Positions 1 to 64,000 of a stretch of 64,000 bases of DNA are shown one piece after another. Numbering within the stretch: the stretch's first letter is position 1; the number at the start of each line of letters is the position of its first letter. The notes beneath the pieces are model-generated. The model was not told where the DNA came from. It worked only from the letters and a program-made list of their open reading frames with translations, and ran no database searches. This stretch comes from Candidatus Poribacteria bacterium (GTDB lineage Bacteria > Poribacteria > WGA-4E > WGA-3G): the NCBI GenBank assembly GCA_965242965.1, contig OZ251518.1, positions 4,576,001 to 4,640,000 on the forward strand, in the 5' to 3' direction. Both the position numbers and the translations under genes were made by a program.

Positions 1-2
1 AT

Positions 3-1049
3 CCGTTCAGCGGCTTTTTCCGGCAAAGAGACAGCGGTCCTACGAATACGTATCAGTTCGCGCTCCTCGCTATTAACCGAAGCGATGGTAGCATCTTATG
101 GCAGAAAACGTTGCGCGAGGAAGTCCCGCATGAAGGCACGCACCAAGATGCCAGTTTCGCCTCCAACTCGCCGGTTACCGACGGTGAGTATGTCTACGCC
201 TATTTCGGCTCGCGCGGGCTTTACTGCGTGGATATGGATGGCAACGTCAAGTGGGAGAAGGACATCGGTGAGATGCGGAAATCCAACGCCTTCGGCGAAG
301 GCAGCTGCCCTGTCCTCTATGGGAATACCCTCATTATTGTCCAAGACCACGAGGGCCCCACGCCTTCCTTCATCATCGCGCTGGATAAGCGGAACGGCGA
401 CGTGCTGTGGAAAACCGAACGCGATGAACGCACCACGTGGACAACGCCGGTCGTTGTTGAACAGGATGGGAAACCGCAGGTAATCGTTCCCGCAACGAAC
501 CGCACGCGGAGTTATGATTTGGCAACCGGCAAACTTTTGTGGGAATGTGGTGGGTTAACCCGCAACGTTATTCCCACGCCTGTTGCCGATGACGGGTTCG
601 TCTATGTCACTAGTGGCTTCCGCGGGAATTCGCTGCAGGCGATACGCCTTGATGTCGCCAAAGACGATATTACCGATTCTGAGGCTATTGTGTGGCAGCA
701 CAACCGGAATACCCCTTATGTGCCATCGCCGCTCCTGTATCAGGACGCGCTCTATTTCTTAAAAAGCAACGATGGCATCCTCTCCGCCTTCAATATTAAA
801 ACAGGAGAGGCCAACTATGGTCCTGAGCGATTACAAGGCATTAGCAATGTCTATTCGTCTATCGTCGGTGCGGCGGGGCGCGTCTATATCGCCAGCCGAA
901 ACGGCACCGTGTTAGTTGTCAAACATTCGCCAACCTTCCAGATCTTGGCGACGAACAAACTAGACGATAGTTTTAATGCTTCGCCGGTGATTGTCGGTTC
1001 GGAGTTATACTTGCGCGGGCAGGCGTATCTCTACTGCATCGCGGAATAA
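3..1049 (+). CDS. PQQ-like/BamB-type beta-propeller repeat protein (5' partial)
   Basis: Frame is open from the window start (PFSGFFRQ...LWQKTLREEVPH). Repeated Trp-docking motifs (GNVKWEK, GDVLWKT, GKLLWEC), plus PYVPSPL and ASPVI motifs. Confidence 0.85.
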   Translation, partial: PFSGFFRQRDSGPTNTYQFALLAINRSDGSILWQKTLREEVPHEGTHQDASFASNSPVTDGEYVYAYFGSRGLYCVDMDGNVKWEKDIGEMRKSNAFGEGSCPVLYGNTLIIVQDHEGPTPSFIIALDKRNGDVLWKTERDERTTWTTPVVVEQDGKPQVIVPATNRTRSYDLATGKLLWECGGLTRNVIPTPVADDGFVYVTSGFRGNSLQAIRLDVAKDDITDSEAIVWQHNRNTPYVPSPLLYQDALYFLKSNDGILSAFNIKTGEANYGPERLQGISNVYSSIVGAAGRVYIASRNGTVLVVKHSPTFQILATNKLDDSFNASPVIVGSELYLRGQAYLYCIAE

Positions 1050-1152
1050 TCTCGCGGCCTGTAGGGCGAGGGCCTATCCCTCGCCTTATTCGTTAGGACG
1101 AATGTCCGTTTTTCTTCCTATGAAAAAATGTTGGGAGATTGGGCGAATTAAT

Positions 1153-1182
1153 TTGATTTTTAACGCTATGTTATGGTAAAAT
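1153..1182 (+). promoter_or_regulatory. putative sigma70 promoter
   Basis: TTGATT-18 nt-TAAAAT with a TG extension, in an AT-rich gap upstream of the 1265 ORF. Confidence 0.4.
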
Positions 1183-1264
1183 TAACATGTCATGACTGGA
1201 AACGATAGTTTTGTTTCCGCATGCAAATGCATTAAACTAACTATTTCCTAGAGAGGATAAACAA

Positions 1265-1462
1265 ATGGAACTGAAACAAGATAAGGAACGCCTTGAAGAG
1301 ATTCAGGAGTTCTATCGCACGATGGAGGAGGAGGCTGAACCGTACCGCGAGTATTTCGCGGCTCTGGCAACTTTGCCGCCAGAACCGCCTCCGCCTGTAA
1401 CTTTCATCGAGATTGGGAACACGTCGGTTCCCCGTGGAGAATCTACGAATGCCAGACTCTAG
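1265..1462 (+). CDS. small acidic, Pro-rich hypothetical protein (65 aa)
   Basis: GAGAGG RBS at 1251-1256, ATG start, upstream promoter-like sequence. Confidence 0.6.
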   Translation: MELKQDKERLEEIQEFYRTMEEEAEPYREYFAALATLPPEPPPPVTFIEIGNTSVPRGESTNARL

Positions 1463-1467
1463 TTAAC

Positions 1468-2440
1468 CGAAGGTGTTTCATAAATCGTCCAACGTCGCGG
1501 TGACAGCCCCGCGCTACGGTAACAACTAAGAAATCGCCGCATGGCACGTAGGGCGAGGGCCTGTCCCTCGCCGTGCCCCGGTCTGAGCAGCAAACAGCCG
1601 GGGTCTCCGGGCTGCGGGCGTTTTCCGCACAGGGTGAGAGATCGCGGGGGACAGGCCCCCGCGCTACGGTAATACCTAAGAAATCGGCCCCGTTCACCGT
1701 AGGGCGAGGGCCCTCGGATGCCATACGCGCATCCGAGCGGGTTTCCCGCGCCATACCTAAGGTCTGTAAGACCTTAATGTCTATAGCATCCTGCACCACA
1801 GAGCACCCTAAGGTCTGTAGGACCTTAATGTGCCACTGCTCCCCTCGCTGCCGCTGGATGAAGGACCTAGCGGACCTTGAAAACAGTGGCATGTCTGTTT
1901 TTCTATAGACATGTAGGTCCTAAAGGACCTAAAGAGGCCTCCTTGGCCTCACGAAGGCTTTCGGTATGGAAGCCGCCCTCATCTTGTGAATCCTGTTTCA
2001 GACAGTTAACATCGCGGGGGACAGGCCCCCGCGCTACGGTAAGAAAGCTGATTTGCCTCGCCAAGAGGTCCTAATCTTGGAAATCTTGGAAATCTTGGAA
2101 ATCCTGCTTCAGACGATTAAGATCGCGAGGGACAGATAATTTATCTCGTCTCTGTAGTTCATGATCGCCTGAACTACAGAGCCTGGCGAGCGAGCGATGG
2201 CGAGGGACAGGCCCTCGCCCTACGGTGAGGGGGGGCTTTTCTCCGTCCGTAGCGCGGGTGCCTGTCCCCCGCGATTGTTGGAGTGCGCGTGCACGCACGA
2301 TGGCGAGGGACAGGTTTTCCCACCGCCCTACGATGAAATCGAGACCAGGAGGTCTCTCCTACCGGGACATCGCTTGCATCGAGACCGGGAGGTCTCTCCT
2401 ACCCAGAGGCCATCGAGACCGGAAGGTCTCTCCTACCGGG
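1468..2440. repeat. intergenic mosaic of REP-like hairpins starting with a degenerate MITE left end
   Basis: CGAAGGTGTTTCATAAATC at 1468. Modules: GTAGGGCGAGGGCCTGTCCCTCGCC, CGCGGGGGACAGGCCCCCGCGCTAC, GAGACCAGGAGGTCTCTCCTAC, AGGTCCTAAAGGACCT, and 9-bp AATCTTGGA repeats. Confidence 0.9.
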
Positions 2441-2454
2441 GGAATTTGCTATGC

Positions 2455-3201
2455 TTAATACGTCGCCCTACCGCCACTCACATCGTAACACTGCCCCGTA
2501 ACAAAACTCGCCTCATCGGAAGCAAGGAAATTGACGACAGCAGCGACTTCCTCCGGTTTCCCAACGCGTCCCAACGGAATTTTGCTCACCATATAGTCGA
2601 CGGTTGACTGCGCCATGCCCGCCAAAATCGGTGTCTCAATCACCGCTGGCGATACGGCGTTGACGCGGATATTATAGTCTGTCACCTCCTTCGCCAATGC
2701 CTTCGTCAGACAGATGACACCGGCTTTGGAGACAGAATACGGGATGAGCGTCGGATTGCCTTCCTTGCCGGCAATTGAGGCGATATTCACGATGCGGCCG
2801 TAGTCCTGCGCAATCATCGTATCAATAACCGCCTTGCAGCAGAGAAAAACGCCGGTGAGATTGACTCCCATCACCGCGTCCCAATCTGTTTCCTCGAGTT
2901 CGGTTAACGGCAGCGTTCGCCCGGCAATCCCCGCGTTATTCACGAGAATGTCAACGCGCCCGAAGGTTGAAAGCACCTGCGCGACAGCGGCGTTCACCGC
3001 TGCAGCTTGCGAGACATCCGCTTGAAGAGGGAGTGCTTTGCGTCCAACGCCTTCAATCTCTCTCGCCGCTGCCTCGGCAGCCGATAGGTTGATGTCCATG
3101 ATGGCGACATCGGCACCGGCGTTAGCTAGCCTAAGCGCGATGGCTTTGCCGATGCCCTGTCCCGCGCCGGTTACAATGGCTATTCTATCGTTCAATTTCA
3201 T
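2455..3201 (-). CDS. SDR family NAD(P)-dependent oxidoreductase (FabG-like)
   Basis: TGAGQGIG, NNAG and YSVSK motifs. Start reassigned to MKLND at 3201, behind an AAGGAGG RBS. Confidence 0.93.
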   Translation of the reverse strand: MKLNDRIAIVTGAGQGIGKAIALRLANAGADVAIMDINLSAAEAAAREIEGVGRKALPLQADVSQAAAVNAAVAQVLSTFGRVDILVNNAGIAGRTLPLTELEETDWDAVMGVNLTGVFLCCKAVIDTMIAQDYGRIVNIASIAGKEGNPTLIPYSVSKAGVICLTKALAKEVTDYNIRVNAVSPAVIETPILAGMAQSTVDYMVSKIPLGRVGKPEEVAAVVNFLASDEASFVTGQCYDVSGGRATY

Positions 3202-3214
3202 CAGAATGCCTCCT

Positions 3215-4444
3215 TTACTCGCCGATGACGACACCGTATTCCCCGACGACCGCGCCTTTGTGGCCGCTCTGGTAGTGCATGTGTCTCTCGCCGATAATCG
3301 GTTGTGTGCTTTGCACCTCCACCGTGCCTCGCACATTGCCCATCGCGCCTTCGTCTATATCCTCGCAGCAGAGCGGCTTAATTTGGCGATGCAGCTGTCG
3401 CTGGATGTCGCCCTGTTTATTTCGGAGGATAATGTTCACAAACGCGTCCGCCTCGCCGACATTGAGGAAGCGGAACCAATCTCGTGCGCCTGCCGCAACT
3501 TCGGGGAAAAAGAGTCGTAGCCCAATGTGCCCGCCTTCCTTCGATGCTCCCGGCAAATCGACAATAGCCGTTCCGCTGTGCATGTGGCGTTCTGCCACAA
3601 TCGGCTGATCGCTGTTCACTTCTACGGAGCACTTCACCTTAATATCCTCCAGATCCGGATTCCACCACTTGAAAGGTTCTAACGGGGAGTGTGACTTGCT
3701 CCAGAACGACTGCGCGTTGTCGTCCTTACGTGCGATCATCTCCACGCGCGCCGGTTCATTGCCGACGTTGACGATGACCACCCAGTCGTCCCAAGCTGGG
3801 CCGACTTCGGGGAAAAAGAGGGTGCGCGGGGCATCCGCGATTACCTGTCCAAACTGTCCAACGCTGGTTTTTCCACCCTGATAGTGCAGATGCCGTTCGC
3901 CGACGATGGGCTGTGAACTTTGCATCTCAACGGTGCCGGTGACATTCCCCATCACACCTTCGTTGAGACTCCAGCAGCAGTGAGGACGGACGACATGGTG
4001 GCGTTGCCTCAGCACGTTCCCGTCTCTGTTTCGGACGATGATATTGACGTGTGCGTCCGCCTCGCCGACGTTCAAGACCCGGAACCAATCGTGCGCGCCG
4101 GATACCAATTCGGGAAAGAAGAGCCGCTGTCCGACCGTCTCATATTCCTCCGCCGCGCCGATGCAGTCAATGATGTTCGTTCCTTTGTGCATGTGGCGTT
4201 CCGCTACAATCGGCTGGTCCGCGCTAATTTGCATCGACGAATTGACTTTAATTTCCTCCACATTGGGTGTCCAGCACTCAAAAGAACCGATGGTTTTTTC
4301 GGCGGACCAGGTTGGGTTCCCGTTGCCCGCGTGCCGGGCTATCGCCGTGACGCGCGTCTCTTCTTGCCCGACGTTGACGACTTGGACCCAATCCTGCCAC
4401 TGCGGTCCCACTTCTGGAAAATAGAGGGTTGTTGCTCCTGCCAT
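3215..4444 (-). CDS. hypothetical protein with four ~100-aa internal repeats (DUF5719-like)
   Basis: LFFPEV...W..V.NVG...S.QPIV[AG]ERH[ML]H occurs four times. AGGAG RBS. Confidence 0.8.
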   Translation of the reverse strand: MAGATTLYFPEVGPQWQDWVQVVNVGQEETRVTAIARHAGNGNPTWSAEKTIGSFECWTPNVEEIKVNSSMQISADQPIVAERHMHKGTNIIDCIGAAEEYETVGQRLFFPELVSGAHDWFRVLNVGEADAHVNIIVRNRDGNVLRQRHHVVRPHCCWSLNEGVMGNVTGTVEMQSSQPIVGERHLHYQGGKTSVGQFGQVIADAPRTLFFPEVGPAWDDWVVIVNVGNEPARVEMIARKDDNAQSFWSKSHSPLEPFKWWNPDLEDIKVKCSVEVNSDQPIVAERHMHSGTAIVDLPGASKEGGHIGLRLFFPEVAAGARDWFRFLNVGEADAFVNIILRNKQGDIQRQLHRQIKPLCCEDIDEGAMGNVRGTVEVQSTQPIIGERHMHYQSGHKGAVVGEYGVVIGE

Positions 4445-4583
4445 AATTTTCTCCTATAGACATGAAAGACTTTCATGTCTATTTTAACTTGATTTTATAT
4501 CGAATTTCCACTACAATCTCACCATAATCCACAGGGGAAACCCACAGGGGGAAACCCACAGCGAGGAACCCACAGGAGGAAAC

Positions 4584-4874
4584 ATGGTGGCAGTCAAAAA
4601 ACTTGCAGATGCTGAGATTCAGCAGAGACTGGAACAGGTGAACGGCTGGACGGTGCAAGATGGGAAATTGCACAAAGAATTCCAGTTTGACACCTTCGTC
4701 ACGGCGTTCGGTTTCATGACGCAGCTCGCCTTAATTGCCGAGTCGATGAACCATCATCCCGAATGGTTCAACGTCTACAATCGCGTTACCATCGATTTGA
4801 TGACGCACGACGCGGGCGGCATCAGCGAATTGGATTTTGAGTGGGCATCGCGCGCCGATGCATTGAGTAACTGA
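4584..4874 (+). CDS. phhB: pterin-4-alpha-carbinolamine dehydratase
   Basis: [17 protein letters not shown] and [11 protein letters not shown] signatures; AGGAGG RBS. Confidence 0.93.
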
Positions 4875-4953
4875 ACAATTTTTCGGTAGGCGCGCTTTGA
4901 AAGCGCGCCGCTGCTCTATAACTATAGAGCGCAACGATAGGGAGACGAATCTC

Positions 4954-6027
4954 ATGAGCGAAAAAACGTATCGTGCCGCGGCGATCGGACATACCGGTGC
5001 AGGCAACTTCGGGCACGGATTACACACCGTCTACAACAACTTGGACAACGTTGAATGTGTCGCTATCGCTGATCCGGATACGGCGGGCCGCGAAAAGGCG
5101 ATGGCGGATACCCGTGCCGCGCGCGGCTACGCCGATTATCGCGACATGTTGCAGAAAGAAGAACTTGACATCGTCAGCGTCTGTCCGCGCTGGGTGCCGG
5201 AGCATCTCGCGATGGTAACCGCCTGCTTGGAAGCGGGATGCAACGTCTACTGCGAAAAGCCGATGACGATGTCCCTCGCCGATGGCGACAAAATTGTGGA
5301 GACCGCGGCGGCTCGCGGACTCAAAGTCGCCGTGGCGCATCAAGCGGTTTACCTCCCAGCCACGCACGCTATCAAGCAGATGCTTGACGATGGCAAAATC
5401 GGCACCGTGCAAGCCATCTACGCCTCCGGCAAACAGGACCATCGTGGTGGCGGCGAGGATATGATTACCCTCGGAACGCACACGTTCAACATGATGCGTT
5501 TCTTTGTCGGCGATGTCGCATGGATGCAAGCCCACGTGACAATCAACGGCAAGGAAGTCGCGCACGGCGACGCACATAAACCTACCGAACCTGTCGGACC
5601 GGTTGCAGGCGATTGTGTCAACAGTTATTTCGCCTTCAAAAACGGTGTTTCCGGCTTCTTCTCTTCCAGACGTGACCAGGCGGGCACCGGACGTTACGGC
5701 ATGGAAATCGTCGGTAGCGAGGGCATCTTCTCCCTCCGTGGTGATGTCGCCAACCGCCTCATGGTTTATCCGTACCCGGTTTTGTTGCCATCAAATCCAG
5801 CGCAAGAGTGGCAGGCAATCGATCTGGACGACACCCCGTTCTCTCAAGGCAACGAATTCGCTGTTCGCGACTTGATTGATGCAATAGAGAACGACCGGAA
5901 GCCTATCTCTGCCGCCGAAGATGCTGTCGCCGCACTAGAGATGATTTTGGGGACATATCAATCCCAACTCACAGGCCGGCGCGTCTCCTTCCCTATGGCA
6001 ACCCGCGAACATCCGTTAAGCCGATAA
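4954..6027 (+). CDS. Gfo/Idh/MocA family oxidoreductase
   Basis: N-terminal Rossmann fold and CEKPM motif. Start at MSEKT behind a GGAG RBS. Confidence 0.92.
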   Translation: MSEKTYRAAAIGHTGAGNFGHGLHTVYNNLDNVECVAIADPDTAGREKAMADTRAARGYADYRDMLQKEELDIVSVCPRWVPEHLAMVTACLEAGCNVYCEKPMTMSLADGDKIVETAAARGLKVAVAHQAVYLPATHAIKQMLDDGKIGTVQAIYASGKQDHRGGGEDMITLGTHTFNMMRFFVGDVAWMQAHVTINGKEVAHGDAHKPTEPVGPVAGDCVNSYFAFKNGVSGFFSSRRDQAGTGRYGMEIVGSEGIFSLRGDVANRLMVYPYPVLLPSNPAQEWQAIDLDDTPFSQGNEFAVRDLIDAIENDRKPISAAEDAVAALEMILGTYQSQLTGRRVSFPMATREHPLSR

Positions 6028-6738
6028 GATACGCGTTTTCCGAACGCCGTTTTCATAACGGATTTCGTAAGGACCGGCTGGCACATCCATCGCCCGGATA
6101 GCCAGCTCGCCGAACGTGATGAGCGGCTCCGAAAGCAGGAGCAGCTCATCCAGCGATTCCTGCGGAGTCTTATCTGTCGTGTCCAAAACGATCTTGCGGC
6201 CCTTTTGCGCAAACAGCGACTTGTCAATCTCCTCATCAAACAAGCGGTTGAGTTCTGGAATATCCGCCGCCTTGATGATCTGATACTCGTGCGGAGCTGC
6301 TGTCATCCGTTCCTGAATCGCCGCATCGCTGGCGGTGACGTGAATCAGCACCACATCTGGCAACCGCGCTTCAATGACTTGGGTTTCATAGCCGCGCTGC
6401 GCATTGTAGTGGTAGTTCCCGTAATAGGGACTCTCCGCATCATCGCCGTAGAGGGTGGTGTAGACAGCCTCCTCGATGTGCCACCCTGCGATGAGCGTGT
6501 TCGGATAGTTCTTAATCACCTCAACGTGATATTGGAGTTGCATCCGTTGCATCCGCTCCTTCACGTCGTCTGGGAAGTTCACATAAGCCGCCCTGGATTC
6601 TGGGCTGAGCGTTGCATCGGGGATAGTAAAATGGTCATCGACGTGCACCGCCAGTTTCCGGTGGCGATAATAGGCTGTCAACAAGTCGATCAGCGTCGAT
6701 TTTCCTGCGTATTCTATGCCGACAAAAATGCATCTCAT
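6016..6738 (-). CDS. P-loop nucleoside-monophosphate-kinase-like protein
   Basis: Walker A GIEYAGKST at the N-terminus; C-terminal VLDTT motif as in dTMP/NMP kinases. Confidence 0.7.
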   Translation of the reverse strand: MRCIFVGIEYAGKSTLIDLLTAYYRHRKLAVHVDDHFTIPDATLSPESRAAYVNFPDDVKERMQRMQLQYHVEVIKNYPNTLIAGWHIEEAVYTTLYGDDAESPYYGNYHYNAQRGYETQVIEARLPDVVLIHVTASDAAIQERMTAAPHEYQIIKAADIPELNRLFDEEIDKSLFAQKGRKIVLDTTDKTPQESLDELLLLSEPLITFGELAIRAMDVPAGPYEIRYENGVRKTRILSA

Positions 6739-6818
6739 GAGAAGTTACCTCGTTTGATGGATGTGTTGTTACACTATTTAGCATGGATTGGGGAAAATGT
6801 CAAGCATTTGTTTTGGAC

Positions 6819-6847
6819 TTGACAATTGCATTATTATCGGGTATAAT
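6819..6847 (+). promoter_or_regulatory. consensus sigma70 promoter of antitoxin copy 1
   Basis: TTGACA-17 nt-TATAAT; identical 29-mer on the minus strand at 27132-27160. Confidence 0.85.
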
Positions 6848-6875
6848 AATTTTAGTCCAATACAAGGAGTTACAC

Positions 6876-7229
6876 ATGACACAGATTCAAACCGCGGCGA
6901 TTTACGATGCGGAAGATGAACTCACCTATACCGCCTGCATCCAACGCAATGGTACCGGATGGACCGGGTGGATTCAAGAACATCCGAAAGTGAAGGGCGA
7001 GGGAGAAACGAAGGCGGCACTGCTGGAAACCCTCGAAAAAACGCTTTATGACACCTTGGAGGCAGACTGGGAGGCATGGGATAAACAAATTGCGGAAGAC
7101 GAGAAAGCCGGGAGGCTAGACTGGCTCATCGAAAAAACGAGTGCGGATTTTCGGGCGGGCCGGTGCATGGACTTGGACGAATTTCTCGAACTGGTAAAGC
7201 AACAGTCTCACGTGCTTGAGACCCCTTAA
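6876..7229 (+). CDS. antitoxin: HicB-like N-terminal domain plus WDKQI..D..AGRLD tail (copy 1)
   Basis: AAGGAG RBS. YTACI..GW.GWI.E.P.V...GET...LL is a HicB-like pattern. Near-identical to 26203-26532 and 26801-27103, which directly precede toxins. Confidence 0.75.
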   Translation: MTQIQTAAIYDAEDELTYTACIQRNGTGWTGWIQEHPKVKGEGETKAALLETLEKTLYDTLEADWEAWDKQIAEDEKAGRLDWLIEKTSADFRAGRCMDLDEFLELVKQQSHVLETP

Positions 7230-8117
7230 AGACTCTCCAGGCATTCCGTCATTACAAGTTTTTCTTCCTCAACCGCTTAACCGGTGCGCAACTTGAAGAA
7301 TTGCACACCACGCGAGGTAAGGCAGAGCGTCCTTCAGGGCCGAAGACTCCGCCCGAGCCGATTGCTCTGCCCAAAAAGTTACGGGTGGAGATTTTGCTTT
7401 CGTCGATGTATGCGCAGTAGGAGAATCAATAGAAAATTTGTGCAGATATGTGCAGGGAGGGTGGAAAGAGCATCAGCATCGTTTCGTGGGAACTAGGAGG
7501 ACTTGCAAGGGCGTGTGCATGAGTTCATAGCGCAATTTTCGGATTGTTCTCCGGAGTTGTGGGATGTAGGGCTTTCGCCGCTAGTAGTTGTGGCTGCCCG
7601 CGTTGGTGGAAAACCGCTTAATTTCTGAAATTCCATTGTCAGATCTACTTTATGAATGCATCTAATGTTGTTAACCATGTCCTCAATTATCATGTCTAAA
7701 AGCAAACTCCCCGTTCAACATCTTATTCGCTAGAATTCCCTAAGACTAACCCAACATTCCTAAAAGTTCACGGTAACGTAACCCTATACGACTGATATAC
7801 CCAATTTTGACTCGTTATCTTTTTTCTCAAAAACATCAATAGTATCCCAGTTTCTGTTCTGACTAGCAGACAAGGCTGTTACTTTTCAGGTTTTACCACG
7901 GCTAAATTCTGCCAAGTCAGGACGTTTTCCTCTTGTGAATCCTAAAGAGGAGACAAGAAACTGATATCAATGTTGTTTTTTGATGTTAATATTTCGATAA
8001 TGAATGCGAAAAAGATAAATTTGGTGTATTGCTGCATACGTTGTTAGTTGATGGAGGAGGAAATTCCCTATATTTTCGTGTTTTTCTAAGTTAATAGAGG
8101 AAAATTCGATTTTAAAC

Positions 8118-8146
8118 TTGACATCCGAGTAAATTTGTGGTATAAT
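8118..8146 (+). promoter_or_regulatory. consensus sigma70 promoter P1
   Basis: TTGACA-17 nt-TATAAT with an extended -10 TG. Confidence 0.8.
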
Positions 8147-8243
8147 TAAGTCAGAATTGAAAAATAGTTCCGTAGAGCACGATTTGGCGCGGGCATCGAT
8201 TACCATACACGGTTAAAAATCTGAAATTTTTAGGAGAATTTCC

Positions 8244-8272
8244 TTGACATTTTCAGAAATATCGTGTATAAT
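8244..8272 (+). promoter_or_regulatory. consensus sigma70 promoter P2
   Basis: TTGACA-17 nt-TATAAT. Confidence 0.8.
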
Positions 8273-8608
8273 TGATATACAGTGGATTTCGCGGTCGTTC
8301 CGAGACGGTTACGTTAGGATCGGCGATTGAAATTTTAGTATATTGGTTGCAGAGTGTTGGTGTTGATAGAGATGGATGAGATTGCACCGAAACGTACAGG
8401 ACGCTTTGTTAATTGGATGCAAGGATTTGCTGGTGCTGATAATAATGTGCAGCCCGATAATTGGCTAACTTTCGCGGAATTCTGATTTCATTTGAGATAC
8501 GTGGAACTAACCCCATAGGCACGCGTTGGGACAACTTAACTCCAAAAACGCGTCTAAGGGCAAATTTGGGTTCCGCATGGGTGCTATTTAGCATAAGGAG
8601 AAAAAGAA

Positions 8609-9034
8609 GTGAAAGGAACAAGAGAGAGGCTAGTTGAGTGGTTGGAAGAGAACCCTGACGGTTGGCTTACGGAGTCCTTCCAATCCATTGCCCGGCAAAC
8701 GGAGATGTCACCTGCTTCGGTGGATAGACATCTACCCGAGCTCGTCGCAGATCGCGAGGGTATCCTGCCATCTGAAGTTGTAAAACGGCGGCAAGAGGAA
8801 GGAAGTGGTGCTTCGCGGCGGCCTAAAGCGGATCGGGAGAAGATTCGTCAGATTATCGCGGAGAACCCAGGGGCTCCTGTGCGTGATCTGGCCTACCTGG
8901 CCAAATGCCATTGGAAGGTTATTGAGCAAGAGCTCAAGGCAAGCCAAACCAATGGGAATGCCAAAGAAATCCGCGAAATCAAGGCCCAGATTGCGCGGCT
9001 CGAGAAACGCCTGGCTGAATTATCATCGGCCTAG
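8609..9034 (+). CDS. putative DNA-binding protein (two HTH-like segments plus C-terminal coiled coil)
   Basis: TAAGGAG RBS, GTG start. SFQSIARQTEMSPASVDRHL and PVRDLAYLAKCHWKVIEQEL are HTH-like; IKAQIARLEKRLAEL forms heptads. Confidence 0.7.
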   Translation: MKGTRERLVEWLEENPDGWLTESFQSIARQTEMSPASVDRHLPELVADREGILPSEVVKRRQEEGSGASRRPKADREKIRQIIAENPGAPVRDLAYLAKCHWKVIEQELKASQTNGNAKEIREIKAQIARLEKRLAELSSA

Positions 9035-9043
9035 GCGCGCGTG

Positions 9044-9078
9044 GGAGAACTGTCCCTATTCAACAGGGTCAGTTCTCC
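9044..9078 (+). terminator. stem-loop after the HTH gene
   Basis: GGAGAACTG...CAGTTCTCC inverted repeat 10 nt after the stop; weak U-tract. Confidence 0.45.
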
Positions 9079-9222
9079 TCTATCAACCTACATTGTTTCC
9101 ATTACGCGAGTGTTTGTCTGTCAGTTCAACGATTTGGACAGGGGCACTACAGCACGCTACTGATTAAATATAGGCGAAAAAATAAAACGTTTGTCACGGA
9201 CAATAAGGAGAAAAATAAGCAA

Positions 9223-9489
9223 ATGCAAAACTGCATTGGACACAGCCTGACAGAAAATTTTCGGGGTTTTTGCGATAAACTTCCGCGAGATGTTCAGAAA
9301 CGCGTCCTGCGGAAATTTAATCTGCTGCAGCAGAATCCAGGACACCCTTCTCTCCACTTGAAGAAGGTTGGGGTTTTCTGGTCAATGCGAATCAGCCAAA
9401 AATGTCGGGCCTTAGCGGTTGAAAACCAGGGAATTCTCGTCTGGCAGTGGATTGGAGGACACGACGAATACAAACGTCGAATCCGGTAA
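9223..9489 (+). CDS. RelE/ParE-superfamily toxin (HPSL type), copy 1
   Basis: LP.DVQ...KF.LL.QNP.HPSL.LKKVG..WS.RI....RALA...W.WIG.HDEY pattern; AAGGAG RBS. Confidence 0.85.
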   Translation: MQNCIGHSLTENFRGFCDKLPRDVQKRVLRKFNLLQQNPGHPSLHLKKVGVFWSMRISQKCRALAVENQGILVWQWIGGHDEYKRRIR

Positions 9490-9677
9490 TCCAAATTCCC
9501 CGGACTGTTACGGACTATTTCCGTACTTATAACGAGAAGAGGGATGTGGGTTTTCCCTTAGAATGTAAGGGCGGATTTCTATATCTGCACGTTTCCCATG
9601 CAGGCGACAGGCGGATATGGCAATCCGCTCTTACGTTTGGGCGATGGAAAATTAAAACGGACTAGCATTGGTTTAAC

Positions 9678-10249
9678 TGAGGGTGTTTCATAAATTGCTC
9701 AACGTCGCGGTGACATGCCCCCACGAGAGGGTACAAAGAAGGGAAGTGTCGGTAGACACTCCCCAGTCTCAATAATACATCCCGGTAGGAGAGACCTCCC
9801 GGTCTCGATGCTTCAGGCACTCGCAAACGAGAGCGATGAGTCTATCCTACCGGTGGGGTGCGCCCGAGCCCTGTCGTTTCGGGTGCGCCCCACTTGTAGT
9901 TCATGCGCACCTGCACCTGAACTATTTGCAATCAGGCGATTGCAAACGACAGCGGGAGTCTTGATGTTTTCCCGATAGGCGGGACATCCCTGTCCCGATA
10001 CGCACCAAATCGAGACCAGGAGGTCTCTCCTACCAAGACATCGCTCGCATTGAGACTGGGAGGGCGCGCCGGAAAAAGAAAACAGCGCGCGTTGCCATCG
10101 GCCGAGGTCCCGGCACTCGCGACGCGCCGAGGGGTGCCCTCGGCAGGGATTCGTAGAGAAGTTGGGCTGCACTCCGTTCGCTTTTCTATCGGTATTCGCC
10201 TGCCCCCAATGGGCGATAAATACCGAAACGGATTTATGAAACACCCTCA
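9678..10249 (+). mobile_element. MITE-like cassette with REP-hairpin cargo
   Basis: TIRs TGAGGGTGTTTCATAAAT / ATTTATGAAACACCCTCA. Direct repeat TTTAAC at 9672-9677 and 10250-10255. No transposase ORF. Confidence 0.8.
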
Positions 10250-10365
10250 TTTAACTAGGCGTTTTCATATTCTGCAGGATCGGACGCGGAATTTCTCGGT
10301 AACTACAGTCACTTCCTTGGTTGATTTGATATTATCCTTACCACTCAAAAAAACTACATTTTTTC

Positions 10366-10394
10366 TTGCAAAATAATCCAAAATGATATATACT
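10366..10394 (+). promoter_or_regulatory. putative sigma70 promoter of nuoA
   Basis: TTGCAA-17 nt-TATACT. Confidence 0.6.
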
Positions 10395-10426
10395 ATTAAC
10401 TACAAAACGCTTAAGGACAAATCTAC

Positions 10427-10837
10427 ATGCTATTTAACTTCGCAAATGTGCTAATTTTCCTCGGGGTCGGCTGTCTCTTTGTCGTCCTCAACCTGACTAT
10501 CTCTCGCTTGCTACACACGAAGTTGTACTCGGGCGAGAAATATATCCCGTATGAATGCGGCGAAGACCCGGTAGGTGACACGCGCATCAAGTTCAATACG
10601 CGCTTTTACGTCATCGCGCTCATCTTCCTCATCTTTGATGTGGAAACCGTGTTCCTTTTCCCATGGGCAGTAGTTTTCCGAAAAATGGGAATGTTCGCCT
10701 TTTTGGAAATGCTGGTATTCATCGCTATCCTCTTAGTCGGACTCGCCTACGTCTGGGCGAAGGGCGATCTGGAGTGGATCCGCTCAACACAACTAGAGGT
10801 GCAATCCGTTCGGAGGGAAGAAACTCATGGTAATTGA
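10427..10837 (+). CDS. nuoA: NADH-quinone oxidoreductase subunit A
   Basis: PYECGEDP and FLIFDVE..FLFPWA motifs; three TM segments. Confidence 0.96.
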
Positions 10838-11387
10838 TGAAAAACTTGACAAAAACGTCATCGTCACATCCGTTGATGCCGTCGCCAACTGGGCGCGTTC
10901 ATCCGCGCTCTGGCCGATGACGTTCGGACTCGCCTGCTGCGCAATTGAGTTCATGGCGGCGGCGGCTTCTAATTATGACTTGGACCGGTTCGGTGCCGGT
11001 GTGCCGCGCGCGACACCGCGCCAATCCGATCTGATGGTTATCTCAGGCACCGTAACGCTCAAAATGGCGACGCGGATCAAACGCCTCTATGAACAGATGC
11101 CCGAACCGAAATACGTCATCTCAATGGGCAGCTGCGCGACAAGCGGCGGTCCTTATTGGCAACACGGGTATCACGTCCTCAAAGGGGTCGACCGGATTAT
11201 ACCCGTTGACGTTTACGTGCCGGGCTGTCCGCCGCGTCCGGAGGCACTCATCGAAGGGTTGCTCAAGTTGCAGGAGAAGATTCGGACGCAGACCGTGGCG
11301 AAGCGCGCCCACGTGCCGTTCCTGAGAAGACTCTTTACTAAAACCGAGTGGTATCAGCATGAAGGCACAGAAGCGGCCGCGGAGTAA
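10827..11387 (+). CDS. nuoB: NADH-quinone oxidoreductase subunit B
   Basis: [19 protein letters not shown] and VPGCPPRPE motifs. Confidence 0.97.
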
Positions 11388-11562
11388 TACCAAATGGCGG
11401 ATATCCTCTCGCATCTGTAGGGGGCACTCGCCCGATTGTGCCTTGTTTGAAATCAGGCGATTGCAAACTACAGAACCGAGGAACCCCTGTTTGAAATCAG
11501 GCGATTTCAAACTGCAGTGCCGAGGAACCCATATCCGTTCAGTTATGGAGAGAAGAAAACAC

Positions 11563-12048
11563 GTGAAACCCGAAGAAATTCATGAAATGCTATCCGAGCA
11601 GTTCGGCGAGGCAGTGCTCGGTTTTGACGCGGAACTCGCCGGCGACCCGAGTATTCGCATCGCCGCCGCTTCCATCGCCGATGTATGCGCCTATCTCGCC
11701 GAAACCGAGACGCTGGCGTTTGACTCTTTGATGTCGCTCAGCGGCGTAGATATCAACGCGCGCGATGAGGAATTCACCGTAGTCTATCACCTCTACTCGA
11801 TGCAACATCGGCAGAAGGTAGTCATCAAAGCGGTGGTGCCGAAAGAGGAACCGCACTTGCCAACCGTTGAGCATCTCTGGAAAACAGCGAATTGGCACGA
11901 GCGCGAGATTTATGACCTTTACGGTATCCACTTTGAGGGGCACAGCGATCTCCGTCGCATCTTACTCCCCGATGATTGGGAGGGGTATCCGTTGCGGAAG
12001 GATTACAAGGAGCCGGAATTCTATCGCGGGATGCGCGTGCCGTATTAA
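11563..12048 (+). CDS. nuoC: NADH-quinone oxidoreductase subunit C
   Basis: ANWHEREIYDLYGI.FEGH.DLRRILLP.DW.GYPLRKDY motif. GTG start at 11563; the ORF-track extension upstream runs through REP sequence. Confidence 0.95.
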   Translation: MKPEEIHEMLSEQFGEAVLGFDAELAGDPSIRIAAASIADVCAYLAETETLAFDSLMSLSGVDINARDEEFTVVYHLYSMQHRQKVVIKAVVPKEEPHLPTVEHLWKTANWHEREIYDLYGIHFEGHSDLRRILLPDDWEGYPLRKDYKEPEFYRGMRVPY

Positions 12049-12099
12049 CTTCGTGATTTTGGCGCGCTTTTACAGCGCGCCTGCCGGTTTTTTGATAAC

Positions 12100-12966
12100 A
12101 TGCGCCGCAATTACCGCCTCCTCATCTTGCTATTCCCTGTCATCTTTTGGCTCATCTGCTTCTTTCTCATCCCGCTCCTGTCCGTATTCGCCTATAGTTT
12201 TATAGAACGCGGGACTTACGGCGGCGTGCAGTGGAACTTCACACTGGAGAACTATCAGCGGCTGTTTGACGGGCTCTACCTCGGCATCTTGTGGCGTTCA
12301 GTCTCCACGGCGATAGTGGCGACAGTTCTCTGTCTGATACTCGGCTATCCGTTCGCGTATTATCTGGCGCGGTATCAACCGAAACGGCGAAACGTGCTGT
12401 TATTGCTTGTCGTTGTCCCGTTTTGGACCAATTTTCTCATCCGCACCTACGCATGGATACTGATTTTACGGACAGAAGGCATTTTAAACAGCCTGCTGGC
12501 ATTTCTCGTCCCGAACTTCCAACCGTTGGAACTGCTCAACACGCCGATAGCCGTGCAGCTCGGGCTCGTCTACGGTTACCTGCCGTTTATGATTTTGCCG
12601 CTCTACGCCTCTCTGGAGCAGTTGGACCTGGGGTTAATGGAGGCGGCTCAAGATTTAGGTGCCTCACCGCGCCGCACCTTCTGGCATGTTACCGTACCGC
12701 TCAGCCTCCCCGGTATCCTCGCTGGCTCCATGTTGGTTTTCATCCCTACCGTCGGCGCGTTTATCACCCCAGATTTACTCGGCGGCGGGAAGGTGAGTTA
12801 CATCGGGAACGTCGTCGAACGGCAATTCAAATCGGCGCGAGATTGGCCGTTCGGTTCCGCGCTATCATTCATGCTGATGTGCATCGTGCTGGTGGGGACG
12901 GTGCTCTATTTCCGGGCACTTGGAAACCGAGATGAGGCGGTTGCGCCTACCGGAGAGGGACGATGA
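12100..12966 (+). CDS. potB: spermidine/putrescine-type ABC transporter permease
   Basis: PFWTNFLIRTYAW, the EAAQDLGA (EAA) motif and DWPFGSALS. Confidence 0.85.
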   Translation: MRRNYRLLILLFPVIFWLICFFLIPLLSVFAYSFIERGTYGGVQWNFTLENYQRLFDGLYLGILWRSVSTAIVATVLCLILGYPFAYYLARYQPKRRNVLLLLVVVPFWTNFLIRTYAWILILRTEGILNSLLAFLVPNFQPLELLNTPIAVQLGLVYGYLPFMILPLYASLEQLDLGLMEAAQDLGASPRRTFWHVTVPLSLPGILAGSMLVFIPTVGAFITPDLLGGGKVSYIGNVVERQFKSARDWPFGSALSFMLMCIVLVGTVLYFRALGNRDEAVAPTGEGR

Positions 12967-13736
12967 AACGCCTCCTTGAAATCAACATCTTCCTCGTTTT
13001 CCTCTTCCTCTACGTTCCGATTTTGGCAGTCGTCGCGTTTTCGTTTAACAGCGGTGAACAGACAGCGGTATGGCAAGGGTTCACATTTGAGTGGTATGCG
13101 GCGTTGTTTGAAGACGCGGACTTATGGCGCGCCTGCAGAAATAGTTTGATGGTAGCGGGTGCCGCGACGCTCATCGCCACCGTTATTGGGACGGCCACCG
13201 CGCTCGCTATTGAACGTTACCGATTTCGGTTTCGCGCAGCGTTAGTGCGATGTCTCTACCTCCCGATTATCATCCCCGACATCGTGCTGGCGATTGCATT
13301 GCTGTCCTTTTACGTGCAGACGCGCATTCCGCTCGGATTAACGTCCCTTATCATCGCGCACGGCGTTTTCAATATCGCCTACGTTACCATCGTCGTCAGG
13401 GCACGCTTGCAAGGTTACGATAACAGCGTTGAGGACGCGGCGTTGGACTTGGGTGCCACCGAATGGCAGACGTTTTGGCGGATTACACTGCCGCTCATCG
13501 CGCCGGGGATTATCGGCGGCGCATTGCTAGCGTTCACGCTTTCGATTGACGACTTCGTCATCACCTTCTTTACGGCAGGTGTCGGGTGGACAACGCTTTC
13601 GGTGCATATCTATTCGCTGCTCAAATTCGGCATCACGCCAAAAATCAACGCTATTTCAACGATGCTCCTCGTCAACTCGATCGTTTTTATCCTATTATTC
13701 TTGCGATTCAGAGAGAAAGACGCGCGAAACGGGTAG
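12963..13736 (+). CDS. potC: spermidine/putrescine-type ABC transporter permease
   Basis: FLYVPI, FSFNS, EDAALDLGA, FTLSIDDFVITFF and PKINAIST motifs. Confidence 0.85.
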   Translation: MKRLLEINIFLVFLFLYVPILAVVAFSFNSGEQTAVWQGFTFEWYAALFEDADLWRACRNSLMVAGAATLIATVIGTATALAIERYRFRFRAALVRCLYLPIIIPDIVLAIALLSFYVQTRIPLGLTSLIIAHGVFNIAYVTIVVRARLQGYDNSVEDAALDLGATEWQTFWRITLPLIAPGIIGGALLAFTLSIDDFVITFFTAGVGWTTLSVHIYSLLKFGITPKINAISTMLLVNSIVFILLFLRFREKDARNG

Positions 13737-13920
13737 AAAAAACACCGTAGCGCGGGGGGCCTCGGATGCCACACGCGCATCCGAGAGGGTTTCCCCCGCA
13801 ATCGCGAAAGACGCGCGAAACGGTTAGGCAAAAAACTCACCGTAGCGCGGGGGCCCTCGGATGCCACACGCGCATCCGAGAGGGTTTCCCCCGCGAGCGC
13901 GAAAGACGCGCGAAACGGTT
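13715..13920. repeat. three copies of the potC 3'-end 18-mer alternating with long REP hairpins
   Basis: GAAAGACGCGCGAAACGG at 13715, 13806 and 13901, separated by GTAGCGCGGGGG..CTCGGATGCCACACGCGCATCCGAG..CCCCCGC hairpins. Confidence 0.88.
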
Positions 13921-13954
13921 ACGAAAAAAACGCTATCTGTGGTATCATATATCC

Positions 13955-15055
13955 ATGACGACATTTTCCCGGACGTGGATAGAAATAGACTTGCAGGCAA
14001 TTGTGGCGAACGCAACTGCAATCAAATCGCACACCGGCACTCGCCTCATCGCCGTTATCAAGGCGGATGCTTACGGACACGGCGCGGTCCGCGTCGCACA
14101 GGCACTGCACGAAATCGCCGATATGTTCGCCATTGCCACGGTGGCAGAAGGAATTGAGCTGCGCAATGCCGGCATTCGCAAGCCGATTTTCGTCTTGTTC
14201 AGTCCTCTCCCAGAATTGGCGGCGGAGATTGTCGCACATCAATTGATTCCGGCGATTGACAATTGGCAGTTGGCGCAGCGGTTAAACGAAATTGAACCGG
14301 TAGGCGCGCTTTCAAATCACGCTGTGCATGTTGACATTAACACCGGCATGCACCGAAGTGGTGTCCATTGGACAGAGGCGAAAGCGTTTTTGGACAGATT
14401 GAAGACGCTAAACCAACTTGAAATTAAAGGCATTTTTACACATTTCGCAACGGCTGACGAGGCGGACAAAAGTTACGCCTACCTGCAATTGGAGCGGTTC
14501 TCCACAGTGTATTGTAGGCGCGCGCGCCCAGGCGCGATAATGGTTCACGCGGCGAACAGTGCAGCAACGTTAACAATACCAGAAGCGCGTTTTGATGCCG
14601 TTCGTCCCGGCTTAAGTCTTTACGGTATCTATCCATCAACAGAAAAACCGATTCCGTTGCAGCCGGCCCTCACGTGGAAAGCGCGCGTCGGATGGGTAGG
14701 CTGGATTGAGGCAGGCGAAGGCGTGAGTTATGGGTTGACGTATCGCGCCGCTAACCGCACGCGCATCGCGACATTGCAAGTAGGCTACGGGGACGGATAT
14801 CCGCGCGCGCTGTCTAACCGCGCCCACGTCTTAATCAACGGCAAACGCCGTCCGATTATCGGACGCATTTGCATGGACGTGACGCTCATCCAACTCAAAC
14901 CTTCAGATGACGTTTCCATCGGTGACGAAGCCGTGCTAATCGGAAAACAGGGAGACGCTGAAATCGGCATTGATGAGGTTGCCGCCCGCGCAGATACGAT
15001 TTCATATCACATTCTCACACAGATAAGCAGACGCGTTGCACGAAACTACGTGTAA
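13955..15055 (+). CDS. alr: alanine racemase
   Basis: AVIKADAYGHG (PLP lysine), TGMHRSG, GYGDGYPR and GRICMD motifs; start at MTTFSRT. Confidence 0.96.
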   Translation: MTTFSRTWIEIDLQAIVANATAIKSHTGTRLIAVIKADAYGHGAVRVAQALHEIADMFAIATVAEGIELRNAGIRKPIFVLFSPLPELAAEIVAHQLIPAIDNWQLAQRLNEIEPVGALSNHAVHVDINTGMHRSGVHWTEAKAFLDRLKTLNQLEIKGIFTHFATADEADKSYAYLQLERFSTVYCRRARPGAIMVHAANSAATLTIPEARFDAVRPGLSLYGIYPSTEKPIPLQPALTWKARVGWVGWIEAGEGVSYGLTYRAANRTRIATLQVGYGDGYPRALSNRAHVLINGKRRPIIGRICMDVTLIQLKPSDDVSIGDEAVLIGKQGDAEIGIDEVAARADTISYHILTQISRRVARNYV

Positions 15056-15105
15056 GGGAGAATGGCTATAGCCTCCCTTCAATACGTCCTTACCTATCAC
15101 AAAAA

Positions 15106-16032
15106 ATGGTAATCACACTCAATAATCTATCTGTCTCTTATGGCACTCGCCCGGCGTTGGACTCACTCTCCCTGGAAGTAAAGGGAGGTGCCATCGGCCT
15201 CCTCGGTCCGAACGGTGCCGGCAAAAGCACGCTGCTGAAGACGCTGCTCGGCTTTGTTTCTCCAACCGAGGGAAGCGCGTCTATCTTCGGCATGGATGTC
15301 CAAACGCACACTTTGGACATCCGCCAGCAAATCGGCTATATGCCCGAAGACGAATGCTTAATTCCGGGGATGAGTGCCGTGCAATTGGTGGCTTACGCTG
15401 GAGAATTATGCGGTATGCCATCACGAGATGCCATGCAACGCGCCCACGAAGTCCTCTATTACGTCGGCGTTGATGAAGAACGCTACCGTCCAGTCGGCGA
15501 ATACTCAACAGGGATGAAACAGCGGGTGAAACTTGCGCAGGCACTCGTGCATGATGCCAAGTTGCTGTTCCTCGATGAACCCACCAACGGCATGGATACG
15601 AGTGGGCGCGAGGAGATGATCGCGCTTGTGAAAGACATTTCCGCCGACAAAGGTATTAATACCATTTTGTCATCGCACTTATTGCCAGATGTGGAAACGG
15701 CGTGTGAGGAGGTTATCGCGCTGCACGATGGACGCGTCGTCGTCCACGGCAATATTGAGGCACTGAAGAAACAACACTACCGCGCGTTCGATCTGAAGAT
15801 TGTCGGTAATAGCGAAACTTACGTGCGCGCGTTGGAACGCAATCAATACCTAGCTGAACTCAAACCGGGGGGCAGACTCCGAGTCACCACCCGTGAAGAC
15901 GCACGGACAGATGAACCAGACCCGAGATGCTTTTTCAGATTGGCATTAGAGCACGGTGTCCAACTACGTCAACTCCGCGAGGTGAAGCATTCGCTTGAGG
16001 ATATCTTCGCCGAGGCGATGGGTGTAGAGTGA
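15106..16032 (+). CDS. ABC transporter ATP-binding protein (ABC-2 type)
   Basis: GPNGAGKST, YSTGMKQR, LLFLDEPT and SSH motifs. Confidence 0.93.
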   Translation: MVITLNNLSVSYGTRPALDSLSLEVKGGAIGLLGPNGAGKSTLLKTLLGFVSPTEGSASIFGMDVQTHTLDIRQQIGYMPEDECLIPGMSAVQLVAYAGELCGMPSRDAMQRAHEVLYYVGVDEERYRPVGEYSTGMKQRVKLAQALVHDAKLLFLDEPTNGMDTSGREEMIALVKDISADKGINTILSSHLLPDVETACEEVIALHDGRVVVHGNIEALKKQHYRAFDLKIVGNSETYVRALERNQYLAELKPGGRLRVTTREDARTDEPDPRCFFRLALEHGVQLRQLREVKHSLEDIFAEAMGVE

Positions 16033-17171
16033 TTTTGAAAGTCTTGCTCATTGTTCTCATCGCTCTTTACCTATGCGCCGCTGGTTTTCCCAGGCGCGCC
16101 GCCGCTGACGAGAAACTCCGCATCGTTGGCATGGGCGGCACCCGCATCGCGACGCGCGCAGCGGACGCGGGTATCTTTGGCAACCCGGCATCGTTAGTTC
16201 ACGTCCAAAACCATCATCTCGCCTTCGGCATTGCCACCGAAAATCTGCGCTGGGGAGAACTCCCCAAACAGAAACGCGAACAACTCGTCGCCGAAGCGGG
16301 CATCGACGTTTACCCGACAACCTACTACTCGCACGCTTTTGGGAAGTGGGGGATTAGCATCGGCTACGCGGCGACGTTCACCAATTTTGCGAATTTCACG
16401 TTTGATGCGACTCAAGCCGAATATGATAGGAACAACCGCCGGTTTTCTGCACAGACAGATTTAAACACAGAATACGCTTTGTTCCGTGAAGGACGGTGGG
16501 TGCTATGCCTCGGACGCGAGATTGGAAAAACGCTGGCAGGGGCACGGCTCAAGTGGATAACGCAAAATGTGCGGCGCGGCACGCTGGTGTCTACCCTAGA
16601 TTTAGCGGCGCGCCACGGGCCAGACGTAGACACTCGCGCGCCGGAACAATTCATTCCGGCAATCGTTGAGGCGTTGCAATTCGGGGACAGGGTTCGCGAT
16701 ATTCTCCACGAAAACCAGCCCGAAATGGATAGCACAGCCGGCAGGTTGGAATTTGATGTCGGGTTTCAGCGCGATGTCCAAGTCCCACGTCTCAAACCGA
16801 TACAGGTAGGCGTGCTTTTTGAAAATCTCCTGCGGGCAGATTTAGTTGAACCGCTGCCGTTCAGGCTCGGCATTGGAATCGCATATCAACCTTTGGAATC
16901 GATAACTCTCGCCGCTGATGTCTCGCGCACGACAGGAGAAAGCGGGGTGGACTGGGCAATCGGCGCGGAATGCCACACCGGAGAATGGAAAACCAATTTC
17001 GCGGCGGCTCTCCGCATTGGCGCGGGCAGGGTTGCAGTAGCGAACCATTTTTCTATCGGCATCGCTTTGCGGCTTGGCACGCTTTGGACAGAATATACTT
17101 TGCGCAGTCCGTTCACAAGTATTCCGATTACAGAGGCGCATCACTTGTTCGCATTTACGTTGCATTGGTAG
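16029..17171 (+). CDS. putative outer-membrane beta-barrel protein (PorV/FadL-like N-terminus)
   Basis: Signal peptide, GMGG....A......NPA.L motif, alternating beta strands, terminal aromatic residue. Confidence 0.6.
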   Translation: MILKVLLIVLIALYLCAAGFPRRAAADEKLRIVGMGGTRIATRAADAGIFGNPASLVHVQNHHLAFGIATENLRWGELPKQKREQLVAEAGIDVYPTTYYSHAFGKWGISIGYAATFTNFANFTFDATQAEYDRNNRRFSAQTDLNTEYALFREGRWVLCLGREIGKTLAGARLKWITQNVRRGTLVSTLDLAARHGPDVDTRAPEQFIPAIVEALQFGDRVRDILHENQPEMDSTAGRLEFDVGFQRDVQVPRLKPIQVGVLFENLLRADLVEPLPFRLGIGIAYQPLESITLAADVSRTTGESGVDWAIGAECHTGEWKTNFAAALRIGAGRVAVANHFSIGIALRLGTLWTEYTLRSPFTSIPITEAHHLFAFTLHW

Positions 17172-17185
17172 ATATTTTCCGTTGG

Positions 17186-17560
17186 CTGTAGGGCGAGGGC
17201 CTGTCCCTCGCCAGGCTGAAACCGCACCCAATACCGTAGGGCGAGGGCCTGTCCCTCGCCATGCTGCGATCGCGGGGGAAACCGCTCGGATGCGCGTTTG
17301 GCATCCGAGGGCCCCCGCGCTACGGTAACTTGACGCACTCGCCATGCATGAGTAACCATTCTCCGGTGTCCGTAGGGCGAGGGCCTGTCCCTCGCCGTGC
17401 CACGATCGCGGGGGACAGGCCCCCGCGCTACGGTAACCGAGACGAACGCGGGGGACAGGCCCCCGCGCTACGGTAACTTGACAATCGCAGGGACAGGCCC
17501 CCGCGCTACGGTAACCGAGACGCTCGCGGGGGACAGGCCCCCGCGCTACGGTAACTTGAT
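17186..17560. repeat. tandem REP hairpin array
   Basis: Repeated GCGGGGGACAGGCCCCCGCGCTACGGTAAC units at ~39 bp period, plus GTAGGGCGAGGGCCTGTCCCTCGCC copies. Confidence 0.9.
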
Positions 17561-17573
17561 GGAGGAAACAGAC

Positions 17574-18887
17574 ATGAAACACAACATGCTCGCAGTAGGC
17601 ACTGCCCAAGTAGACATCACGCCGGATTATCCGATCCGACTCAGCGGCTACGGAAGCCGACGCACTGAATCCGAAGGTATCATTCAACGGATTTGGGCGA
17701 AAGCACTCGCCATCGGCAGTGAAACAGAAGAACCTGTCGTCGTGGTAACCGTGGAAAACTGCGGTTTGCCGGATGAACTTACCGAGGCAATCGCGCACCG
17801 TGTCAAACAGAAAACGGGGCTCTCCCGCGCGCATTTTGTCGTCTGTTTTACACATACGCACAGCGCGCCGTGCCTTACCAACGCAGCACCTTTCATTTTT
17901 AGTTCAGATATTCCGCCGGAACAGCAGGAGAAGATCGAACGGTATACTGGACAACTCGGTGAGTGGCTGGAGACGGTGGCACTGGAAGCACTCGCTAATC
18001 GCGAACCTTGTCACGTCGCATGGAATGTCGGTGAATTGGACTTCGCCAAAAATCGGCGAACAGAGGGCGGCCCGGTCGACCACGGTTTACCTATGTTACA
18101 CGTCACCGATGCAGACGGTGCCTTGCGCGCCGTGTGGGCAAGTTACGCATGCCACTGCACGACATTAGCAGGTTCGGATAACCACATTTGCGGTGATTGG
18201 GCAGGCTATGCGCAGGAGGCGATTCAGAAGGCAAACCCCGGTGCAACGGCATTAATCTCTATCGGTTGCGGCGCGGACGCGAACCCTGCATCGCGGATGA
18301 TGCCGATGCCAGAAGGACAACAGGAGGTTTTTCAGACGCGTCTGGCCTATGCGAAAAAGCACGGAGAAGCACTCGCGCAGGAAGTCCAACGCCTCCTCGC
18401 CGCCGATGCCAAACCGCTATCCAACACGCCGACAGGTTCGTTTGAACGGATAAACCTGCCGTTTGATACACTGCCGACGCTTGAGGAGTGGAAGGCACGC
18501 GTTGCTGAGGGAGGTGCCGTTGGCTATCATGCGCAAAAGCATCTCGAACGGTTACAGCGAGGGGAACCGTTGCAAACGGAGCTCTCTTACCCTGTCCAGA
18601 CGTGGCATTTCGGTGACGAACTCGCCATCGTCTTCCTTGCCAGCGAGGTGGTGGTTGACTATTCGCTTCGGTTGAAACGTGAATTCGACGCGGCGCGGCT
18701 GTGGGTAGGCGCGTATGCCAACGCCTTTCCCGGCTATATTCCATCGGAGCGCGTCCTCGCCGAGGGTGGCTATGAAGGCGGCGACGCGATGCTCTACTTC
18801 GGTCCGCCGACTCGCTTCGCACCGGGCGTTGAGCAGTTAGTGATTGATGCAGTGCATCGGCTGCTGCCTCCGGCATTTTTGCAGTAG
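17574..18887 (+). CDS. neutral/alkaline ceramidase N-terminal-domain family hydrolase
   Basis: DITP..P..LSGYG.R, THTHSAP, YACHCT and GYEG motifs; GGAGG RBS before MKHN. Confidence 0.85.
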   Translation: MKHNMLAVGTAQVDITPDYPIRLSGYGSRRTESEGIIQRIWAKALAIGSETEEPVVVVTVENCGLPDELTEAIAHRVKQKTGLSRAHFVVCFTHTHSAPCLTNAAPFIFSSDIPPEQQEKIERYTGQLGEWLETVALEALANREPCHVAWNVGELDFAKNRRTEGGPVDHGLPMLHVTDADGALRAVWASYACHCTTLAGSDNHICGDWAGYAQEAIQKANPGATALISIGCGADANPASRMMPMPEGQQEVFQTRLAYAKKHGEALAQEVQRLLAADAKPLSNTPTGSFERINLPFDTLPTLEEWKARVAEGGAVGYHAQKHLERLQRGEPLQTELSYPVQTWHFGDELAIVFLASEVVVDYSLRLKREFDAARLWVGAYANAFPGYIPSERVLAEGGYEGGDAMLYFGPPTRFAPGVEQLVIDAVHRLLPPAFLQ

Positions 18888-18916
18888 AGAGGCGTAGAAT
18901 CTCAAGGAGTTATATC

Positions 18917-19207
18917 ATGACCGTGGATGACATTCAAAAAACTATCGCCGAAGCGAAGGACAACATCCGCCGTGATTACAAGGCAGAGGTGAAAGCCATT
19001 TTCGGTTCGTATGCCCGCGGTGACAACCACGCCGACAGTGATTTGGATCTCCTCGTAGATTTCTATCAGGGTGCCAGTCTGTTTGAGGTTGTCAGGTTGG
19101 AACGCTTTTTAGAGGACAAGTTCGGTTGCAAAGTGGACGTAGTCTCGCGCCGTGCTCTCCGCAAAGAACTTCGTGACGCTGTCTTCAAGGAGATGATCCC
19201 GCTATGA
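18917..19207 (+). CDS. minimal nucleotidyltransferase (MNT, antitoxin of HEPN-MNT systems)
   Basis: FGSYARGD...DSDLDLLV and KVDVV motifs; AAGGAG RBS. Confidence 0.9.
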   Translation: MTVDDIQKTIAEAKDNIRRDYKAEVKAIFGSYARGDNHADSDLDLLVDFYQGASLFEVVRLERFLEDKFGCKVDVVSRRALRKELRDAVFKEMIPL

Positions 19208-19212
19208 GAAAT

Positions 19213-19598
19213 TGAGGGTGTTTCATAATTCGCTCAACGTGGCGGGGGACAGGCCCCCGCGCTACGGGAAAAAAAACGCCGCCCCTTCACGTAGGGCGAG
19301 GGCCTGTCCCTCGCCATGCCTCGCGCCGGAAAAAACGTCTCTTAGGTCCGTAGGACCTTAATGTCTATAGCCCTCGGCGACCGAAGAGATTTAAGGACCT
19401 AAAGGCCCTTGAAAACAGGACGACATGTTTTTCTATAGACATGTAGGTCCTAAAGGACCTAAGACAGCATCGTGACGATGGAGATCGCGGGGGACAGGCC
19501 CCCGCGCTACGGGAATGCATCGAGACCAGGAGGTCTCTCCTACCGGGAGGTATGGAGACCGGGTGGTTTCTCCTAGGGCGATTTATGAAACACCCTCA
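19213..19598 (+). mobile_element. MITE-like cassette with REP cargo (flanks not duplicated)
   Basis: TGAGGGTGTTTCATAA...TTATGAAACACCCTCA; flanks AGAAAT and CTTTCC do not match. Confidence 0.75.
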
Positions 19599-22500
19599 CT
19601 TTCCAGAACACCCGGCAGCGGAATCCCGCGAACGGAAAGCGCGCGCTGCTCGCGTGCCAAGGCCTCCTTCTCTGCCACTTCACTCCCTGGCAACTGATGC
19701 TTTTCACGCTCGGCGGCGAGGTCTGCAGGATTTTGCTTTGTCCCCGTGATGCTCGGTTCGGCGCACAGCATCTCCCGCAGCCGCTGCATCCCCCGATGCA
19801 CCTCGGCATCGGTGATGCCTAACACCTCCGCTAAAAACCGTGCATCCAACACATGTCTCCACGCGTCGGTGGCGCACTCGTTATAGGGCTTCATCCGATA
19901 CGCCTTCAAGTCGGCGAACACGCGTTCGGCAGCTGCCAACTGTTCCTCCGAGAGTTGATAGACATCTAGTGTGAGGAGGGGCCCTAGGTTCGTCAGAACC
20001 ATTTTCCCCCGCCCGGGTTGCTGTTTACCACACTGCATCCAGTGGCAAAGCAATCCCAAAGTCGAGTTAGTCCAAAGCGTCCATGCCGCCTCGTAGCGTG
20101 AATCGCTGAATACGATATTTGTTAAGGAAGAGACACCTATTGAGGGCTCCTCTGTCCATGATGCGATTACCGAATTCGCTGTAAAACCGAGCAGTGTATG
20201 GTAATGCGTGCGGCTGTTCCGGTTAAGAATCCGCCGAGCCTTTTCAGCATTGTGAGTTTTGATTTTGGCTTTGTAATCGGGCTCAGTCACCATCGCCCGC
20301 TGCAAAGGTGCATTTACCACCCACAATGCATCGTAGCCGTCTTGCGTTCCGGATGAGCGTTCGCGCAGTTCAAACGCGCCACGTTTGCCTTTGTCTTTGA
20401 TATCGCGATGACTATAGCCGACTTGAGCAACTTCGCGTAACTGGCACACCGGAACATCGTTTCCATCCATCATCTGTGGCAGGTGTAACTTACCTTGACG
20501 GAGATGATATGCTGTCTGCACCAGTGACATTGAGGCTACGCGAGAAATGCTCCACTCGTTTTCGTCAATGGGACACTCCAACATTTGTCCCATGCAGACA
20601 TCTCCAACCATCAGTTCATCGCTTCCATGCGGTGCATCTTCCAACCGCCGTATGACAGGTTGACGACGGATATTCTCTGCCAGTGTCTGCGCTGACAGCA
20701 GACTCTCCGGACGCTTGGAGAGACAAACGAATTTCGCTCGTCCCGTGTTCTCCGCTACGCCTTTCGTCGCTACGACGATACACTCTGCCATGCTCGTATC
20801 GGCAGAGAACGCGCTATCATATCCACTCGCCCCGGCGATTGTTAACACCAGCACGTCGTGATATTCCTCCGCAAGCATACGACGCACTTTGTTCATTGCT
20901 GCTCCTGTTAAAATCGTTGATAGGAGGATGAAACCCATCACACCGCCATTTTTCAATTTCCGGTCTGCCATATCGACGAAATATGAACCGAGTCCGTTAA
21001 TGCCGTTTGCTACGCGAATATCCTTTTGTGCCAGAGCCTCTTGCATCGCTCCTTTTACAGCATCGGAATACTCATGGCTCTGGAAATGGGTTTTACTTGA
21101 CTCGGTAGCATTGTCTGCACCAGGGCGTGCAAACGGCGGATTGATAATCACGATATCCATTTCTCCATCGGGGAATTCACGTTTCAGTTCCGCCGTAGCA
21201 CTGTTCTCGCCGCCAACCTGTTCACCTTCCGTTTCCATCGGATCGAACAGCAATTGGCTATCTAATAATTCTAACGCACCGGTTTTGTAGGTGTTGTCTG
21301 CTTGGAGCCCGTAAGGTGCGGTTATCACCCGCGTCGCGCCGAGTGTCACTTCGGGATGCGCGCTCGCCATCGCCGCGAAGGTGAGATGCGTGCAATGCGA
21401 GTAAATGTCTGTCCCCGCGAGGTTATTCTCTAGCATGTGACGGTGGATAGTCACGCTGCTCTTGCCGGTTTTCTGCTCATAGAGGCGTTGGATGCGTTTA
21501 TAGACACCGTTCAGCAACGCGCCTGTCCCACAAGCGTAATCTGCCACTTTTGGGAGCGCGCCATCGTCGGGTAGGTTTGGACAGACGAGTGCAGAAAGGA
21601 GGGCGGCACTTGTCGGCAGCGTGTAGTTGGCTTTCACATATTTCCTGTCGATGACAAGTTTCTGGAAGACTTCCCCGGCGAGTTCGTGGAGTTGCGGCAG
21701 GTGGGAGGCTACGAGTGTATCGGCGGCTTCCCAGAGTTTTTCCAGCACCTTGTCCGCCATCGCTTCATCGTAGAGGAACGCCTCGCGCACCATCCGTTCT
21801 GCATCCTTGAAGATAGGCTGGTAGTTGACAGCGAGGATGGCTTCCCAGTCGGCGACAACCTCTGTCCACTGCATCGGGTGGACTTTGTAGTAGGACAAAG
21901 GTCGGACGGTTTCCATTCCGGCTTTCCCGGCGAGGGCATTTTGGAAGACGAAGGCATCAGTGAGTATCAGGCATGCCATGCGAGAGGTTTGTTCGCCCGG
22001 TGCCTGCTCAAGGATGTCGTGCAGTTTTTGCCCGATGGCCGGGATATTTGCGATGGATGCATCGAGCCACTTGGCGGCGACGTGGATGTCGTATTCCATC
22101 TGTGCGGCGGCCGCGTCAAGTCGCTGACTTGGCACCGCGCCGACTTGCAGTGCAGTAGCGATATCGGCGAGGGTGCCGCGGGCGTAACCCTCAGGTGGAA
22201 ATTGATACGGTTCACCCGCGGTTTCGCCGATGAGGAGATACTCCAAGTCAGCGGCTTGTTTCAGCAACGCTTGGATAGCTGCCCCTCGTTTGTTGCGAAA
22301 ACGCGAGGGATACCGAATCACCATAGCGGCGCGTAAGGTGTCGCTCACCCCGACGAAGTCGGGAGATAACTTTCTGCCCAGATACCGTGAGCATACTTGC
22401 TTCACGCCATCGGCGGCCGCGTCTGCCCATTTTGCTTCGATAGCCACGGTTTGGTGTCCGGGACGTGTCACCATCACATCGGGTTGGCGTTGACTCCCTT

Positions 22501-22600
22501 CGAGGGGCTGTTGTTGTTCTTCAAACTCCCAGCCGGGGCTCATATAGCGGAGTAAGCGCACCAGTTGACTGGTGACAGGATTTTCTTGTTGCCTGGGCAT
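19583..22600 (-). CDS. type IIG-like restriction-modification fusion (nuclease + N6-adenine MTase + TRD)
   Basis: PD...EAK (QPDVMV...IEAK), DYACGTG and NPPF motifs. ATG at 22600 follows a GGAG RBS; the stop codon lies within the MITE TIR. Confidence 0.8.
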   Translation of the reverse strand: MPRQQENPVTSQLVRLLRYMSPGWEFEEQQQPLEGSQRQPDVMVTRPGHQTVAIEAKWADAAADGVKQVCSRYLGRKLSPDFVGVSDTLRAAMVIRYPSRFRNKRGAAIQALLKQAADLEYLLIGETAGEPYQFPPEGYARGTLADIATALQVGAVPSQRLDAAAAQMEYDIHVAAKWLDASIANIPAIGQKLHDILEQAPGEQTSRMACLILTDAFVFQNALAGKAGMETVRPLSYYKVHPMQWTEVVADWEAILAVNYQPIFKDAERMVREAFLYDEAMADKVLEKLWEAADTLVASHLPQLHELAGEVFQKLVIDRKYVKANYTLPTSAALLSALVCPNLPDDGALPKVADYACGTGALLNGVYKRIQRLYEQKTGKSSVTIHRHMLENNLAGTDIYSHCTHLTFAAMASAHPEVTLGATRVITAPYGLQADNTYKTGALELLDSQLLFDPMETEGEQVGGENSATAELKREFPDGEMDIVIINPPFARPGADNATESSKTHFQSHEYSDAVKGAMQEALAQKDIRVANGINGLGSYFVDMADRKLKNGGVMGFILLSTILTGAAMNKVRRMLAEEYHDVLVLTIAGASGYDSAFSADTSMAECIVVATKGVAENTGRAKFVCLSKRPESLLSAQTLAENIRRQPVIRRLEDAPHGSDELMVGDVCMGQMLECPIDENEWSISRVASMSLVQTAYHLRQGKLHLPQMMDGNDVPVCQLREVAQVGYSHRDIKDKGKRGAFELRERSSGTQDGYDALWVVNAPLQRAMVTEPDYKAKIKTHNAEKARRILNRNSRTHYHTLLGFTANSVIASWTEEPSIGVSSLTNIVFSDSRYEAAWTLWTNSTLGLLCHWMQCGKQQPGRGKMVLTNLGPLLTLDVYQLSEEQLAAAERVFADLKAYRMKPYNECATDAWRHVLDARFLAEVLGITDAEVHRGMQRLREMLCAEPSITGTKQNPADLAAEREKHQLPGSEVAEKEALAREQRALSVRGIPLPGVLESEGVS

Positions 22601-22601
22601 C

Positions 22602-23489
22602 CTATTCTCCGTCCGCAATCAACCCCGTTTCTCGAAGTGCCTTTTGCAGGATAGGGATATTCTCTATCTCCATCGGTGCGAGAGGCAGACGCACCTTCCC
22701 GTTCAGCTTGCCCATCAGTTGCAACGCCGTTTTCGCAGGAATCGGGTTCGTCTCGATGAACAAGTTCACTGCGAGGGACAGCGTCTTATAGTGCAGCTTA
22801 CGCGCGAGTTCCCAATTGCCGGCGTGGAACGCATTACACATCTCCGCTACATCTGCCGGCGCGATGTTCGCGACAACCGAGATAACCCCCTTGCCCCCGA
22901 CAGCGAGGATAGGCAGCGTGTTGACATCATCGCCAGAGAGGACAACGAAGTCATCTGGACAGAGGCTGACGACTTCACTGGCGCGTTTCAGTTCGCCTGT
23001 CGCCTCCTTGAGCCCGACGATGTTCGGATGCGCCGCGAGACGCGCAATCGTCGGCGAGAGGATGTCCGTGCCGCAGCGGCCTGGGACATTGTAGATAATA
23101 ATCGGGATGTCCACCGTGTCGGCGATTTTCATGTAGTGCGCATAAAGCCCGTCCTGCGTCGGTTTATTGTAATAGGGTGTGACTATCAGCGCGGCATCCG
23201 CGCCCGCGGCTCTCGCATGCTGTGTCGCGCGCAAGGTGCGCGTCGTTGAGTTAGAGCCGGTGCCGGCGATAACCGGCACCTGTCCGTTTACCGTTTCTAC
23301 AGTGAGTTCGATGACTCTGTCGTGCTCCGCTTCAGTGAGCGCGGGCGATTCGCCGGTAGTCCCGCACGGCACGATGCCGTGTGTGCCGCCATCCAACTGA
23401 AATTGGATGAGTTCCGTCAGTTTCGCTTCGTCAAGCGATTCATCGTCCTGAAACGGCGTAACGAGTGCAACATAAGAACCTTGAAACAT
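22602..23489 (-). CDS. dapA: 4-hydroxy-tetrahydrodipicolinate synthase
   Basis: GTTGES, PYYNKP, YNVPGR, GLKEA and ETNPIP motifs. Confidence 0.96.
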   Translation of the reverse strand: MFQGSYVALVTPFQDDESLDEAKLTELIQFQLDGGTHGIVPCGTTGESPALTEAEHDRVIELTVETVNGQVPVIAGTGSNSTTRTLRATQHARAAGADAALIVTPYYNKPTQDGLYAHYMKIADTVDIPIIIYNVPGRCGTDILSPTIARLAAHPNIVGLKEATGELKRASEVVSLCPDDFVVLSGDDVNTLPILAVGGKGVISVVANIAPADVAEMCNAFHAGNWELARKLHYKTLSLAVNLFIETNPIPAKTALQLMGKLNGKVRLPLAPMEIENIPILQKALRETGLIADGE

Positions 23490-23513
23490 AACATCCTCCT
23501 CGCGCGCTTCTCA

Positions 23514-24425
23514 TTAATAATTCCACGCGTCTTGTGTCAATTCACCCGCGTAGATAACGCGAGCATCACCCTCCAAATAGACGTTTTTCGGTTCGCCATC
23601 TGACATATCAAAATGGATTTTCAGCACAACGCCGCTCGCTGTCTTAACAGAGACAGGCGACGTAACTTTCCCTAATGCGGCAGAAACAATCGCCGAGGCA
23701 ATTGAGCCGGTGCCGCAGGCGAGCGTCTCATCTTCAACGCCGCGTTCGTATGTCCGAATCTCCAGTCGTTCCGACGACTGAATGCGGATGAAGTTGGCAT
23801 TGGTGCCGGCAGGTTTGAAATCGGCGTGATAGCGCGCCTGTTGGCCCATGTCAAAGACATCTGTGCCATCCAAGTCGTCAACAAAGAAGACGACATGCGG
23901 CACGCCGCTGTTCGCGAAACCGACGGTATACACCCCGTCTTTCAATTGAAGTGGGACGTTGAGTCGGATGTCCGTCGGTTGGCTCATGCGAACCTTTACA
24001 TTATCGCCGACTACCTCGGATTCGTAAACGCCAGCGTTCGTCAAAAAGCGCATCTTTTCAGAAACGATACCGTTCAGATAAGCGAATCTAGAGATGCACC
24101 GCGCGCCGTTGCCGCATGTCTCCACCTCGCCGCCATCGGCATTGAAGTAGCGCATCCGAAAATCGACATCCGCCGTCTCTTCCGGTAGGGGGGACATCCC
24201 TGTCCCGATACCATCCGCCGTCTCTTCCGGTAGGGGGGACATCCCTGTCCCGATGCCATCAGCCTTTTCAACGAGCAACACGCCATCTGCCCCAACCGAC
24301 ATCCGGCGCTCACATACTTTTTTTACGAAGTTTGTATCGGTGCTATCAACGATGTTTTCCAGATTGTTGATAATCACAAAATCGTTGCCCGCACCGCTGA
24401 GTTTCATAAAGGGGATTTTGTTCAT
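23514..24425 (-). CDS. dapF: diaminopimelate epimerase with a 30-aa repeat-derived insertion
   Basis: GAGNDF, CGNGARC, GVPH and ERGVEDETLACGTG motifs; start at MNKIPF. Confidence 0.95.
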   Translation of the reverse strand: MNKIPFMKLSGAGNDFVIINNLENIVDSTDTNFVKKVCERRMSVGADGVLLVEKADGIGTGMSPLPEETADGIGTGMSPLPEETADVDFRMRYFNADGGEVETCGNGARCISRFAYLNGIVSEKMRFLTNAGVYESEVVGDNVKVRMSQPTDIRLNVPLQLKDGVYTVGFANSGVPHVVFFVDDLDGTDVFDMGQQARYHADFKPAGTNANFIRIQSSERLEIRTYERGVEDETLACGTGSIASAIVSAALGKVTSPVSVKTASGVVLKIHFDMSDGEPKNVYLEGDARVIYAGELTQDAWNY

Positions 24426-24542
24426 TATAGGAGTTATCTCCCGAATATTGTTTTTTATTATGATAAAGGCATTCGGATTTTTCGTCAAGTCGTTTTTTTT
24501 GCTTTGTAAGGGAGGATTTCTATATCCTGTCTGCCCTTTACA

Positions 24543-24907
24543 TGAGGGTGTTTCATAAATGGCTCAACGTCGCGGTGACATACCCCGCGCTACGGTGAAA
24601 AAAACGCCTCCCTTTCACGTAGGGCGAGGGTCTGTCCCTCGCCATGCGTTTGGCTGTCGGATCGCATCACCTCTGTAGGTCAGGATCGCCTGATCCTGAC
24701 CTGTTTGTGATCAGGCGATCACAAACTACAGAGGGAAACACACATCGTGACGATGAACTCGCGGGAGAAACCCGCTCGGATGCGCGTGTGGCATCCGAGG
24801 GCCCCCGCGCTACGGGATAATCGAGACCAGAGGTCTCTCCTACTGAAGAAGACATCAAGACCGGGAGGTCTCTCCTACCGAACGCATCGAAATATGAAAC
24901 ACCCTCA
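24543..24907 (+). mobile_element. MITE-like cassette with REP cargo
   Basis: TIRs TGAGGGTGTTTCATA / TATGAAACACCCTCA; direct repeat TTTACA at 24537-24542 and 24908-24913. Confidence 0.82.
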
Positions 24908-24908
24908 T

Positions 24909-25895
24909 TTACATACACAAATTTGCGTGCGTGCGGAGTTCCTCCACGATTGCCAAAACGTCATCATAACTATCCGCTTGAACCAAACGGTTGCGAAACG
25001 GCTTTACGTGCGGGATACCCTTGAAATAGTTGCTATAGTGGCGGCGCATCTCAACGAGCCCCACTTTTAACCCCTTCCATTCAACCGAAAAATCGAGGTG
25101 CTTCCGAAAAACCGCGATACGTTCGTCTATGGAGGGCGGCGGGAGCAGTTCGCCCGTGGCGAAATAGTGTTTGATCTCGTTGAAAATCCACGGGTATCCA
25201 ATCGCAGCGCGCCCGAGCATGATGCCGTCAACGCCGTATTTTTGGCGCATCGCCGCCGCTTTCTGCGGACTATCCACATCACCGTTCCCAAAAACGGGGA
25301 TGGTGATGCGCGGATTATCCTTAATCTTGCCGATGAGCGTCCAATCCGCCGTGCCTTTATACATCTGTTTCCGCGTCCGGCCATGAATAGCGATGGCGCG
25401 GATGCCCACATCCTGCAGCCGTTCCGCCACTTCAACGATATATTTGGTGTTTTCGTCCCAACCGAGGCGCGTTTTGACAGTAACCGGCAAATCGGTAGCC
25501 TTCACGATTTCGGCAGTCATTTTCACCATCTTGGGGATGTCCTGCAAAATGCCTGCACCTGCACCCTTACACGTTACTTTCTTGACAGGACAGCCGTAGT
25601 TAATGTCAATGATGTCGGGTTGGACGCGTTCGGTGATTTCCACGGATGCGCGCATAGCGGCGATGTCGTGCCCGAAGATTTGGATGCCGATGGGTTTTTC
25701 TGCCTCAAAGATGTCAAGTTTCGCCATACTCCGCGATGCTGCGCGGATGAGTGCCTCGGAGGAGATGAATTCGGTATACATCAAATCAGCACCGTTTTCC
25801 TTGCAAACGGCGCGAAACGGCGGATCGCTGACATCTTCCATCGGTGCCAGCAACAGCGGAAAATTGGGGATGTGAAGGGTGTCAATAGTTAGCAT
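24909..25895 (-). CDS. dusB: tRNA-dihydrouridine synthase B
   Basis: LAPMEDVSD, DINYGCP, VTVKTRLGW, IHGRT and GNGDV motifs. Confidence 0.93.
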   Translation of the reverse strand: MLTIDTLHIPNFPLLLAPMEDVSDPPFRAVCKENGADLMYTEFISSEALIRAASRSMAKLDIFEAEKPIGIQIFGHDIAAMRASVEITERVQPDIIDINYGCPVKKVTCKGAGAGILQDIPKMVKMTAEIVKATDLPVTVKTRLGWDENTKYIVEVAERLQDVGIRAIAIHGRTRKQMYKGTADWTLIGKIKDNPRITIPVFGNGDVDSPQKAAAMRQKYGVDGIMLGRAAIGYPWIFNEIKHYFATGELLPPPSIDERIAVFRKHLDFSVEWKGLKVGLVEMRRHYSNYFKGIPHVKPFRNRLVQADSYDDVLAIVEELRTHANLCM

Positions 25896-25943
25896 GATAG
25901 TGAGTTTCGGGATGATGGAACAGGAACAACTGCTAGATTTCGG

Positions 25944-26201
25944 TTATCGGATGCGCCGCATGTATTCGTCATGTTTGCCAACCCAATTCCAGACGAAAGC
26001 ATCTTCCCTTTCAAACGCAATAGCTCGATATCCCTTGGTAATGCGAATAGCCCAAAGCCTTTCCCCAACTTTCTTGAAATTAAGGGAAGGATGTTTCGGA
26101 TTTTTCCGCAGCAGTTCAAATTTCTGAGGGATACGTTTTTGGATATCCCGGGGAAGCTCCTCAGCAAATCCCCAGAAATCTTCATCAGGAATATGCTCCA
26201 T
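25944..26201 (-). CDS. RelE/ParE-superfamily toxin, copy 3
   Basis: FW....LP.DIQ...KFELL..NPKHPSL.FKKVG..W..RI..GYRA...W.WVG.HDEY; ATG lies 1 nt after the antitoxin stop. Confidence 0.85.
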   Translation of the reverse strand: MEHIPDEDFWGFAEELPRDIQKRIPQKFELLRKNPKHPSLNFKKVGERLWAIRITKGYRAIAFEREDAFVWNWVGKHDEYMRRIR

Positions 26202-26202
26202 A

Positions 26203-26532
26203 TCACTTTTCCAAAAATTTCTGAAGAGCGTCTAGGCTTGTGTACCGGCCCGCTTGGAAATTCGACTGCGCTTTTTCGATGAGCCAATCCAGTCTACCGG
26301 CTTTCTCGTCTTCCGCAATTTGCTTATCCCATGCCTCCCAGTCTGCCTCGAGGGTATCATAAAGCGTTTTTTCGAGGGTTTCCAGCAATGCCGCCTTCGT
26401 TTCGCCCTCGCCTGTCACTTTCGGATGTTCCTGAATCCATCCGTGCCATCCGTCGCCATTGCGTTGGATGCAAGCGGTATAGGTGAGTTCATCTTCCGCG
26501 TCGTATATCGCCGCGGTTTGAATCTGTGTCAT
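26203..26532 (-). CDS. HicB-like antitoxin, copy 3
   Basis: Paralog of 6876-7229; AGGAGG RBS; directly upstream of a toxin. Confidence 0.8.
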   Translation of the reverse strand: MTQIQTAAIYDAEDELTYTACIQRNGDGWHGWIQEHPKVTGEGETKAALLETLEKTLYDTLEADWEAWDKQIAEDEKAGRLDWLIEKAQSNFQAGRYTSLDALQKFLEK

Positions 26533-26547
26533 CTGTGCCTCCTGATG

Positions 26548-26808
26548 TTAAAGGATTCTTCGGATGCGTTGCACATATTCGTCGTGCCTGCCAATCCAAG
26601 TCCAAACGAAAGTTCCCTCATCTTCGCGTGCCAAAGCCCGATAGCCCAAGTTAACTCGGACCGACCAGCCTGCGCCGATCCTCTTCAGACATAGAGAGGG
26701 ATGTTTCGGGTTTTGCTTCAGCAGTTCAAATTTCCGATCAGCGACTTGTTGGATTTCCGGTGGGAGGTTTCGGTAACAAGCCCAAAACTCGCGACTTGCC
26801 TTATAAAT
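26548..26808 (-). CDS. RelE/ParE-superfamily toxin, copy 2 (start uncertain, probably ATT at 26808)
   Basis: FWACYRNLPPEIQ..A.RKFELLKQNPKHPSL...WIGRHDEY. GGAGG lies 7 nt before an in-frame ATT that overlaps the antitoxin end. Confidence 0.8.
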   Translation of the reverse strand: MYKASREFWACYRNLPPEIQQVADRKFELLKQNPKHPSLCLKRIGAGWSVRVNLGYRALAREDEGTFVWTWIGRHDEYVQRIRRIL

Positions 26809-27103
26809 CTGTGCACCTCCCTGCGCGCAAATCCTCCAGAGCCTTATCAAAAAGAGAATCCAGCCTGCCAGCTTTCACGTCTGCCTCAATCTCTTTGTCC
26901 CATGCTTCCCAGTCTGCCTCCAGGGTATCATAAAGCGTTTTTTCGAGGGTTTCCAGCAGTGCCGCCTTCGTTTCGCCCTCGCCTGTCACTTTCGGATGTT
27001 CCTGAATCCATCCATGCCATCCATCGCCATTGCGTTGGATGCAGGCGGTATAGGTGAGTTCATCTTCCGCGTCGTAAATCGCCGCTGTCTGAATCTGTGT
27101 CAT
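26801..27103 (-). CDS. HicB-like antitoxin, copy 2
   Basis: Starts at MTQIQTAAIY behind an AAGGAGG RBS; paralog of the other two copies. Confidence 0.8.
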   Translation of the reverse strand: MTQIQTAAIYDAEDELTYTACIQRNGDGWHGWIQEHPKVTGEGETKAALLETLEKTLYDTLEADWEAWDKEIEADVKAGRLDSLFDKALEDLRAGRCTDL

Positions 27104-27131
27104 CTCTGCCTCCTTGTATTGGATTGAAATT

Positions 27132-27160
27132 ATTATACCCGATAATAATGCAATTGTCAA
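27132..27160 (-). promoter_or_regulatory. consensus sigma70 promoter of the tandem TA operon
   Basis: TTGACAATTGCATTATTATCGGGTATAAT on the minus strand, identical to 6819-6847. Confidence 0.85.
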
Positions 27161-27178
27161 GAGAATCTGAAAGTTAAA

Positions 27179-27640
27179 CGAGGGTGTTTCATAACTCGAT
27201 GGAACCTCCCGGTAGGAGAGACATCCCGGTCTCGATGCAATAGGACGGCGCGCCCCCCGGGGGCGCGCCGGCAGAAAGCCCCCTTCATCGTAGGGCGAGG
27301 GCCTGTCCCTCGCCATCGTCCGCGCAATCCAACGCGCGCAGGGGACAGGCCCCCGCACTACGAAAAAAACGTCTCTTAGGTCCTTTAGGACCTTAATGTC
27401 TATAGCACGCGCGCCTGCGAAGAATACTAAGGTCCTTTAGGTCCTTAATAGTCTTTGCCAGGGCCGCGCGTTTTTTATGAAGGACCTAAAGGCCCTTGAA
27501 AACGGAACGACGCGTTTTTCTATAGAAAGGACCTAAAACGCCACCTTTTGACGATGGCCAATGCGGGGGACAGGCCCCCGCGCTACAGATTGTGCAGCGA
27601 AACCTCGCGAGGGACAGGCCCTCGCGCTACGGAACGCGGG
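27179..27640. repeat. REP mosaic with a single MITE-type end
   Basis: CGAGGGTGTTTCATAA at 27179, then GTAG hairpins and AGGTCC/AGGACCT modules; no second TIR seen. Confidence 0.85.
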
Positions 27641-27650
27641 TGCTTTTTTG

Positions 27651-28376
27651 TTATTCCACCGTCAACGTGATGACATTGGACATCAGCGATGCCTTCCCAC
27701 GACGCGATTGAACCGGCAGATACAACGCCTTCTCCTCATCTTTGTGCTTCGATTTGATAAACTCGATCTGGTCACGGATCTCGTTAATCGCGTCGCGCTT
27801 TACCGCAGCAGTAAGCGCGGCATCCGTGTTGGACTGGAGCCGATTAATCTCCTTCTGCAATTCCACTACCTGAGGATGCAGCTCTATCAGCGACTCGCGG
27901 TAGACTGCCAATTCAACCTCTACTACCAACGTGTAGGTGCCTGCCGGCAGCCGATAGAACTGCTGCACATCTTCCAGTGAGACAACCTGCTGCGTGCCTG
28001 CCTTCAGTTCAAATCCTTGAATACACCGAACCGATTTGCCCTGATGGACTACATATTTTTGCGGGTTCTCCATCGTGATCGGACGTTTACGTTTGACATC
28101 TTCGCTGTTGACATCCTTAACCTGCAGGTTAGTGAAAGCCGCCTTAGTCGCGACGGTAACAAACGGCACGAAAAGGTCGAATTTCCCGTTCTGGATGCTG
28201 ATTTCAAGCGGAATGGCTTCCTTCGCGGCGTAATTGGTTTGCGGAGTCGAGAGGTGAATTTCCGCGAGTACCTGCGGTGCATCGGTTACCTCGGTCGGTT
28301 GCGTTGTCGTCTGCTGACTCCCGAGACAACCGAGCATAACGATCGAAATAAGGCAAAGAGGGATAAAACGTTTCAT
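27651..28376 (-). CDS. hypothetical lipoprotein
   Basis: MKRFIPLCLISIVMLGC signal peptide with lipobox; internal coiled coil. Confidence 0.75.
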   Translation of the reverse strand: MKRFIPLCLISIVMLGCLGSQQTTTQPTEVTDAPQVLAEIHLSTPQTNYAAKEAIPLEISIQNGKFDLFVPFVTVATKAAFTNLQVKDVNSEDVKRKRPITMENPQKYVVHQGKSVRCIQGFELKAGTQQVVSLEDVQQFYRLPAGTYTLVVEVELAVYRESLIELHPQVVELQKEINRLQSNTDAALTAAVKRDAINEIRDQIEFIKSKHKDEEKALYLPVQSRRGKASLMSNVITLTVE

Positions 28377-28386
28377 AAGTCTCTTC

Positions 28387-29475
28387 CTATCCTAATTCAA
28401 GTTGCGCGCCCAGACCGGGACGGTGAGGCACGTCAATAAACCCGTTGACAATTGTTTCGGGTGGGGAGATGAGGGAGGCGCGCCACTCCACTTCACCCCA
28501 CGCGTATTCGAGAATGGCAAAGTTCGGCACACTCGCCATGCACTGCACGCTAGCGGCGGTTGCGACGGGACCGCTCGGATTATGCGGCGTTACCATCACG
28601 TTTCGTCCCTCGGCGAGGGCGGCTATCTTTTTCAAACCTAACAATCCACCGACGTGTTTGACATCGGGCAAAATATAGTCGACGCGTCCTTGTTGAAGCA
28701 GCCGGTCGAAAGCGGAAAGCGTCCGTAAACGTTCTCCGGTTGCGATAGGCATCGAGGTGGATTGACTCACGTGTGCGAAGGCATCCAGATTCTCCAATGA
28801 CACCGGGTCTTCAAGCCAGAATAGCCCCAGGTCATCGAGTTCTTTCGCGACTTGGACGATGATGCCGGGGTTAAAGCGGCTGTGGCAATCTACCATCAGT
28901 TCTACGTCAGCACCGATGGCGGCGCGGATAGCGCGGATTCGCTCGATGCCGAGACAGATTGCAGGCGTGAGGCTCCCGTGCGAGATATTCGCTACCGATA
29001 CATCGTCAAACGGCGCGCATTTTATCGCCGTGAAGCCTTCGGAAACCGCCTTCTCCGCGTTGCGCGCAAAGCCTGCGGGGCTCCTGTCTATCGTGGCGCG
29101 GTTGATATTCGCGTAAAGGCGAATCTTGTCACGACAACTGCCGCCCAACAGTTGATGACTTGGCAGGTTTAACGCCTTACCAGCCAAATCCCAAGTCGCG
29201 TGCTCAATCCCGCTGATTGCGGTATGATAAGCGTGTCCTTCGGCATCGCGATAAAACCGGCGGCGGAATGCCTCGAATTGGAAGACATTCCACCCGATGA
29301 GTGCCGGTGTCACCGTTTCAATGAGATGCGCGACGCGTGCATCGTCTCCGCCGTGCGATGCCTCACCGATGCCGATAGTGCCATCGTCGGCATGCACTTT
29401 GACGAAGAGCCAATCGCCGCGGTGATTGACGTGAACGCGTTCGGTTTCTAGGGCGTTGATTTTGAGTGTGCGCAT
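28387..29475 (-). CDS. mandelate racemase/enolase-superfamily dehydratase (galactonate dehydratase-like)
   Basis: GIGEA, SGIEHATWDLAGK, VDCH, WLEDP, TGERL, PHNPSGP and PGLG motifs. Confidence 0.9.
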   Translation of the reverse strand: MRTLKINALETERVHVNHRGDWLFVKVHADDGTIGIGEASHGGDDARVAHLIETVTPALIGWNVFQFEAFRRRFYRDAEGHAYHTAISGIEHATWDLAGKALNLPSHQLLGGSCRDKIRLYANINRATIDRSPAGFARNAEKAVSEGFTAIKCAPFDDVSVANISHGSLTPAICLGIERIRAIRAAIGADVELMVDCHSRFNPGIIVQVAKELDDLGLFWLEDPVSLENLDAFAHVSQSTSMPIATGERLRTLSAFDRLLQQGRVDYILPDVKHVGGLLGLKKIAALAEGRNVMVTPHNPSGPVATAASVQCMASVPNFAILEYAWGEVEWRASLISPPETIVNGFIDVPHRPGLGAQLELG

Positions 29476-29528
29476 GTGATATGAAACTCCGAACGGGCGG
29501 AGAGTTAACGTCATCCGCCCGGACAGGA

Positions 29529-30176
29529 CTATGCATTAGCCGCCCACTTGGCGGCTTGCGTGACGAACTGCTGCATCCCTGCGCGTTCAAAGGTGCCGGG
29601 CCCGTGGCCTAAAGTGGTATAGAAGACGCGCCCGGAACCGTAGGGTTTCACCCACGCCATCGGGTGTGCCTTGCCGAACCATTCGGCGGAAGCCAGCACG
29701 TGAAGGTTCGGTTCGTGCGCGGAGATGTAGATTTCATCTTCCACATCGAAATCCGCCACGCCTTGCGTCGTCGGGTGCGCGGTATCCTCAATGTGGACGG
29801 TGAAAGTGGAGCCCGGCGGGTGCCAATTTGCGTGGCCGCCGATCAAATCTACGGCGCGTCCGCCGATCCACCAGGCTGTGCCGTGAATGCCGACGAGCCC
29901 TTTGCCGCCGCTCACAAAATTGAACAAACCTGTCTCTTCTTCGGGAGTTAGATCAGGCACGCGCGCCACGGTCCCATCGTCTTGCCGTTCGGTCCGGATG
30001 AAGCCGGTGCCGAAGACGCATGCATCGTAATCGTTCAATTCGTGGGAAGCCAAAACCGCTTTATCGTCGGTGAGGGTGGCTGAAATATCAGCGTCCGCGT
30101 CAAGAAAATCGTGAATGACGGGCGCGCTCGCATTAAAGCGATGGTTTTCACCGGATAGCACGAGAATTTTTGACAT
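29529..30176 (-). CDS. ThuA-domain (class I glutamine amidotransferase-like) protein
   Basis: GGKGLVGIH, DEIY and PMAWVKPYGSGRVFYTTLGH motifs. Confidence 0.88.
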   Translation of the reverse strand: MSKILVLSGENHRFNASAPVIHDFLDADADISATLTDDKAVLASHELNDYDACVFGTGFIRTERQDDGTVARVPDLTPEEETGLFNFVSGGKGLVGIHGTAWWIGGRAVDLIGGHANWHPPGSTFTVHIEDTAHPTTQGVADFDVEDEIYISAHEPNLHVLASAEWFGKAHPMAWVKPYGSGRVFYTTLGHGPGTFERAGMQQFVTQAAKWAANA

Positions 30177-30282
30177 GATTGTCTCCTTTGATGTTGCTTA
30201 CCGTGAGAAATCAGAACTAAACTGGATGAATTGTAAATGAAAACCAGAATTGTGTCAAGTTGTTTATTTTTTTATGTGAGGA

Positions 30283-30800
30283 GGATTTGCAAGATATGAG
30301 CAGGATTTGCAGGATTTCCAAGATTAGCAAGAGAGGAGCAGGATTTCCAAGATTTCCAAGATTATAGGAGTTGGAGACTGTAGTTCGGGATCGCCTGATC
30401 CCGAACGGATGCATGGCGAGGCGAACCCCTTTTCTGGCCCGTAGCGCGGGGGCCTGTCCCCCGCGATCACCCGACCTGCGCGAAAACCGCACGCCAACCC
30501 AAGCCGTTTTCCGTTCTGATAGCATGGGCGAGGGACAGGCCCTCGCCCTACGGTAATCGGCACGCTTTTTTTTCACCGTAGCGCGGGGGCCTGTCCCCCG
30601 CGAGCACACCCGCGAAAAACATCTCTTCAGGTCCGTAGAACCTAGGGGAGAGATAGGAGCCGCTCATCTTGGACATGCTAGGAGGCGGCCCCGCTCTGTA
30701 GGACAAGAGTGCCTGCTCTTGATCCGTTCGGGAGCAGGTGCTCCCGAACTACAGATGTCGGCAGGTCGGCACTCGCGAGGGACAGGCCCCCGCGCTACGG
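30283..30800. repeat. REP mosaic with 9-bp CAGGATTT repeats
   Basis: Tandem CAGGATTTG/CAAGATTTC units, plus GTAGTTCGGGATCGCCTGATCCCGAAC and other GTAG hairpins. Confidence 0.88.
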
Positions 30801-30923
30801 TAATTTTAGGCACTCGGATTGAGGAGCTGGCAGAGGCGCGGCGTTTCCAAGAGTTCTTGCAACTTCTCGGGCTGTTCGTTTAGATTTTCGTGCAGTTCTA
30901 GATTGTCCATTGGCTGCTCCTTT

Positions 30924-32132
30924 TTAACGGCGTAGGATGCGTCCGTTTTCGGCTTTGTAGCCGCGCGTCTCGACCGCAAAATGCAGTGAAAACTTTGGAA
31001 AGATTTCTTCGAGGACCCCGATGAGGTTCGGGCATATTTCGTGTTTAAGTTCTAACAGGTTATAGTTCGGATTCCTAAGTCTCGTCGGGTTAAACATGAC
31101 ATCCCACCAGAAGACATCGGTAAACCTTGCCAAGAATTCGGAGGCGTTGTCGTGTGAATTGCCGTTTGCGACGCAATAAGCCGGTCTGTCCCATTCGGGC
31201 AGGTCTTTTGTATACCCCGGATACGGCTCTCCGTCGATTTCGGTTCGGATACGGATTTTCTCCTTTTCCCGTTCCCATGCTGTGTCGAGGCGTTGGCCGA
31301 AGTTTGGCACGAGGTTTCGCACGGCGATGGCGTATTCTATTGCGTGCACCATCTCATGCATGATAATCTGGTGTCCCCAAAAGTTTCCGTCATCTCCCAA
31401 GATTTCGACATTGGCGCGGGCGAAATATCCTGAAAATGAGCCTACCCAGAATTCTATCTGGCCGAGTTGTGTATTAAGATTCTCGGGCAGGTTGATAACG
31501 TCTTGTGCTTCCGGGTTTGTAAGGACGAGCCGAAAGGGCACATCGTCGCCGCCAACGCCGCCGGGCTGATCGATGGAGAGTGCTTCGCGAACGCCTGGCA
31601 CTTTCGATGTCATGACGAGGACGATGTGTCTCGCCATCTGAAAGAAGGCGTTATCGACATTTTCGCTTCCGACAATGGCGATGCCGTCTGCGTCGATGAA
31701 CTTTTTGTAGAATTTGCGCGGTGCGAGTGAGCCTGCTTTTGTCCAGTTCCCCCAGAGTTGTTCGTAGAGTTCGTCGGGGATGGGGGAGTGCACTTGTCCT
31801 TCAGATGCCATGATTGCGTCCATTTCTGCGGCGAGGCTCAGGTCTGGCATCTCTGGCAGTTCGGGTTCGACGGGTGGCGGCGGTTCTGTCTCTTCCTCCG
31901 TTTCTATCGTCACCGGTGGTTCGTCAGCGGGTGGTTGTTCTTCCGCTGCTGTCCCTTCCTCGACAGGTGTCGTTTTAACGTCTGCCATGGTGACGGCGGG
32001 TTCTTCTGCGGCGGGCATGTCTTTATCGGGTAGCACCATCTCCATGACAGAGTTGGGCGGATCTCCGCAACCCCAGCAGCAGAGCAACAGCAGGGTCAAA
32101 AATAACGTTAACGTTCTGTTCAAAAAGGTCAT
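30924..32132 (-). CDS. lipoprotein with a zinc-metallopeptidase HEXXH motif
   Basis: Signal peptide ending CWGC, acidic Pro-rich linker, IMHEMVH motif, downstream E in ASEFLA. Confidence 0.7.
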   Translation of the reverse strand: MTFLNRTLTLFLTLLLLCCWGCGDPPNSVMEMVLPDKDMPAAEEPAVTMADVKTTPVEEGTAAEEQPPADEPPVTIETEEETEPPPPVEPELPEMPDLSLAAEMDAIMASEGQVHSPIPDELYEQLWGNWTKAGSLAPRKFYKKFIDADGIAIVGSENVDNAFFQMARHIVLVMTSKVPGVREALSIDQPGGVGGDDVPFRLVLTNPEAQDVINLPENLNTQLGQIEFWVGSFSGYFARANVEILGDDGNFWGHQIIMHEMVHAIEYAIAVRNLVPNFGQRLDTAWEREKEKIRIRTEIDGEPYPGYTKDLPEWDRPAYCVANGNSHDNASEFLARFTDVFWWDVMFNPTRLRNPNYNLLELKHEICPNLIGVLEEIFPKFSLHFAVETRGYKAENGRILRR

Positions 32133-32421
32133 GCCGGTCTCCTTAAACTTGGTAGATAATAATCTGGCCGTACCGCCGTGCGCCGCTATCCTGCAACGCG
32201 CAGGGGTTAACGGGCGTTGATGAAGGGGGGGCTTTTCAGGGTGGATGCGTCACCGGCGGGCGCAAGCGCGCGGAATCTTTGCAGCGGGTGCTGCAATACC
32301 GCGGTGACGGTAGGTTTCAGGCGGACAACAATGCCCGCGAAAATGACAGAGAATAGGATTCTCATTTGTTTTTTCTCCTTTAAATTGATGTAAAAATGAT
32401 CGAAAATTAAACACTGTCTTA

Positions 32422-32450
32422 ATTATACCATTTTTTTACGTTTTTGTCAA
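32422..32450 (-). promoter_or_regulatory. consensus sigma70 promoter
   Basis: TTGACA-17 nt-TATAAT on the minus strand with a TG extension. Confidence 0.75.
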
Positions 32451-32465
32451 ATTAAAAAATATGAG

Positions 32466-32787
32466 CGGGATTTACAAGATTATTATGATTAGCAAGATTG
32501 GAACAGAAAACTGTAGTTCGGGATCGCCTGATCCCGAAACGGGCAAGATCAAGGCCGCCTCATCTACCGTAGCGCGGGGGCCTGTCCCCCGCGATCGCCC
32601 GACCCGCGCGAAAAACGCACGCCGACCAACGCCGTTTCTCGTTCCAATCGCGGCATGGCGAGGGACAGGCCCTCGCCCTACGGTGACGACGCTCTAATCT
32701 TGCTAATCTTGATAAATCTTGAAAATCCTGCTCCAATCCTTGCGAATCTTGTAAATCCTGCAAATCCTGCTCCAATCCTGATAATCC
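32466..32787. repeat. REP mosaic bracketed by inverted arrays of 9-bp repeats
   Basis: CAAGATT-type units on the left, AATCTTG/AATCCTG units on the right, GTAG hairpins in between. Confidence 0.85.
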
Positions 32788-32816
32788 TTGACAAAAATCC
32801 TATTTTTTGATACAAT
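32788..32816 (+). promoter_or_regulatory. sigma70 promoter of the symporter operon
   Basis: TTGACA-17 nt-TACAAT with a TG extension. Confidence 0.7.
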
Positions 32817-32861
32817 GTTTTGTAGGAATCCCGAAAAACCTTAAAATGAGGAGAATCCTGC

Positions 32862-33146
32862 ATGAAAACATCGGATAGAAAGCGCGCCTATTGGCGGAAA
32901 AACCTGCAATACCTCGCCATCTTACTCGGCATCTGGTTCGCCACGTCATTCCTCTGCTCCATCGTGTTCGTCGAGCAGTTGGACCGGATTCAAATCGGCG
33001 GCTATCGCATCGGGTTCTATTTCGCGCAACAGGCATCCATCTGGATTTTTGTCGAACTCATTTTTGTCTACGCAATGCTGATGAACCGGCTTGATAAAAA
33101 ATACCGGGCATCCGAAGAAGAATCGGAGGGAGAAACGCAACCATGA
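32862..33146 (+). CDS. DUF4212-type solute symporter small subunit
   Basis: AYWRKNL, GFYFAQQ and YA..MNRLDKKY motifs; overlaps the symporter start. Confidence 0.88.
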   Translation: MKTSDRKRAYWRKNLQYLAILLGIWFATSFLCSIVFVEQLDRIQIGGYRIGFYFAQQASIWIFVELIFVYAMLMNRLDKKYRASEEESEGETQP

Positions 33147-34840
33147 ACGTGCAAACATGGACTTTCGTCATGGTAGGGATCTCCTTCGCGCTGTATATCG
33201 GCGTGGCAATCTGGTCCAAGGCGAAATCAACCGGGGATTTCTACGTCGCCGGGAGCAACGTGCATCCCATCGTCAACGGCCTTGCAACCGCCGCCGATTG
33301 GATGAGTGCCGCCTCCTTCATCTCCATGGCAGGACTCATCGCCTTCATGGGCCGCGACGGCTCCGTCTATCTGCTCGGATGGACAGGCGGCTATGTTTTG
33401 CTCGCGATGTTGTTGGCACCCTACCTCCGGAAATTCGGGAAATACACCGTTCCGGATTTCGTCGGCGAACGGTATTATTCGCAACTGGCGCGGATTGTCG
33501 CCGTGGTGTGCGCCATCTTCGTCTCGTTTACCTACGTCGCCGGACAAATGCGCGGTGTCGGCATCGTCTTCTCCCGGTTCCTGAACGTCAACATCGATGT
33601 CGGCGTGTTCATCGGCATGGGCATCGTCTTCTTTTACGCCGTGCTTGGGGGCATGAAAGGCATCACCTACACGCAGGTAGCGCAATACTGCGTCCTGATC
33701 TTCGCCTATCTCGTGCCTGCCATTTTCATCTCTATTCTTATCACCGACAACGTGATTCCGCAGATGGGACTTGTCGCGAAAGTCGCCGATGGCTCCGGTA
33801 TGTATCTCCTTGATAGACTCAACGGCCTCAACGAAGAACTCGGCTTTAACCGATACACCGATGGGAGCAAAGCCACTATTGATGTCTTTTTTATCACGGC
33901 GGCGTTGATGCTCGGCACAGCGGGATTGCCGCACGTTATCATTCGGTTTTACACGGTGCGCCGTGCATCCGAGGCACGCATCTCTGCGGGATGGGCTTTG
34001 CTGTTCATCGCGATTCTCTATACCACTGCCCCCGCGGTCGCCGTGTTCGCCCGCACGAACCTCCTCAAAACTGTCAGGGTTGAACAGAACGGCGAGATGA
34101 CCGATGTCAAATATCAGGATGTGCCGGAATGGTTCAAGAACTGGGAGATGACAGGACTTATCAAGTTTGAAGATAGAAACGGCGATGGCAAGATCCAATA
34201 CCGCGGCCCGAAATCCGATGTGCCGAATGAACTCACGATTGACAGGGACATCATGGTGCTAGCAAACCCGGAAATCGCAAGACTGCCGAACTGGATAGTC
34301 GGGTTAGTCGCCGCTGGCGGTTTGGCGGCTGCGCTGTCTACGGCAGCAGGTTTACTCCTCGTCATCTCCACTGCTGTCGCGCATGATCTCCTGAAAGGCG
34401 CGCTTGTGCCAGAGTTGAGTGAGAGACAGGAATTAGGCGCGGCGCGTATCGCCGCGGGCATCGCTGTCTGCATCGCCGGATATTTCGGGATGAACCCGCC
34501 GGGATTTGTCGGGCAAGTCGTTGCATTTGCCTTTGGGCTCGCCGCGAGCTCATTTTTTCCGGCTATTGTGATGGGCATTTTCTCTAAACGGATGAACAAA
34601 GCAGGGGCGATCAGCGGGATGATTATCGGTATCACATTTACGGCGACTTACATCATCTATTTCAAATTTATCAATCCGGCACAGAATACGCCGGCGCATT
34701 GGTGGTGGGGCATTTCGCCGGAGGGCATCGGCACGCTGGGGATGATGATGAACTTTATTGTTTCCATCGCCGTATCGGCATTGACACCGCCGCCCCCTGT
34801 TGAAGTGCAAGCGTTAGTTGATGATATTCGGGTTCCGTGA
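33143..34840 (+). CDS. sodium:solute symporter (ActP-like cation/acetate symporter family)
   Basis: ATAADWMSAASF, GTAGLPHVIIRFYTV and AAGGLAAALSTAAGLL motifs; many TM segments. Confidence 0.92.
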   Translation: MNVQTWTFVMVGISFALYIGVAIWSKAKSTGDFYVAGSNVHPIVNGLATAADWMSAASFISMAGLIAFMGRDGSVYLLGWTGGYVLLAMLLAPYLRKFGKYTVPDFVGERYYSQLARIVAVVCAIFVSFTYVAGQMRGVGIVFSRFLNVNIDVGVFIGMGIVFFYAVLGGMKGITYTQVAQYCVLIFAYLVPAIFISILITDNVIPQMGLVAKVADGSGMYLLDRLNGLNEELGFNRYTDGSKATIDVFFITAALMLGTAGLPHVIIRFYTVRRASEARISAGWALLFIAILYTTAPAVAVFARTNLLKTVRVEQNGEMTDVKYQDVPEWFKNWEMTGLIKFEDRNGDGKIQYRGPKSDVPNELTIDRDIMVLANPEIARLPNWIVGLVAAGGLAAALSTAAGLLLVISTAVAHDLLKGALVPELSERQELGAARIAAGIAVCIAGYFGMNPPGFVGQVVAFAFGLAASSFFPAIVMGIFSKRMNKAGAISGMIIGITFTATYIIYFKFINPAQNTPAHWWWGISPEGIGTLGMMMNFIVSIAVSALTPPPPVEVQALVDDIRVP

Positions 34841-34845
34841 GTAAC

Positions 34846-35640
34846 GCGCGCGGGGGACAGGCCATCGCGATGCGGGACAGGAACGTTCCCCCCAACCGTA
34901 GGGCGAGGGCCTGTCCCTCGCCATGCCTCGATCGGGAAGGAAAACGGCCTTGGGCGGCGTTCGATTTTCGCGCAGGTCGTGCGCTCGCGGGGGACAGGCC
35001 CCCGCGCTACGGGCCCGGAAGGGTTCTCCTCAAGGTCCGTAGGACCTTAATGTCTATAGCGCGCGCGCGGATGCAATACTCCTCAAGGTCCTTTAGGTCC
35101 TTAATGTTTCCGCCTGCTGCGCGTCTGATGTCTATTAAGGACCTAAAGGACCTTAGCGTTTTTTTGTCAGCGGGGTTTCTATAGACATGCAGGACCTAAA
35201 GGACCTGAAGAGATGTTTTCACGTGAGTGCTCGCGGGGGCCAGGCCCCCGCGCTACGGTAGGCGATGCCGTCTCCCTTTGCCGTAGGGCGAGGGCCTGTC
35301 CCTCGCCGTGCCTCGATCGGGAGGGAAAACGGCCTTGGGCGGCGTTCGATTTTCGCGCAGGTCGTGCGCTCGCGGGGGCCAGGCCCCCGCGCTACGGGCC
35401 CGGAAGGGTTCTCCTCAAGGTCCGCAGGACCTTAATGTCTATAGCGCGCGGATGCAATACCTCTCAAGGTCCTTTAGGTCCTTAATGTTCCCGCCTGCTG
35501 CGTGTGTGCTGCCTATTAAGGACCTAAAGGACCTTAGTGTTTCTTTTGGTCTGGGATACTATAGGCATGCAGGACCTAAAGGACCTGAAGAGATGTTTTC
35601 ACGTGAACGTTCGCGGGAGACAGGTCCCCGCGCTACGGTG
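34846..35640. repeat. REP mosaic containing a ~385-bp tandem duplication
   Basis: Near-identical blocks starting at 34896 and 35281. Confidence 0.9.
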
Positions 35641-35686
35641 CTAAAACGGGGCCTGGCATCCTATATTTTTCAAACGGAGGTGCACC

Positions 35687-37360
35687 ATGCAACAAAAACT
35701 GATAACGACGACTTTGCTTATCACCTTTTTCGCAATAGCGGCGAACGCAGCGAAGGTGCAAGACTTCATTCCGCAAGAGAGCGCGTTCTATCTCCAAGCG
35801 CGCGATTTGGACGAAGTTTATGCCGAACTCGAATTATCCGAAAGTTGGAAGGAGGCGCAGGCACTCTTGCAGACATTTGCCCCCGAAGCACAACAAGGCT
35901 TCACAATGGGCATGACGCTGTTCGGGACAGACTTGCGCGGACTCGCCGAGACAGTAGGCTATCGCACCGGCATCGCTGTTTGGCAAAACGACGCGGGAGA
36001 AACGCAAATCGGCATCCTCGTCCATTCTGGCGGGAATATCGGGGAGCTCCAACGACTCACCAAAATCCTCGCCGGGATGATAGGCATGAACCAAGGCAGG
36101 TTGATTCCGGAAGCGGGAACATACCGGAAGGTTAACTACAACACGCTTGAGGCTCCTGAACTTTTCATCAACTACGGGTTCGTTGACGAATTTCTGGTCG
36201 CGGGCATCGGGAAAGGCAGTTTCGAGAAACTCATTGATACTTTCCGAAAGCATGAACCGTCTATCGCCAAGAAATCGGGCTTTGCCGCCGGGACTAAGAA
36301 ACTCGGTGCTGGTGAGATTACGGCGTTCGTCGACGTTCAAAAGGCTATGCCGATGCTCAAAAATTTGAGCGACAACAATCTGAAACAATTGCGGTGTTTC
36401 AAGTATGCATACGCCCGGCTCAATTTGCTAGAATCCGGGGAATGCCTTCAGGTTTACACCCAATTCACGCCGTCGGGGCCGCAAGATAAAGACATCCGAA
36501 TGTTCCTGAAGGAAGGAAAGCAACTGCGAACACTCAAAGCACTTTCTGGGGAGGAAGAGTTGTTTGTTGCCGTGGGACCCTCGTATTCGGAGGCGGTATG
36601 GGAATTAGTGCGCGCGGGGATTGCGAACGATGCTGCTGGCGACGTTTACGCTGCCATCTCCTTTTTTGAAGGGATTTTGAACCTCGATTTGGAGGCGGAT
36701 GTGATGGCGGGACTCACCGGCGAACTCGCCTTGTCCATATCCGATTTCCAGCTGTTTGAGCCCGAGGCACTCAGTAACGTTAGAATTCAGTCTGAGAATT
36801 CATTGGAGCTAGATTTAGCCGATGTGGAGACGCAGGGAGGGTTAATTTTCAGTGCCAGCAACCCGGCAAAACTGAACCTTATCGGCAACAGCATCTCTAA
36901 TGCAACTAATGCGGCCGTTTCGCAGATGGATTACCGCGGCACGACAGTGTCCGAGTTCGGCGAGAATGCCTATCATTGCGAAAGTGATGGCCTCTTTCTG
37001 TTCAGTTTCTCGGAAGAGCAAATCTACTCCCTCATTGACACGGTGCAGGAAAAAAAGAAGCCGGCTGCCTTAAAACTGCTACCCAAGAAACCGACAGCGG
37101 TGTTGCAACTCAACCTCGCACGGTTGCTAGAAACGACAGGAAATCCTCTCCCACCGGAAATGGAACTTGTCGATGCAAAGGAAGTTTCGCCGTTGCTTGC
37201 ATGGCTTTCGGTGAAAGGCAATGAGGCGTTAGTGGAAGCGGTCTTCTCTGAAGAAGAAGCACCGCTTGAGGCGTTGGCGCGATTGGCACCACTTATCGCG
37301 TGGCATCTGCAAAATCAGCAGACAGAAACACCCGAGGCGGAAGGAGAAACGCGCGAATGA
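35687..37360 (+). CDS. secreted hypothetical protein (DUF3352-like)
   Basis: Signal peptide ending ANA, GGAGG RBS, GELAL motif. Confidence 0.7.
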   Translation: MQQKLITTTLLITFFAIAANAAKVQDFIPQESAFYLQARDLDEVYAELELSESWKEAQALLQTFAPEAQQGFTMGMTLFGTDLRGLAETVGYRTGIAVWQNDAGETQIGILVHSGGNIGELQRLTKILAGMIGMNQGRLIPEAGTYRKVNYNTLEAPELFINYGFVDEFLVAGIGKGSFEKLIDTFRKHEPSIAKKSGFAAGTKKLGAGEITAFVDVQKAMPMLKNLSDNNLKQLRCFKYAYARLNLLESGECLQVYTQFTPSGPQDKDIRMFLKEGKQLRTLKALSGEEELFVAVGPSYSEAVWELVRAGIANDAAGDVYAAISFFEGILNLDLEADVMAGLTGELALSISDFQLFEPEALSNVRIQSENSLELDLADVETQGGLIFSASNPAKLNLIGNSISNATNAAVSQMDYRGTTVSEFGENAYHCESDGLFLFSFSEEQIYSLIDTVQEKKKPAALKLLPKKPTAVLQLNLARLLETTGNPLPPEMELVDAKEVSPLLAWLSVKGNEALVEAVFSEEEAPLEALARLAPLIAWHLQNQQTETPEAEGETRE

Positions 37361-38370
37361 ACCGAATCTACTTCGGCGACAACTTGGAAATCTTACGCGA
37401 GTTACCAGATAATTCCGTAGATTGCGGCTACGCTGATCCGCCGTTCAACAGCGGGCGTGTCTACAACACCTTTCTCGTCAACTCCCAAGCGCAGAAGAAG
37501 GCGTTCACCGATATCTGGCGATGGGACGATGCGGCGAGAGATACACGCGCCTTTGTTGCGGAACAAACCACTGCAACCTATCAACGGCTCAACAAATGCC
37601 TTCAAGGCTACGATTTGGTGCTTCAGGAGGCAACGAACGGCAATAAAGGTTCGATGCGCGCCTATCTCGCCTTCATGGCACCGCGCCTCGCCGAGGTGCA
37701 TCGCGTGCTGAAAGAGACAGGTTCGTTTTATCTGCACTGCGATGCGACAGCATCGCACTATCTCAAGGGGGTTCTTGACACGATTTTTGACGCGAAGAAT
37801 CTGAAGGATAACAAAAACTTCAGAAACGAAATCGTGTGGTGCTACACCGGTCCGAGCAATACGAAGAAGTGGTTCCCGCGGAAGCATGATACGCTCCTCT
37901 TCTATACCGTCGCTGAGCAGGGACACACGTTCAATCCCGATGCCGTGAAGATTCCCTACAAAAAACGCCAGACTGGAAAAACGCAGGGAATTTTTAAAGC
38001 GGATTATGAACTTGATGCGCGCGGGAAAATCCCAGAGGACTATTGGCTGGAAGAACGTGATAACATGACACCTGTCGGCAGACTGGCAAACGAACGGCTG
38101 GGGTATCCGACGCAAAAGCCGCGGGCTTTGCTGGAACGTCTCATCAAAGCATCCACGAACGAGGGTGACATCGTCCTCGATCCCTTCTGTGGCGGCGGGA
38201 CAACCCTCGATGCCGCCGAAACCCTCAACCGGCGTTGGATCGGCATCGATCTGACTATCCTCGCGCTGGATCCGGTGCAGCGACGACTGAGGGAGAGACA
38301 TGGCCTGGAACCTTCGGTGGATTATGAAATTTTCGGCTATCCGACTCGTGAAACTGCCGTGGCGGATTGA
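37357..38370 (+). CDS. site-specific DNA methyltransferase (N4/N6, beta class)
   Basis: GDNL, DPPF, FRNEIVW, YPTQKP and DPFCGGGT motifs; ATG at 37357 overlaps the upstream stop. Confidence 0.92.
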   Translation: MNRIYFGDNLEILRELPDNSVDCGYADPPFNSGRVYNTFLVNSQAQKKAFTDIWRWDDAARDTRAFVAEQTTATYQRLNKCLQGYDLVLQEATNGNKGSMRAYLAFMAPRLAEVHRVLKETGSFYLHCDATASHYLKGVLDTIFDAKNLKDNKNFRNEIVWCYTGPSNTKKWFPRKHDTLLFYTVAEQGHTFNPDAVKIPYKKRQTGKTQGIFKADYELDARGKIPEDYWLEERDNMTPVGRLANERLGYPTQKPRALLERLIKASTNEGDIVLDPFCGGGTTLDAAETLNRRWIGIDLTILALDPVQRRLRERHGLEPSVDYEIFGYPTRETAVAD

Positions 38371-38421
38371 CGCGCGGTATTTTAAGGGAACGCAGTTAAA
38401 GATTGACATCTGATACTAAAT

Positions 38422-38936
38422 TGAGGGTGTTTCATAAATCGCTCAACGTCGTGGTGCCAGCCCCCCGCGTTACGATAAAAAACGCCACCTCCTCATCGTA
38501 GGGCGAGGGCCTGTCCCTCGCCATCGCTCGCGTCATCCAACGCTCGCGGGGGACAGGCCCCCGCGCTACGGTGAAAAAACGCCTCCCCTCACCGTAGGGC
38601 GAGGGCCTGTCCCTCGCCATCGTTCTCGCGCCAGGCCCTGTAGGGCAGGATCGCCTGATCCTGACCCGTTTGTGATCAGGCGATCACAAACTACAGAAGA
38701 GGAAACACACATCATGACGATGGAGCTCGCGGGGGACAGGCCCCCGCGCTACGGGAAAAAAACGCCTGTCCCTCACCGTAGGGCGAGGGCCCTCGGATGC
38801 CACACGCGCAGGCGAGCGGGTTCCCCTCGCGAGCTAGCGTCATCCAACGCTCGCGGGGGACAGGCCCCGCGCTACGGGACAATCGAGACCAGGAGGTCTC
38901 TCCTACGGGAAGGCATCGAAATATGAAACACCCTCA
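38422..38936 (+). mobile_element. MITE-like cassette with REP cargo
   Basis: TIRs TGAGGGTGTTTCATA / TATGAAACACCCTCA; direct repeat CTAAAT at 38416-38421 and 38937-38942. Confidence 0.82.
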
Positions 38937-38973
38937 CTAAATTATTCGGTTTCCCGAAAAACGGAAGAAAAAC

Positions 38974-39002
38974 TTGACATCCGCATATTTTTGTGGTAAA
39001 CT
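38974..39002 (+). promoter_or_regulatory. sigma70 promoter of the Uma2 gene
   Basis: TTGACA-17 nt-TAAACT with a TG extension. Confidence 0.7.
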
Positions 39003-39039
39003 TAACATAAGATTTATCATGAAGGAAGGAGAAACGACA

Positions 39040-40026
39040 ATGCAAACCAAAATGCAAACCAAAGCGCAAACCAATCAACACACCGCGGCGATATACCCCG
39101 CTTACCGCGAGGCACCGCCGCCGCCGCTCCCTTACGAGTTGGCTTTTGACGACGATACGGACTATCCCGAATCGGATGGACAACCTATGGCTGAAACCGA
39201 ACTGAATCGCGACCTGATGATTGACTCGATCCTGACGCTTAAAGCGCGCTTTCAAGACGTGCCGGATGTCTGCGTCTCCGGCGACATGCTCATGTATTAC
39301 GTCATGAAAGATCCGAAGAAATCGGTGGCACCGGATATCTTTGTCACCTTCGGTGTTGAAAAGAAGCAGCGGCGCATCTACCGTATCTGGGAGGAAGGGA
39401 AGCCGCCGGATTTCGTGCTAGAGTTTTCGAGCCAGCGCACGTTTGCCAACGATTTGGGTCCGAAGAAAACGCTCTACGCGGAAGTGCTTGGTGTTCGGGA
39501 ATACTTCCTTTTCGATGCGGAGCGTGAGTATTTGCCCACCCCGTTGATGGGCTTCCGCCTCGTCGGCACCGAGTACGTTCCTATCCGTCCGGAGCCAGAT
39601 GGTAAACTCTTCGCCGAGACATTGGGATTATCCCTCGGCTTACGCGGGGACGGTTTCGGCTACTATGATGCGGTTGCGGGGCGGTGGTTAGAGACACCGA
39701 TGGATGAGGCGGCAGCGAAGGTCGAGGAAGCCTCAGCCCTGGCAGACCGGCTCGCGGCAGAAGCGGCACAGGCAAAGGAAAACGCCGCGCGGGAAGTTCT
39801 TGCGCGCCAACACGCCGAAGGCCTGGTGCAAGAAGAAGCCGCCGCGCGCCAACACGCCGAAGAGGAACGTCAGCACGCCGAAGCAGAGGCAGAGCGAAAA
39901 CGCGCTGAGGCGGCACAAGCCGATGCAAGAGCCGACCAGACCGAAGATGAACTCGCGGAACTCCGAGCGGCTTACCGACAATTGCAAATCGAATTAGAAC
40001 GCCAGAAGTCCTCGGATATAGAATGA
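39040..40026 (+). CDS. Uma2/DUF820 family PD-(D/E)XK endonuclease with C-terminal coiled coil
   Basis: YPESDGQPMAET, APDIFV, WEEGKPPDFVLEFSS and GVREYFLFD motifs; Ala/Glu/Arg-rich tail. Confidence 0.9.
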   Translation: MQTKMQTKAQTNQHTAAIYPAYREAPPPPLPYELAFDDDTDYPESDGQPMAETELNRDLMIDSILTLKARFQDVPDVCVSGDMLMYYVMKDPKKSVAPDIFVTFGVEKKQRRIYRIWEEGKPPDFVLEFSSQRTFANDLGPKKTLYAEVLGVREYFLFDAEREYLPTPLMGFRLVGTEYVPIRPEPDGKLFAETLGLSLGLRGDGFGYYDAVAGRWLETPMDEAAAKVEEASALADRLAAEAAQAKENAAREVLARQHAEGLVQEEAAARQHAEEERQHAEAEAERKRAEAAQADARADQTEDELAELRAAYRQLQIELERQKSSDIE

Positions 40027-40187
40027 AGGATGGAAGGCCAGGACGATTCGGTTTTCCGACGAACCCTGTGAAGGCGGATGTCTAGCTTTGTAGGCGAGAC
40101 CTCCTGGTCTCGATGCGAGCGAAGATCTCTCCTACAAAGGCGGTATTTCAAGGAAGATTATCGCCTCACGATACGGAGACGATTTCA

Positions 40188-40589
40188 ATGTTTGCGCGCC
40201 TGAAGAACATTCACCCGAAATCCGAAGCATTCATGTATCTCGGTATAGCAATCATAGGGCTTATCGGGCTTTTCTGGGGTTACACAGGGCTGCAGGTTCA
40301 CCAAGAGATAGAAGAGGCACTGCGTCGCCGGGAGCGAAAAGATTGGCTCACGCCGCAACAGCGTGAGGCAGAACGCCGGTATCATCAGGTGAAAATCATC
40401 GCAGGCGGACTGATGCTGTTATGCAGCGTCGCGGGCCTGAGGGCAGCCTATATCAAATCGGGACAACCGCACGCGCCGAGTGCGTGGCATCGAAACCCTG
40501 TCGTGTTGACGCGTATCTCTTGGGGGTTGTTCGGTGTCGCGTTGGTTATCCTGTTCATCGACGTTTGGCTCGGTTTCACGCGAGGCTAA
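40188..40589 (+). CDS. small 3-TM membrane protein
   Basis: GGAG RBS; three hydrophobic segments. Confidence 0.65.
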   Translation: MFARLKNIHPKSEAFMYLGIAIIGLIGLFWGYTGLQVHQEIEEALRRRERKDWLTPQQREAERRYHQVKIIAGGLMLLCSVAGLRAAYIKSGQPHAPSAWHRNPVVLTRISWGLFGVALVILFIDVWLGFTRG

Positions 40590-40594
40590 CGCCA

Positions 40595-40930
40595 ATGCTT
40601 TCACGTTTCAAAATGTCCAACCGAAACGCGTTGTGGGTGATATGCTTATGTTGTTTATTCAACGGGATACTTCTACTAATGGAGGTTTACGTTGATTGGC
40701 AACGTGGACACGGAAAGCATCAATACCTCATCATCGCGGGTGGAGGCTTCTTGTTAGCTAGCCTCGTTTGGCTAATTGGGCTTACCCAATCTAGGAAGCC
40801 GCAATCCTCGGCATTTTTAGAGGGACATTCTGTCCTTATCAACCTTGGCGCGATTTCAATAGCGGTGAGTTTGATTCTGAATCTCATTGATTTCGTCGAT
40901 TTCATCGCAATCGATTTTACGGGAGGCTAA
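40595..40930 (+). CDS. small 3-TM membrane protein (paralog of 40936-41250)
   Basis: GAGG RBS, MLSRFKMSN start, three TM segments. Confidence 0.7.
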   Translation: MLSRFKMSNRNALWVICLCCLFNGILLLMEVYVDWQRGHGKHQYLIIAGGGFLLASLVWLIGLTQSRKPQSSAFLEGHSVLINLGAISIAVSLILNLIDFVDFIAIDFTGG

Positions 40931-40935
40931 CGCCA

Positions 40936-41250
40936 ATGCTTTCACGTTTCAAAATGTCCAACGGCAGGGCGATACGGGTCATGTGTGTTAGTTGTTTATT
41001 CAACGGGACCCTCCATCTCGTTAAAGCTGCCGTTGAATGGCAACGCGGCGGCTTGGATTATGGACGCGACATTGCTGTCGGTGGCATTTTCTTTATTAGT
41101 GGCGTAATCTGGTTCATTTCGCTTTACTTCCAATCAAGAAATAAACGCGCCTCGGCATATTTAGAGGAACATTCTGTCATTATGAGCTTTTCGGCGATTT
41201 TAATGGCAGCAGCGTTGATTTTTCACCTGGTCATTGTCTTCACAAGATGA
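40936..41250 (+). CDS. small 3-TM membrane protein
   Basis: GGAGG RBS; shares MLSRFKMSN, CLFNG, WQRG and SA.LE.HSV with the preceding gene. Confidence 0.7.
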   Translation: MLSRFKMSNGRAIRVMCVSCLFNGTLHLVKAAVEWQRGGLDYGRDIAVGGIFFISGVIWFISLYFQSRNKRASAYLEEHSVIMSFSAILMAAALIFHLVIVFTR

Positions 41251-41270
41251 CAAAAACGGAGGAATTCAGA

Positions 41271-42083
41271 ATGATTGATGTCTGTTTTTTTGCTGACGAG
41301 GTTTCCAAAACCGATTTTGAGGAAGCCATCAAACTCGGCGTTGCAGCCGGGGCGAATACCGTCGAAATTCGCGGCGGCGTGTGGGGCAAACACGTCACCG
41401 AAATTGACGACGACGATGTCAAACGTGCGCAAGATGTGCTGGATGCTTACGATGTGAGCGTCGCCAGCATCGGTTCGCCGTTCGGCAAATGCGCAATTGA
41501 CAACCAACAGGAATACGAACTGCATCTGCGGCACTTCGACCGGATGGTAGAGCTCGCGCACGCTTTTGATACGCGCGTCATCCGTGGGTTCACGTTTTGG
41601 AATCCGAATCGCGGTATTAAAGGCGCGGCGCGCCCGGATATCAACGACTATCTGGAACGCATCGCCGAGAAACTCTCCCTAGTCGTGCCGATTGCTGAGG
41701 GTGCGAACGTGACACTCGCCTTTGAAAACGAGAGTGCATGTCTCGCCGGCACGTGCGAAGAGACGCGCGCTGTCATCAATGAACTCGGCAATAGCCCCGC
41801 GCTTACCTCGTGTTGGGATGTCAATAACGGGTTGCACTGCGGCGAGAATCCGCTCCCCGAAGGCTATTCGCACATCAAAGGGTTGGTAACGCATGTGCAT
41901 GTCAAACCGAATGGGCAGAAAAGCCTTGAGCCGATCGGAGAGACAGGTTTGCGTTATGCGCAACTGCTAGAGACGCTTATCGCAGATGGATTTACCGGGG
42001 CGGCAAGTATTGAGCATTGGGGAACGCCGGAGCACATGTTAGAAGGCATCCGCCAACTGCGCGCTGTTGTTGACGCGATGTAG
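41271..42083 (+). CDS. sugar phosphate isomerase/epimerase (xylose isomerase-like TIM barrel)
   Basis: FADE, IGSPFGK, FENE, WDVNN, HVHVK and SIE motifs; GGAGG RBS. Confidence 0.88.
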   Translation: MIDVCFFADEVSKTDFEEAIKLGVAAGANTVEIRGGVWGKHVTEIDDDDVKRAQDVLDAYDVSVASIGSPFGKCAIDNQQEYELHLRHFDRMVELAHAFDTRVIRGFTFWNPNRGIKGAARPDINDYLERIAEKLSLVVPIAEGANVTLAFENESACLAGTCEETRAVINELGNSPALTSCWDVNNGLHCGENPLPEGYSHIKGLVTHVHVKPNGQKSLEPIGETGLRYAQLLETLIADGFTGAASIEHWGTPEHMLEGIRQLRAVVDAM

Positions 42084-42215
42084 CGCGTTTATAGGGCGGA
42101 TTTCCATCATATCCGCCTGTCTCTCTCACGTTTGTGGAGGAACTACTATGCACCTAAATCCCTGTTGTTGCATCGAGACCGGGAGGTCTCTCCTACCGTT
42201 TGTGGAGGAACTACT

Positions 42216-43208
42216 ATGCACCTAAATCACAACCATCCCTCGCTTAATTGGCAGGGAGCCATTTCTCTACAAGAGACTGAGGCGTGGACGATGCCGTGGC
42301 GCACACCGCACGCCGAGCACGTCTTATTTCCCGAACCGTTGCTTGAACGCGCCGCGATGCCCGCGGGTGTCCGCATCAGTTTTTCAAGCGACACGACACG
42401 CGTCGCAGGGAGCATCATGCCGCATCGCGATGTCGGCAAACTTGAGCTCTGCTGCGATGGAGAACGCATTGATGCTATTGACTTAGCCGACAAGGATACG
42501 TTTGCCTTTGAAAACCTGTCGGCGGAAATGAAATTAATCGAACTGTGGCTGCCGCAATACGGCATCTTCCAGCTGCGCAATCTGGAGATAGACGATGGGG
42601 CGACGCTAGAACCGTTTGCCGATGAGCGGCCCCGGTGGATTACCTACGGCAGTTCAATTACGCAGTGCAGACTCGCCGCATCACCAACGCAGACGTGGCC
42701 CGGCATCGTCGCGCGCGGGCGCGGGTTCAACTTAACCTGCCTCGGTTATGGCGGGCAGTGTCACCTCGATTCTATGGTAGCGCGAATGATTCGCGATTTG
42801 CCTGCAGACTACATATCAATGTGTCTCGGCATTAACATCCAAGGCGCGGCGAGTTTGGGACCGCGTGCTTTTCGCCCAGCGATTATCGGCGCGGTGCAGA
42901 TTATCCGTGAGAAGCACCCCGATATCCCACTCGTGCTGATGTCGCCTATCTATTCACCACCGAGAGAGGAAAAACCGAACGCGGTGGGTTTCCATCTGCA
43001 GGGAATGCGCGAAGAAGTGCAAGCCGCAGCGAACGCACTGCAGTCCCACGGCGATAAGCAAATTCACTATGTCAACGGCCTTGACGTATTCGGTGCTGAC
43101 TTGGCGCATCTGCTCCCCGATGATTTGCATCCCGATGCCGATGGATACCGGGCAATGGGACAGAATTTCATCGCTGAGGTTGCGAATAAATTTTTCAAAC
43201 CCCAGTAA
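42216..43208 (+). CDS. SGNH/GDSL hydrolase family protein
   Basis: YGSSITQ, LGYGG, GIN and DDLHP motifs; start at the second copy of a duplicated RBS/ATG. Confidence 0.88.
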   Translation: MHLNHNHPSLNWQGAISLQETEAWTMPWRTPHAEHVLFPEPLLERAAMPAGVRISFSSDTTRVAGSIMPHRDVGKLELCCDGERIDAIDLADKDTFAFENLSAEMKLIELWLPQYGIFQLRNLEIDDGATLEPFADERPRWITYGSSITQCRLAASPTQTWPGIVARGRGFNLTCLGYGGQCHLDSMVARMIRDLPADYISMCLGINIQGAASLGPRAFRPAIIGAVQIIREKHPDIPLVLMSPIYSPPREEKPNAVGFHLQGMREEVQAAANALQSHGDKQIHYVNGLDVFGADLAHLLPDDLHPDADGYRAMGQNFIAEVANKFFKPQ

Positions 43209-43263
43209 GTGCTGTTTGAACCAGAAATGTGAACAGCCCCCAATCGCGAAGGAGGATTGAACG

Positions 43264-44343
43264 ATGAGAACTTATCGCGCCGCTGTCATCGGCTGTAGCC
43301 GGATGGGAGCATTTATTGACAACGAAGTCCCGGATTACGAGGCAATCCGCTTGCCGTATTCGCACGCCGCAGGCTTCTTCGCCGAAGAACGGACAACCCT
43401 CATCGCATGCGCAGACCTGCGTCAGGACGTAATGGCGCACTTCGGCAACCGCTACAACGTGCCGACATCGAACCAGTATACCGATTATCGGGAGATGCTA
43501 GAGAAGGAAAAACCCGACATCGTCAGCGTTGCAACGCAGCCGGAACATCGCGCCGAGATTGTCATCTACGCCGCGAATCACGGCGCGAAAGCCATCTACG
43601 CCGAAAAGGCGATGGCCGCCTCCATGGACGAAGCCGCCGCAATGGTATCGGCAGTGGAGGCAAACAATGTCGCCTTCAACCTCGGCACGAATCGCCGATG
43701 GCACACCGGTTTTGATAAGATGAAGGCGGTGATCGACAGCGGCGATTTGGGACAACTTCGCACGCTGATAATCTATTCAAACGGCACGCTTTTCAACACG
43801 GCGAGTCATAACTTCGATCTGGTTTTGCGTCTGAATAGCGATGCGCCGGCGAAGTGGGTTTCGGGATACCTGCCGAACGGGGATAGCGTCATTGAAGGCG
43901 ATGTCCTCCGTGAAGATCCGACGGGACAAGGCACAATTCAGTTTGAAAACGGTGTGACAGCGCATGCGTTGCTCACGCCACGCAGCTCCGAGTGGGAGGC
44001 GATTTGCGCACGCGGCACCGTCACTTGTTGGAATAACGGCTGGCAGTGGCATATCCGCAAGCAACAGGAAATTCCCGGCTGGCGCGCCTGTCGAGTACCG
44101 GAGGCGTTTCCAGAATTTGAACGTTCCAGTAGCACGGCGAACCTGATTAAAGATTTGGTGCACGCCTTGGATACCGGCGAACCGACGCGCGGCGGCGTTC
44201 GATGCGCTTATGCCAGCACGGAGTTAATCTTCGGCGTGATTGAATCGCATTTACGCGGCGGTGCACGCGTGGAGTTACCGCTAACCGATTCCAAAGTCCG
44301 TTTGCAAAGAAACCCAACGGCGAGACAGCCGCGGGTTGAATAG
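43264..44343 (+). CDS. Gfo/Idh/MocA family oxidoreductase
   Basis: VIGCSRMG and AEKAM motifs; AAGGAGG RBS. Confidence 0.9.
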   Translation: MRTYRAAVIGCSRMGAFIDNEVPDYEAIRLPYSHAAGFFAEERTTLIACADLRQDVMAHFGNRYNVPTSNQYTDYREMLEKEKPDIVSVATQPEHRAEIVIYAANHGAKAIYAEKAMAASMDEAAAMVSAVEANNVAFNLGTNRRWHTGFDKMKAVIDSGDLGQLRTLIIYSNGTLFNTASHNFDLVLRLNSDAPAKWVSGYLPNGDSVIEGDVLREDPTGQGTIQFENGVTAHALLTPRSSEWEAICARGTVTCWNNGWQWHIRKQQEIPGWRACRVPEAFPEFERSSSTANLIKDLVHALDTGEPTRGGVRCAYASTELIFGVIESHLRGGARVELPLTDSKVRLQRNPTARQPRVE

Positions 44344-44364
44344 GAACGAGACGTGACTCCCCCG

Positions 44365-44620
44365 TGGTAGGAGAGACCTCCCGGTCTCGATTTTCAACAC
44401 ATCGGGACAAGGATGTCCCTCCTACCGGGGAGGTTCACATCGGGACAAGCATGACCTGCCTCCGCGGTCCGTAGCGCGGGGGCCTGTCCCCCGCGTTCGC
44501 CTACTCCGCGGTCCGTAGCGCGGGGGCCTGTCCCCCGTGTTCGCCTACTCCGCGGTCCGTAGCGCGGGGGCCTGTCCCCCGCGTTCGCCTACGGTTCCGG
44601 ACAAGGACATCCCGCCTACG
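44365..44620. repeat. REP mosaic with a 3 x 44-bp tandem repeat
   Basis: TCCGCGGTCCGTAGCGCGGGGGCCTGTCCCCCGCGTTCGCCTAC at 44461, 44505 (one mismatch) and 44549. Confidence 0.9.
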
Positions 44621-45374
44621 GTGTTTGATTCATGAGACTAGAGAGCTCCTCCAAAAACCTCTCATAATCAACCCGGTTGTCCCCACCCATTTTTTGGACA
44701 AGCGGCACTGCCAGCGTGCGTGCGAGTTCGCGACGGCGCAGCGTCGGAAGCATCGCGCGGCGCGCCAGATACATCTGCACCGCCTCCAATTCCGCGTCTG
44801 TCAAGAGTTCCGGTTGCATCCATTCGGCGTAACTCAACACGGGTTGCGACGGTGGCGCGGAGGACTTACCGCGCGGGAGGGTTTCGGCGTTTGACGATTT
44901 CGCGCTGTCTCTCACGACGATGGTGCCGGCGGCAAGATCACCGAGTCGCCGCCAGTTTTTGTTCATCAGCATGGCGATGACAGCAATGCCATAGCAGAAT
45001 GGAAGGAAATCGATTATCCGCACCAGATTCCGAATCGCCGAATCGGCGAAACTAATTGGGTAGCCGTCCTCTTTGATAACCCGCAAGCCCAAGGCGCGCT
45101 TGCCCGGCGACTGCCCGTTCATCGTCACCTCAAAAAGCATATAGTAACCCCAGAACAGCGCGAAGACGACAAGTCCGCCGATAGCGGCAAGCCAATTCCC
45201 GAAGATGTCATCAAGTTCTGTTATCGCGGAGACGACGACAAAACTGCCTATCCCGCCGATTAGCGTCAGCAGGAGGGTATCCAGCATCGCCGCATAGAAA
45301 CGCGAACCGATGCCTGCAACGCTATAGTTGAGCTCAATCTGTTCTGGGGTTTTGATGGATAAATGGTTGTTCAT
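44616..45374 (-). CDS. RDD family membrane protein
   Basis: TPEQIEL, AGIGSRFYA..LD, GQSPGKRALGLRV and RLGDLAAGT motifs. Confidence 0.92.
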   Translation of the reverse strand: MNNHLSIKTPEQIELNYSVAGIGSRFYAAMLDTLLLTLIGGIGSFVVVSAITELDDIFGNWLAAIGGLVVFALFWGYYMLFEVTMNGQSPGKRALGLRVIKEDGYPISFADSAIRNLVRIIDFLPFCYGIAVIAMLMNKNWRRLGDLAAGTIVVRDSAKSSNAETLPRGKSSAPPSQPVLSYAEWMQPELLTDAELEAVQMYLARRAMLPTLRRRELARTLAVPLVQKMGGDNRVDYERFLEELSSLMNQTP

Positions 45375-45414
45375 GAAAGTCCTTTGTCGTGGCTTAACTT
45401 CCAGCGTCTGTCAA

Positions 45415-45870
45415 ATCCGTAGCGCGGGGCCCCTCGGATGCCACACGCGCATCCGAGCGGGTTTCCCCCGCGTGCAAAGAAGCCCCGGTAGGAGAGACCT
45501 CCCGGTCTCGACTGTCGTGGATTAATCTCTAGCGTCCGTCAAATCCGTAGCGCGTGGGCCCTCGGATGCCACACGCGCATCCGAGCGGGTTTCCCCCGCG
45601 ATCGTTGCATGGCGAGGGACAGGCCCTCGCCCTACGGTAAGAGCAGCCGTGCTGGATACCGTAGCGCGGGGGCCTGTCCCCCGTGATCGTTGCATGGCGA
45701 GGGACAGGCCCTCGCCCTACGGTGAAGTACCATTTTTTCCCGTAGCGCGGGGGCCTGTCCCCCGCGATCGTCGATGCATCGCGAGGCGCGGGGCCGCGTG
45801 CAACGAATAGCATCCCCCAAATCCGTAGCGCGGGGGCCTGTCCCCCGCGATCATCGATGCATCGCGAGGT
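45415..45870. repeat. REP mosaic in the divergent RDD/SpoIIM gap
   Basis: Multiple GTAG hairpins in both orientations. Confidence 0.9.
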
Positions 45871-45905
45871 GCAGGTTTTCGTGCAACAGATTAACCAAAA
45901 CTAAT

Positions 45906-46880
45906 ATGACTTCAGAAGAATTCGTTAACAAAAAACAGCCAACCTGGTCAGAATTAGAATCACTCTTGGCACGCGCCCGCGGTGCGGGACGCAGCAGATT
46001 GTCTCCATCACAACTAGACAGGTTGGGTTATCTCTATCGTCGCGTTACCTCGGATTTAGCGGTGGCGAGGCGCGATTTCCCGCGAACGCCTTGCGTCACT
46101 TATTTGAACCAACTCGCTTCGCGTGCGCATTCTGGGATTTACCAGACTTCGCCTTTCAAACGCGGCTCGCTCGGGCAGTTTCTCCGAACCGAGTTTCCCG
46201 TGCTATGCCGCGCGAATCTCATTTTCATTGCCGCCGCATTTTTGCTGTTTCTTCTCGGATTTGCGTCAGCCTATTGGCTTGCTTTGACAAACCCCGGTTT
46301 CGCGGAAGACATCGTTCCGGCGCACCTGCTCGATCATTTACATAAAACCGACAAGACGACGTGGAACAACACATCGGCAGAGGCGCGAAACCTACTGTCC
46401 TCTTTCGTCATCACGAATAACATTCGGGTTGCGTTTTTGGCATTCGCCGCGGGCATCGCTTTCATGCTCGGTTCAGTCTACATTTTAGCGTTTAACGGGG
46501 TGTTCATCGGCGCGATTGCGGGGCTCAGTCATGTGCATGGGCTTTCGCTGGCACTCTGGTCCTTCGTATCGCCGCACGGTTATATTGAATTGACAGCGAT
46601 TTTTATTGCGGGTGGTGCCGGGTTAAAAATGGGATACGCGCTCATCGCTCCCGGCTTGTTTACCCGAAAACGCGCGCTGACCGAGGCTGCGAAAACCGCT
46701 GTGCGTCTCCTCGGCGGATGTATCGCCTTGTTTCTCATCGCGGGCGTTATTGAGGGATTTATCTCTCCTTCCGGATTGGCACCATCGGTTAAAATAGGCT
46801 TCGGCGCGCTGACCGGGGTTGCTTTGTTCAGTTATCTGTTTAAAGTCCGAACGACAGAAGTGAACAAGCGAAAACCGTAG
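45906..46880 (+). CDS. stage II sporulation protein M (DUF95) family membrane protein
   Basis: W.ELE.LL, LYR..SDLA.AR, NNIRVAF, PHG.IELTAI and AG.IEGF motifs. Confidence 0.9.
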   Translation: MTSEEFVNKKQPTWSELESLLARARGAGRSRLSPSQLDRLGYLYRRVTSDLAVARRDFPRTPCVTYLNQLASRAHSGIYQTSPFKRGSLGQFLRTEFPVLCRANLIFIAAAFLLFLLGFASAYWLALTNPGFAEDIVPAHLLDHLHKTDKTTWNNTSAEARNLLSSFVITNNIRVAFLAFAAGIAFMLGSVYILAFNGVFIGAIAGLSHVHGLSLALWSFVSPHGYIELTAIFIAGGAGLKMGYALIAPGLFTRKRALTEAAKTAVRLLGGCIALFLIAGVIEGFISPSGLAPSVKIGFGALTGVALFSYLFKVRTTEVNKRKP

Positions 46881-46905
46881 AAATGCGCTCGGCCGATCTG
46901 GTTTG

Positions 46906-48246
46906 CTAAATCCGAGATTTCGCCTTGAGTTCCAGATATTTATTCACCACCGTCATTGTCAACTGATGCGCCGGCACATCAAGCGTGATGACACCCCGCC
47001 GGCGCAGGATTTCCAACGTCGCATGTTTCTCCTGAAGCAGTTTTTCCGCTATCGTTTTCTGATAGACGCTTTTGGAATCGGTTAGTTTTTGCGTCGCGAG
47101 CGCGATAATCGTTGTATCCATCAACGTCACACAAACGACGAGGTGATGTTTTGAGAGTTGCGCGACGTAAGTCGCAAGCCCCTCCGCCGCATCTCTATCC
47201 AAGATGTCCGTGAAGAGGATAACCAGTGCGCGTTTGCGCTGTTTTGACGCTAAGTAGGTAAACGCGCTCTCAAAATCGGGTTCGACCGGATGCACCTGTA
47301 ACGCGTAGATACTCTCCAGCATCGTCAAAAACTGCTTTTTGCCCGGCTTCGGCGCGAGGTATTGATGCACCGTGTCCGCAAAAGCGATTAACCCCACCTT
47401 GTCTCCTTTGAGCGTTGAGACATAGCCTGTCATGAGGGTTGTGTTGATTGCGTAATCCAACTTAATCATGGCGGTTTGTCCGGCGGCATCGCTGGCATCC
47501 AGCACAATCGGCGATGCCATGAGTCTGCCGGTGTCTAGCATGATAATAACATCTTGGCTTCGTTCCGTCTCAAATTCGCGAACGATGGGTTTTCGGTGTC
47601 GGGCTGTCGCCTTCCAGTCAATTCGGCGGAAATCGTCATCGGGTGCGTATTCGCGGAGCCGTTCGATCTCCGTGCCTTCCCCGAATTGCCGCGAATTTTT
47701 AAGTCCCAACTGCCCGAGGAGGCCGCGCCGGACTAGTAGTTCATATTGCCGCACCGCTTGCAAATTCGGATAGACTTTCACATCTGTTGCAGCGGCGATG
47801 CGCCGTTGGCGGATAACCAATCCTAAAATGCCCCAACCTCGCAGGTGGATGTCTTCAAATCGGTAAACGCCGCGGCGTAGCGGCGTGAGCTGGTAAACAA
47901 TCGTCTCCGCTGCTGAGGGTGCCAGCCGAATGTCATGGATTGCGCGATGAAACTGAAATTCCGATGGAAAATCGTCTTTCAAGCGGAGTTTGAGGTGATA
48001 GCGCGAACGGTTCACGAGTGTCAGCGTCACAACGTTTTGCACGCCTAACGAAAACTTGGAGTTCATCTCTCGTCGCGCGTCAATTTTCGTAAACAGCGGG
48101 TTCGTCACGTAATCTAGCACGCAGACGATGCCTAAAAGCACCGCATAGCCTCCGCCGACGAACAGCAGATTCGGCGAGATGCCTGACAGCATAATCGGCA
48201 CTGCTCCGAGGAAGAGGAGGCATAGGAGCCTGTTGGTAAATTGCAT
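46906..48246 (-). CDS. DUF58 domain protein (vWA-like, MoxR-associated)
   Basis: VKVYPN, LREY.PDDDFRRIDWKATAR, LDTGRLM and LFTD motifs. Confidence 0.92.
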   Translation of the reverse strand: MQFTNRLLCLLFLGAVPIMLSGISPNLLFVGGGYAVLLGIVCVLDYVTNPLFTKIDARREMNSKFSLGVQNVVTLTLVNRSRYHLKLRLKDDFPSEFQFHRAIHDIRLAPSAAETIVYQLTPLRRGVYRFEDIHLRGWGILGLVIRQRRIAAATDVKVYPNLQAVRQYELLVRRGLLGQLGLKNSRQFGEGTEIERLREYAPDDDFRRIDWKATARHRKPIVREFETERSQDVIIMLDTGRLMASPIVLDASDAAGQTAMIKLDYAINTTLMTGYVSTLKGDKVGLIAFADTVHQYLAPKPGKKQFLTMLESIYALQVHPVEPDFESAFTYLASKQRKRALVILFTDILDRDAAEGLATYVAQLSKHHLVVCVTLMDTTIIALATQKLTDSKSVYQKTIAEKLLQEKHATLEILRRRGVITLDVPAHQLTMTVVNKYLELKAKSRI

Positions 48247-48306
48247 TGTTTTATCCTAATGAGCAGTCGGAAACCATAGCAATCTGCCTTTATACGCTAC
48301 TCGTTA

Positions 48307-49257
48307 TCACCGCGGAATCTCAGCGGCGGCGAGCAATCGCTCAATCACGTCATCTGCGGATAACCCCTCAATCTCCGCTTCCGGTTTCAGCAAAATACGG
48401 TGCCGATAGACGTGCGGGGTTAGCAATTTGACATCGTCCGGGACAATGTAGTTGCGTCCTTCCAGGGCGGCGTAGGTTTTACTCGCCAACAACAGCGCGA
48501 TGGAGGCTCGCGGACTGCCTCCCAAAACCAGTTCAGGCGAATCGCGCGACGCTTCGGCGAGACTCACGATGTAGTCGAAGATGGCATCCTCCACTGTCAC
48601 CGCTTGAATTTCCTCTTGGCACTGCCGAAGCGCGTCTTTGTCAACGACGCTCTCAATTCCCGCGTTCTCTAACAGCGTTGCATTAAAGCCTTGGTGATAG
48701 TTCATGAGAATCTGCCGCTCCGTCTCGCGGCCGGGATACATCACGTTCAATTTGAAGAGAAACCTGTCCAACTGTGCCTCGGGCAGCGGGTAGGTGCCTT
48801 CGTATTCCACAGGGTTTTGCGTCGCCAATACCATGAATGGTGGAGACAGTTCGTGCCGCACGCCATCAATGCTTACCTGCCGTTCTTCCATGCATTCCAG
48901 AAGCGCGGATTGTGTTTTGGCAGGTGCACGGTTAATCTCATCAGCGAGTAAAACGTTCGTGAAGACAGGCCCGCGCTTGAGGTTAAACTGGTTCGTTGCA
49001 GCATCATAAACGCTGGTGCCAACGATATCCGAAGGCATCAGATCTGGGGTGAATTGCACCCGACTGAATTCACCGGAGACGAGCATCGCCAACGTTTTCG
49101 CTATTAAGGTTTTTGCCGTGCCTGGCACGCCTTCCAATAGCACATGTCCGCCGGTGAAGAAACTGACGACAACGAGTTTAAACAGTGCCTCTTGTCCGAC
49201 GATAGCTTTTTGTGCCTCTTGTCTCATTTTTTCAAAGACGAGCTGAGTTGTTTGCAT
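48307..49257 (-). CDS. MoxR family AAA+ ATPase
   Basis: [30 protein letters not shown] and LPEAQLDRF motifs; start at MQTTQ. Confidence 0.95.
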
Positions 49258-49333
49258 TGATTTTTGATTAATCCTATCGGGTGTGATATAGAAACCCTCC
49301 CGGACAAGCGGTTTGAAACCACGCTTATTGAAC

Positions 49334-50485
49334 CTATCGGTTCCTCCGCCGCAGATTAGATTTATCGTAATACGCCTCGACCTTTTTAGCAATTTCAAGG
49401 AGTTGTGCTTCCGATATATCGCCGCTCGGCTCCAAGTCTGTCAACAGCCGCTGCAGTTCATCGGTATTGATACCGGAACGCCGCGTGGCGATTTCCTCAA
49501 CGAATGCGTCGGTTTTTAACTTGATGTTGACGTTCCAACGCGCCCCGAGGTCAGCCCGGAATCCATCACGGAGTTGACCCAAAACCTCGCGCCTTGTGTT
49601 ACCCTTTTGGTAAAGTGCTGTCATAGCGAGGACGTACTCGGAACTGAGCCGCCGATGTGTTTCTCGTGCTTCCAACGGCTTGCCAAACCGTCGCCCGCGC
49701 AGCATCAAAAACACAAACAGAGCCATGCCGAGATAGAGGATGCCTAACCCTCCCGGCGTTTGAAACAGCAGTGCGAGCAGCGGATCCGACGAATGAACCG
49801 CGCCGGTGCCATAATATCGGTATTCCGCAAGCCCAATGCGCGCTTTGCGCGGGATGGTCGACATCAAGTTATAGAGAAACGTCGCGTTCTCCGGAAACGT
49901 CAATCCCGACGCGCCGAAAATATAGGGGCACGACATGAAAAAGACGCGGCCCTCACCTTGCCGAAAGGTAATCACCGCGGATTCTGTCCCGCGTCCATAG
50001 AGCGGCACCACGTCCGCATCACTTCCTATCTCGGCGATGAAAAAATCCGTTCGCGCGCGAATTCTCGCTACCGGCCGCGCAGGAAAGAGTGGTTCTCTCG
50101 GCATCCGTTTTGCATCGATGAGTTCGCTTTGTGCCACGCGCAACTCAAATCCATAAGCCGCGAAGAGGGAGTTAAGTGCGATGTCTTCCCCAGCGGCAAT
50201 CAAGGTGCCGCCGCCTGCAACGAAATCACGAATCTTCTGTATTTCCTCTTCGGGGAGAGCCCTTCTGATTCGCCGTAGGAACAGCACATCAAATCTGTCT
50301 AATTGTGCGGGAGTGACATCGGATATTTCTGTCACGCGAAATTTCAGCGCGCGCAAAATGTTGTTCAGCGTGCTGCCACGCCGGTCCAAACCATCGCACG
50401 CCGCCAGCACGAAACAGATGGATACGATTAAGGCAATTTTCAGGAAGCGAGACTGCAAAGACTGATGTTTATGCGGGTGTTTCAT
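49334..50485 (-). CDS. DUF4350 domain membrane/lipoprotein (MoxR cluster)
   Basis: [14 protein letters not shown], a TM segment followed by RGRRFG, and EYV.A...LY; cluster context; start uncertain. Confidence 0.78.
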
Positions 50486-50589
50486 AACTCGTTGTTGCAA
50501 AAAAAACGATTCCGTTTCTCCGGTAGGAGAGCCCTCCTGGTCTCGATTCCGTTTAGACTCCCGGTCTTGATTCCGTCAAATGGCGTTTC

Positions 50590-51243
50590 TCATCCGTTCA
50601 TTCGGTAGACATCTTTCAACAATTCGCGGTAATTAGCGACGGTTTCCGCATCACACGGCTGGTAGCCATACCACACCTCATCAAAAACCTGAATGACAGG
50701 CAACAAGGCGCGTTGCAAGGCAACATCCGATTGCAATGCGCGGAGATACTCCCAATTCGTTAAACTTTTATCGTGCGCAAGGCGGCCGCGTTCTTGGAGG
50801 TACAAGATTGCCGACAGATAGAGAAACCGGAGCGCGTGCCGAAAGTCGTTTGCGGCTTCCGCTGTCTCGGCGTGTGCCAGTGCAACTTTTTCTGTCGCAA
50901 CTGTCTCTAGGGAGAGCTCAGGTGTCTCATCCTGCGCTTCAACGATGAGGTTGCTGCGAATCTTCCTGCCAAAAAAGACTACCGCGGCACCGAGCGCGAT
51001 GATGCCGAGCACCAGCAACACTTTGCTGAAATCAACGTCCCATCCTAAGTCGTCGTTGTGCCGGAGGAGTTTGGATAGGCGCGCTTGGTAGTTCTCAAAG
51101 GAAACGTCCATGCGTCCCCGGTCGGACGCGAGTTCCTCTCTGAAGCGTTGTTCCTCGTCCGCCACGACAAATAGCCCGGCGAGGAAACTTGCGCAGATGA
51201 GGATAGCCCAGAACGCGACTGCCTTGTTAGTCAATAGATTCAC
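50590..51243 (-). CDS. DUF4129 domain protein
   Basis: ALR.LYL..L..L, SLTNWEY and FDEVWYG motifs. Confidence 0.85.
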   Translation of the reverse strand: MNLLTNKAVAFWAILICASFLAGLFVVADEEQRFREELASDRGRMDVSFENYQARLSKLLRHNDDLGWDVDFSKVLLVLGIIALGAAVVFFGRKIRSNLIVEAQDETPELSLETVATEKVALAHAETAEAANDFRHALRFLYLSAILYLQERGRLAHDKSLTNWEYLRALQSDVALQRALLPVIQVFDEVWYGYQPCDAETVANYRELLKDVYRMNG

Positions 51244-52276
51244 GAGAATTCACCATTATTTCAATATCAAACCCTTCTTTCCGAATGCGAAGATCGAAGT
51301 AGAGGAGCATCGAACCGATGGCCCTGACCGGCAGCATGAGCGTTGCGATACCCAAGTAAGTTAACCATTCGATCAAAAAAGAAAAGAAGGATTGCTGTGG
51401 AAGACCGGCAAAAAACGAAAACGAATCGGGGTTTTCCCTAAGCTGTCGCATCCTCATGATTCGTTCAATGATATTATCCCCTGTCGTAACGCCAATTAAC
51501 TGGAGGAGGACATCGGCCGTGGTCTGCAATATGATGGAGAGCGTCCACCAAAGGAGAAAAATCGCGGCGTAGATACCACACACGCGCCACCATGTCCCTC
51601 TGACGAGTTCACTACTTCGACGCAATGCAGTGGCGAGTGAGGCCCCTTCAAACAAAATGGGTAGAGCCCCAAATCCCCAGCGGATACTTAGGTATATTGC
51701 CAACGGCGTTCCGATGAAAATCATCCAAAGAAAATCCGTCTTCCCGAGCCCCCAGCCGAGGTTTAGATAGATCATGATTGGAATTCGGATTACCCACCAC
51801 CAGCCGAAGGTATCAAGAGGGTACCAGATCATAATATAGCCGAAAAAGGGCCAAAATCGGCGAAGGCACTGCCGAAAGACATCGGAAGGCGTGATAGTTC
51901 TACCTAAGTAGCAGGAGGCCCCCGCGAAGCCGAGTCCACCGACAATCAAAAGTAGCACCACATTGTCCACAAACCCCGTGAAGAGAGCGGATACGAACAC
52001 GAGGAAAACGGTTGCATAGGTGCCGAGCATTCCTTCCAACGGAATCTTCAATATTAAATCGGCAATATCTAGTGAAGGGACCAGGTTTGAGAAAACGAAT
52101 CTTGAAAGCAGGCCCAGGCAAAGTTTTGTCGCAAAGTAAACCAAGGCGAGCTGGAAAAAGAACCGGAAGTAGTTCCGATAGAGACTGAACGTTCCGTCTA
52201 GGATATCCGTAAGCCGCATTGGTTGCAAGCGCGGAATTGCCAGGTTTGCGGCCGATGAATCGTGGGGAGCAAGCAT
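51227..52276 (-). CDS. integral membrane protein (GDPD membrane-domain-like), paralog A
   Basis: LQPM..DILDG.F.LYR, ALRRS..LV.G.WWRV and LLYFDLRIRKEGFD motifs. Confidence 0.82.
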   Translation of the reverse strand: MLAPHDSSAANLAIPRLQPMRLTDILDGTFSLYRNYFRFFFQLALVYFATKLCLGLLSRFVFSNLVPSLDIADLILKIPLEGMLGTYATVFLVFVSALFTGFVDNVVLLLIVGGLGFAGASCYLGRTITPSDVFRQCLRRFWPFFGYIMIWYPLDTFGWWWVIRIPIMIYLNLGWGLGKTDFLWMIFIGTPLAIYLSIRWGFGALPILFEGASLATALRRSSELVRGTWWRVCGIYAAIFLLWWTLSIILQTTADVLLQLIGVTTGDNIIERIMRMRQLRENPDSFSFFAGLPQQSFFSFLIEWLTYLGIATLMLPVRAIGSMLLYFDLRIRKEGFDIEIMVNSRESID

Positions 52277-52346
52277 GAGCCGGGCCCTTCCCGTTTTAGA
52301 AATGTCGCTGATATGGCACTAATGTTACCACATTTCCCGTTTTCTG

Positions 52347-53219
52347 TCAATCTATCTGTTCGCTGCCTGTCTGTTCGCTGCGCGCCATCATTTCGATATC
52401 AAACCCTTCCTTCCGAATGCGAAGATCGAAGTAGAGGAGCATCGAACCGATGGTTAAAATCGGTGCCGTGAACGTAGCGAAGAGAACATCAAAGAACATC
52501 TGCGCCGCATAAGACAAGAGAGAAGTCTTGAACGGATCCGGTCCCGTCCACATTCTGAGCAGCCACTGCCACAAGCCCTCTTCCGTTGTCACTATGCCGC
52601 TGAACGAGAGAGCAAAGTCTAGGGTGGCTTTAAGAATGAATAGCAGCATCATCCAGAGGAGAAAAATAGCGAAGGTGATACCGAAAACGCGCCACCATGT
52701 GCCTTTGACTAACTGGCTACTTCGCCGAAACGCCTCACGTGCAGTCTTTCCTTCAAACAGCACAGGCATACTGCAGAGTCCCCAGCGGTTCCCCAGATAG
52801 ATTGCGAAGGGGCTTCCGATAATCGTTACTGCCAGTCCGCCTACAGCCAAAAACCAGAGGAACTGGGTGCCGAGATACGGCAAAAACCGGCGGCCGGCTT
52901 GCCGCAGTGCCGCGCTCAGCGTAATCTGCCGCCCTAAATAGCACTGCGCACCCACGACGTATGTCCCAGCGGTAACGAACAAAAACACAAAAGGAATAAC
53001 GAATAAACTGAATAGGAACATCGACAGCGACAAGTCTGCTGGCGATGGACTTGAAAGTTTACCAAGCAGGTTCAGGCAAAACGCTGCAATGAGATGAATG
53101 GCGAGAATTCCGAAAAACAGCCGGAAATGGTTCCGGTAGAGGGTGAAGGTGCCGTCCAAAATGTCCGAAAATCCCATCGGTTGCAGCGCGGCCGGGGGTG
53201 AATCGTTTTGTTCAAACAT
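52347..53219 (-). CDS. integral membrane protein (GDPD membrane-domain-like), paralog B
   Basis: Same motifs as 51227-52276; start at MFEQN behind a GGAG RBS. Confidence 0.82.
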   Translation of the reverse strand: MFEQNDSPPAALQPMGFSDILDGTFTLYRNHFRLFFGILAIHLIAAFCLNLLGKLSSPSPADLSLSMFLFSLFVIPFVFLFVTAGTYVVGAQCYLGRQITLSAALRQAGRRFLPYLGTQFLWFLAVGGLAVTIIGSPFAIYLGNRWGLCSMPVLFEGKTAREAFRRSSQLVKGTWWRVFGITFAIFLLWMMLLFILKATLDFALSFSGIVTTEEGLWQWLLRMWTGPDPFKTSLLSYAAQMFFDVLFATFTAPILTIGSMLLYFDLRIRKEGFDIEMMARSEQTGSEQID

Positions 53220-53276
53220 AGTTTTCCGTGCTCCATTATTCGTTAGGAGAGCCATTCGTGTCTTGATTTCCGAGGT

Positions 53277-53385
53277 ATCGGGACAAGGATGTCCCTCCTA
53301 CCGCCAAGAATAAGACGTATCGGGACAAGGATGTCCCTCCTACCGGTTTCAATCTATCGGGACAGGGATGTCCCTCCTACCGCGA
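53277..53385. repeat. three REP hairpins
   Basis: TATCGGGACA(A/G)GGATGTCCCTCCTACCG at 53277, 53318 and 53355. Confidence 0.85.
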
Positions 53386-53418
53386 AGAATAAATGGTTTT
53401 TGTGAATACAAAGACATT

Positions 53419-54417
53419 CTATCGCATTTCGCCTTTTGTGTCAAATAGCGCATCAACCAACCGCTGCATATCAGCAGGCATCGGCGCGGAAAATGAGAGG
53501 CGTTCGCGCGTGACAGGATGCACAAACCCAAGCGTGTGCGCATGCAACGCTTGACGTTTCAGTTGCGAAAGTGCCTGCTTGACACGGCTAGACTCTGTCT
53601 CGTGCATGGCGCGTTTCGCGCCGCCGTAGACAGCATCGCCGGCAACCGGATGCCCGATGTGCTGCAGATGCACACGGATTTGATGAAGCCGTCCTGTCTC
53701 CAACCGCAGTCGAAGAAGCGCGAATTTGTCATAACTTTCTGCAACTTCGTAGTGCGTAACGGCGCGCCGGCCATCTGCTTCTACCGTTGTCATGCGCCGC
53801 CGGTCGCGGCGGCTTCTCGCAATCTGTGCATCGATAGTCCCAAATGCATTCGCGGGTGTGCCGCACACCACGGCGACATAGTGTCGCGTCATCGCGCGCG
53901 CCTCTAACTGCCTAGAAAGTTCGCGATGCACGTCATCTGTTTTCGCCACAACGAGCAGACCCGAGGTATCTTTATCAAGCCGATGCACAATGCCGAGACG
54001 TTCGGCACCGCCGATGCTAGACAGACTTGTCTTGTGCGCGAGGAGCGCGTTGACAAGCGTCCCTGTGTTAACGCCGCTTGCTGGATGCACGAGCATCCCC
54101 GCCGGTTTGTTGATAACGATGAGGTGGCTGTCTTCGTGAGAAATGTCCAGCGGAATGGGCTCAGGCTGAAGAGTTTTCACCGAACGCAACTGCGGAACCG
54201 CAAAACAGAGGCAGTCGCCGCGCCGGAGAGAATAACTCGGCTGTTTCGCAACCTTGCCGTTGAGCGTGACTGCCCCACCGCGAATCAGTTTTTGGAGAGA
54301 AGTGCGAGAGAATCCGGACTGGAAGCGCGAATTTTGCAGCTGTTCCAGCAGAAATCGATCCAAGCGGACACCGTGCTGCCCTGTTTGAACGTGGTAAATT
54401 CGCGTTTCATTTGCCAT
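53419..54417 (-). CDS. rluD: RluA/RluD family 23S rRNA pseudouridine synthase
   Basis: S4-like RLD.FL N-terminus, NKPAGMLVHP, HRLDKDTSG, ETGRLHQIR and QALHA motifs. Confidence 0.9.
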   Translation of the reverse strand: MANETRIYHVQTGQHGVRLDRFLLEQLQNSRFQSGFSRTSLQKLIRGGAVTLNGKVAKQPSYSLRRGDCLCFAVPQLRSVKTLQPEPIPLDISHEDSHLIVINKPAGMLVHPASGVNTGTLVNALLAHKTSLSSIGGAERLGIVHRLDKDTSGLLVVAKTDDVHRELSRQLEARAMTRHYVAVVCGTPANAFGTIDAQIARSRRDRRRMTTVEADGRRAVTHYEVAESYDKFALLRLRLETGRLHQIRVHLQHIGHPVAGDAVYGGAKRAMHETESSRVKQALSQLKRQALHAHTLGFVHPVTRERLSFSAPMPADMQRLVDALFDTKGEMR

Positions 54418-54521
54418 AAACATTTCCACTTGGCGTAGCGTGGTTGCCTGTCCCTTCTACTTGATGACGGTAGCACATGGTGCATCGAGACCAGGAGGTC
54501 TCTCCTACCGAGGTGCCCATT

Positions 54522-55310
54522 CTACTTGATGACGGTAGCACCTTCCATGTCTGACTCATCTAATTCGACGGTTGTGCCATCATCATACTGAATAGTGATC
54601 TTAGCACCTTCGGGAAGGTTCTTCCAATCCGAGGTCCCTACTAGGTCCGAGGTCCCTACTAGGATTGCCTGTCCACTTGAGGGCAACCCTCCCGGAACAT
54701 TTTTAAGCATCATGACAGTGGCACCGCTATCCAGTGCTGCGCGGAGGATTTCCAGAACTTGTTGCCCCCCTGCGAATCGCGCAGGCGCGATGGCTATGGA
54801 AGCCTCTGTCATATCAATCAGATCGTCGAGTGTCGCCGTGCCTGTCTGAATCCTGTCCATCACATCGGACATCACATCCACTTCTGGCGAATGTCCGTAT
54901 TCCTCTTCGATCGCCGCAACAAGTTCTTCGTTATTGAGTTCCTCGTCGGTAATATCAACGCTTTCGCGCAGCGCGGAGAGAGCCTGCTCTTCAAACATGT
55001 CAAGAAGTGCATCGTCTAGTACTGCCGTCTCTTCTGTTTGGATTTCAGGCGCATCGGGTTCTACCGCCTCTATATCCGGGGCTGGCATCTCCCGTTCTGA
55101 TTGCGTCTCAGGTTTTGCTGTCGTCACTGAAGATGGCGGCTGTTTGTCCAAGTTTTCCGTGTTTTCCGTTATCACCGTTTGTGGCGCGGGCTGAAGCGAT
55201 GCGTCAAACCGCTGGCGTGCCCAGTGTTCGTAAAGCACGAACCCACCGCAGATGACAAGCAGCAGGCCAAGTGCGCCGCCGATGACGCTTATCGTGTAAT
55301 TTCTGTCCAT
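54522..55310 (-). CDS. membrane-anchored acidic hypothetical protein
   Basis: GAGG RBS, N-terminal TM segment, acidic linker. Confidence 0.7.
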   Translation of the reverse strand: MDRNYTISVIGGALGLLLVICGGFVLYEHWARQRFDASLQPAPQTVITENTENLDKQPPSSVTTAKPETQSEREMPAPDIEAVEPDAPEIQTEETAVLDDALLDMFEEQALSALRESVDITDEELNNEELVAAIEEEYGHSPEVDVMSDVMDRIQTGTATLDDLIDMTEASIAIAPARFAGGQQVLEILRAALDSGATVMMLKNVPGGLPSSGQAILVGTSDLVGTSDWKNLPEGAKITIQYDDGTTVELDESDMEGATVIK

Positions 55311-55342
55311 AATTTGTCCTCGTTTGAGAGTTTCGTTTGAAA

Positions 55343-55714
55343 TAAGTGAGTTTCATATATCAATGGCTTCCCCGTAGGAGAGCCCTCCTGGTCTCGATTT
55401 TTCCAGTCGGTGCGCCCTCCCGGTCTCGATGCATGCCATGTTCCCGGTAGGAGAGCCCTCCTGGTCTCGATGTGGTTTGTATCGGGACAAGGATGTCCCT
55501 CCTACCGGAAGGCATCGGGCCCACCTTTGTAGTTCGGGAGCGCCCGCTCCCGAACGGGTCAGGAGCAGGCGCTCCTGCCCTACAGGGGTGAGGCGGTCTG
55601 ACAGCCAAACGCATGGCGAGGGACAGGCCCTCGCCCTACGTGAAAGGGAGGCGTTTTTTTTCGTAGCGCGGGGGCCTGTCACCGCGATGTCAAGCGATTT
55701 AGGAAACACCCTCA
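55343..55714 (-). mobile_element. degenerate MITE-like cassette, inverted orientation
   Basis: Right end TTAGGAAACACCCTCA; left end TAAGTGAGTTTCATA (12/15 match to the TIR); flanks TTGAAA and TTTAAA (5/6 match). Confidence 0.65.
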
Positions 55715-55812
55715 TTTAAAATCAGTATACCACACTTTGCCAGAAAAAGTCAAATCGTCAGAATTTAGACAAGGACTATTTCGTGTTTGATTTTCGCTAA
55801 ATAACACAAAAC

Positions 55813-55841
55813 TTGCAATAATCTGCGGTTTTTGCTAAAAT
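55813..55841 (+). promoter_or_regulatory. putative sigma70 promoter
   Basis: TTGCAA-17 nt-TAAAAT with a TG extension. Confidence 0.55.
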
Positions 55842-55886
55842 ATACAATAGATATGGCAGACTCTGGTTTTCATAAGGAGGAATCCA

Positions 55887-56603
55887 ATGAAATTCACGAT
55901 GTATTGTTGGATTGTCATGGCAGCGATGCTCATCGCACCCGCGGTGTGGGCAATTCATGAAGAAGATAAAGGACCCGAGCAATTCGGGCGTTACGAATTC
56001 AAGGAGCAGGACATCAAGGAAGCAACCGATGCCTGCGACGCAGGCGGTAAACCCGGTCCCGAATTTGTCCCAACGGTTCGGGATAAGGAGCCGAATTTGG
56101 CACTGCTGAAAGATGCCAAAGCGGAGGCTTCCTCGCAGTTGGAAGGGTGGTGCCCCCGGCGGCACTGCATTGAATATCTCAACGATGGGTTCTATAACAA
56201 CTGCCGAAGTTGGATTATCGGCGCGATACCGGGCTGGGCACAGATTGACATCGGCGCAGTCGCGAATGTGAACCGCATCTTTTTCGCCAGCGATCACTCG
56301 CAAGGATTTCTTGACAGGACAACCGCTGACTTCGACATCCTTGTCGCCACGACGAAAGCCGATGCAGACTCGGACGCGAACACGTGGACGAAAGTTTACG
56401 AGCACAAGGGAGAACCGGTGAGTGAAACCACCGAGTTTACCTTCAAAGATGTAGAGGCACGCTGGGTGCGCCTCCATATCCGTGCAAATGGCGGCGCACG
56501 CGTCGATGAAATTGAGATTTATGGTGGACGCGACCCGATGGCTGTCGAACCCACCGGGAAATTGACGACAGTTTGGGGACAAATGAAATCGGATAAGTTC
56601 TGA
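55887..56603 (+). CDS. secreted discoidin/F5-8 type C-like protein with a conserved C-terminal motif
   Basis: Signal peptide; NLAL, LNDG, WAQIDIG, ARWVRL and DEIEIYG motifs; tail AVEPTGKLTTVWGQMK. Confidence 0.8.
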   Translation: MKFTMYCWIVMAAMLIAPAVWAIHEEDKGPEQFGRYEFKEQDIKEATDACDAGGKPGPEFVPTVRDKEPNLALLKDAKAEASSQLEGWCPRRHCIEYLNDGFYNNCRSWIIGAIPGWAQIDIGAVANVNRIFFASDHSQGFLDRTTADFDILVATTKADADSDANTWTKVYEHKGEPVSETTEFTFKDVEARWVRLHIRANGGARVDEIEIYGGRDPMAVEPTGKLTTVWGQMKSDKF

Positions 56604-56616
56604 TAAGGAGGCTCAC

Positions 56617-57345
56617 ATGCGATATGCAATTTTTCTCACCCTTATCCTCAGTCTCTTGGCAGGAACGGCGTTTGCCGATATCCTCTTCCAAGACGATTTT
56701 GAGAGTGGGGACATTGACAAAGCCAAATGGGCACCGCAAGCCAGTTGGCTAGTCGAAAACAACGATGACAAGCACGACGTGCTCGGCAAGAAAGTGCTTG
56801 ACGTTTGGGGCGGCGGAGTCGGGCTTACCGTCGATGACTTCCCCGAAGAATTTGACTATTACGCCGACTTCAAAACCATGGGTGGCGGCCTCACCGGGTT
56901 CGTCTTCCACGGTAGCGATGGCAATAACATCTATATGCATCAGGTATCCACAGCGGGTTCCGGGCATACACCGCAGCACATCCGATGGCACAGAAGAATC
57001 GGCGGCGCATGGGGTGTTGAACCCGATCCGTTTGCAGATAAGGAAAATCGCGACCAGGATGTCTGGTATCGCGTGAAGTTTGAGGTACGCAAGAATTACA
57101 AATTCAAGGTGTATCTCGGCGATGTCGGCGTGGAAAACGAAGACTTGGTTCTCGTCAGTGAATGGACTGATGCCCAGAAATCGTTCGAGGATGGCAAAAT
57201 TGGGTTCCGTATGAGCGGCGGCATTCGCGCCGGCGAACATGCACAATACGATAACGTCGTGGTTGCTACCCCGGCGTTTGACATTTTCCCGGTCGAACCG
57301 CGAGATAAACTCGCAGTGACATGGGGACAATTGAAGCGAAAATAA
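56617..57345 (+). CDS. secreted ConA-like/DUF1080-like protein with a conserved C-terminal motif
   Basis: Signal peptide ending AFA; LFQDDFE, WYRVKFEV, GKIGF and YDNV motifs; tail PVEPRDKLAVTWGQLK. Confidence 0.8.
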   Translation: MRYAIFLTLILSLLAGTAFADILFQDDFESGDIDKAKWAPQASWLVENNDDKHDVLGKKVLDVWGGGVGLTVDDFPEEFDYYADFKTMGGGLTGFVFHGSDGNNIYMHQVSTAGSGHTPQHIRWHRRIGGAWGVEPDPFADKENRDQDVWYRVKFEVRKNYKFKVYLGDVGVENEDLVLVSEWTDAQKSFEDGKIGFRMSGGIRAGEHAQYDNVVVATPAFDIFPVEPRDKLAVTWGQLKRK

Positions 57346-57362
57346 AAAGGAGATTCTCTAAA

Positions 57363-58082
57363 ATGCGATACGCAATTTGTTTCATGCTAATTCTCTGTGC
57401 AGGCACCGTGTCTGCCGAGATTCTGTTTCAAGACGATTTTGAGAGTGGTGCTATTGACGCTGACAAATGGGAGGCGCAAGGCACATGGATAATCGAGGAC
57501 AATGCCGATAACCACGCGGTGCTCGGCGCAAAGGTGCTCGACGTTTGGGGCGGCGGTGTCGGACTCACCGTTGATGACTTCCCCGAAGAATTTGACTATT
57601 ATGCCGACTTCAAGACCATGGATGGCGGCCTCACCGGGTTCGTCTTCCACGGTAGCGATGGCAATAATATCTACATGCATCAGGTATCCACGGCGGGTTC
57701 TGGGCATACGCCGCAGCACATCCGATGGCACAGACGCGTCGATGGGAACTGGGCAGCCGAACCGGGCGCGTTTGTTGACGGCGTTGACAGGGAGCAGGAT
57801 GTCTGGTACCGCGCGAAGTTTGAAGTCCGCGCAGGCTCTAGTTTCAAGGCATACATCGGCCCAGTTGGGGCAAGTCTCGCGGATTTGGCATTGGTAAGCG
57901 AGTGGACAGATTCGGAGAGCGCGCACTCCAAAGGCAAAATCGGGTTCCGCATGAGCGGCGGTGACCGGGCGGGCGAACACGCGCAGTATGATAACATCAC
58001 CGTTGTCACCCCCGACTTTAACCCGACACCGGTTGAACCGAGAGATAAACTGGCTTTGACATGGGGAGCCCTGAAACGGTGA
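57363..58082 (+). CDS. tandem paralog of 56617-57345
   Basis: Near-identical core; AAGGAG RBS; tail PVEPRDKLALTWGALK. Confidence 0.8.
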   Translation: MRYAICFMLILCAGTVSAEILFQDDFESGAIDADKWEAQGTWIIEDNADNHAVLGAKVLDVWGGGVGLTVDDFPEEFDYYADFKTMDGGLTGFVFHGSDGNNIYMHQVSTAGSGHTPQHIRWHRRVDGNWAAEPGAFVDGVDREQDVWYRAKFEVRAGSSFKAYIGPVGASLADLALVSEWTDSESAHSKGKIGFRMSGGDRAGEHAQYDNITVVTPDFNPTPVEPRDKLALTWGALKR

Positions 58083-58084
58083 AC

Positions 58085-59089
58085 ATGTCTGAGAATCAAT
58101 TGTCCATCGGCATTATTGGCGCGGGCGGAATGGGGAGGCACCACGCCAAAGCGATTACCGACTACGGCGCGCGTGTCGTCGCTGTTCACGATGTTGTGCC
58201 TGAAGCGGCGCATGAACTCGCGACGCTTGCAGGCGCGAACATCGCAACGGATGCCTTGGATACCTTTTTTCACACGGAGATGGACGGCGTGGTGATTACC
58301 ACGCCGCCACCCGTTCGGTTAGAACCTATCCGCCGCGCGTGTGAACTCGGTATCGCGCTGATGGTTGAAAAACCACCTGCACTGAATATAGAAGAGGGAA
58401 GGCAATGCCTCGCCTACATTCAGGAAGCAGACGTAATCGCCGCTGTCGGTTTCCAACTCCGCTATCATCCGCTCTATGAACGGGTGAAGGCGTTGATTGC
58501 TTCGGAAACAGTGCACTTAGTCCGCACAGTCTGCACCTGCGATTACTATCTCAGTTTCCGCATGTCGCCGTGGTTCCTGCAGTCCGAGATAAGCGGCGGC
58601 CCGCTGGCAGAACAAGGTGTGCATGTACTGGATTGTGCCCGTTTCATCATGGGAAATCCAAAGCCGGTGCAGGCACACGCGCTCGCCGTGAAAAATATGG
58701 CATTGGAACGCAACGAGTTTGACGCTGAAAATGCCGTCCAAATGACGTATCAGTTGGACAACGGCGTTTTCGGCACACACCTCAATCACTGTGGCACCGA
58801 ACGCTTCTGTTTTGACGTTGAAGTCGTCGGGCCGCATCTCCGTTTACAAGCGAATCTCTCCGACAATCGGGTGCGCGGGTATCTCAACGGCGAGGTGATT
58901 GACGAACCTGCCGCCACCGAGAATAGTTTAGGATTGGATAAAACCGGGGCGTGGCTGCGCGCTGTTGCGACAGGGGACAGGACGCTGATTCGTTCGGATT
59001 TCGCCGATGCATTGGAGACGCTGGCACTCATTGATGCCGCTGTCAAAAGTAGAGGCACCGGCAGATTCATTCACGTGGAGGATTTGTAA
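58085..59089 (+). CDS. Gfo/Idh/MocA family oxidoreductase
   Basis: IIGAGGMG, VEKPP and VGFQLRY motifs. Confidence 0.9.
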   Translation: MSENQLSIGIIGAGGMGRHHAKAITDYGARVVAVHDVVPEAAHELATLAGANIATDALDTFFHTEMDGVVITTPPPVRLEPIRRACELGIALMVEKPPALNIEEGRQCLAYIQEADVIAAVGFQLRYHPLYERVKALIASETVHLVRTVCTCDYYLSFRMSPWFLQSEISGGPLAEQGVHVLDCARFIMGNPKPVQAHALAVKNMALERNEFDAENAVQMTYQLDNGVFGTHLNHCGTERFCFDVEVVGPHLRLQANLSDNRVRGYLNGEVIDEPAATENSLGLDKTGAWLRAVATGDRTLIRSDFADALETLALIDAAVKSRGTGRFIHVEDL

Positions 59090-59427
59090 TGGTAGATTGG
59101 GCGTATTTGCGGAACAGCTGAACCTCGTGCAAAAAAGTGCAAGAGGTTCTTGACACACAGAACGTAGCGATAGCGAATCGCTCGGATGCGCGAAAAGAGA
59201 AGTTGGATGCGACAGCGGTTTGGGAACGCCTCGGCACCGCGACGCGCGTCGTGGTAGCGAAGGGAAAGCGCGTGGAAACCTTCGTCCCAACGGAAGACGC
59301 GCAGGATGTAATTCTGAAGGCAGTCATGGGACGGAGTGGTAACCTCCGCGCGCCGACGTTGCAAATCGCCGATGTCTTTTACGTCGGATACAACGATGCT
59401 CTCTACGCGGAGGGCCCTTTCAGTTAG
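59089..59427 (+). CDS. ArsC/Spx-like thioredoxin-fold selenoprotein (UGA 59119-59121 read as Sec)
   Basis: ATG overlaps the upstream TAA, with a GGAGG RBS. Reads MVDWAYLRNS-TGA-TSCKK (UxxC) in frame with ...GRSGNLRAPT..VGYN. A hairpin follows the TGA directly. Confidence 0.8.
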
Positions 59428-59433
59428 CAGAGC

Positions 59434-59728
59434 CGGTAGGCGAGCCCTCCCGGTCTCGATTTCTTCCTAGTAGGAGAGACCTCCTGGTCTCGATGCAATC
59501 GGGCGGCGCGCCTACCGGGGCAGCGGCGGCAGAAAACCCTCCTTCATCGTAGGGCGAGGGCCTGTCCCTCGCCATGCGTTTGGCTGGCAGACCTCCTCCC
59601 CTCTGTAGGTCAGGATCGCCTGATCCTGACCCGTTCGGGAGCGGGCGCTCCCGAACTACAGAGGTAGGCCCGATGCGCGCCCCGCAAGGGGGGGATAAAT
59701 ACCGAAACGGAGTTATGAAACACCCGTA
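59434..59728. repeat. REP mosaic ending in a degenerate MITE end
   Basis: GTAG hairpins; TTATGAAACACCCGTA at 59713-59728. Confidence 0.85.
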
Positions 59729-59783
59729 GTTAGGCGCGCTTTCTCGGCGTGCATCCAAACCGCTTTAGAATAGGGAAAAACCA

Positions 59784-60545
59784 ATGGCGATTGAAAAGAT
59801 TCTCATCACCGGCGCAGCCGGATATTTGGCGCGGTTTATCATTGAACAGCTGCAACCCACATATCAACTGACGCTGGCAGACGTTATTGAACCCGTAAGA
59901 TACGACGCGCATCGCTTTATCAAAACCGATGTTACGCAGGCAGAGGAAGTTGAGGCGGCGTGTGCAGGACAAGATGCCGTAGTTCACCTCGTCGCGTTAG
60001 TACGGGAGCGGCACGGCAAACCTGCCTCGCTTTACGCAGATGTCATGGTGAAAGGCACGTGGCATGTAGCGGAGGCGTGCGTGCATCAAGGCGTGCAAAA
60101 ACTAGTGAACATCTCCAGCATCTCGGCGTGTCCACCCTCTCCCGATGGAAAGTTGCCGTATCGAGATGGCGATGCCATCCGTTTTAGCAAAGGGGACATC
60201 CATTACGCACTAGCGAAACAACTCGGTGAGCAGCTCTGTCATGCGTATCATCAAGCGCATGGGCTCAGCGTGATTCACGTCCGTCCCGGTGTCATCGCAG
60301 GCGATGGACATAATCCGGGGCCGTCAGCACCTGATGTCGTCACAGAACCGTGGTTCGTCTACGTAGAGCCGGAGGATGTGGCGCAGTGCGTTGCGCGTGC
60401 CATTGAGACAGAAACGGTGAACTATGGCGCGTATCACGCCGTCGCCGGCCGCGCCGATGCACGTTTCGATTGGAAGCAAGCAGCATCAGAGTTAGGATAT
60501 GCACCGGAACACAATTGGCCCGAGATCCCTCTCTGTAGTTTGTGA
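59784..60545 (+). CDS. NAD-dependent epimerase/dehydratase family protein
   Basis: ITGAAGYLA, VVHL and YALAK motifs; the stop now lies in a REP hairpin. Confidence 0.9.
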   Translation: MAIEKILITGAAGYLARFIIEQLQPTYQLTLADVIEPVRYDAHRFIKTDVTQAEEVEAACAGQDAVVHLVALVRERHGKPASLYADVMVKGTWHVAEACVHQGVQKLVNISSISACPPSPDGKLPYRDGDAIRFSKGDIHYALAKQLGEQLCHAYHQAHGLSVIHVRPGVIAGDGHNPGPSAPDVVTEPWFVYVEPEDVAQCVARAIETETVNYGAYHAVAGRADARFDWKQAASELGYAPEHNWPEIPLCSL

Positions 60546-60845
60546 TCGCCTGATCACAAACGGGTATGCACCGGAACACAGTCGGCCCGGAATACCGTAG
60601 CGCGGGGGCCCTCGGATGCCATACGCGCATGCGAGCGGGTTTCCCCCGCGATCTCCATGTATGCACCGGAACACAATTGGCCCGAAATACCTCTCTGTAG
60701 TTTGTGATCGCCTGATCACAAACGGGTATACACCGGAACACAATCGGCCCGGAATACCGTAGCGCGAGGGCCCTCGGATGCCATACGCGCATGCGAGCGG
60801 GTTTCCCTCGCGATCCTCGTATGCACCGGAACACAATCGACCCGA
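60498..60845. repeat. five copies of a ~26-bp gene-end fragment alternating with two REP hairpin types
   Basis: TATGCACCGGAACACAATTGGCCCGA-like copies at 60498, 60565, 60660, 60727 and 60820. Confidence 0.92.
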
Positions 60846-60860
60846 AATTCCAGAAAAACA

Positions 60861-61895
60861 ATGCAAATAGACGAGAAACGCGCAACAGGCCGCTACTACA
60901 CCCGCGGAAATCCATTTCTATTGAAACCTTTCCGCGCGTGGGCAGAAGCACTCAACCTAAACCAACAGACCGTTTTAGAACCCTTCGCCGGCGATAATAG
61001 CATTCCGCAACTTATCCGGGAAGCACAGTTGCAGTGCCGAGACTGGGCTCTTTTCGACATCAAGCCCGCCGCCGCCGAGGTCAAACAGCACGATACACTC
61101 GCCGATTTTCCGAAAGGGTTTGACGTGTGTATCACGAACCCGCCGTGGCTTGCGCGCAACTCGGCGACGCGCCGAGGACTGCCGTTTCCAAGCGATACCC
61201 AACACAATGATATCTACAAATACGCATTAGAAAAATGCTTAACAAATTGCAAGTGGGTCGCGGCGATTATCCCAGAGGCGTTCATTCGGAGTGGGTTGTT
61301 CCTGCATCGGTTGCGCGATTTCGTCTCATTAGTTCCGCAAGAGCAACAGGTGCAAGGTTGCAAACCGAACCTACCGGGGGATGGAGCAAAAGTGTCACCC
61401 TTCATGTTTGCGGATACCGAACATCCTGTTGGGCTTGCGCTGTTTGGGCCCCCAGTAATTACGCTTTCCGTGAAAATCTGGCGCAACAATCAACTCCTCG
61501 GCGAACTAGAAAAACTCCGTTCACATCTGCCGCCCCGTTCCCACAATCGCGAGATTGTGTTCAATGAACCGATGGGAAATGTCGGACTCATTGCGATAGA
61601 TAACACCGTCGCCGCCTCTATTCGTTTTTGTCCACCGGCGGAGTTAGCCGGGTATTCTGTCCGTTATCAGGGACGTTTCATCACGAAGCTCCACGTGCCG
61701 TGGGAGGTGGATGTAGTGGAGCTCAATGCGCACCTTGCGAACATCCGTGAGAAGACGCACGATGTCTTTCTGACTGCGTTCAAAGGGCTGCGCCGTGATG
61801 GGCAATATCGGCGGCGGTTGGATTGGGCATTGGCTCGCGCGATTGTCGATGCAGCGCGATCGGAAACCGCAGAATTATTCCGTTCTGTCCAGTAG
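60861..61895 (+). CDS. DNA adenine methyltransferase-like protein
   Basis: GRYYT, LEPFAG, FDI and ITNPPW motifs. Confidence 0.8.
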   Translation: MQIDEKRATGRYYTRGNPFLLKPFRAWAEALNLNQQTVLEPFAGDNSIPQLIREAQLQCRDWALFDIKPAAAEVKQHDTLADFPKGFDVCITNPPWLARNSATRRGLPFPSDTQHNDIYKYALEKCLTNCKWVAAIIPEAFIRSGLFLHRLRDFVSLVPQEQQVQGCKPNLPGDGAKVSPFMFADTEHPVGLALFGPPVITLSVKIWRNNQLLGELEKLRSHLPPRSHNREIVFNEPMGNVGLIAIDNTVAASIRFCPPAELAGYSVRYQGRFITKLHVPWEVDVVELNAHLANIREKTHDVFLTAFKGLRRDGQYRRRLDWALARAIVDAARSETAELFRSVQ

Positions 61896-62097
61896 GAGAG
61901 ACTTCCTGGTCTCGGTGGCCCCGTAAAATCCTACGCGCCGACAGCATGGCGGGGGACAGGCCCCCGCCCTACGCGCAAACGGCATGCAAGGGACAGTAGG
62001 AGAGACTTCCTGGTCTCGATTTTTAAACCTATCGGGACAGGGATGTCCCGCCTACCGAGGCAGCATGGCGGGGGACAGGCCCCCGCCCTACGCGCAG
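61891..62097. repeat. REP mosaic with duplicated modules
   Basis: AGTAGGAGAGACTTCCTGGTCTCG twice; CAGCATGGCGGGGGACAGGCCCCCGCCCTACGCGCA twice. Confidence 0.88.
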
Positions 62098-62116
62098 ATA
62101 GCAATGCCTTTTTTTC

Positions 62117-62145
62117 TTGAAAAATAAAACAATTGCATCTATAAT
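62117..62145 (+). promoter_or_regulatory. sigma70 promoter
   Basis: TTGAAA-17 nt-TATAAT. Confidence 0.65.
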
Positions 62146-62198
62146 AAGAAATAAACCGTGCTCAAACACTTTAAACGAAAAGAAAGAACTGACGATTT

Positions 62199-64000
62199 AT
62201 GAACCTAACGCGCATCCAAAATAGCATCAACACCTTCGCCGAAACGCCACTGCGCGAGGCATCAACGCGCCTCCTCAACGCCCTCGGTTACCATAGCGAT
62301 AGGACCGGAAACGAAGGCATGGATACCCAGGTATTCCAGTCTCTCAGAGAAGCCGCAGCAGCGCGCCGCGCGCAAGCACCACCCGATGCCCTTGATAGAC
62401 TTCGTATTAACGACTGGGAGAAGTTCCACCTCATCTTCCAGCTCTCCGATGACGAAATCAATCGGCAGGAAACGCTGTTTGAACCCCCGAATGTTGACTC
62501 GGGTCTGATGCTCTCCTATATCTTTGTCGCCGTGCAACTCAGGGGTGAGAACTGGACGCGCACGCAACTCGCCGACATCACCCGGTTTATCAACACGCAA
62601 ATCGTCGTGCCGATTATGGTGATGTTCCGATACGGCGATGTGCTAACGCTTGCTATCATCAACCGCCGATGGCACAAGCGCGATGAAACCAAGCGGGTGC
62701 TGGAAAAGGTGACGCTGATCAAGGACATCAACCTGCGCAATCCGCACCGCGCGCATCTTGATATCCTTGCCGAATTGCATCTGGAGTCCCTTCTTGAGAC
62801 TGAAGAGGTGCGTAATTTTGAATCGCTACACAAGGCGTGGGAAGGCGTGCTCAGCACCGAAACTCTCAACCGCAAGTTCTACCGAGAACTGTATGAATGG
62901 TATGACTGGGCAAAATCGGAATGCCGGTTTCCGGATGACGAGACTGAACAGCAAGTTATCCGCATGATTACCCGATTGCTGTTCGTCTGGTTTTTGAAAG
63001 AGAAAGGTTTGGTGCCGCCAGCTCTCTTCACAGAATCGGCGAGAGACGCGCTCTCTGTGCCGGCGGACCAGGAAGACGCATACTACAAGGCAATCCTGCA
63101 GAATCTCTTCTTCGCGACGCTGAATACGCCGATAGCCGAACGCGCCTTCAGCACCGAGGATAACCGAAGCCATCGCGATGCAAGCAAATATCGCTACGCC
63201 GCGCTGCTGCACGAACCCGACGCATTTCTCGAAGAACTCAAGCAGGTGCCGTTTGTCAACGGCGGACTGTTCGACTGCCTTGATACGTTTGAGGCGACGC
63301 GCTATGGCGGCGTGCGCATCGATTGCTTCACTGATAACGAAAACGACACGCAAAAACTGCACGTGCCGGACAAACTTTTCTTCAACGACGAAAAAGGCAT
63401 CTTCCCGTTCTTTTCGCGCTATAAGTTTACCGTTGAGGAAAACACGCCGGTCGAACAGGAAGTCGCGCTTGAACCGGAACTCCTCGGGCGCGTGTTCGAG
63501 AACCTGCTCGGTGACTATAACCCTGAAACGCAGTCTAGCGCGCGGAAATCCACCGGTTCTTACTACACGCCGCGCCAGATTGTCGACTACATGGTAGACG
63601 AGGCACTCATCGCCTATTTCCTGCAGAAAGTTGAACCCTTCGATGGCAACAGGGACTCCCTAGAGGAACGCCTCCGCGATGATCTACTCGCTTATGAAGC
63701 ACAGGGGGATGCCGATTCGCAAACAGGACATCTCATCCACGAGAATGAGGTGACGCAACTCATCCAAGCGATAGACGAACTCAAACTGTTGGACCCGGCC
63801 GTCGGCTCCGGTGCCTTCCCGATGGGCATCCTAAACAAACTGGTGCTTGTCCTGAAAAAGTTGGACCCGCAGAATGAGCAGTGGAAGGAACGTCAACGTC
63901 GGCAGGCACGAGTCATTCTGGATAGCCAGGTCCGGAATTACACGCTTGACGCGATTGAGAGAGCCTTTGCCGAAGAAAATCGGTATAACGACTACGGCAG
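62199..64000 (+). CDS. Eco57I-like type IIG restriction-modification protein (3' partial; not in ORF track)
   Basis: ATG at 62199 (MNLTRIQNS...ALGY). Manual translation gives VPFVNGGLFD, YKFTVEENTP, PELLGRVFENLL, RKSTGSYYTPRQIVDYMV and LDPAVGSGAFPMG; the gene runs off the window end. Confidence 0.88.
   Translation, partial: MNLTRIQNSINTFAETPLREASTRLLNALGYHSDRTGNEGMDTQVFQSLREAAAARRAQAPPDALDRLRINDWEKFHLIFQLSDDEINRQETLFEPPNVDSGLMLSYIFVAVQLRGENWTRTQLADITRFINTQIVVPIMVMFRYGDVLTLAIINRRWHKRDETKRVLEKVTLIKDINLRNPHRAHLDILAELHLESLLETEEVRNFESLHKAWEGVLSTETLNRKFYRELYEWYDWAKSECRFPDDETEQQVIRMITRLLFVWFLKEKGLVPPALFTESARDALSVPADQEDAYYKAILQNLFFATLNTPIAERAFSTEDNRSHRDASKYRYAALLHEPDAFLEELKQVPFVNGGLFDCLDTFEATRYGGVRIDCFTDNENDTQKLHVPDKLFFNDEKGIFPFFSRYKFTVEENTPVEQEVALEPELLGRVFENLLGDYNPETQSSARKSTGSYYTPRQIVDYMVDEALIAYFLQKVEPFDGNRDSLEERLRDDLLAYEAQGDADSQTGHLIHENEVTQLIQAIDELKLLDPAVGSGAFPMGILNKLVLVLKKLDPQNEQWKERQRRQARVILDSQVRNYTLDAIERAFAEENRYNDYG

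Follow-up and report, generated by a model that had tools for sequence, protein, structure and literature searches.

The repeat cassettes analysed here very probably form one very large IS-derived MITE family whose REP interiors were remodelled after the partner IS died in the genome that carries them, G000 (5.70 Mb, two contigs, 54% G+C). We propose that the DDE transposase (DDE_Tnp_1_3) of an unnamed 1.1-kb IS moved the family in trans; this enzyme would need only 14–18-nt ends, insert at A-N-TTAA-N-T and duplicate 8 or 9 bp. The interior of the 266-bp founder MITE is a small array of the genus's own GTAG REP hairpins, so that every transposition would also have copied REPs. Following a burst that, among the genomes searched, took place in the G000 lineage only, the IS would have died and left a relic, and the REP arrays in the frames kept changing, as REP arrays do everywhere in G000. 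Modules were gained at a few hot spots (REP loops, inter-module linkers and a T-run), others were lost and ends were deleted, and such losses would account for one-ended arrays and for pairs without a duplication. Plausible agents of this remodelling are the only intact RAYT of the genome, homologous recombination and slippage between REPs, acting alone or together.

The window, the whole stretch of DNA analysed, is 64 kb long (G000:C1:4576001-4640000). The 15-nt end TGAGGGTGTTTCATA has 14 matches in it at up to three mismatches, against a mean of 1.08 and a maximum of 5 in 100 shuffles. A first-pass annotation of this DNA had described four pairs of inverted ends, a degenerate fifth element and solo ends at 1468, 27179, 50472 and 59713. 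All of these were recovered, the last solo end being placed at 59714-59728 (Table 1), and the four pairs have perfect terminal inverted repeats of 14–15 nt. All five elements carry at one end the AATCGCTCAACG-type subterminal sequence noticed on reading the sequence, and module annotation agrees with the earlier statement that the content and order of REP modules differ in each. Flanking duplications had also been reported, with a length of 6–7 bp. The repeats exist, but counted from GAGGG they are 8–9 bp long, the outer bases having been missed; in this register the flanks of cassette 4 match at 8/8 positions, those of cassettes 1 and 3 at 7/8 and those of cassette 5 at 7/9, and cassette 2 has no duplication.

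Table 1. Cassettes and unpaired ends in the 64-kb window (window coordinates).
Feature	Position	Strand	Description
Cassette 1, 572 bp	9678..10249	.	Left end A-type, right end B-type; flank 8-mers GTTTAACT / ATTTAACT
Cassette 2, 386 bp	19213..19598	.	Both termini perfect; no target duplication (GAGAAATT vs ACTTTCCA)
Cassette 3, 365 bp	24543..24907	.	Left end A-type, right end C-type; flank 8-mers CTTTACAT / ATTTACAT
Cassette 4, 515 bp	38422..38936	.	Exact 8-bp duplication ACTAAATT at 38415-38422 and 38936-38943
Cassette 5, 372 bp	55343..55714	.	Left terminus degenerate (3 mismatches), right end A-type; flanks GTTTGAAAT / ATTTAAAAT, 7/9
One-ended REP array	27179..27650	+	Terminus (1 mismatch), then R3, R1, R2 and R5 modules into unique DNA; no second terminus
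Short one-ended element	50472..50575	+	Terminus (1 mismatch) and R3-type hairpins
One-ended REP array	59433..59728	-	Closes with a B-type terminus (2 mismatches; 59714-59728)
Solo terminus	1468..1482	+	2 mismatches

All five cassettes of the window lie in intergenic spacers. The cassettes are small and contain no transposase gene, and the open reading frames that cross them are read-throughs of repeat DNA.

Across the genome, the 14-nt core GAGGGTGTTTCATA has approximately 1,026 matches at up to two mismatches (530 exact, 370 with one mismatch and 126 with two), comprising 300 plus/minus neighbour pairs less than 1.2 kb apart, whose lengths run continuously from 69 to 1,129 bp, and 426 solo ends. 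The target consensus directly outside GAGGG is the palindromic A-N-TTAA-N-T. The tabulation of all inverted pairs and their duplications, suggested in the first-pass annotation, gave a direct flank repeat in 167 of the 300 pairs, against 5.8 by shuffle, when registers of 7 to 14 bp were allowed. Counted from GAGGG...CCCTC, the duplication is 8 bp long in 99 pairs, 9 bp in 44 and of other length in 24; the overall range, 7 to 14 bp, is wider than is usual for a single transposase. A genome-wide lack of duplications, which had been named as evidence against transposition, is therefore not what was observed for the 167 pairs, but the other 133 do lack one at these registers. The TTAA core being palindromic, the flank matches could conceivably have been an extension of the terminal inverted repeats. 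This was rejected: among flank 8-mers compared in direct orientation, 64 are exact and 36 differ by one base, in inverted orientation the corresponding numbers are 1 and 1, and shuffled partners give 0.6 and 4.1. An autonomous copy was sought among 38 inverted pairs of 0.9–6 kb and none was accepted, as these pairs have no recurrent length and their open reading frames look, by eye, like ordinary genes.

Other genera of the family contain an intact, autonomous IS bearing these ends. Among 41 relatives searched, G022, a member of the same family but of another genus, has six inverted pairs of the exact motif, each with a spacing of precisely 1,109 bp, and G024 has one pair. These 1,109-bp elements are insertion sequences with 18-nt ends, TGAGGGTGTTTCATAAAT, identical to the cassette ends, and contain one open reading frame of 332–353 aa. 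Its product matches the Pfam models DDE_Tnp_1_3 (39.1 bits, cut-off 27) and DDE_Tnp_1 (26.7 bits, cut-off 23). The best NCBIfam model is IS982 (NF033520), with a score of 54.9 bits that is below the cut-off of 130, and consequently the element is not filed as IS982. It appears to be an unnamed IS, distantly IS982-like: members of the IS982 family share with it a length of approximately 1.1 kb, a single open reading frame and the DDE_Tnp_1_3 domain. The family's target duplications reach 9 bp, comparable with the 8–9 bp observed here, but its usual end tip differs from the ends of the partner IS, which start with (T)GAGGG. All five IS copies examined have 8-bp duplications (9 bp in one) at AGATAATT-like sites, the same footprint as that of the cassettes. 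The earlier reading of the inverted ends and duplications as traces of DDE transposition is well supported by this same-ended autonomous IS and by the dead relic of it in G000 described below.

The transposase has 1,512 homologues at E ≤1e-5. The best 120 of them are mostly about 332 aa long (273–342 aa) and 73–94% identical, and the only source name among the matches listed is 'hypothetical protein' of Candidatus Poribacteria. The end itself is present in 61 of 112 genomes of the family at 1–38 copies, often as pairs about 1.1 kb apart, compared with 450 copies in G000, which makes the MITE burst specific to G000 among the genomes searched. In one member of another genus, an inverted pair of the same ends is only 651 bp apart (G069:C1:2926887-2927537); this could represent either an IS with an internal deletion or a MITE of independent origin.

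The cargo consists of REP elements, for which families were obtained by de novo k-mer assembly and islands were defined by frequent 12-mers. Several hairpin families are tagged with GTAG or CTAC, and the consensus sequences of R1, R2, R3 and R4 all carry the tag, so that the first-pass description of the cargo as GTAG REPs stands. R1 (GGCGAGGGACAGGCCCTCGCC) and R2 (CGCGGGGGACAGGCCCCCGCG) exceed 2,000 copies each, R3 has approximately 1,600, and R4 doublets, R5, R6 and others follow, the range being from hundreds to about 2,600 copies per type in G000. There are 2,867 repeat islands, which together make up 650 kb (11% of the genome). Of these, 2,160 lack a terminus, 430 are bordered by one on a single side and 190 on both sides. 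Although about 43% of the island DNA is terminus-associated, the 57% in terminus-free islands holds 69% of the R1 and R2 copies and 56% of the R3 copies, indicating that REPs spread mainly on their own and that the MITE added a further share. The 2,160 terminus-free islands fit the description of BIMEs; the cassettes do not, having DDE-type ends and duplications. Arrays outside cassettes vary between strains too. R1 occurs throughout the genus, with 1,779 copies in G000, 466 in G001 and 158 in G002; among the other 38 relatives there was a single match in one genome and none in the remainder.

G000 has one intact RAYT gene (156 aa; REP_Tyr_transpos, 120.6 bits, cut-off 80), bordered on both sides by GTAG-TTCGGGAGCGCC-type hairpins, a type also found in the doublet of the founder MITE but only one of at least six REP types. 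A second match to Y1_Tnp was not accepted as a RAYT; it is a decayed IS200/IS605 TnpA beside a TnpB. In this element (G000:C1:3123891-3127127, approximately positions 267-1821 therein), TnpA is broken by two TGA stops and the adjoining TnpB is intact (408 aa; guided_TnpB, 195 bits).

Some further REP-related structures were seen. A hairpin of about 29 nt with the core CTCGGATGCGCGTGTGGCATCCGAG occurs in 531 copies in the genome, in the window for example at 24756-24800 and 38786-38830. In 530 of the 531 copies an R1- or R2-type stem arm lies within 16 nt, which means that this hairpin is nested, in a fixed setting, within another REP's loop (REP-in-REP). In G001, half a REP doublet (G001:C48, approximately 3290-3400 in L024 coordinates) is bordered by a 27-bp direct repeat of host sequence, a duplication unusually long for REP insertion. 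Another region of the same genome (G001:C182, 2015-2365 in L025 coordinates) holds a composite element that recurs in G000, where it has over 80 matches at 78–90% identity; it is some 320 bp long and runs from an AT-richer R5 block through R2, R3 and R3 to a C-type terminus.

An all-against-all comparison of the 300 cassettes assigned 68 of them to 12 clusters. Members of a cluster have one architecture over their full length and lie at unrelated sites; the remaining 232 cassettes are unique. The initial picture of fixed ends around variable REP cargo thus holds for the 232, but overlooks a core family with a fixed interior. The largest cluster consists of 25 copies of about 266 bp and the next of 13 copies of about 296 bp. 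The founder order is terminus, B module, REP doublet (CTGTAG...CTACAG), linker, R1, T-run, R2 and terminus, and the 296-bp subfamilies are the founder with the hairpin of about 29 nt nested in the R1 or R2 loop. The founder and the partner IS have only the ends in common. The B module is 97% terminus-associated and is for this reason regarded as a true part of the MITE. More generally, the 14-nt end is joined to various subterminal modules (A, B, C, D, E and F), of which A pairs with every other. The founder cargo was amplified as a unit with its ends.

Empty sites were sought in the congeners G001 and G002. Removal of cassette 4 together with one copy of ACTAAATT reproduces the G002 sequence with one mismatch and that of G001 with a few, so both genomes have a clean empty site with a single copy of the target. 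Cassette 3 is missing from the orthologous spacer of both genomes, the spacer having diverged there, and for cassette 1 synteny in both is limited to the right flank. Two 20-kb stretches rich in cassettes were compared as well: of 11 G000 cassettes examined there, not one was seen at the syntenic position in G001 or G002. In five cases the flanks align and the cassette is absent, and six are unalignable; several of these comparisons fail because the flanking DNA of the congeners differs by 8–20%. Two of the five alignable sites are clean single-copy empty sites in G001, one of them revealing a 10-bp duplication with one mismatch that the 8/9-bp rule had missed, and in the other three the spacers have diverged or there is extra DNA beside one end. 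The reverse case was also seen: a 198-bp cassette of G001 lies in a 10-bp duplication, AGAT[G/A]AGACT, of which G000, being empty, has a single copy. The retention of one target copy at orthologous empty sites, which the first-pass annotation had proposed to look for, was therefore seen for cassette 4, for two further G000 cassettes and for one site filled in G001 and empty in G000.

G002 was rejected as an empty-site reference for the whole window, its synteny being confined to window positions 10.3–27 kb. The block spans 10346-27055, and its two borders fall at cassette 1 and at the one-ended array (27179); this hints that rearrangements broke the DNA at repeat islands.

These sites also bear on the possibility that IS or MITE ends landed around or inside REP islands that already existed, the cargo being merely bracketed host DNA. 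We regard this as highly improbable. REP islands do far outnumber the ends, and C-type ends join the terminus to what appears to be a truncated R3 unit, as such an origin would have it. The clean empty sites examined, however, contain neither termini nor a REP array; the outer flanks of the cassettes are AT-rich unique DNA that fits the IS target and not REPs; and 68 cassettes have whole common architectures at unrelated sites.

Cassettes occupying the same site in two strains reveal what happened to the cargo later. G001 has seven ends at up to two mismatches in the three stretches examined and five exact 15-nt ends genome-wide, and two of the four elements seen are at the same site as in G000. 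Comparison of cargo at the same site across strains, as the first-pass annotation had recommended, gave different contents at both. At the first shared site, the duplication AGTTAATT is present in both strains, with one mismatch in the right copy of G000, and the cargo is 863 bp long in G001 vs about 480 bp in G000, the two being collinear only in the right 110 bp or so. At the second, the right terminus and its flank are the same; G001 has a two-ended 263-bp cassette, but G000 has a one-ended array of different modules in which the left end and its flank copy are lost. Cassette interiors have thus clearly been remodelled after insertion. A separate peculiarity of the first site is that in G000 (C1:3012257-3012270) the left terminus has, in place of its outer 11–12 nt, a copy of the 12 nt following the right-hand duplication, resulting in a 20-bp direct repeat around the cassette; this looks like a repair or template-switch scar.

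Alignment of 68 A-B cassettes to the founder gave 75 gains and 9 losses of at least 15 nt. The gains are made of REP modules and concentrate in the loops of R1 and R2, the linker preceding R1, the B module and the T-run. Loop insertions were inherited in amplified subfamilies (the nested hairpin, at two positions), and the number of independent events is consequently below 75. A comparison of the ages of REPs and termini through their mismatch spectra was uninformative because of palindromic variants.

The inverted pairs without a duplication require a separate explanation. Among A-B pairs, 29 have an 8–9-bp duplication, 29 have none and 10 have a longer or offset flank repeat. Such duplications occur in none of the five A-A pairs and in one of the eight B-C pairs, pairings that do not normally occur. 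Across the 300 pairs, neither length nor end type explains which lack a duplication. The flanks of these pairs still match the target consensus, somewhat more weakly. Age or degeneration was discarded as the cause, since the share hardly shifts with terminus quality; the class of termini with two mismatches has duplications at chance level. Sibling-type flank matches among 738 orphan ends are not in excess (218 vs 287 in the control; a 9-mer version of this control is invalid, because the consensus shifts register), which indicates that simple flank swapping between distant copies is not the cause. Flanks common to orphan ends are not parts of a longer repeat either, the DNA further out being unrelated. 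We infer that one of the original flanks disappeared, either in a deletion next to the cassette or when adjacent insertions fused through their REP modules; the one-ended array at the second shared site is an example of such loss. This agrees with PMC11708052, excerpts of which give recombination and adjacent deletion as frequent causes of missing duplications.

How the interiors changed allows more than one answer. Within the same frame of a MITE of an extinct IS, they could vary by homologous recombination, gene conversion and replication slippage between REPs present in thousands of similar copies, the RAYT taking no part, and we consider this a serious possibility, although not the favoured one. 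Gains are often blocks of several modules (R1+R2, R5+R5+R5), as expected from unequal exchange or duplication, the abnormal A-A and B-C pairings look like fusions, the swapping of a G000 terminus for a 12-nt copy of its own right flank is repair-like, and recombination and adjacent deletion are the processes named for missing duplications in the excerpts of PMC11708052. On the other hand, the insertion points are sharply clustered, and the precise placement of a 29-nt hairpin in the loops of two REPs looks site-directed; the RAYT gene has been kept intact, and reciprocal flank partners are not in excess. A coupling of the two kinds of element by accident is more doubtful. A DDE MITE that had captured REPs would have seeded hundreds of islands, and its frames would have become breeding grounds where the RAYT inserted modules at particular positions, the 29-nt REP-in-REP included. 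If this were true, the placement of that hairpin in REP loops would represent an undescribed insertion mode for REP-type elements.

The reading that we prefer, a MITE frame left behind by a dead IS and remodelled afterwards, draws on the state of the partner in G000. Its sole trace there is a relic at approximately C1:2371300-2371746, with a perfect end, the IS leader and two open reading frame fragments about 45% identical, with a stop, but no second end. A profile search of G000, whose completeness is 94.7%, gave no match to PF13612 (DDE_Tnp_1_3) or PF01609 (DDE_Tnp_1). For the 87 cassettes that have a near-full-length partner among the other copies, the median of the best pairwise identities is 88.5% and the highest is 96%, and no pair of cassette copies in G000 is at least 98% identical. 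On this sequence record the partner IS is in all likelihood extinct in G000 and the cassette frames would now be fossils. With no transposase able to move the cassettes in G000, their mobilisation is deduced from the relatives.

The first-pass annotation had envisaged a two-tier system, in which a DDE transposase disperses cassettes whose interiors are edited by REP activity. Two elements of that proposal hold, namely that cargo was carried with the founders and that it was remodelled in place. As a working, co-adapted system, in which the transposase keeps dispersing cassettes and the RAYT keeps editing their interiors, it is improbable for G000. Ends with duplications do exist, the RAYT is intact, REPs lie within the founder subfamilies and 43% of the repeat-island DNA is attached to termini. 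Against these facts stand the reduction of the DDE_Tnp_1 or DDE_Tnp_1_3 gene to a relic, the lack of near-identical copies, the location of most REPs outside cassettes, in arrays that also vary between strains, and the absence from our data of any link between the two enzymes.

REPs and MITEs are usually treated as separate classes, each with an enzyme of its own; in G000 one seems to have ridden inside the other, and a DDE transposase would thereby be able to multiply substrates of an HUH transposase. The hundreds of dated frames offer a natural record of the growth, shrinkage and erosion of REP arrays, and the MITE burst left 11% of a 5.7-Mb genome as small repeats. For genome annotation, this history would account for many one-ended repeat islands and for end pairs without a target duplication. 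The case further adds an IS family, as yet without a name, that occurs widely in a lineage of sponge symbionts.

The frame has much in common with IS-derived MITEs of bacteria such as Correia/NEMIS, RUP, Nezha, Chunjie and MITEAba12 (PMC3733652, PMC10969869). According to the excerpts of these papers, such elements have short terminal inverted repeats and target duplications, are non-coding and intergenic, are mobilised in trans by the transposase of a same-ended IS and form subfamilies with size variants. The G000 cassettes differ from them in several ways: GTAG REP hairpins from a number of families fill the whole interior, roughly three in four copies carry cargo found in no other copy, the ends number about 1,000 in 5.7 Mb, and the partner IS has died out in the genome. 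The excerpts of the MITE review PMC10969869 do not mention RAYT or cargo, and the literature searched contained no occurrence of the cassette terminus sequence.

The cargo resembles REPs, BIMEs and REPINs with their RAYTs as described in the excerpts of PMC2817692, PMC3116915 and PMC3733652: GC-rich GTAG/CTAC hairpins in thousands of extragenic copies, mosaic arrays of several motifs and a RAYT gene flanked by its own REPs. BIMEs and REPINs, as described there, have neither DDE-type inverted ends nor 8–9-bp duplications, whereas the G000 cassettes have both; with about 43% of the island DNA attached to DDE ends, part of the REP load of this genome would have been spread by a DDE enzyme.

Among the systems covered by the excerpted literature, BrickBuilt, a MITE of Porphyromonas gingivalis (PMC4596501), appears to be the nearest analogue of a fixed frame with a variable interior, having fixed leader and tail ends around a repeat that varies in length. 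That repeat is a minisatellite of 23-nt tandem units, and BrickBuilt has 19 copies; in G000 the interiors consist of independently mobile REP families and the copies number in the hundreds. A physical association between IS and REP is also known for ISPpu9 (PMC12288879) and for IS481 in P. fluorescens SBW25 (PMC11708052), which, in the parts excerpted, insert into REPs. In G000 the arrangement is reversed, the REPs being enclosed by the frame and insertion being into AT-rich unique DNA. REP arrays enclosed in DDE-type MITEs were not described in the portions of the literature on MITEs, REP/RAYT and Poribacteria repeats that were covered. In those sources we likewise found no account of what would be new here, a DDE MITE whose entire interior is a REP array and which, after multiplying to hundreds of copies, diversified at its insertion sites. 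The frame is that of an ordinary IS-derived MITE and the cargo is an ordinary GTAG REP/BIME system with its RAYT; it is their combination that sets the cassettes of G000 apart.
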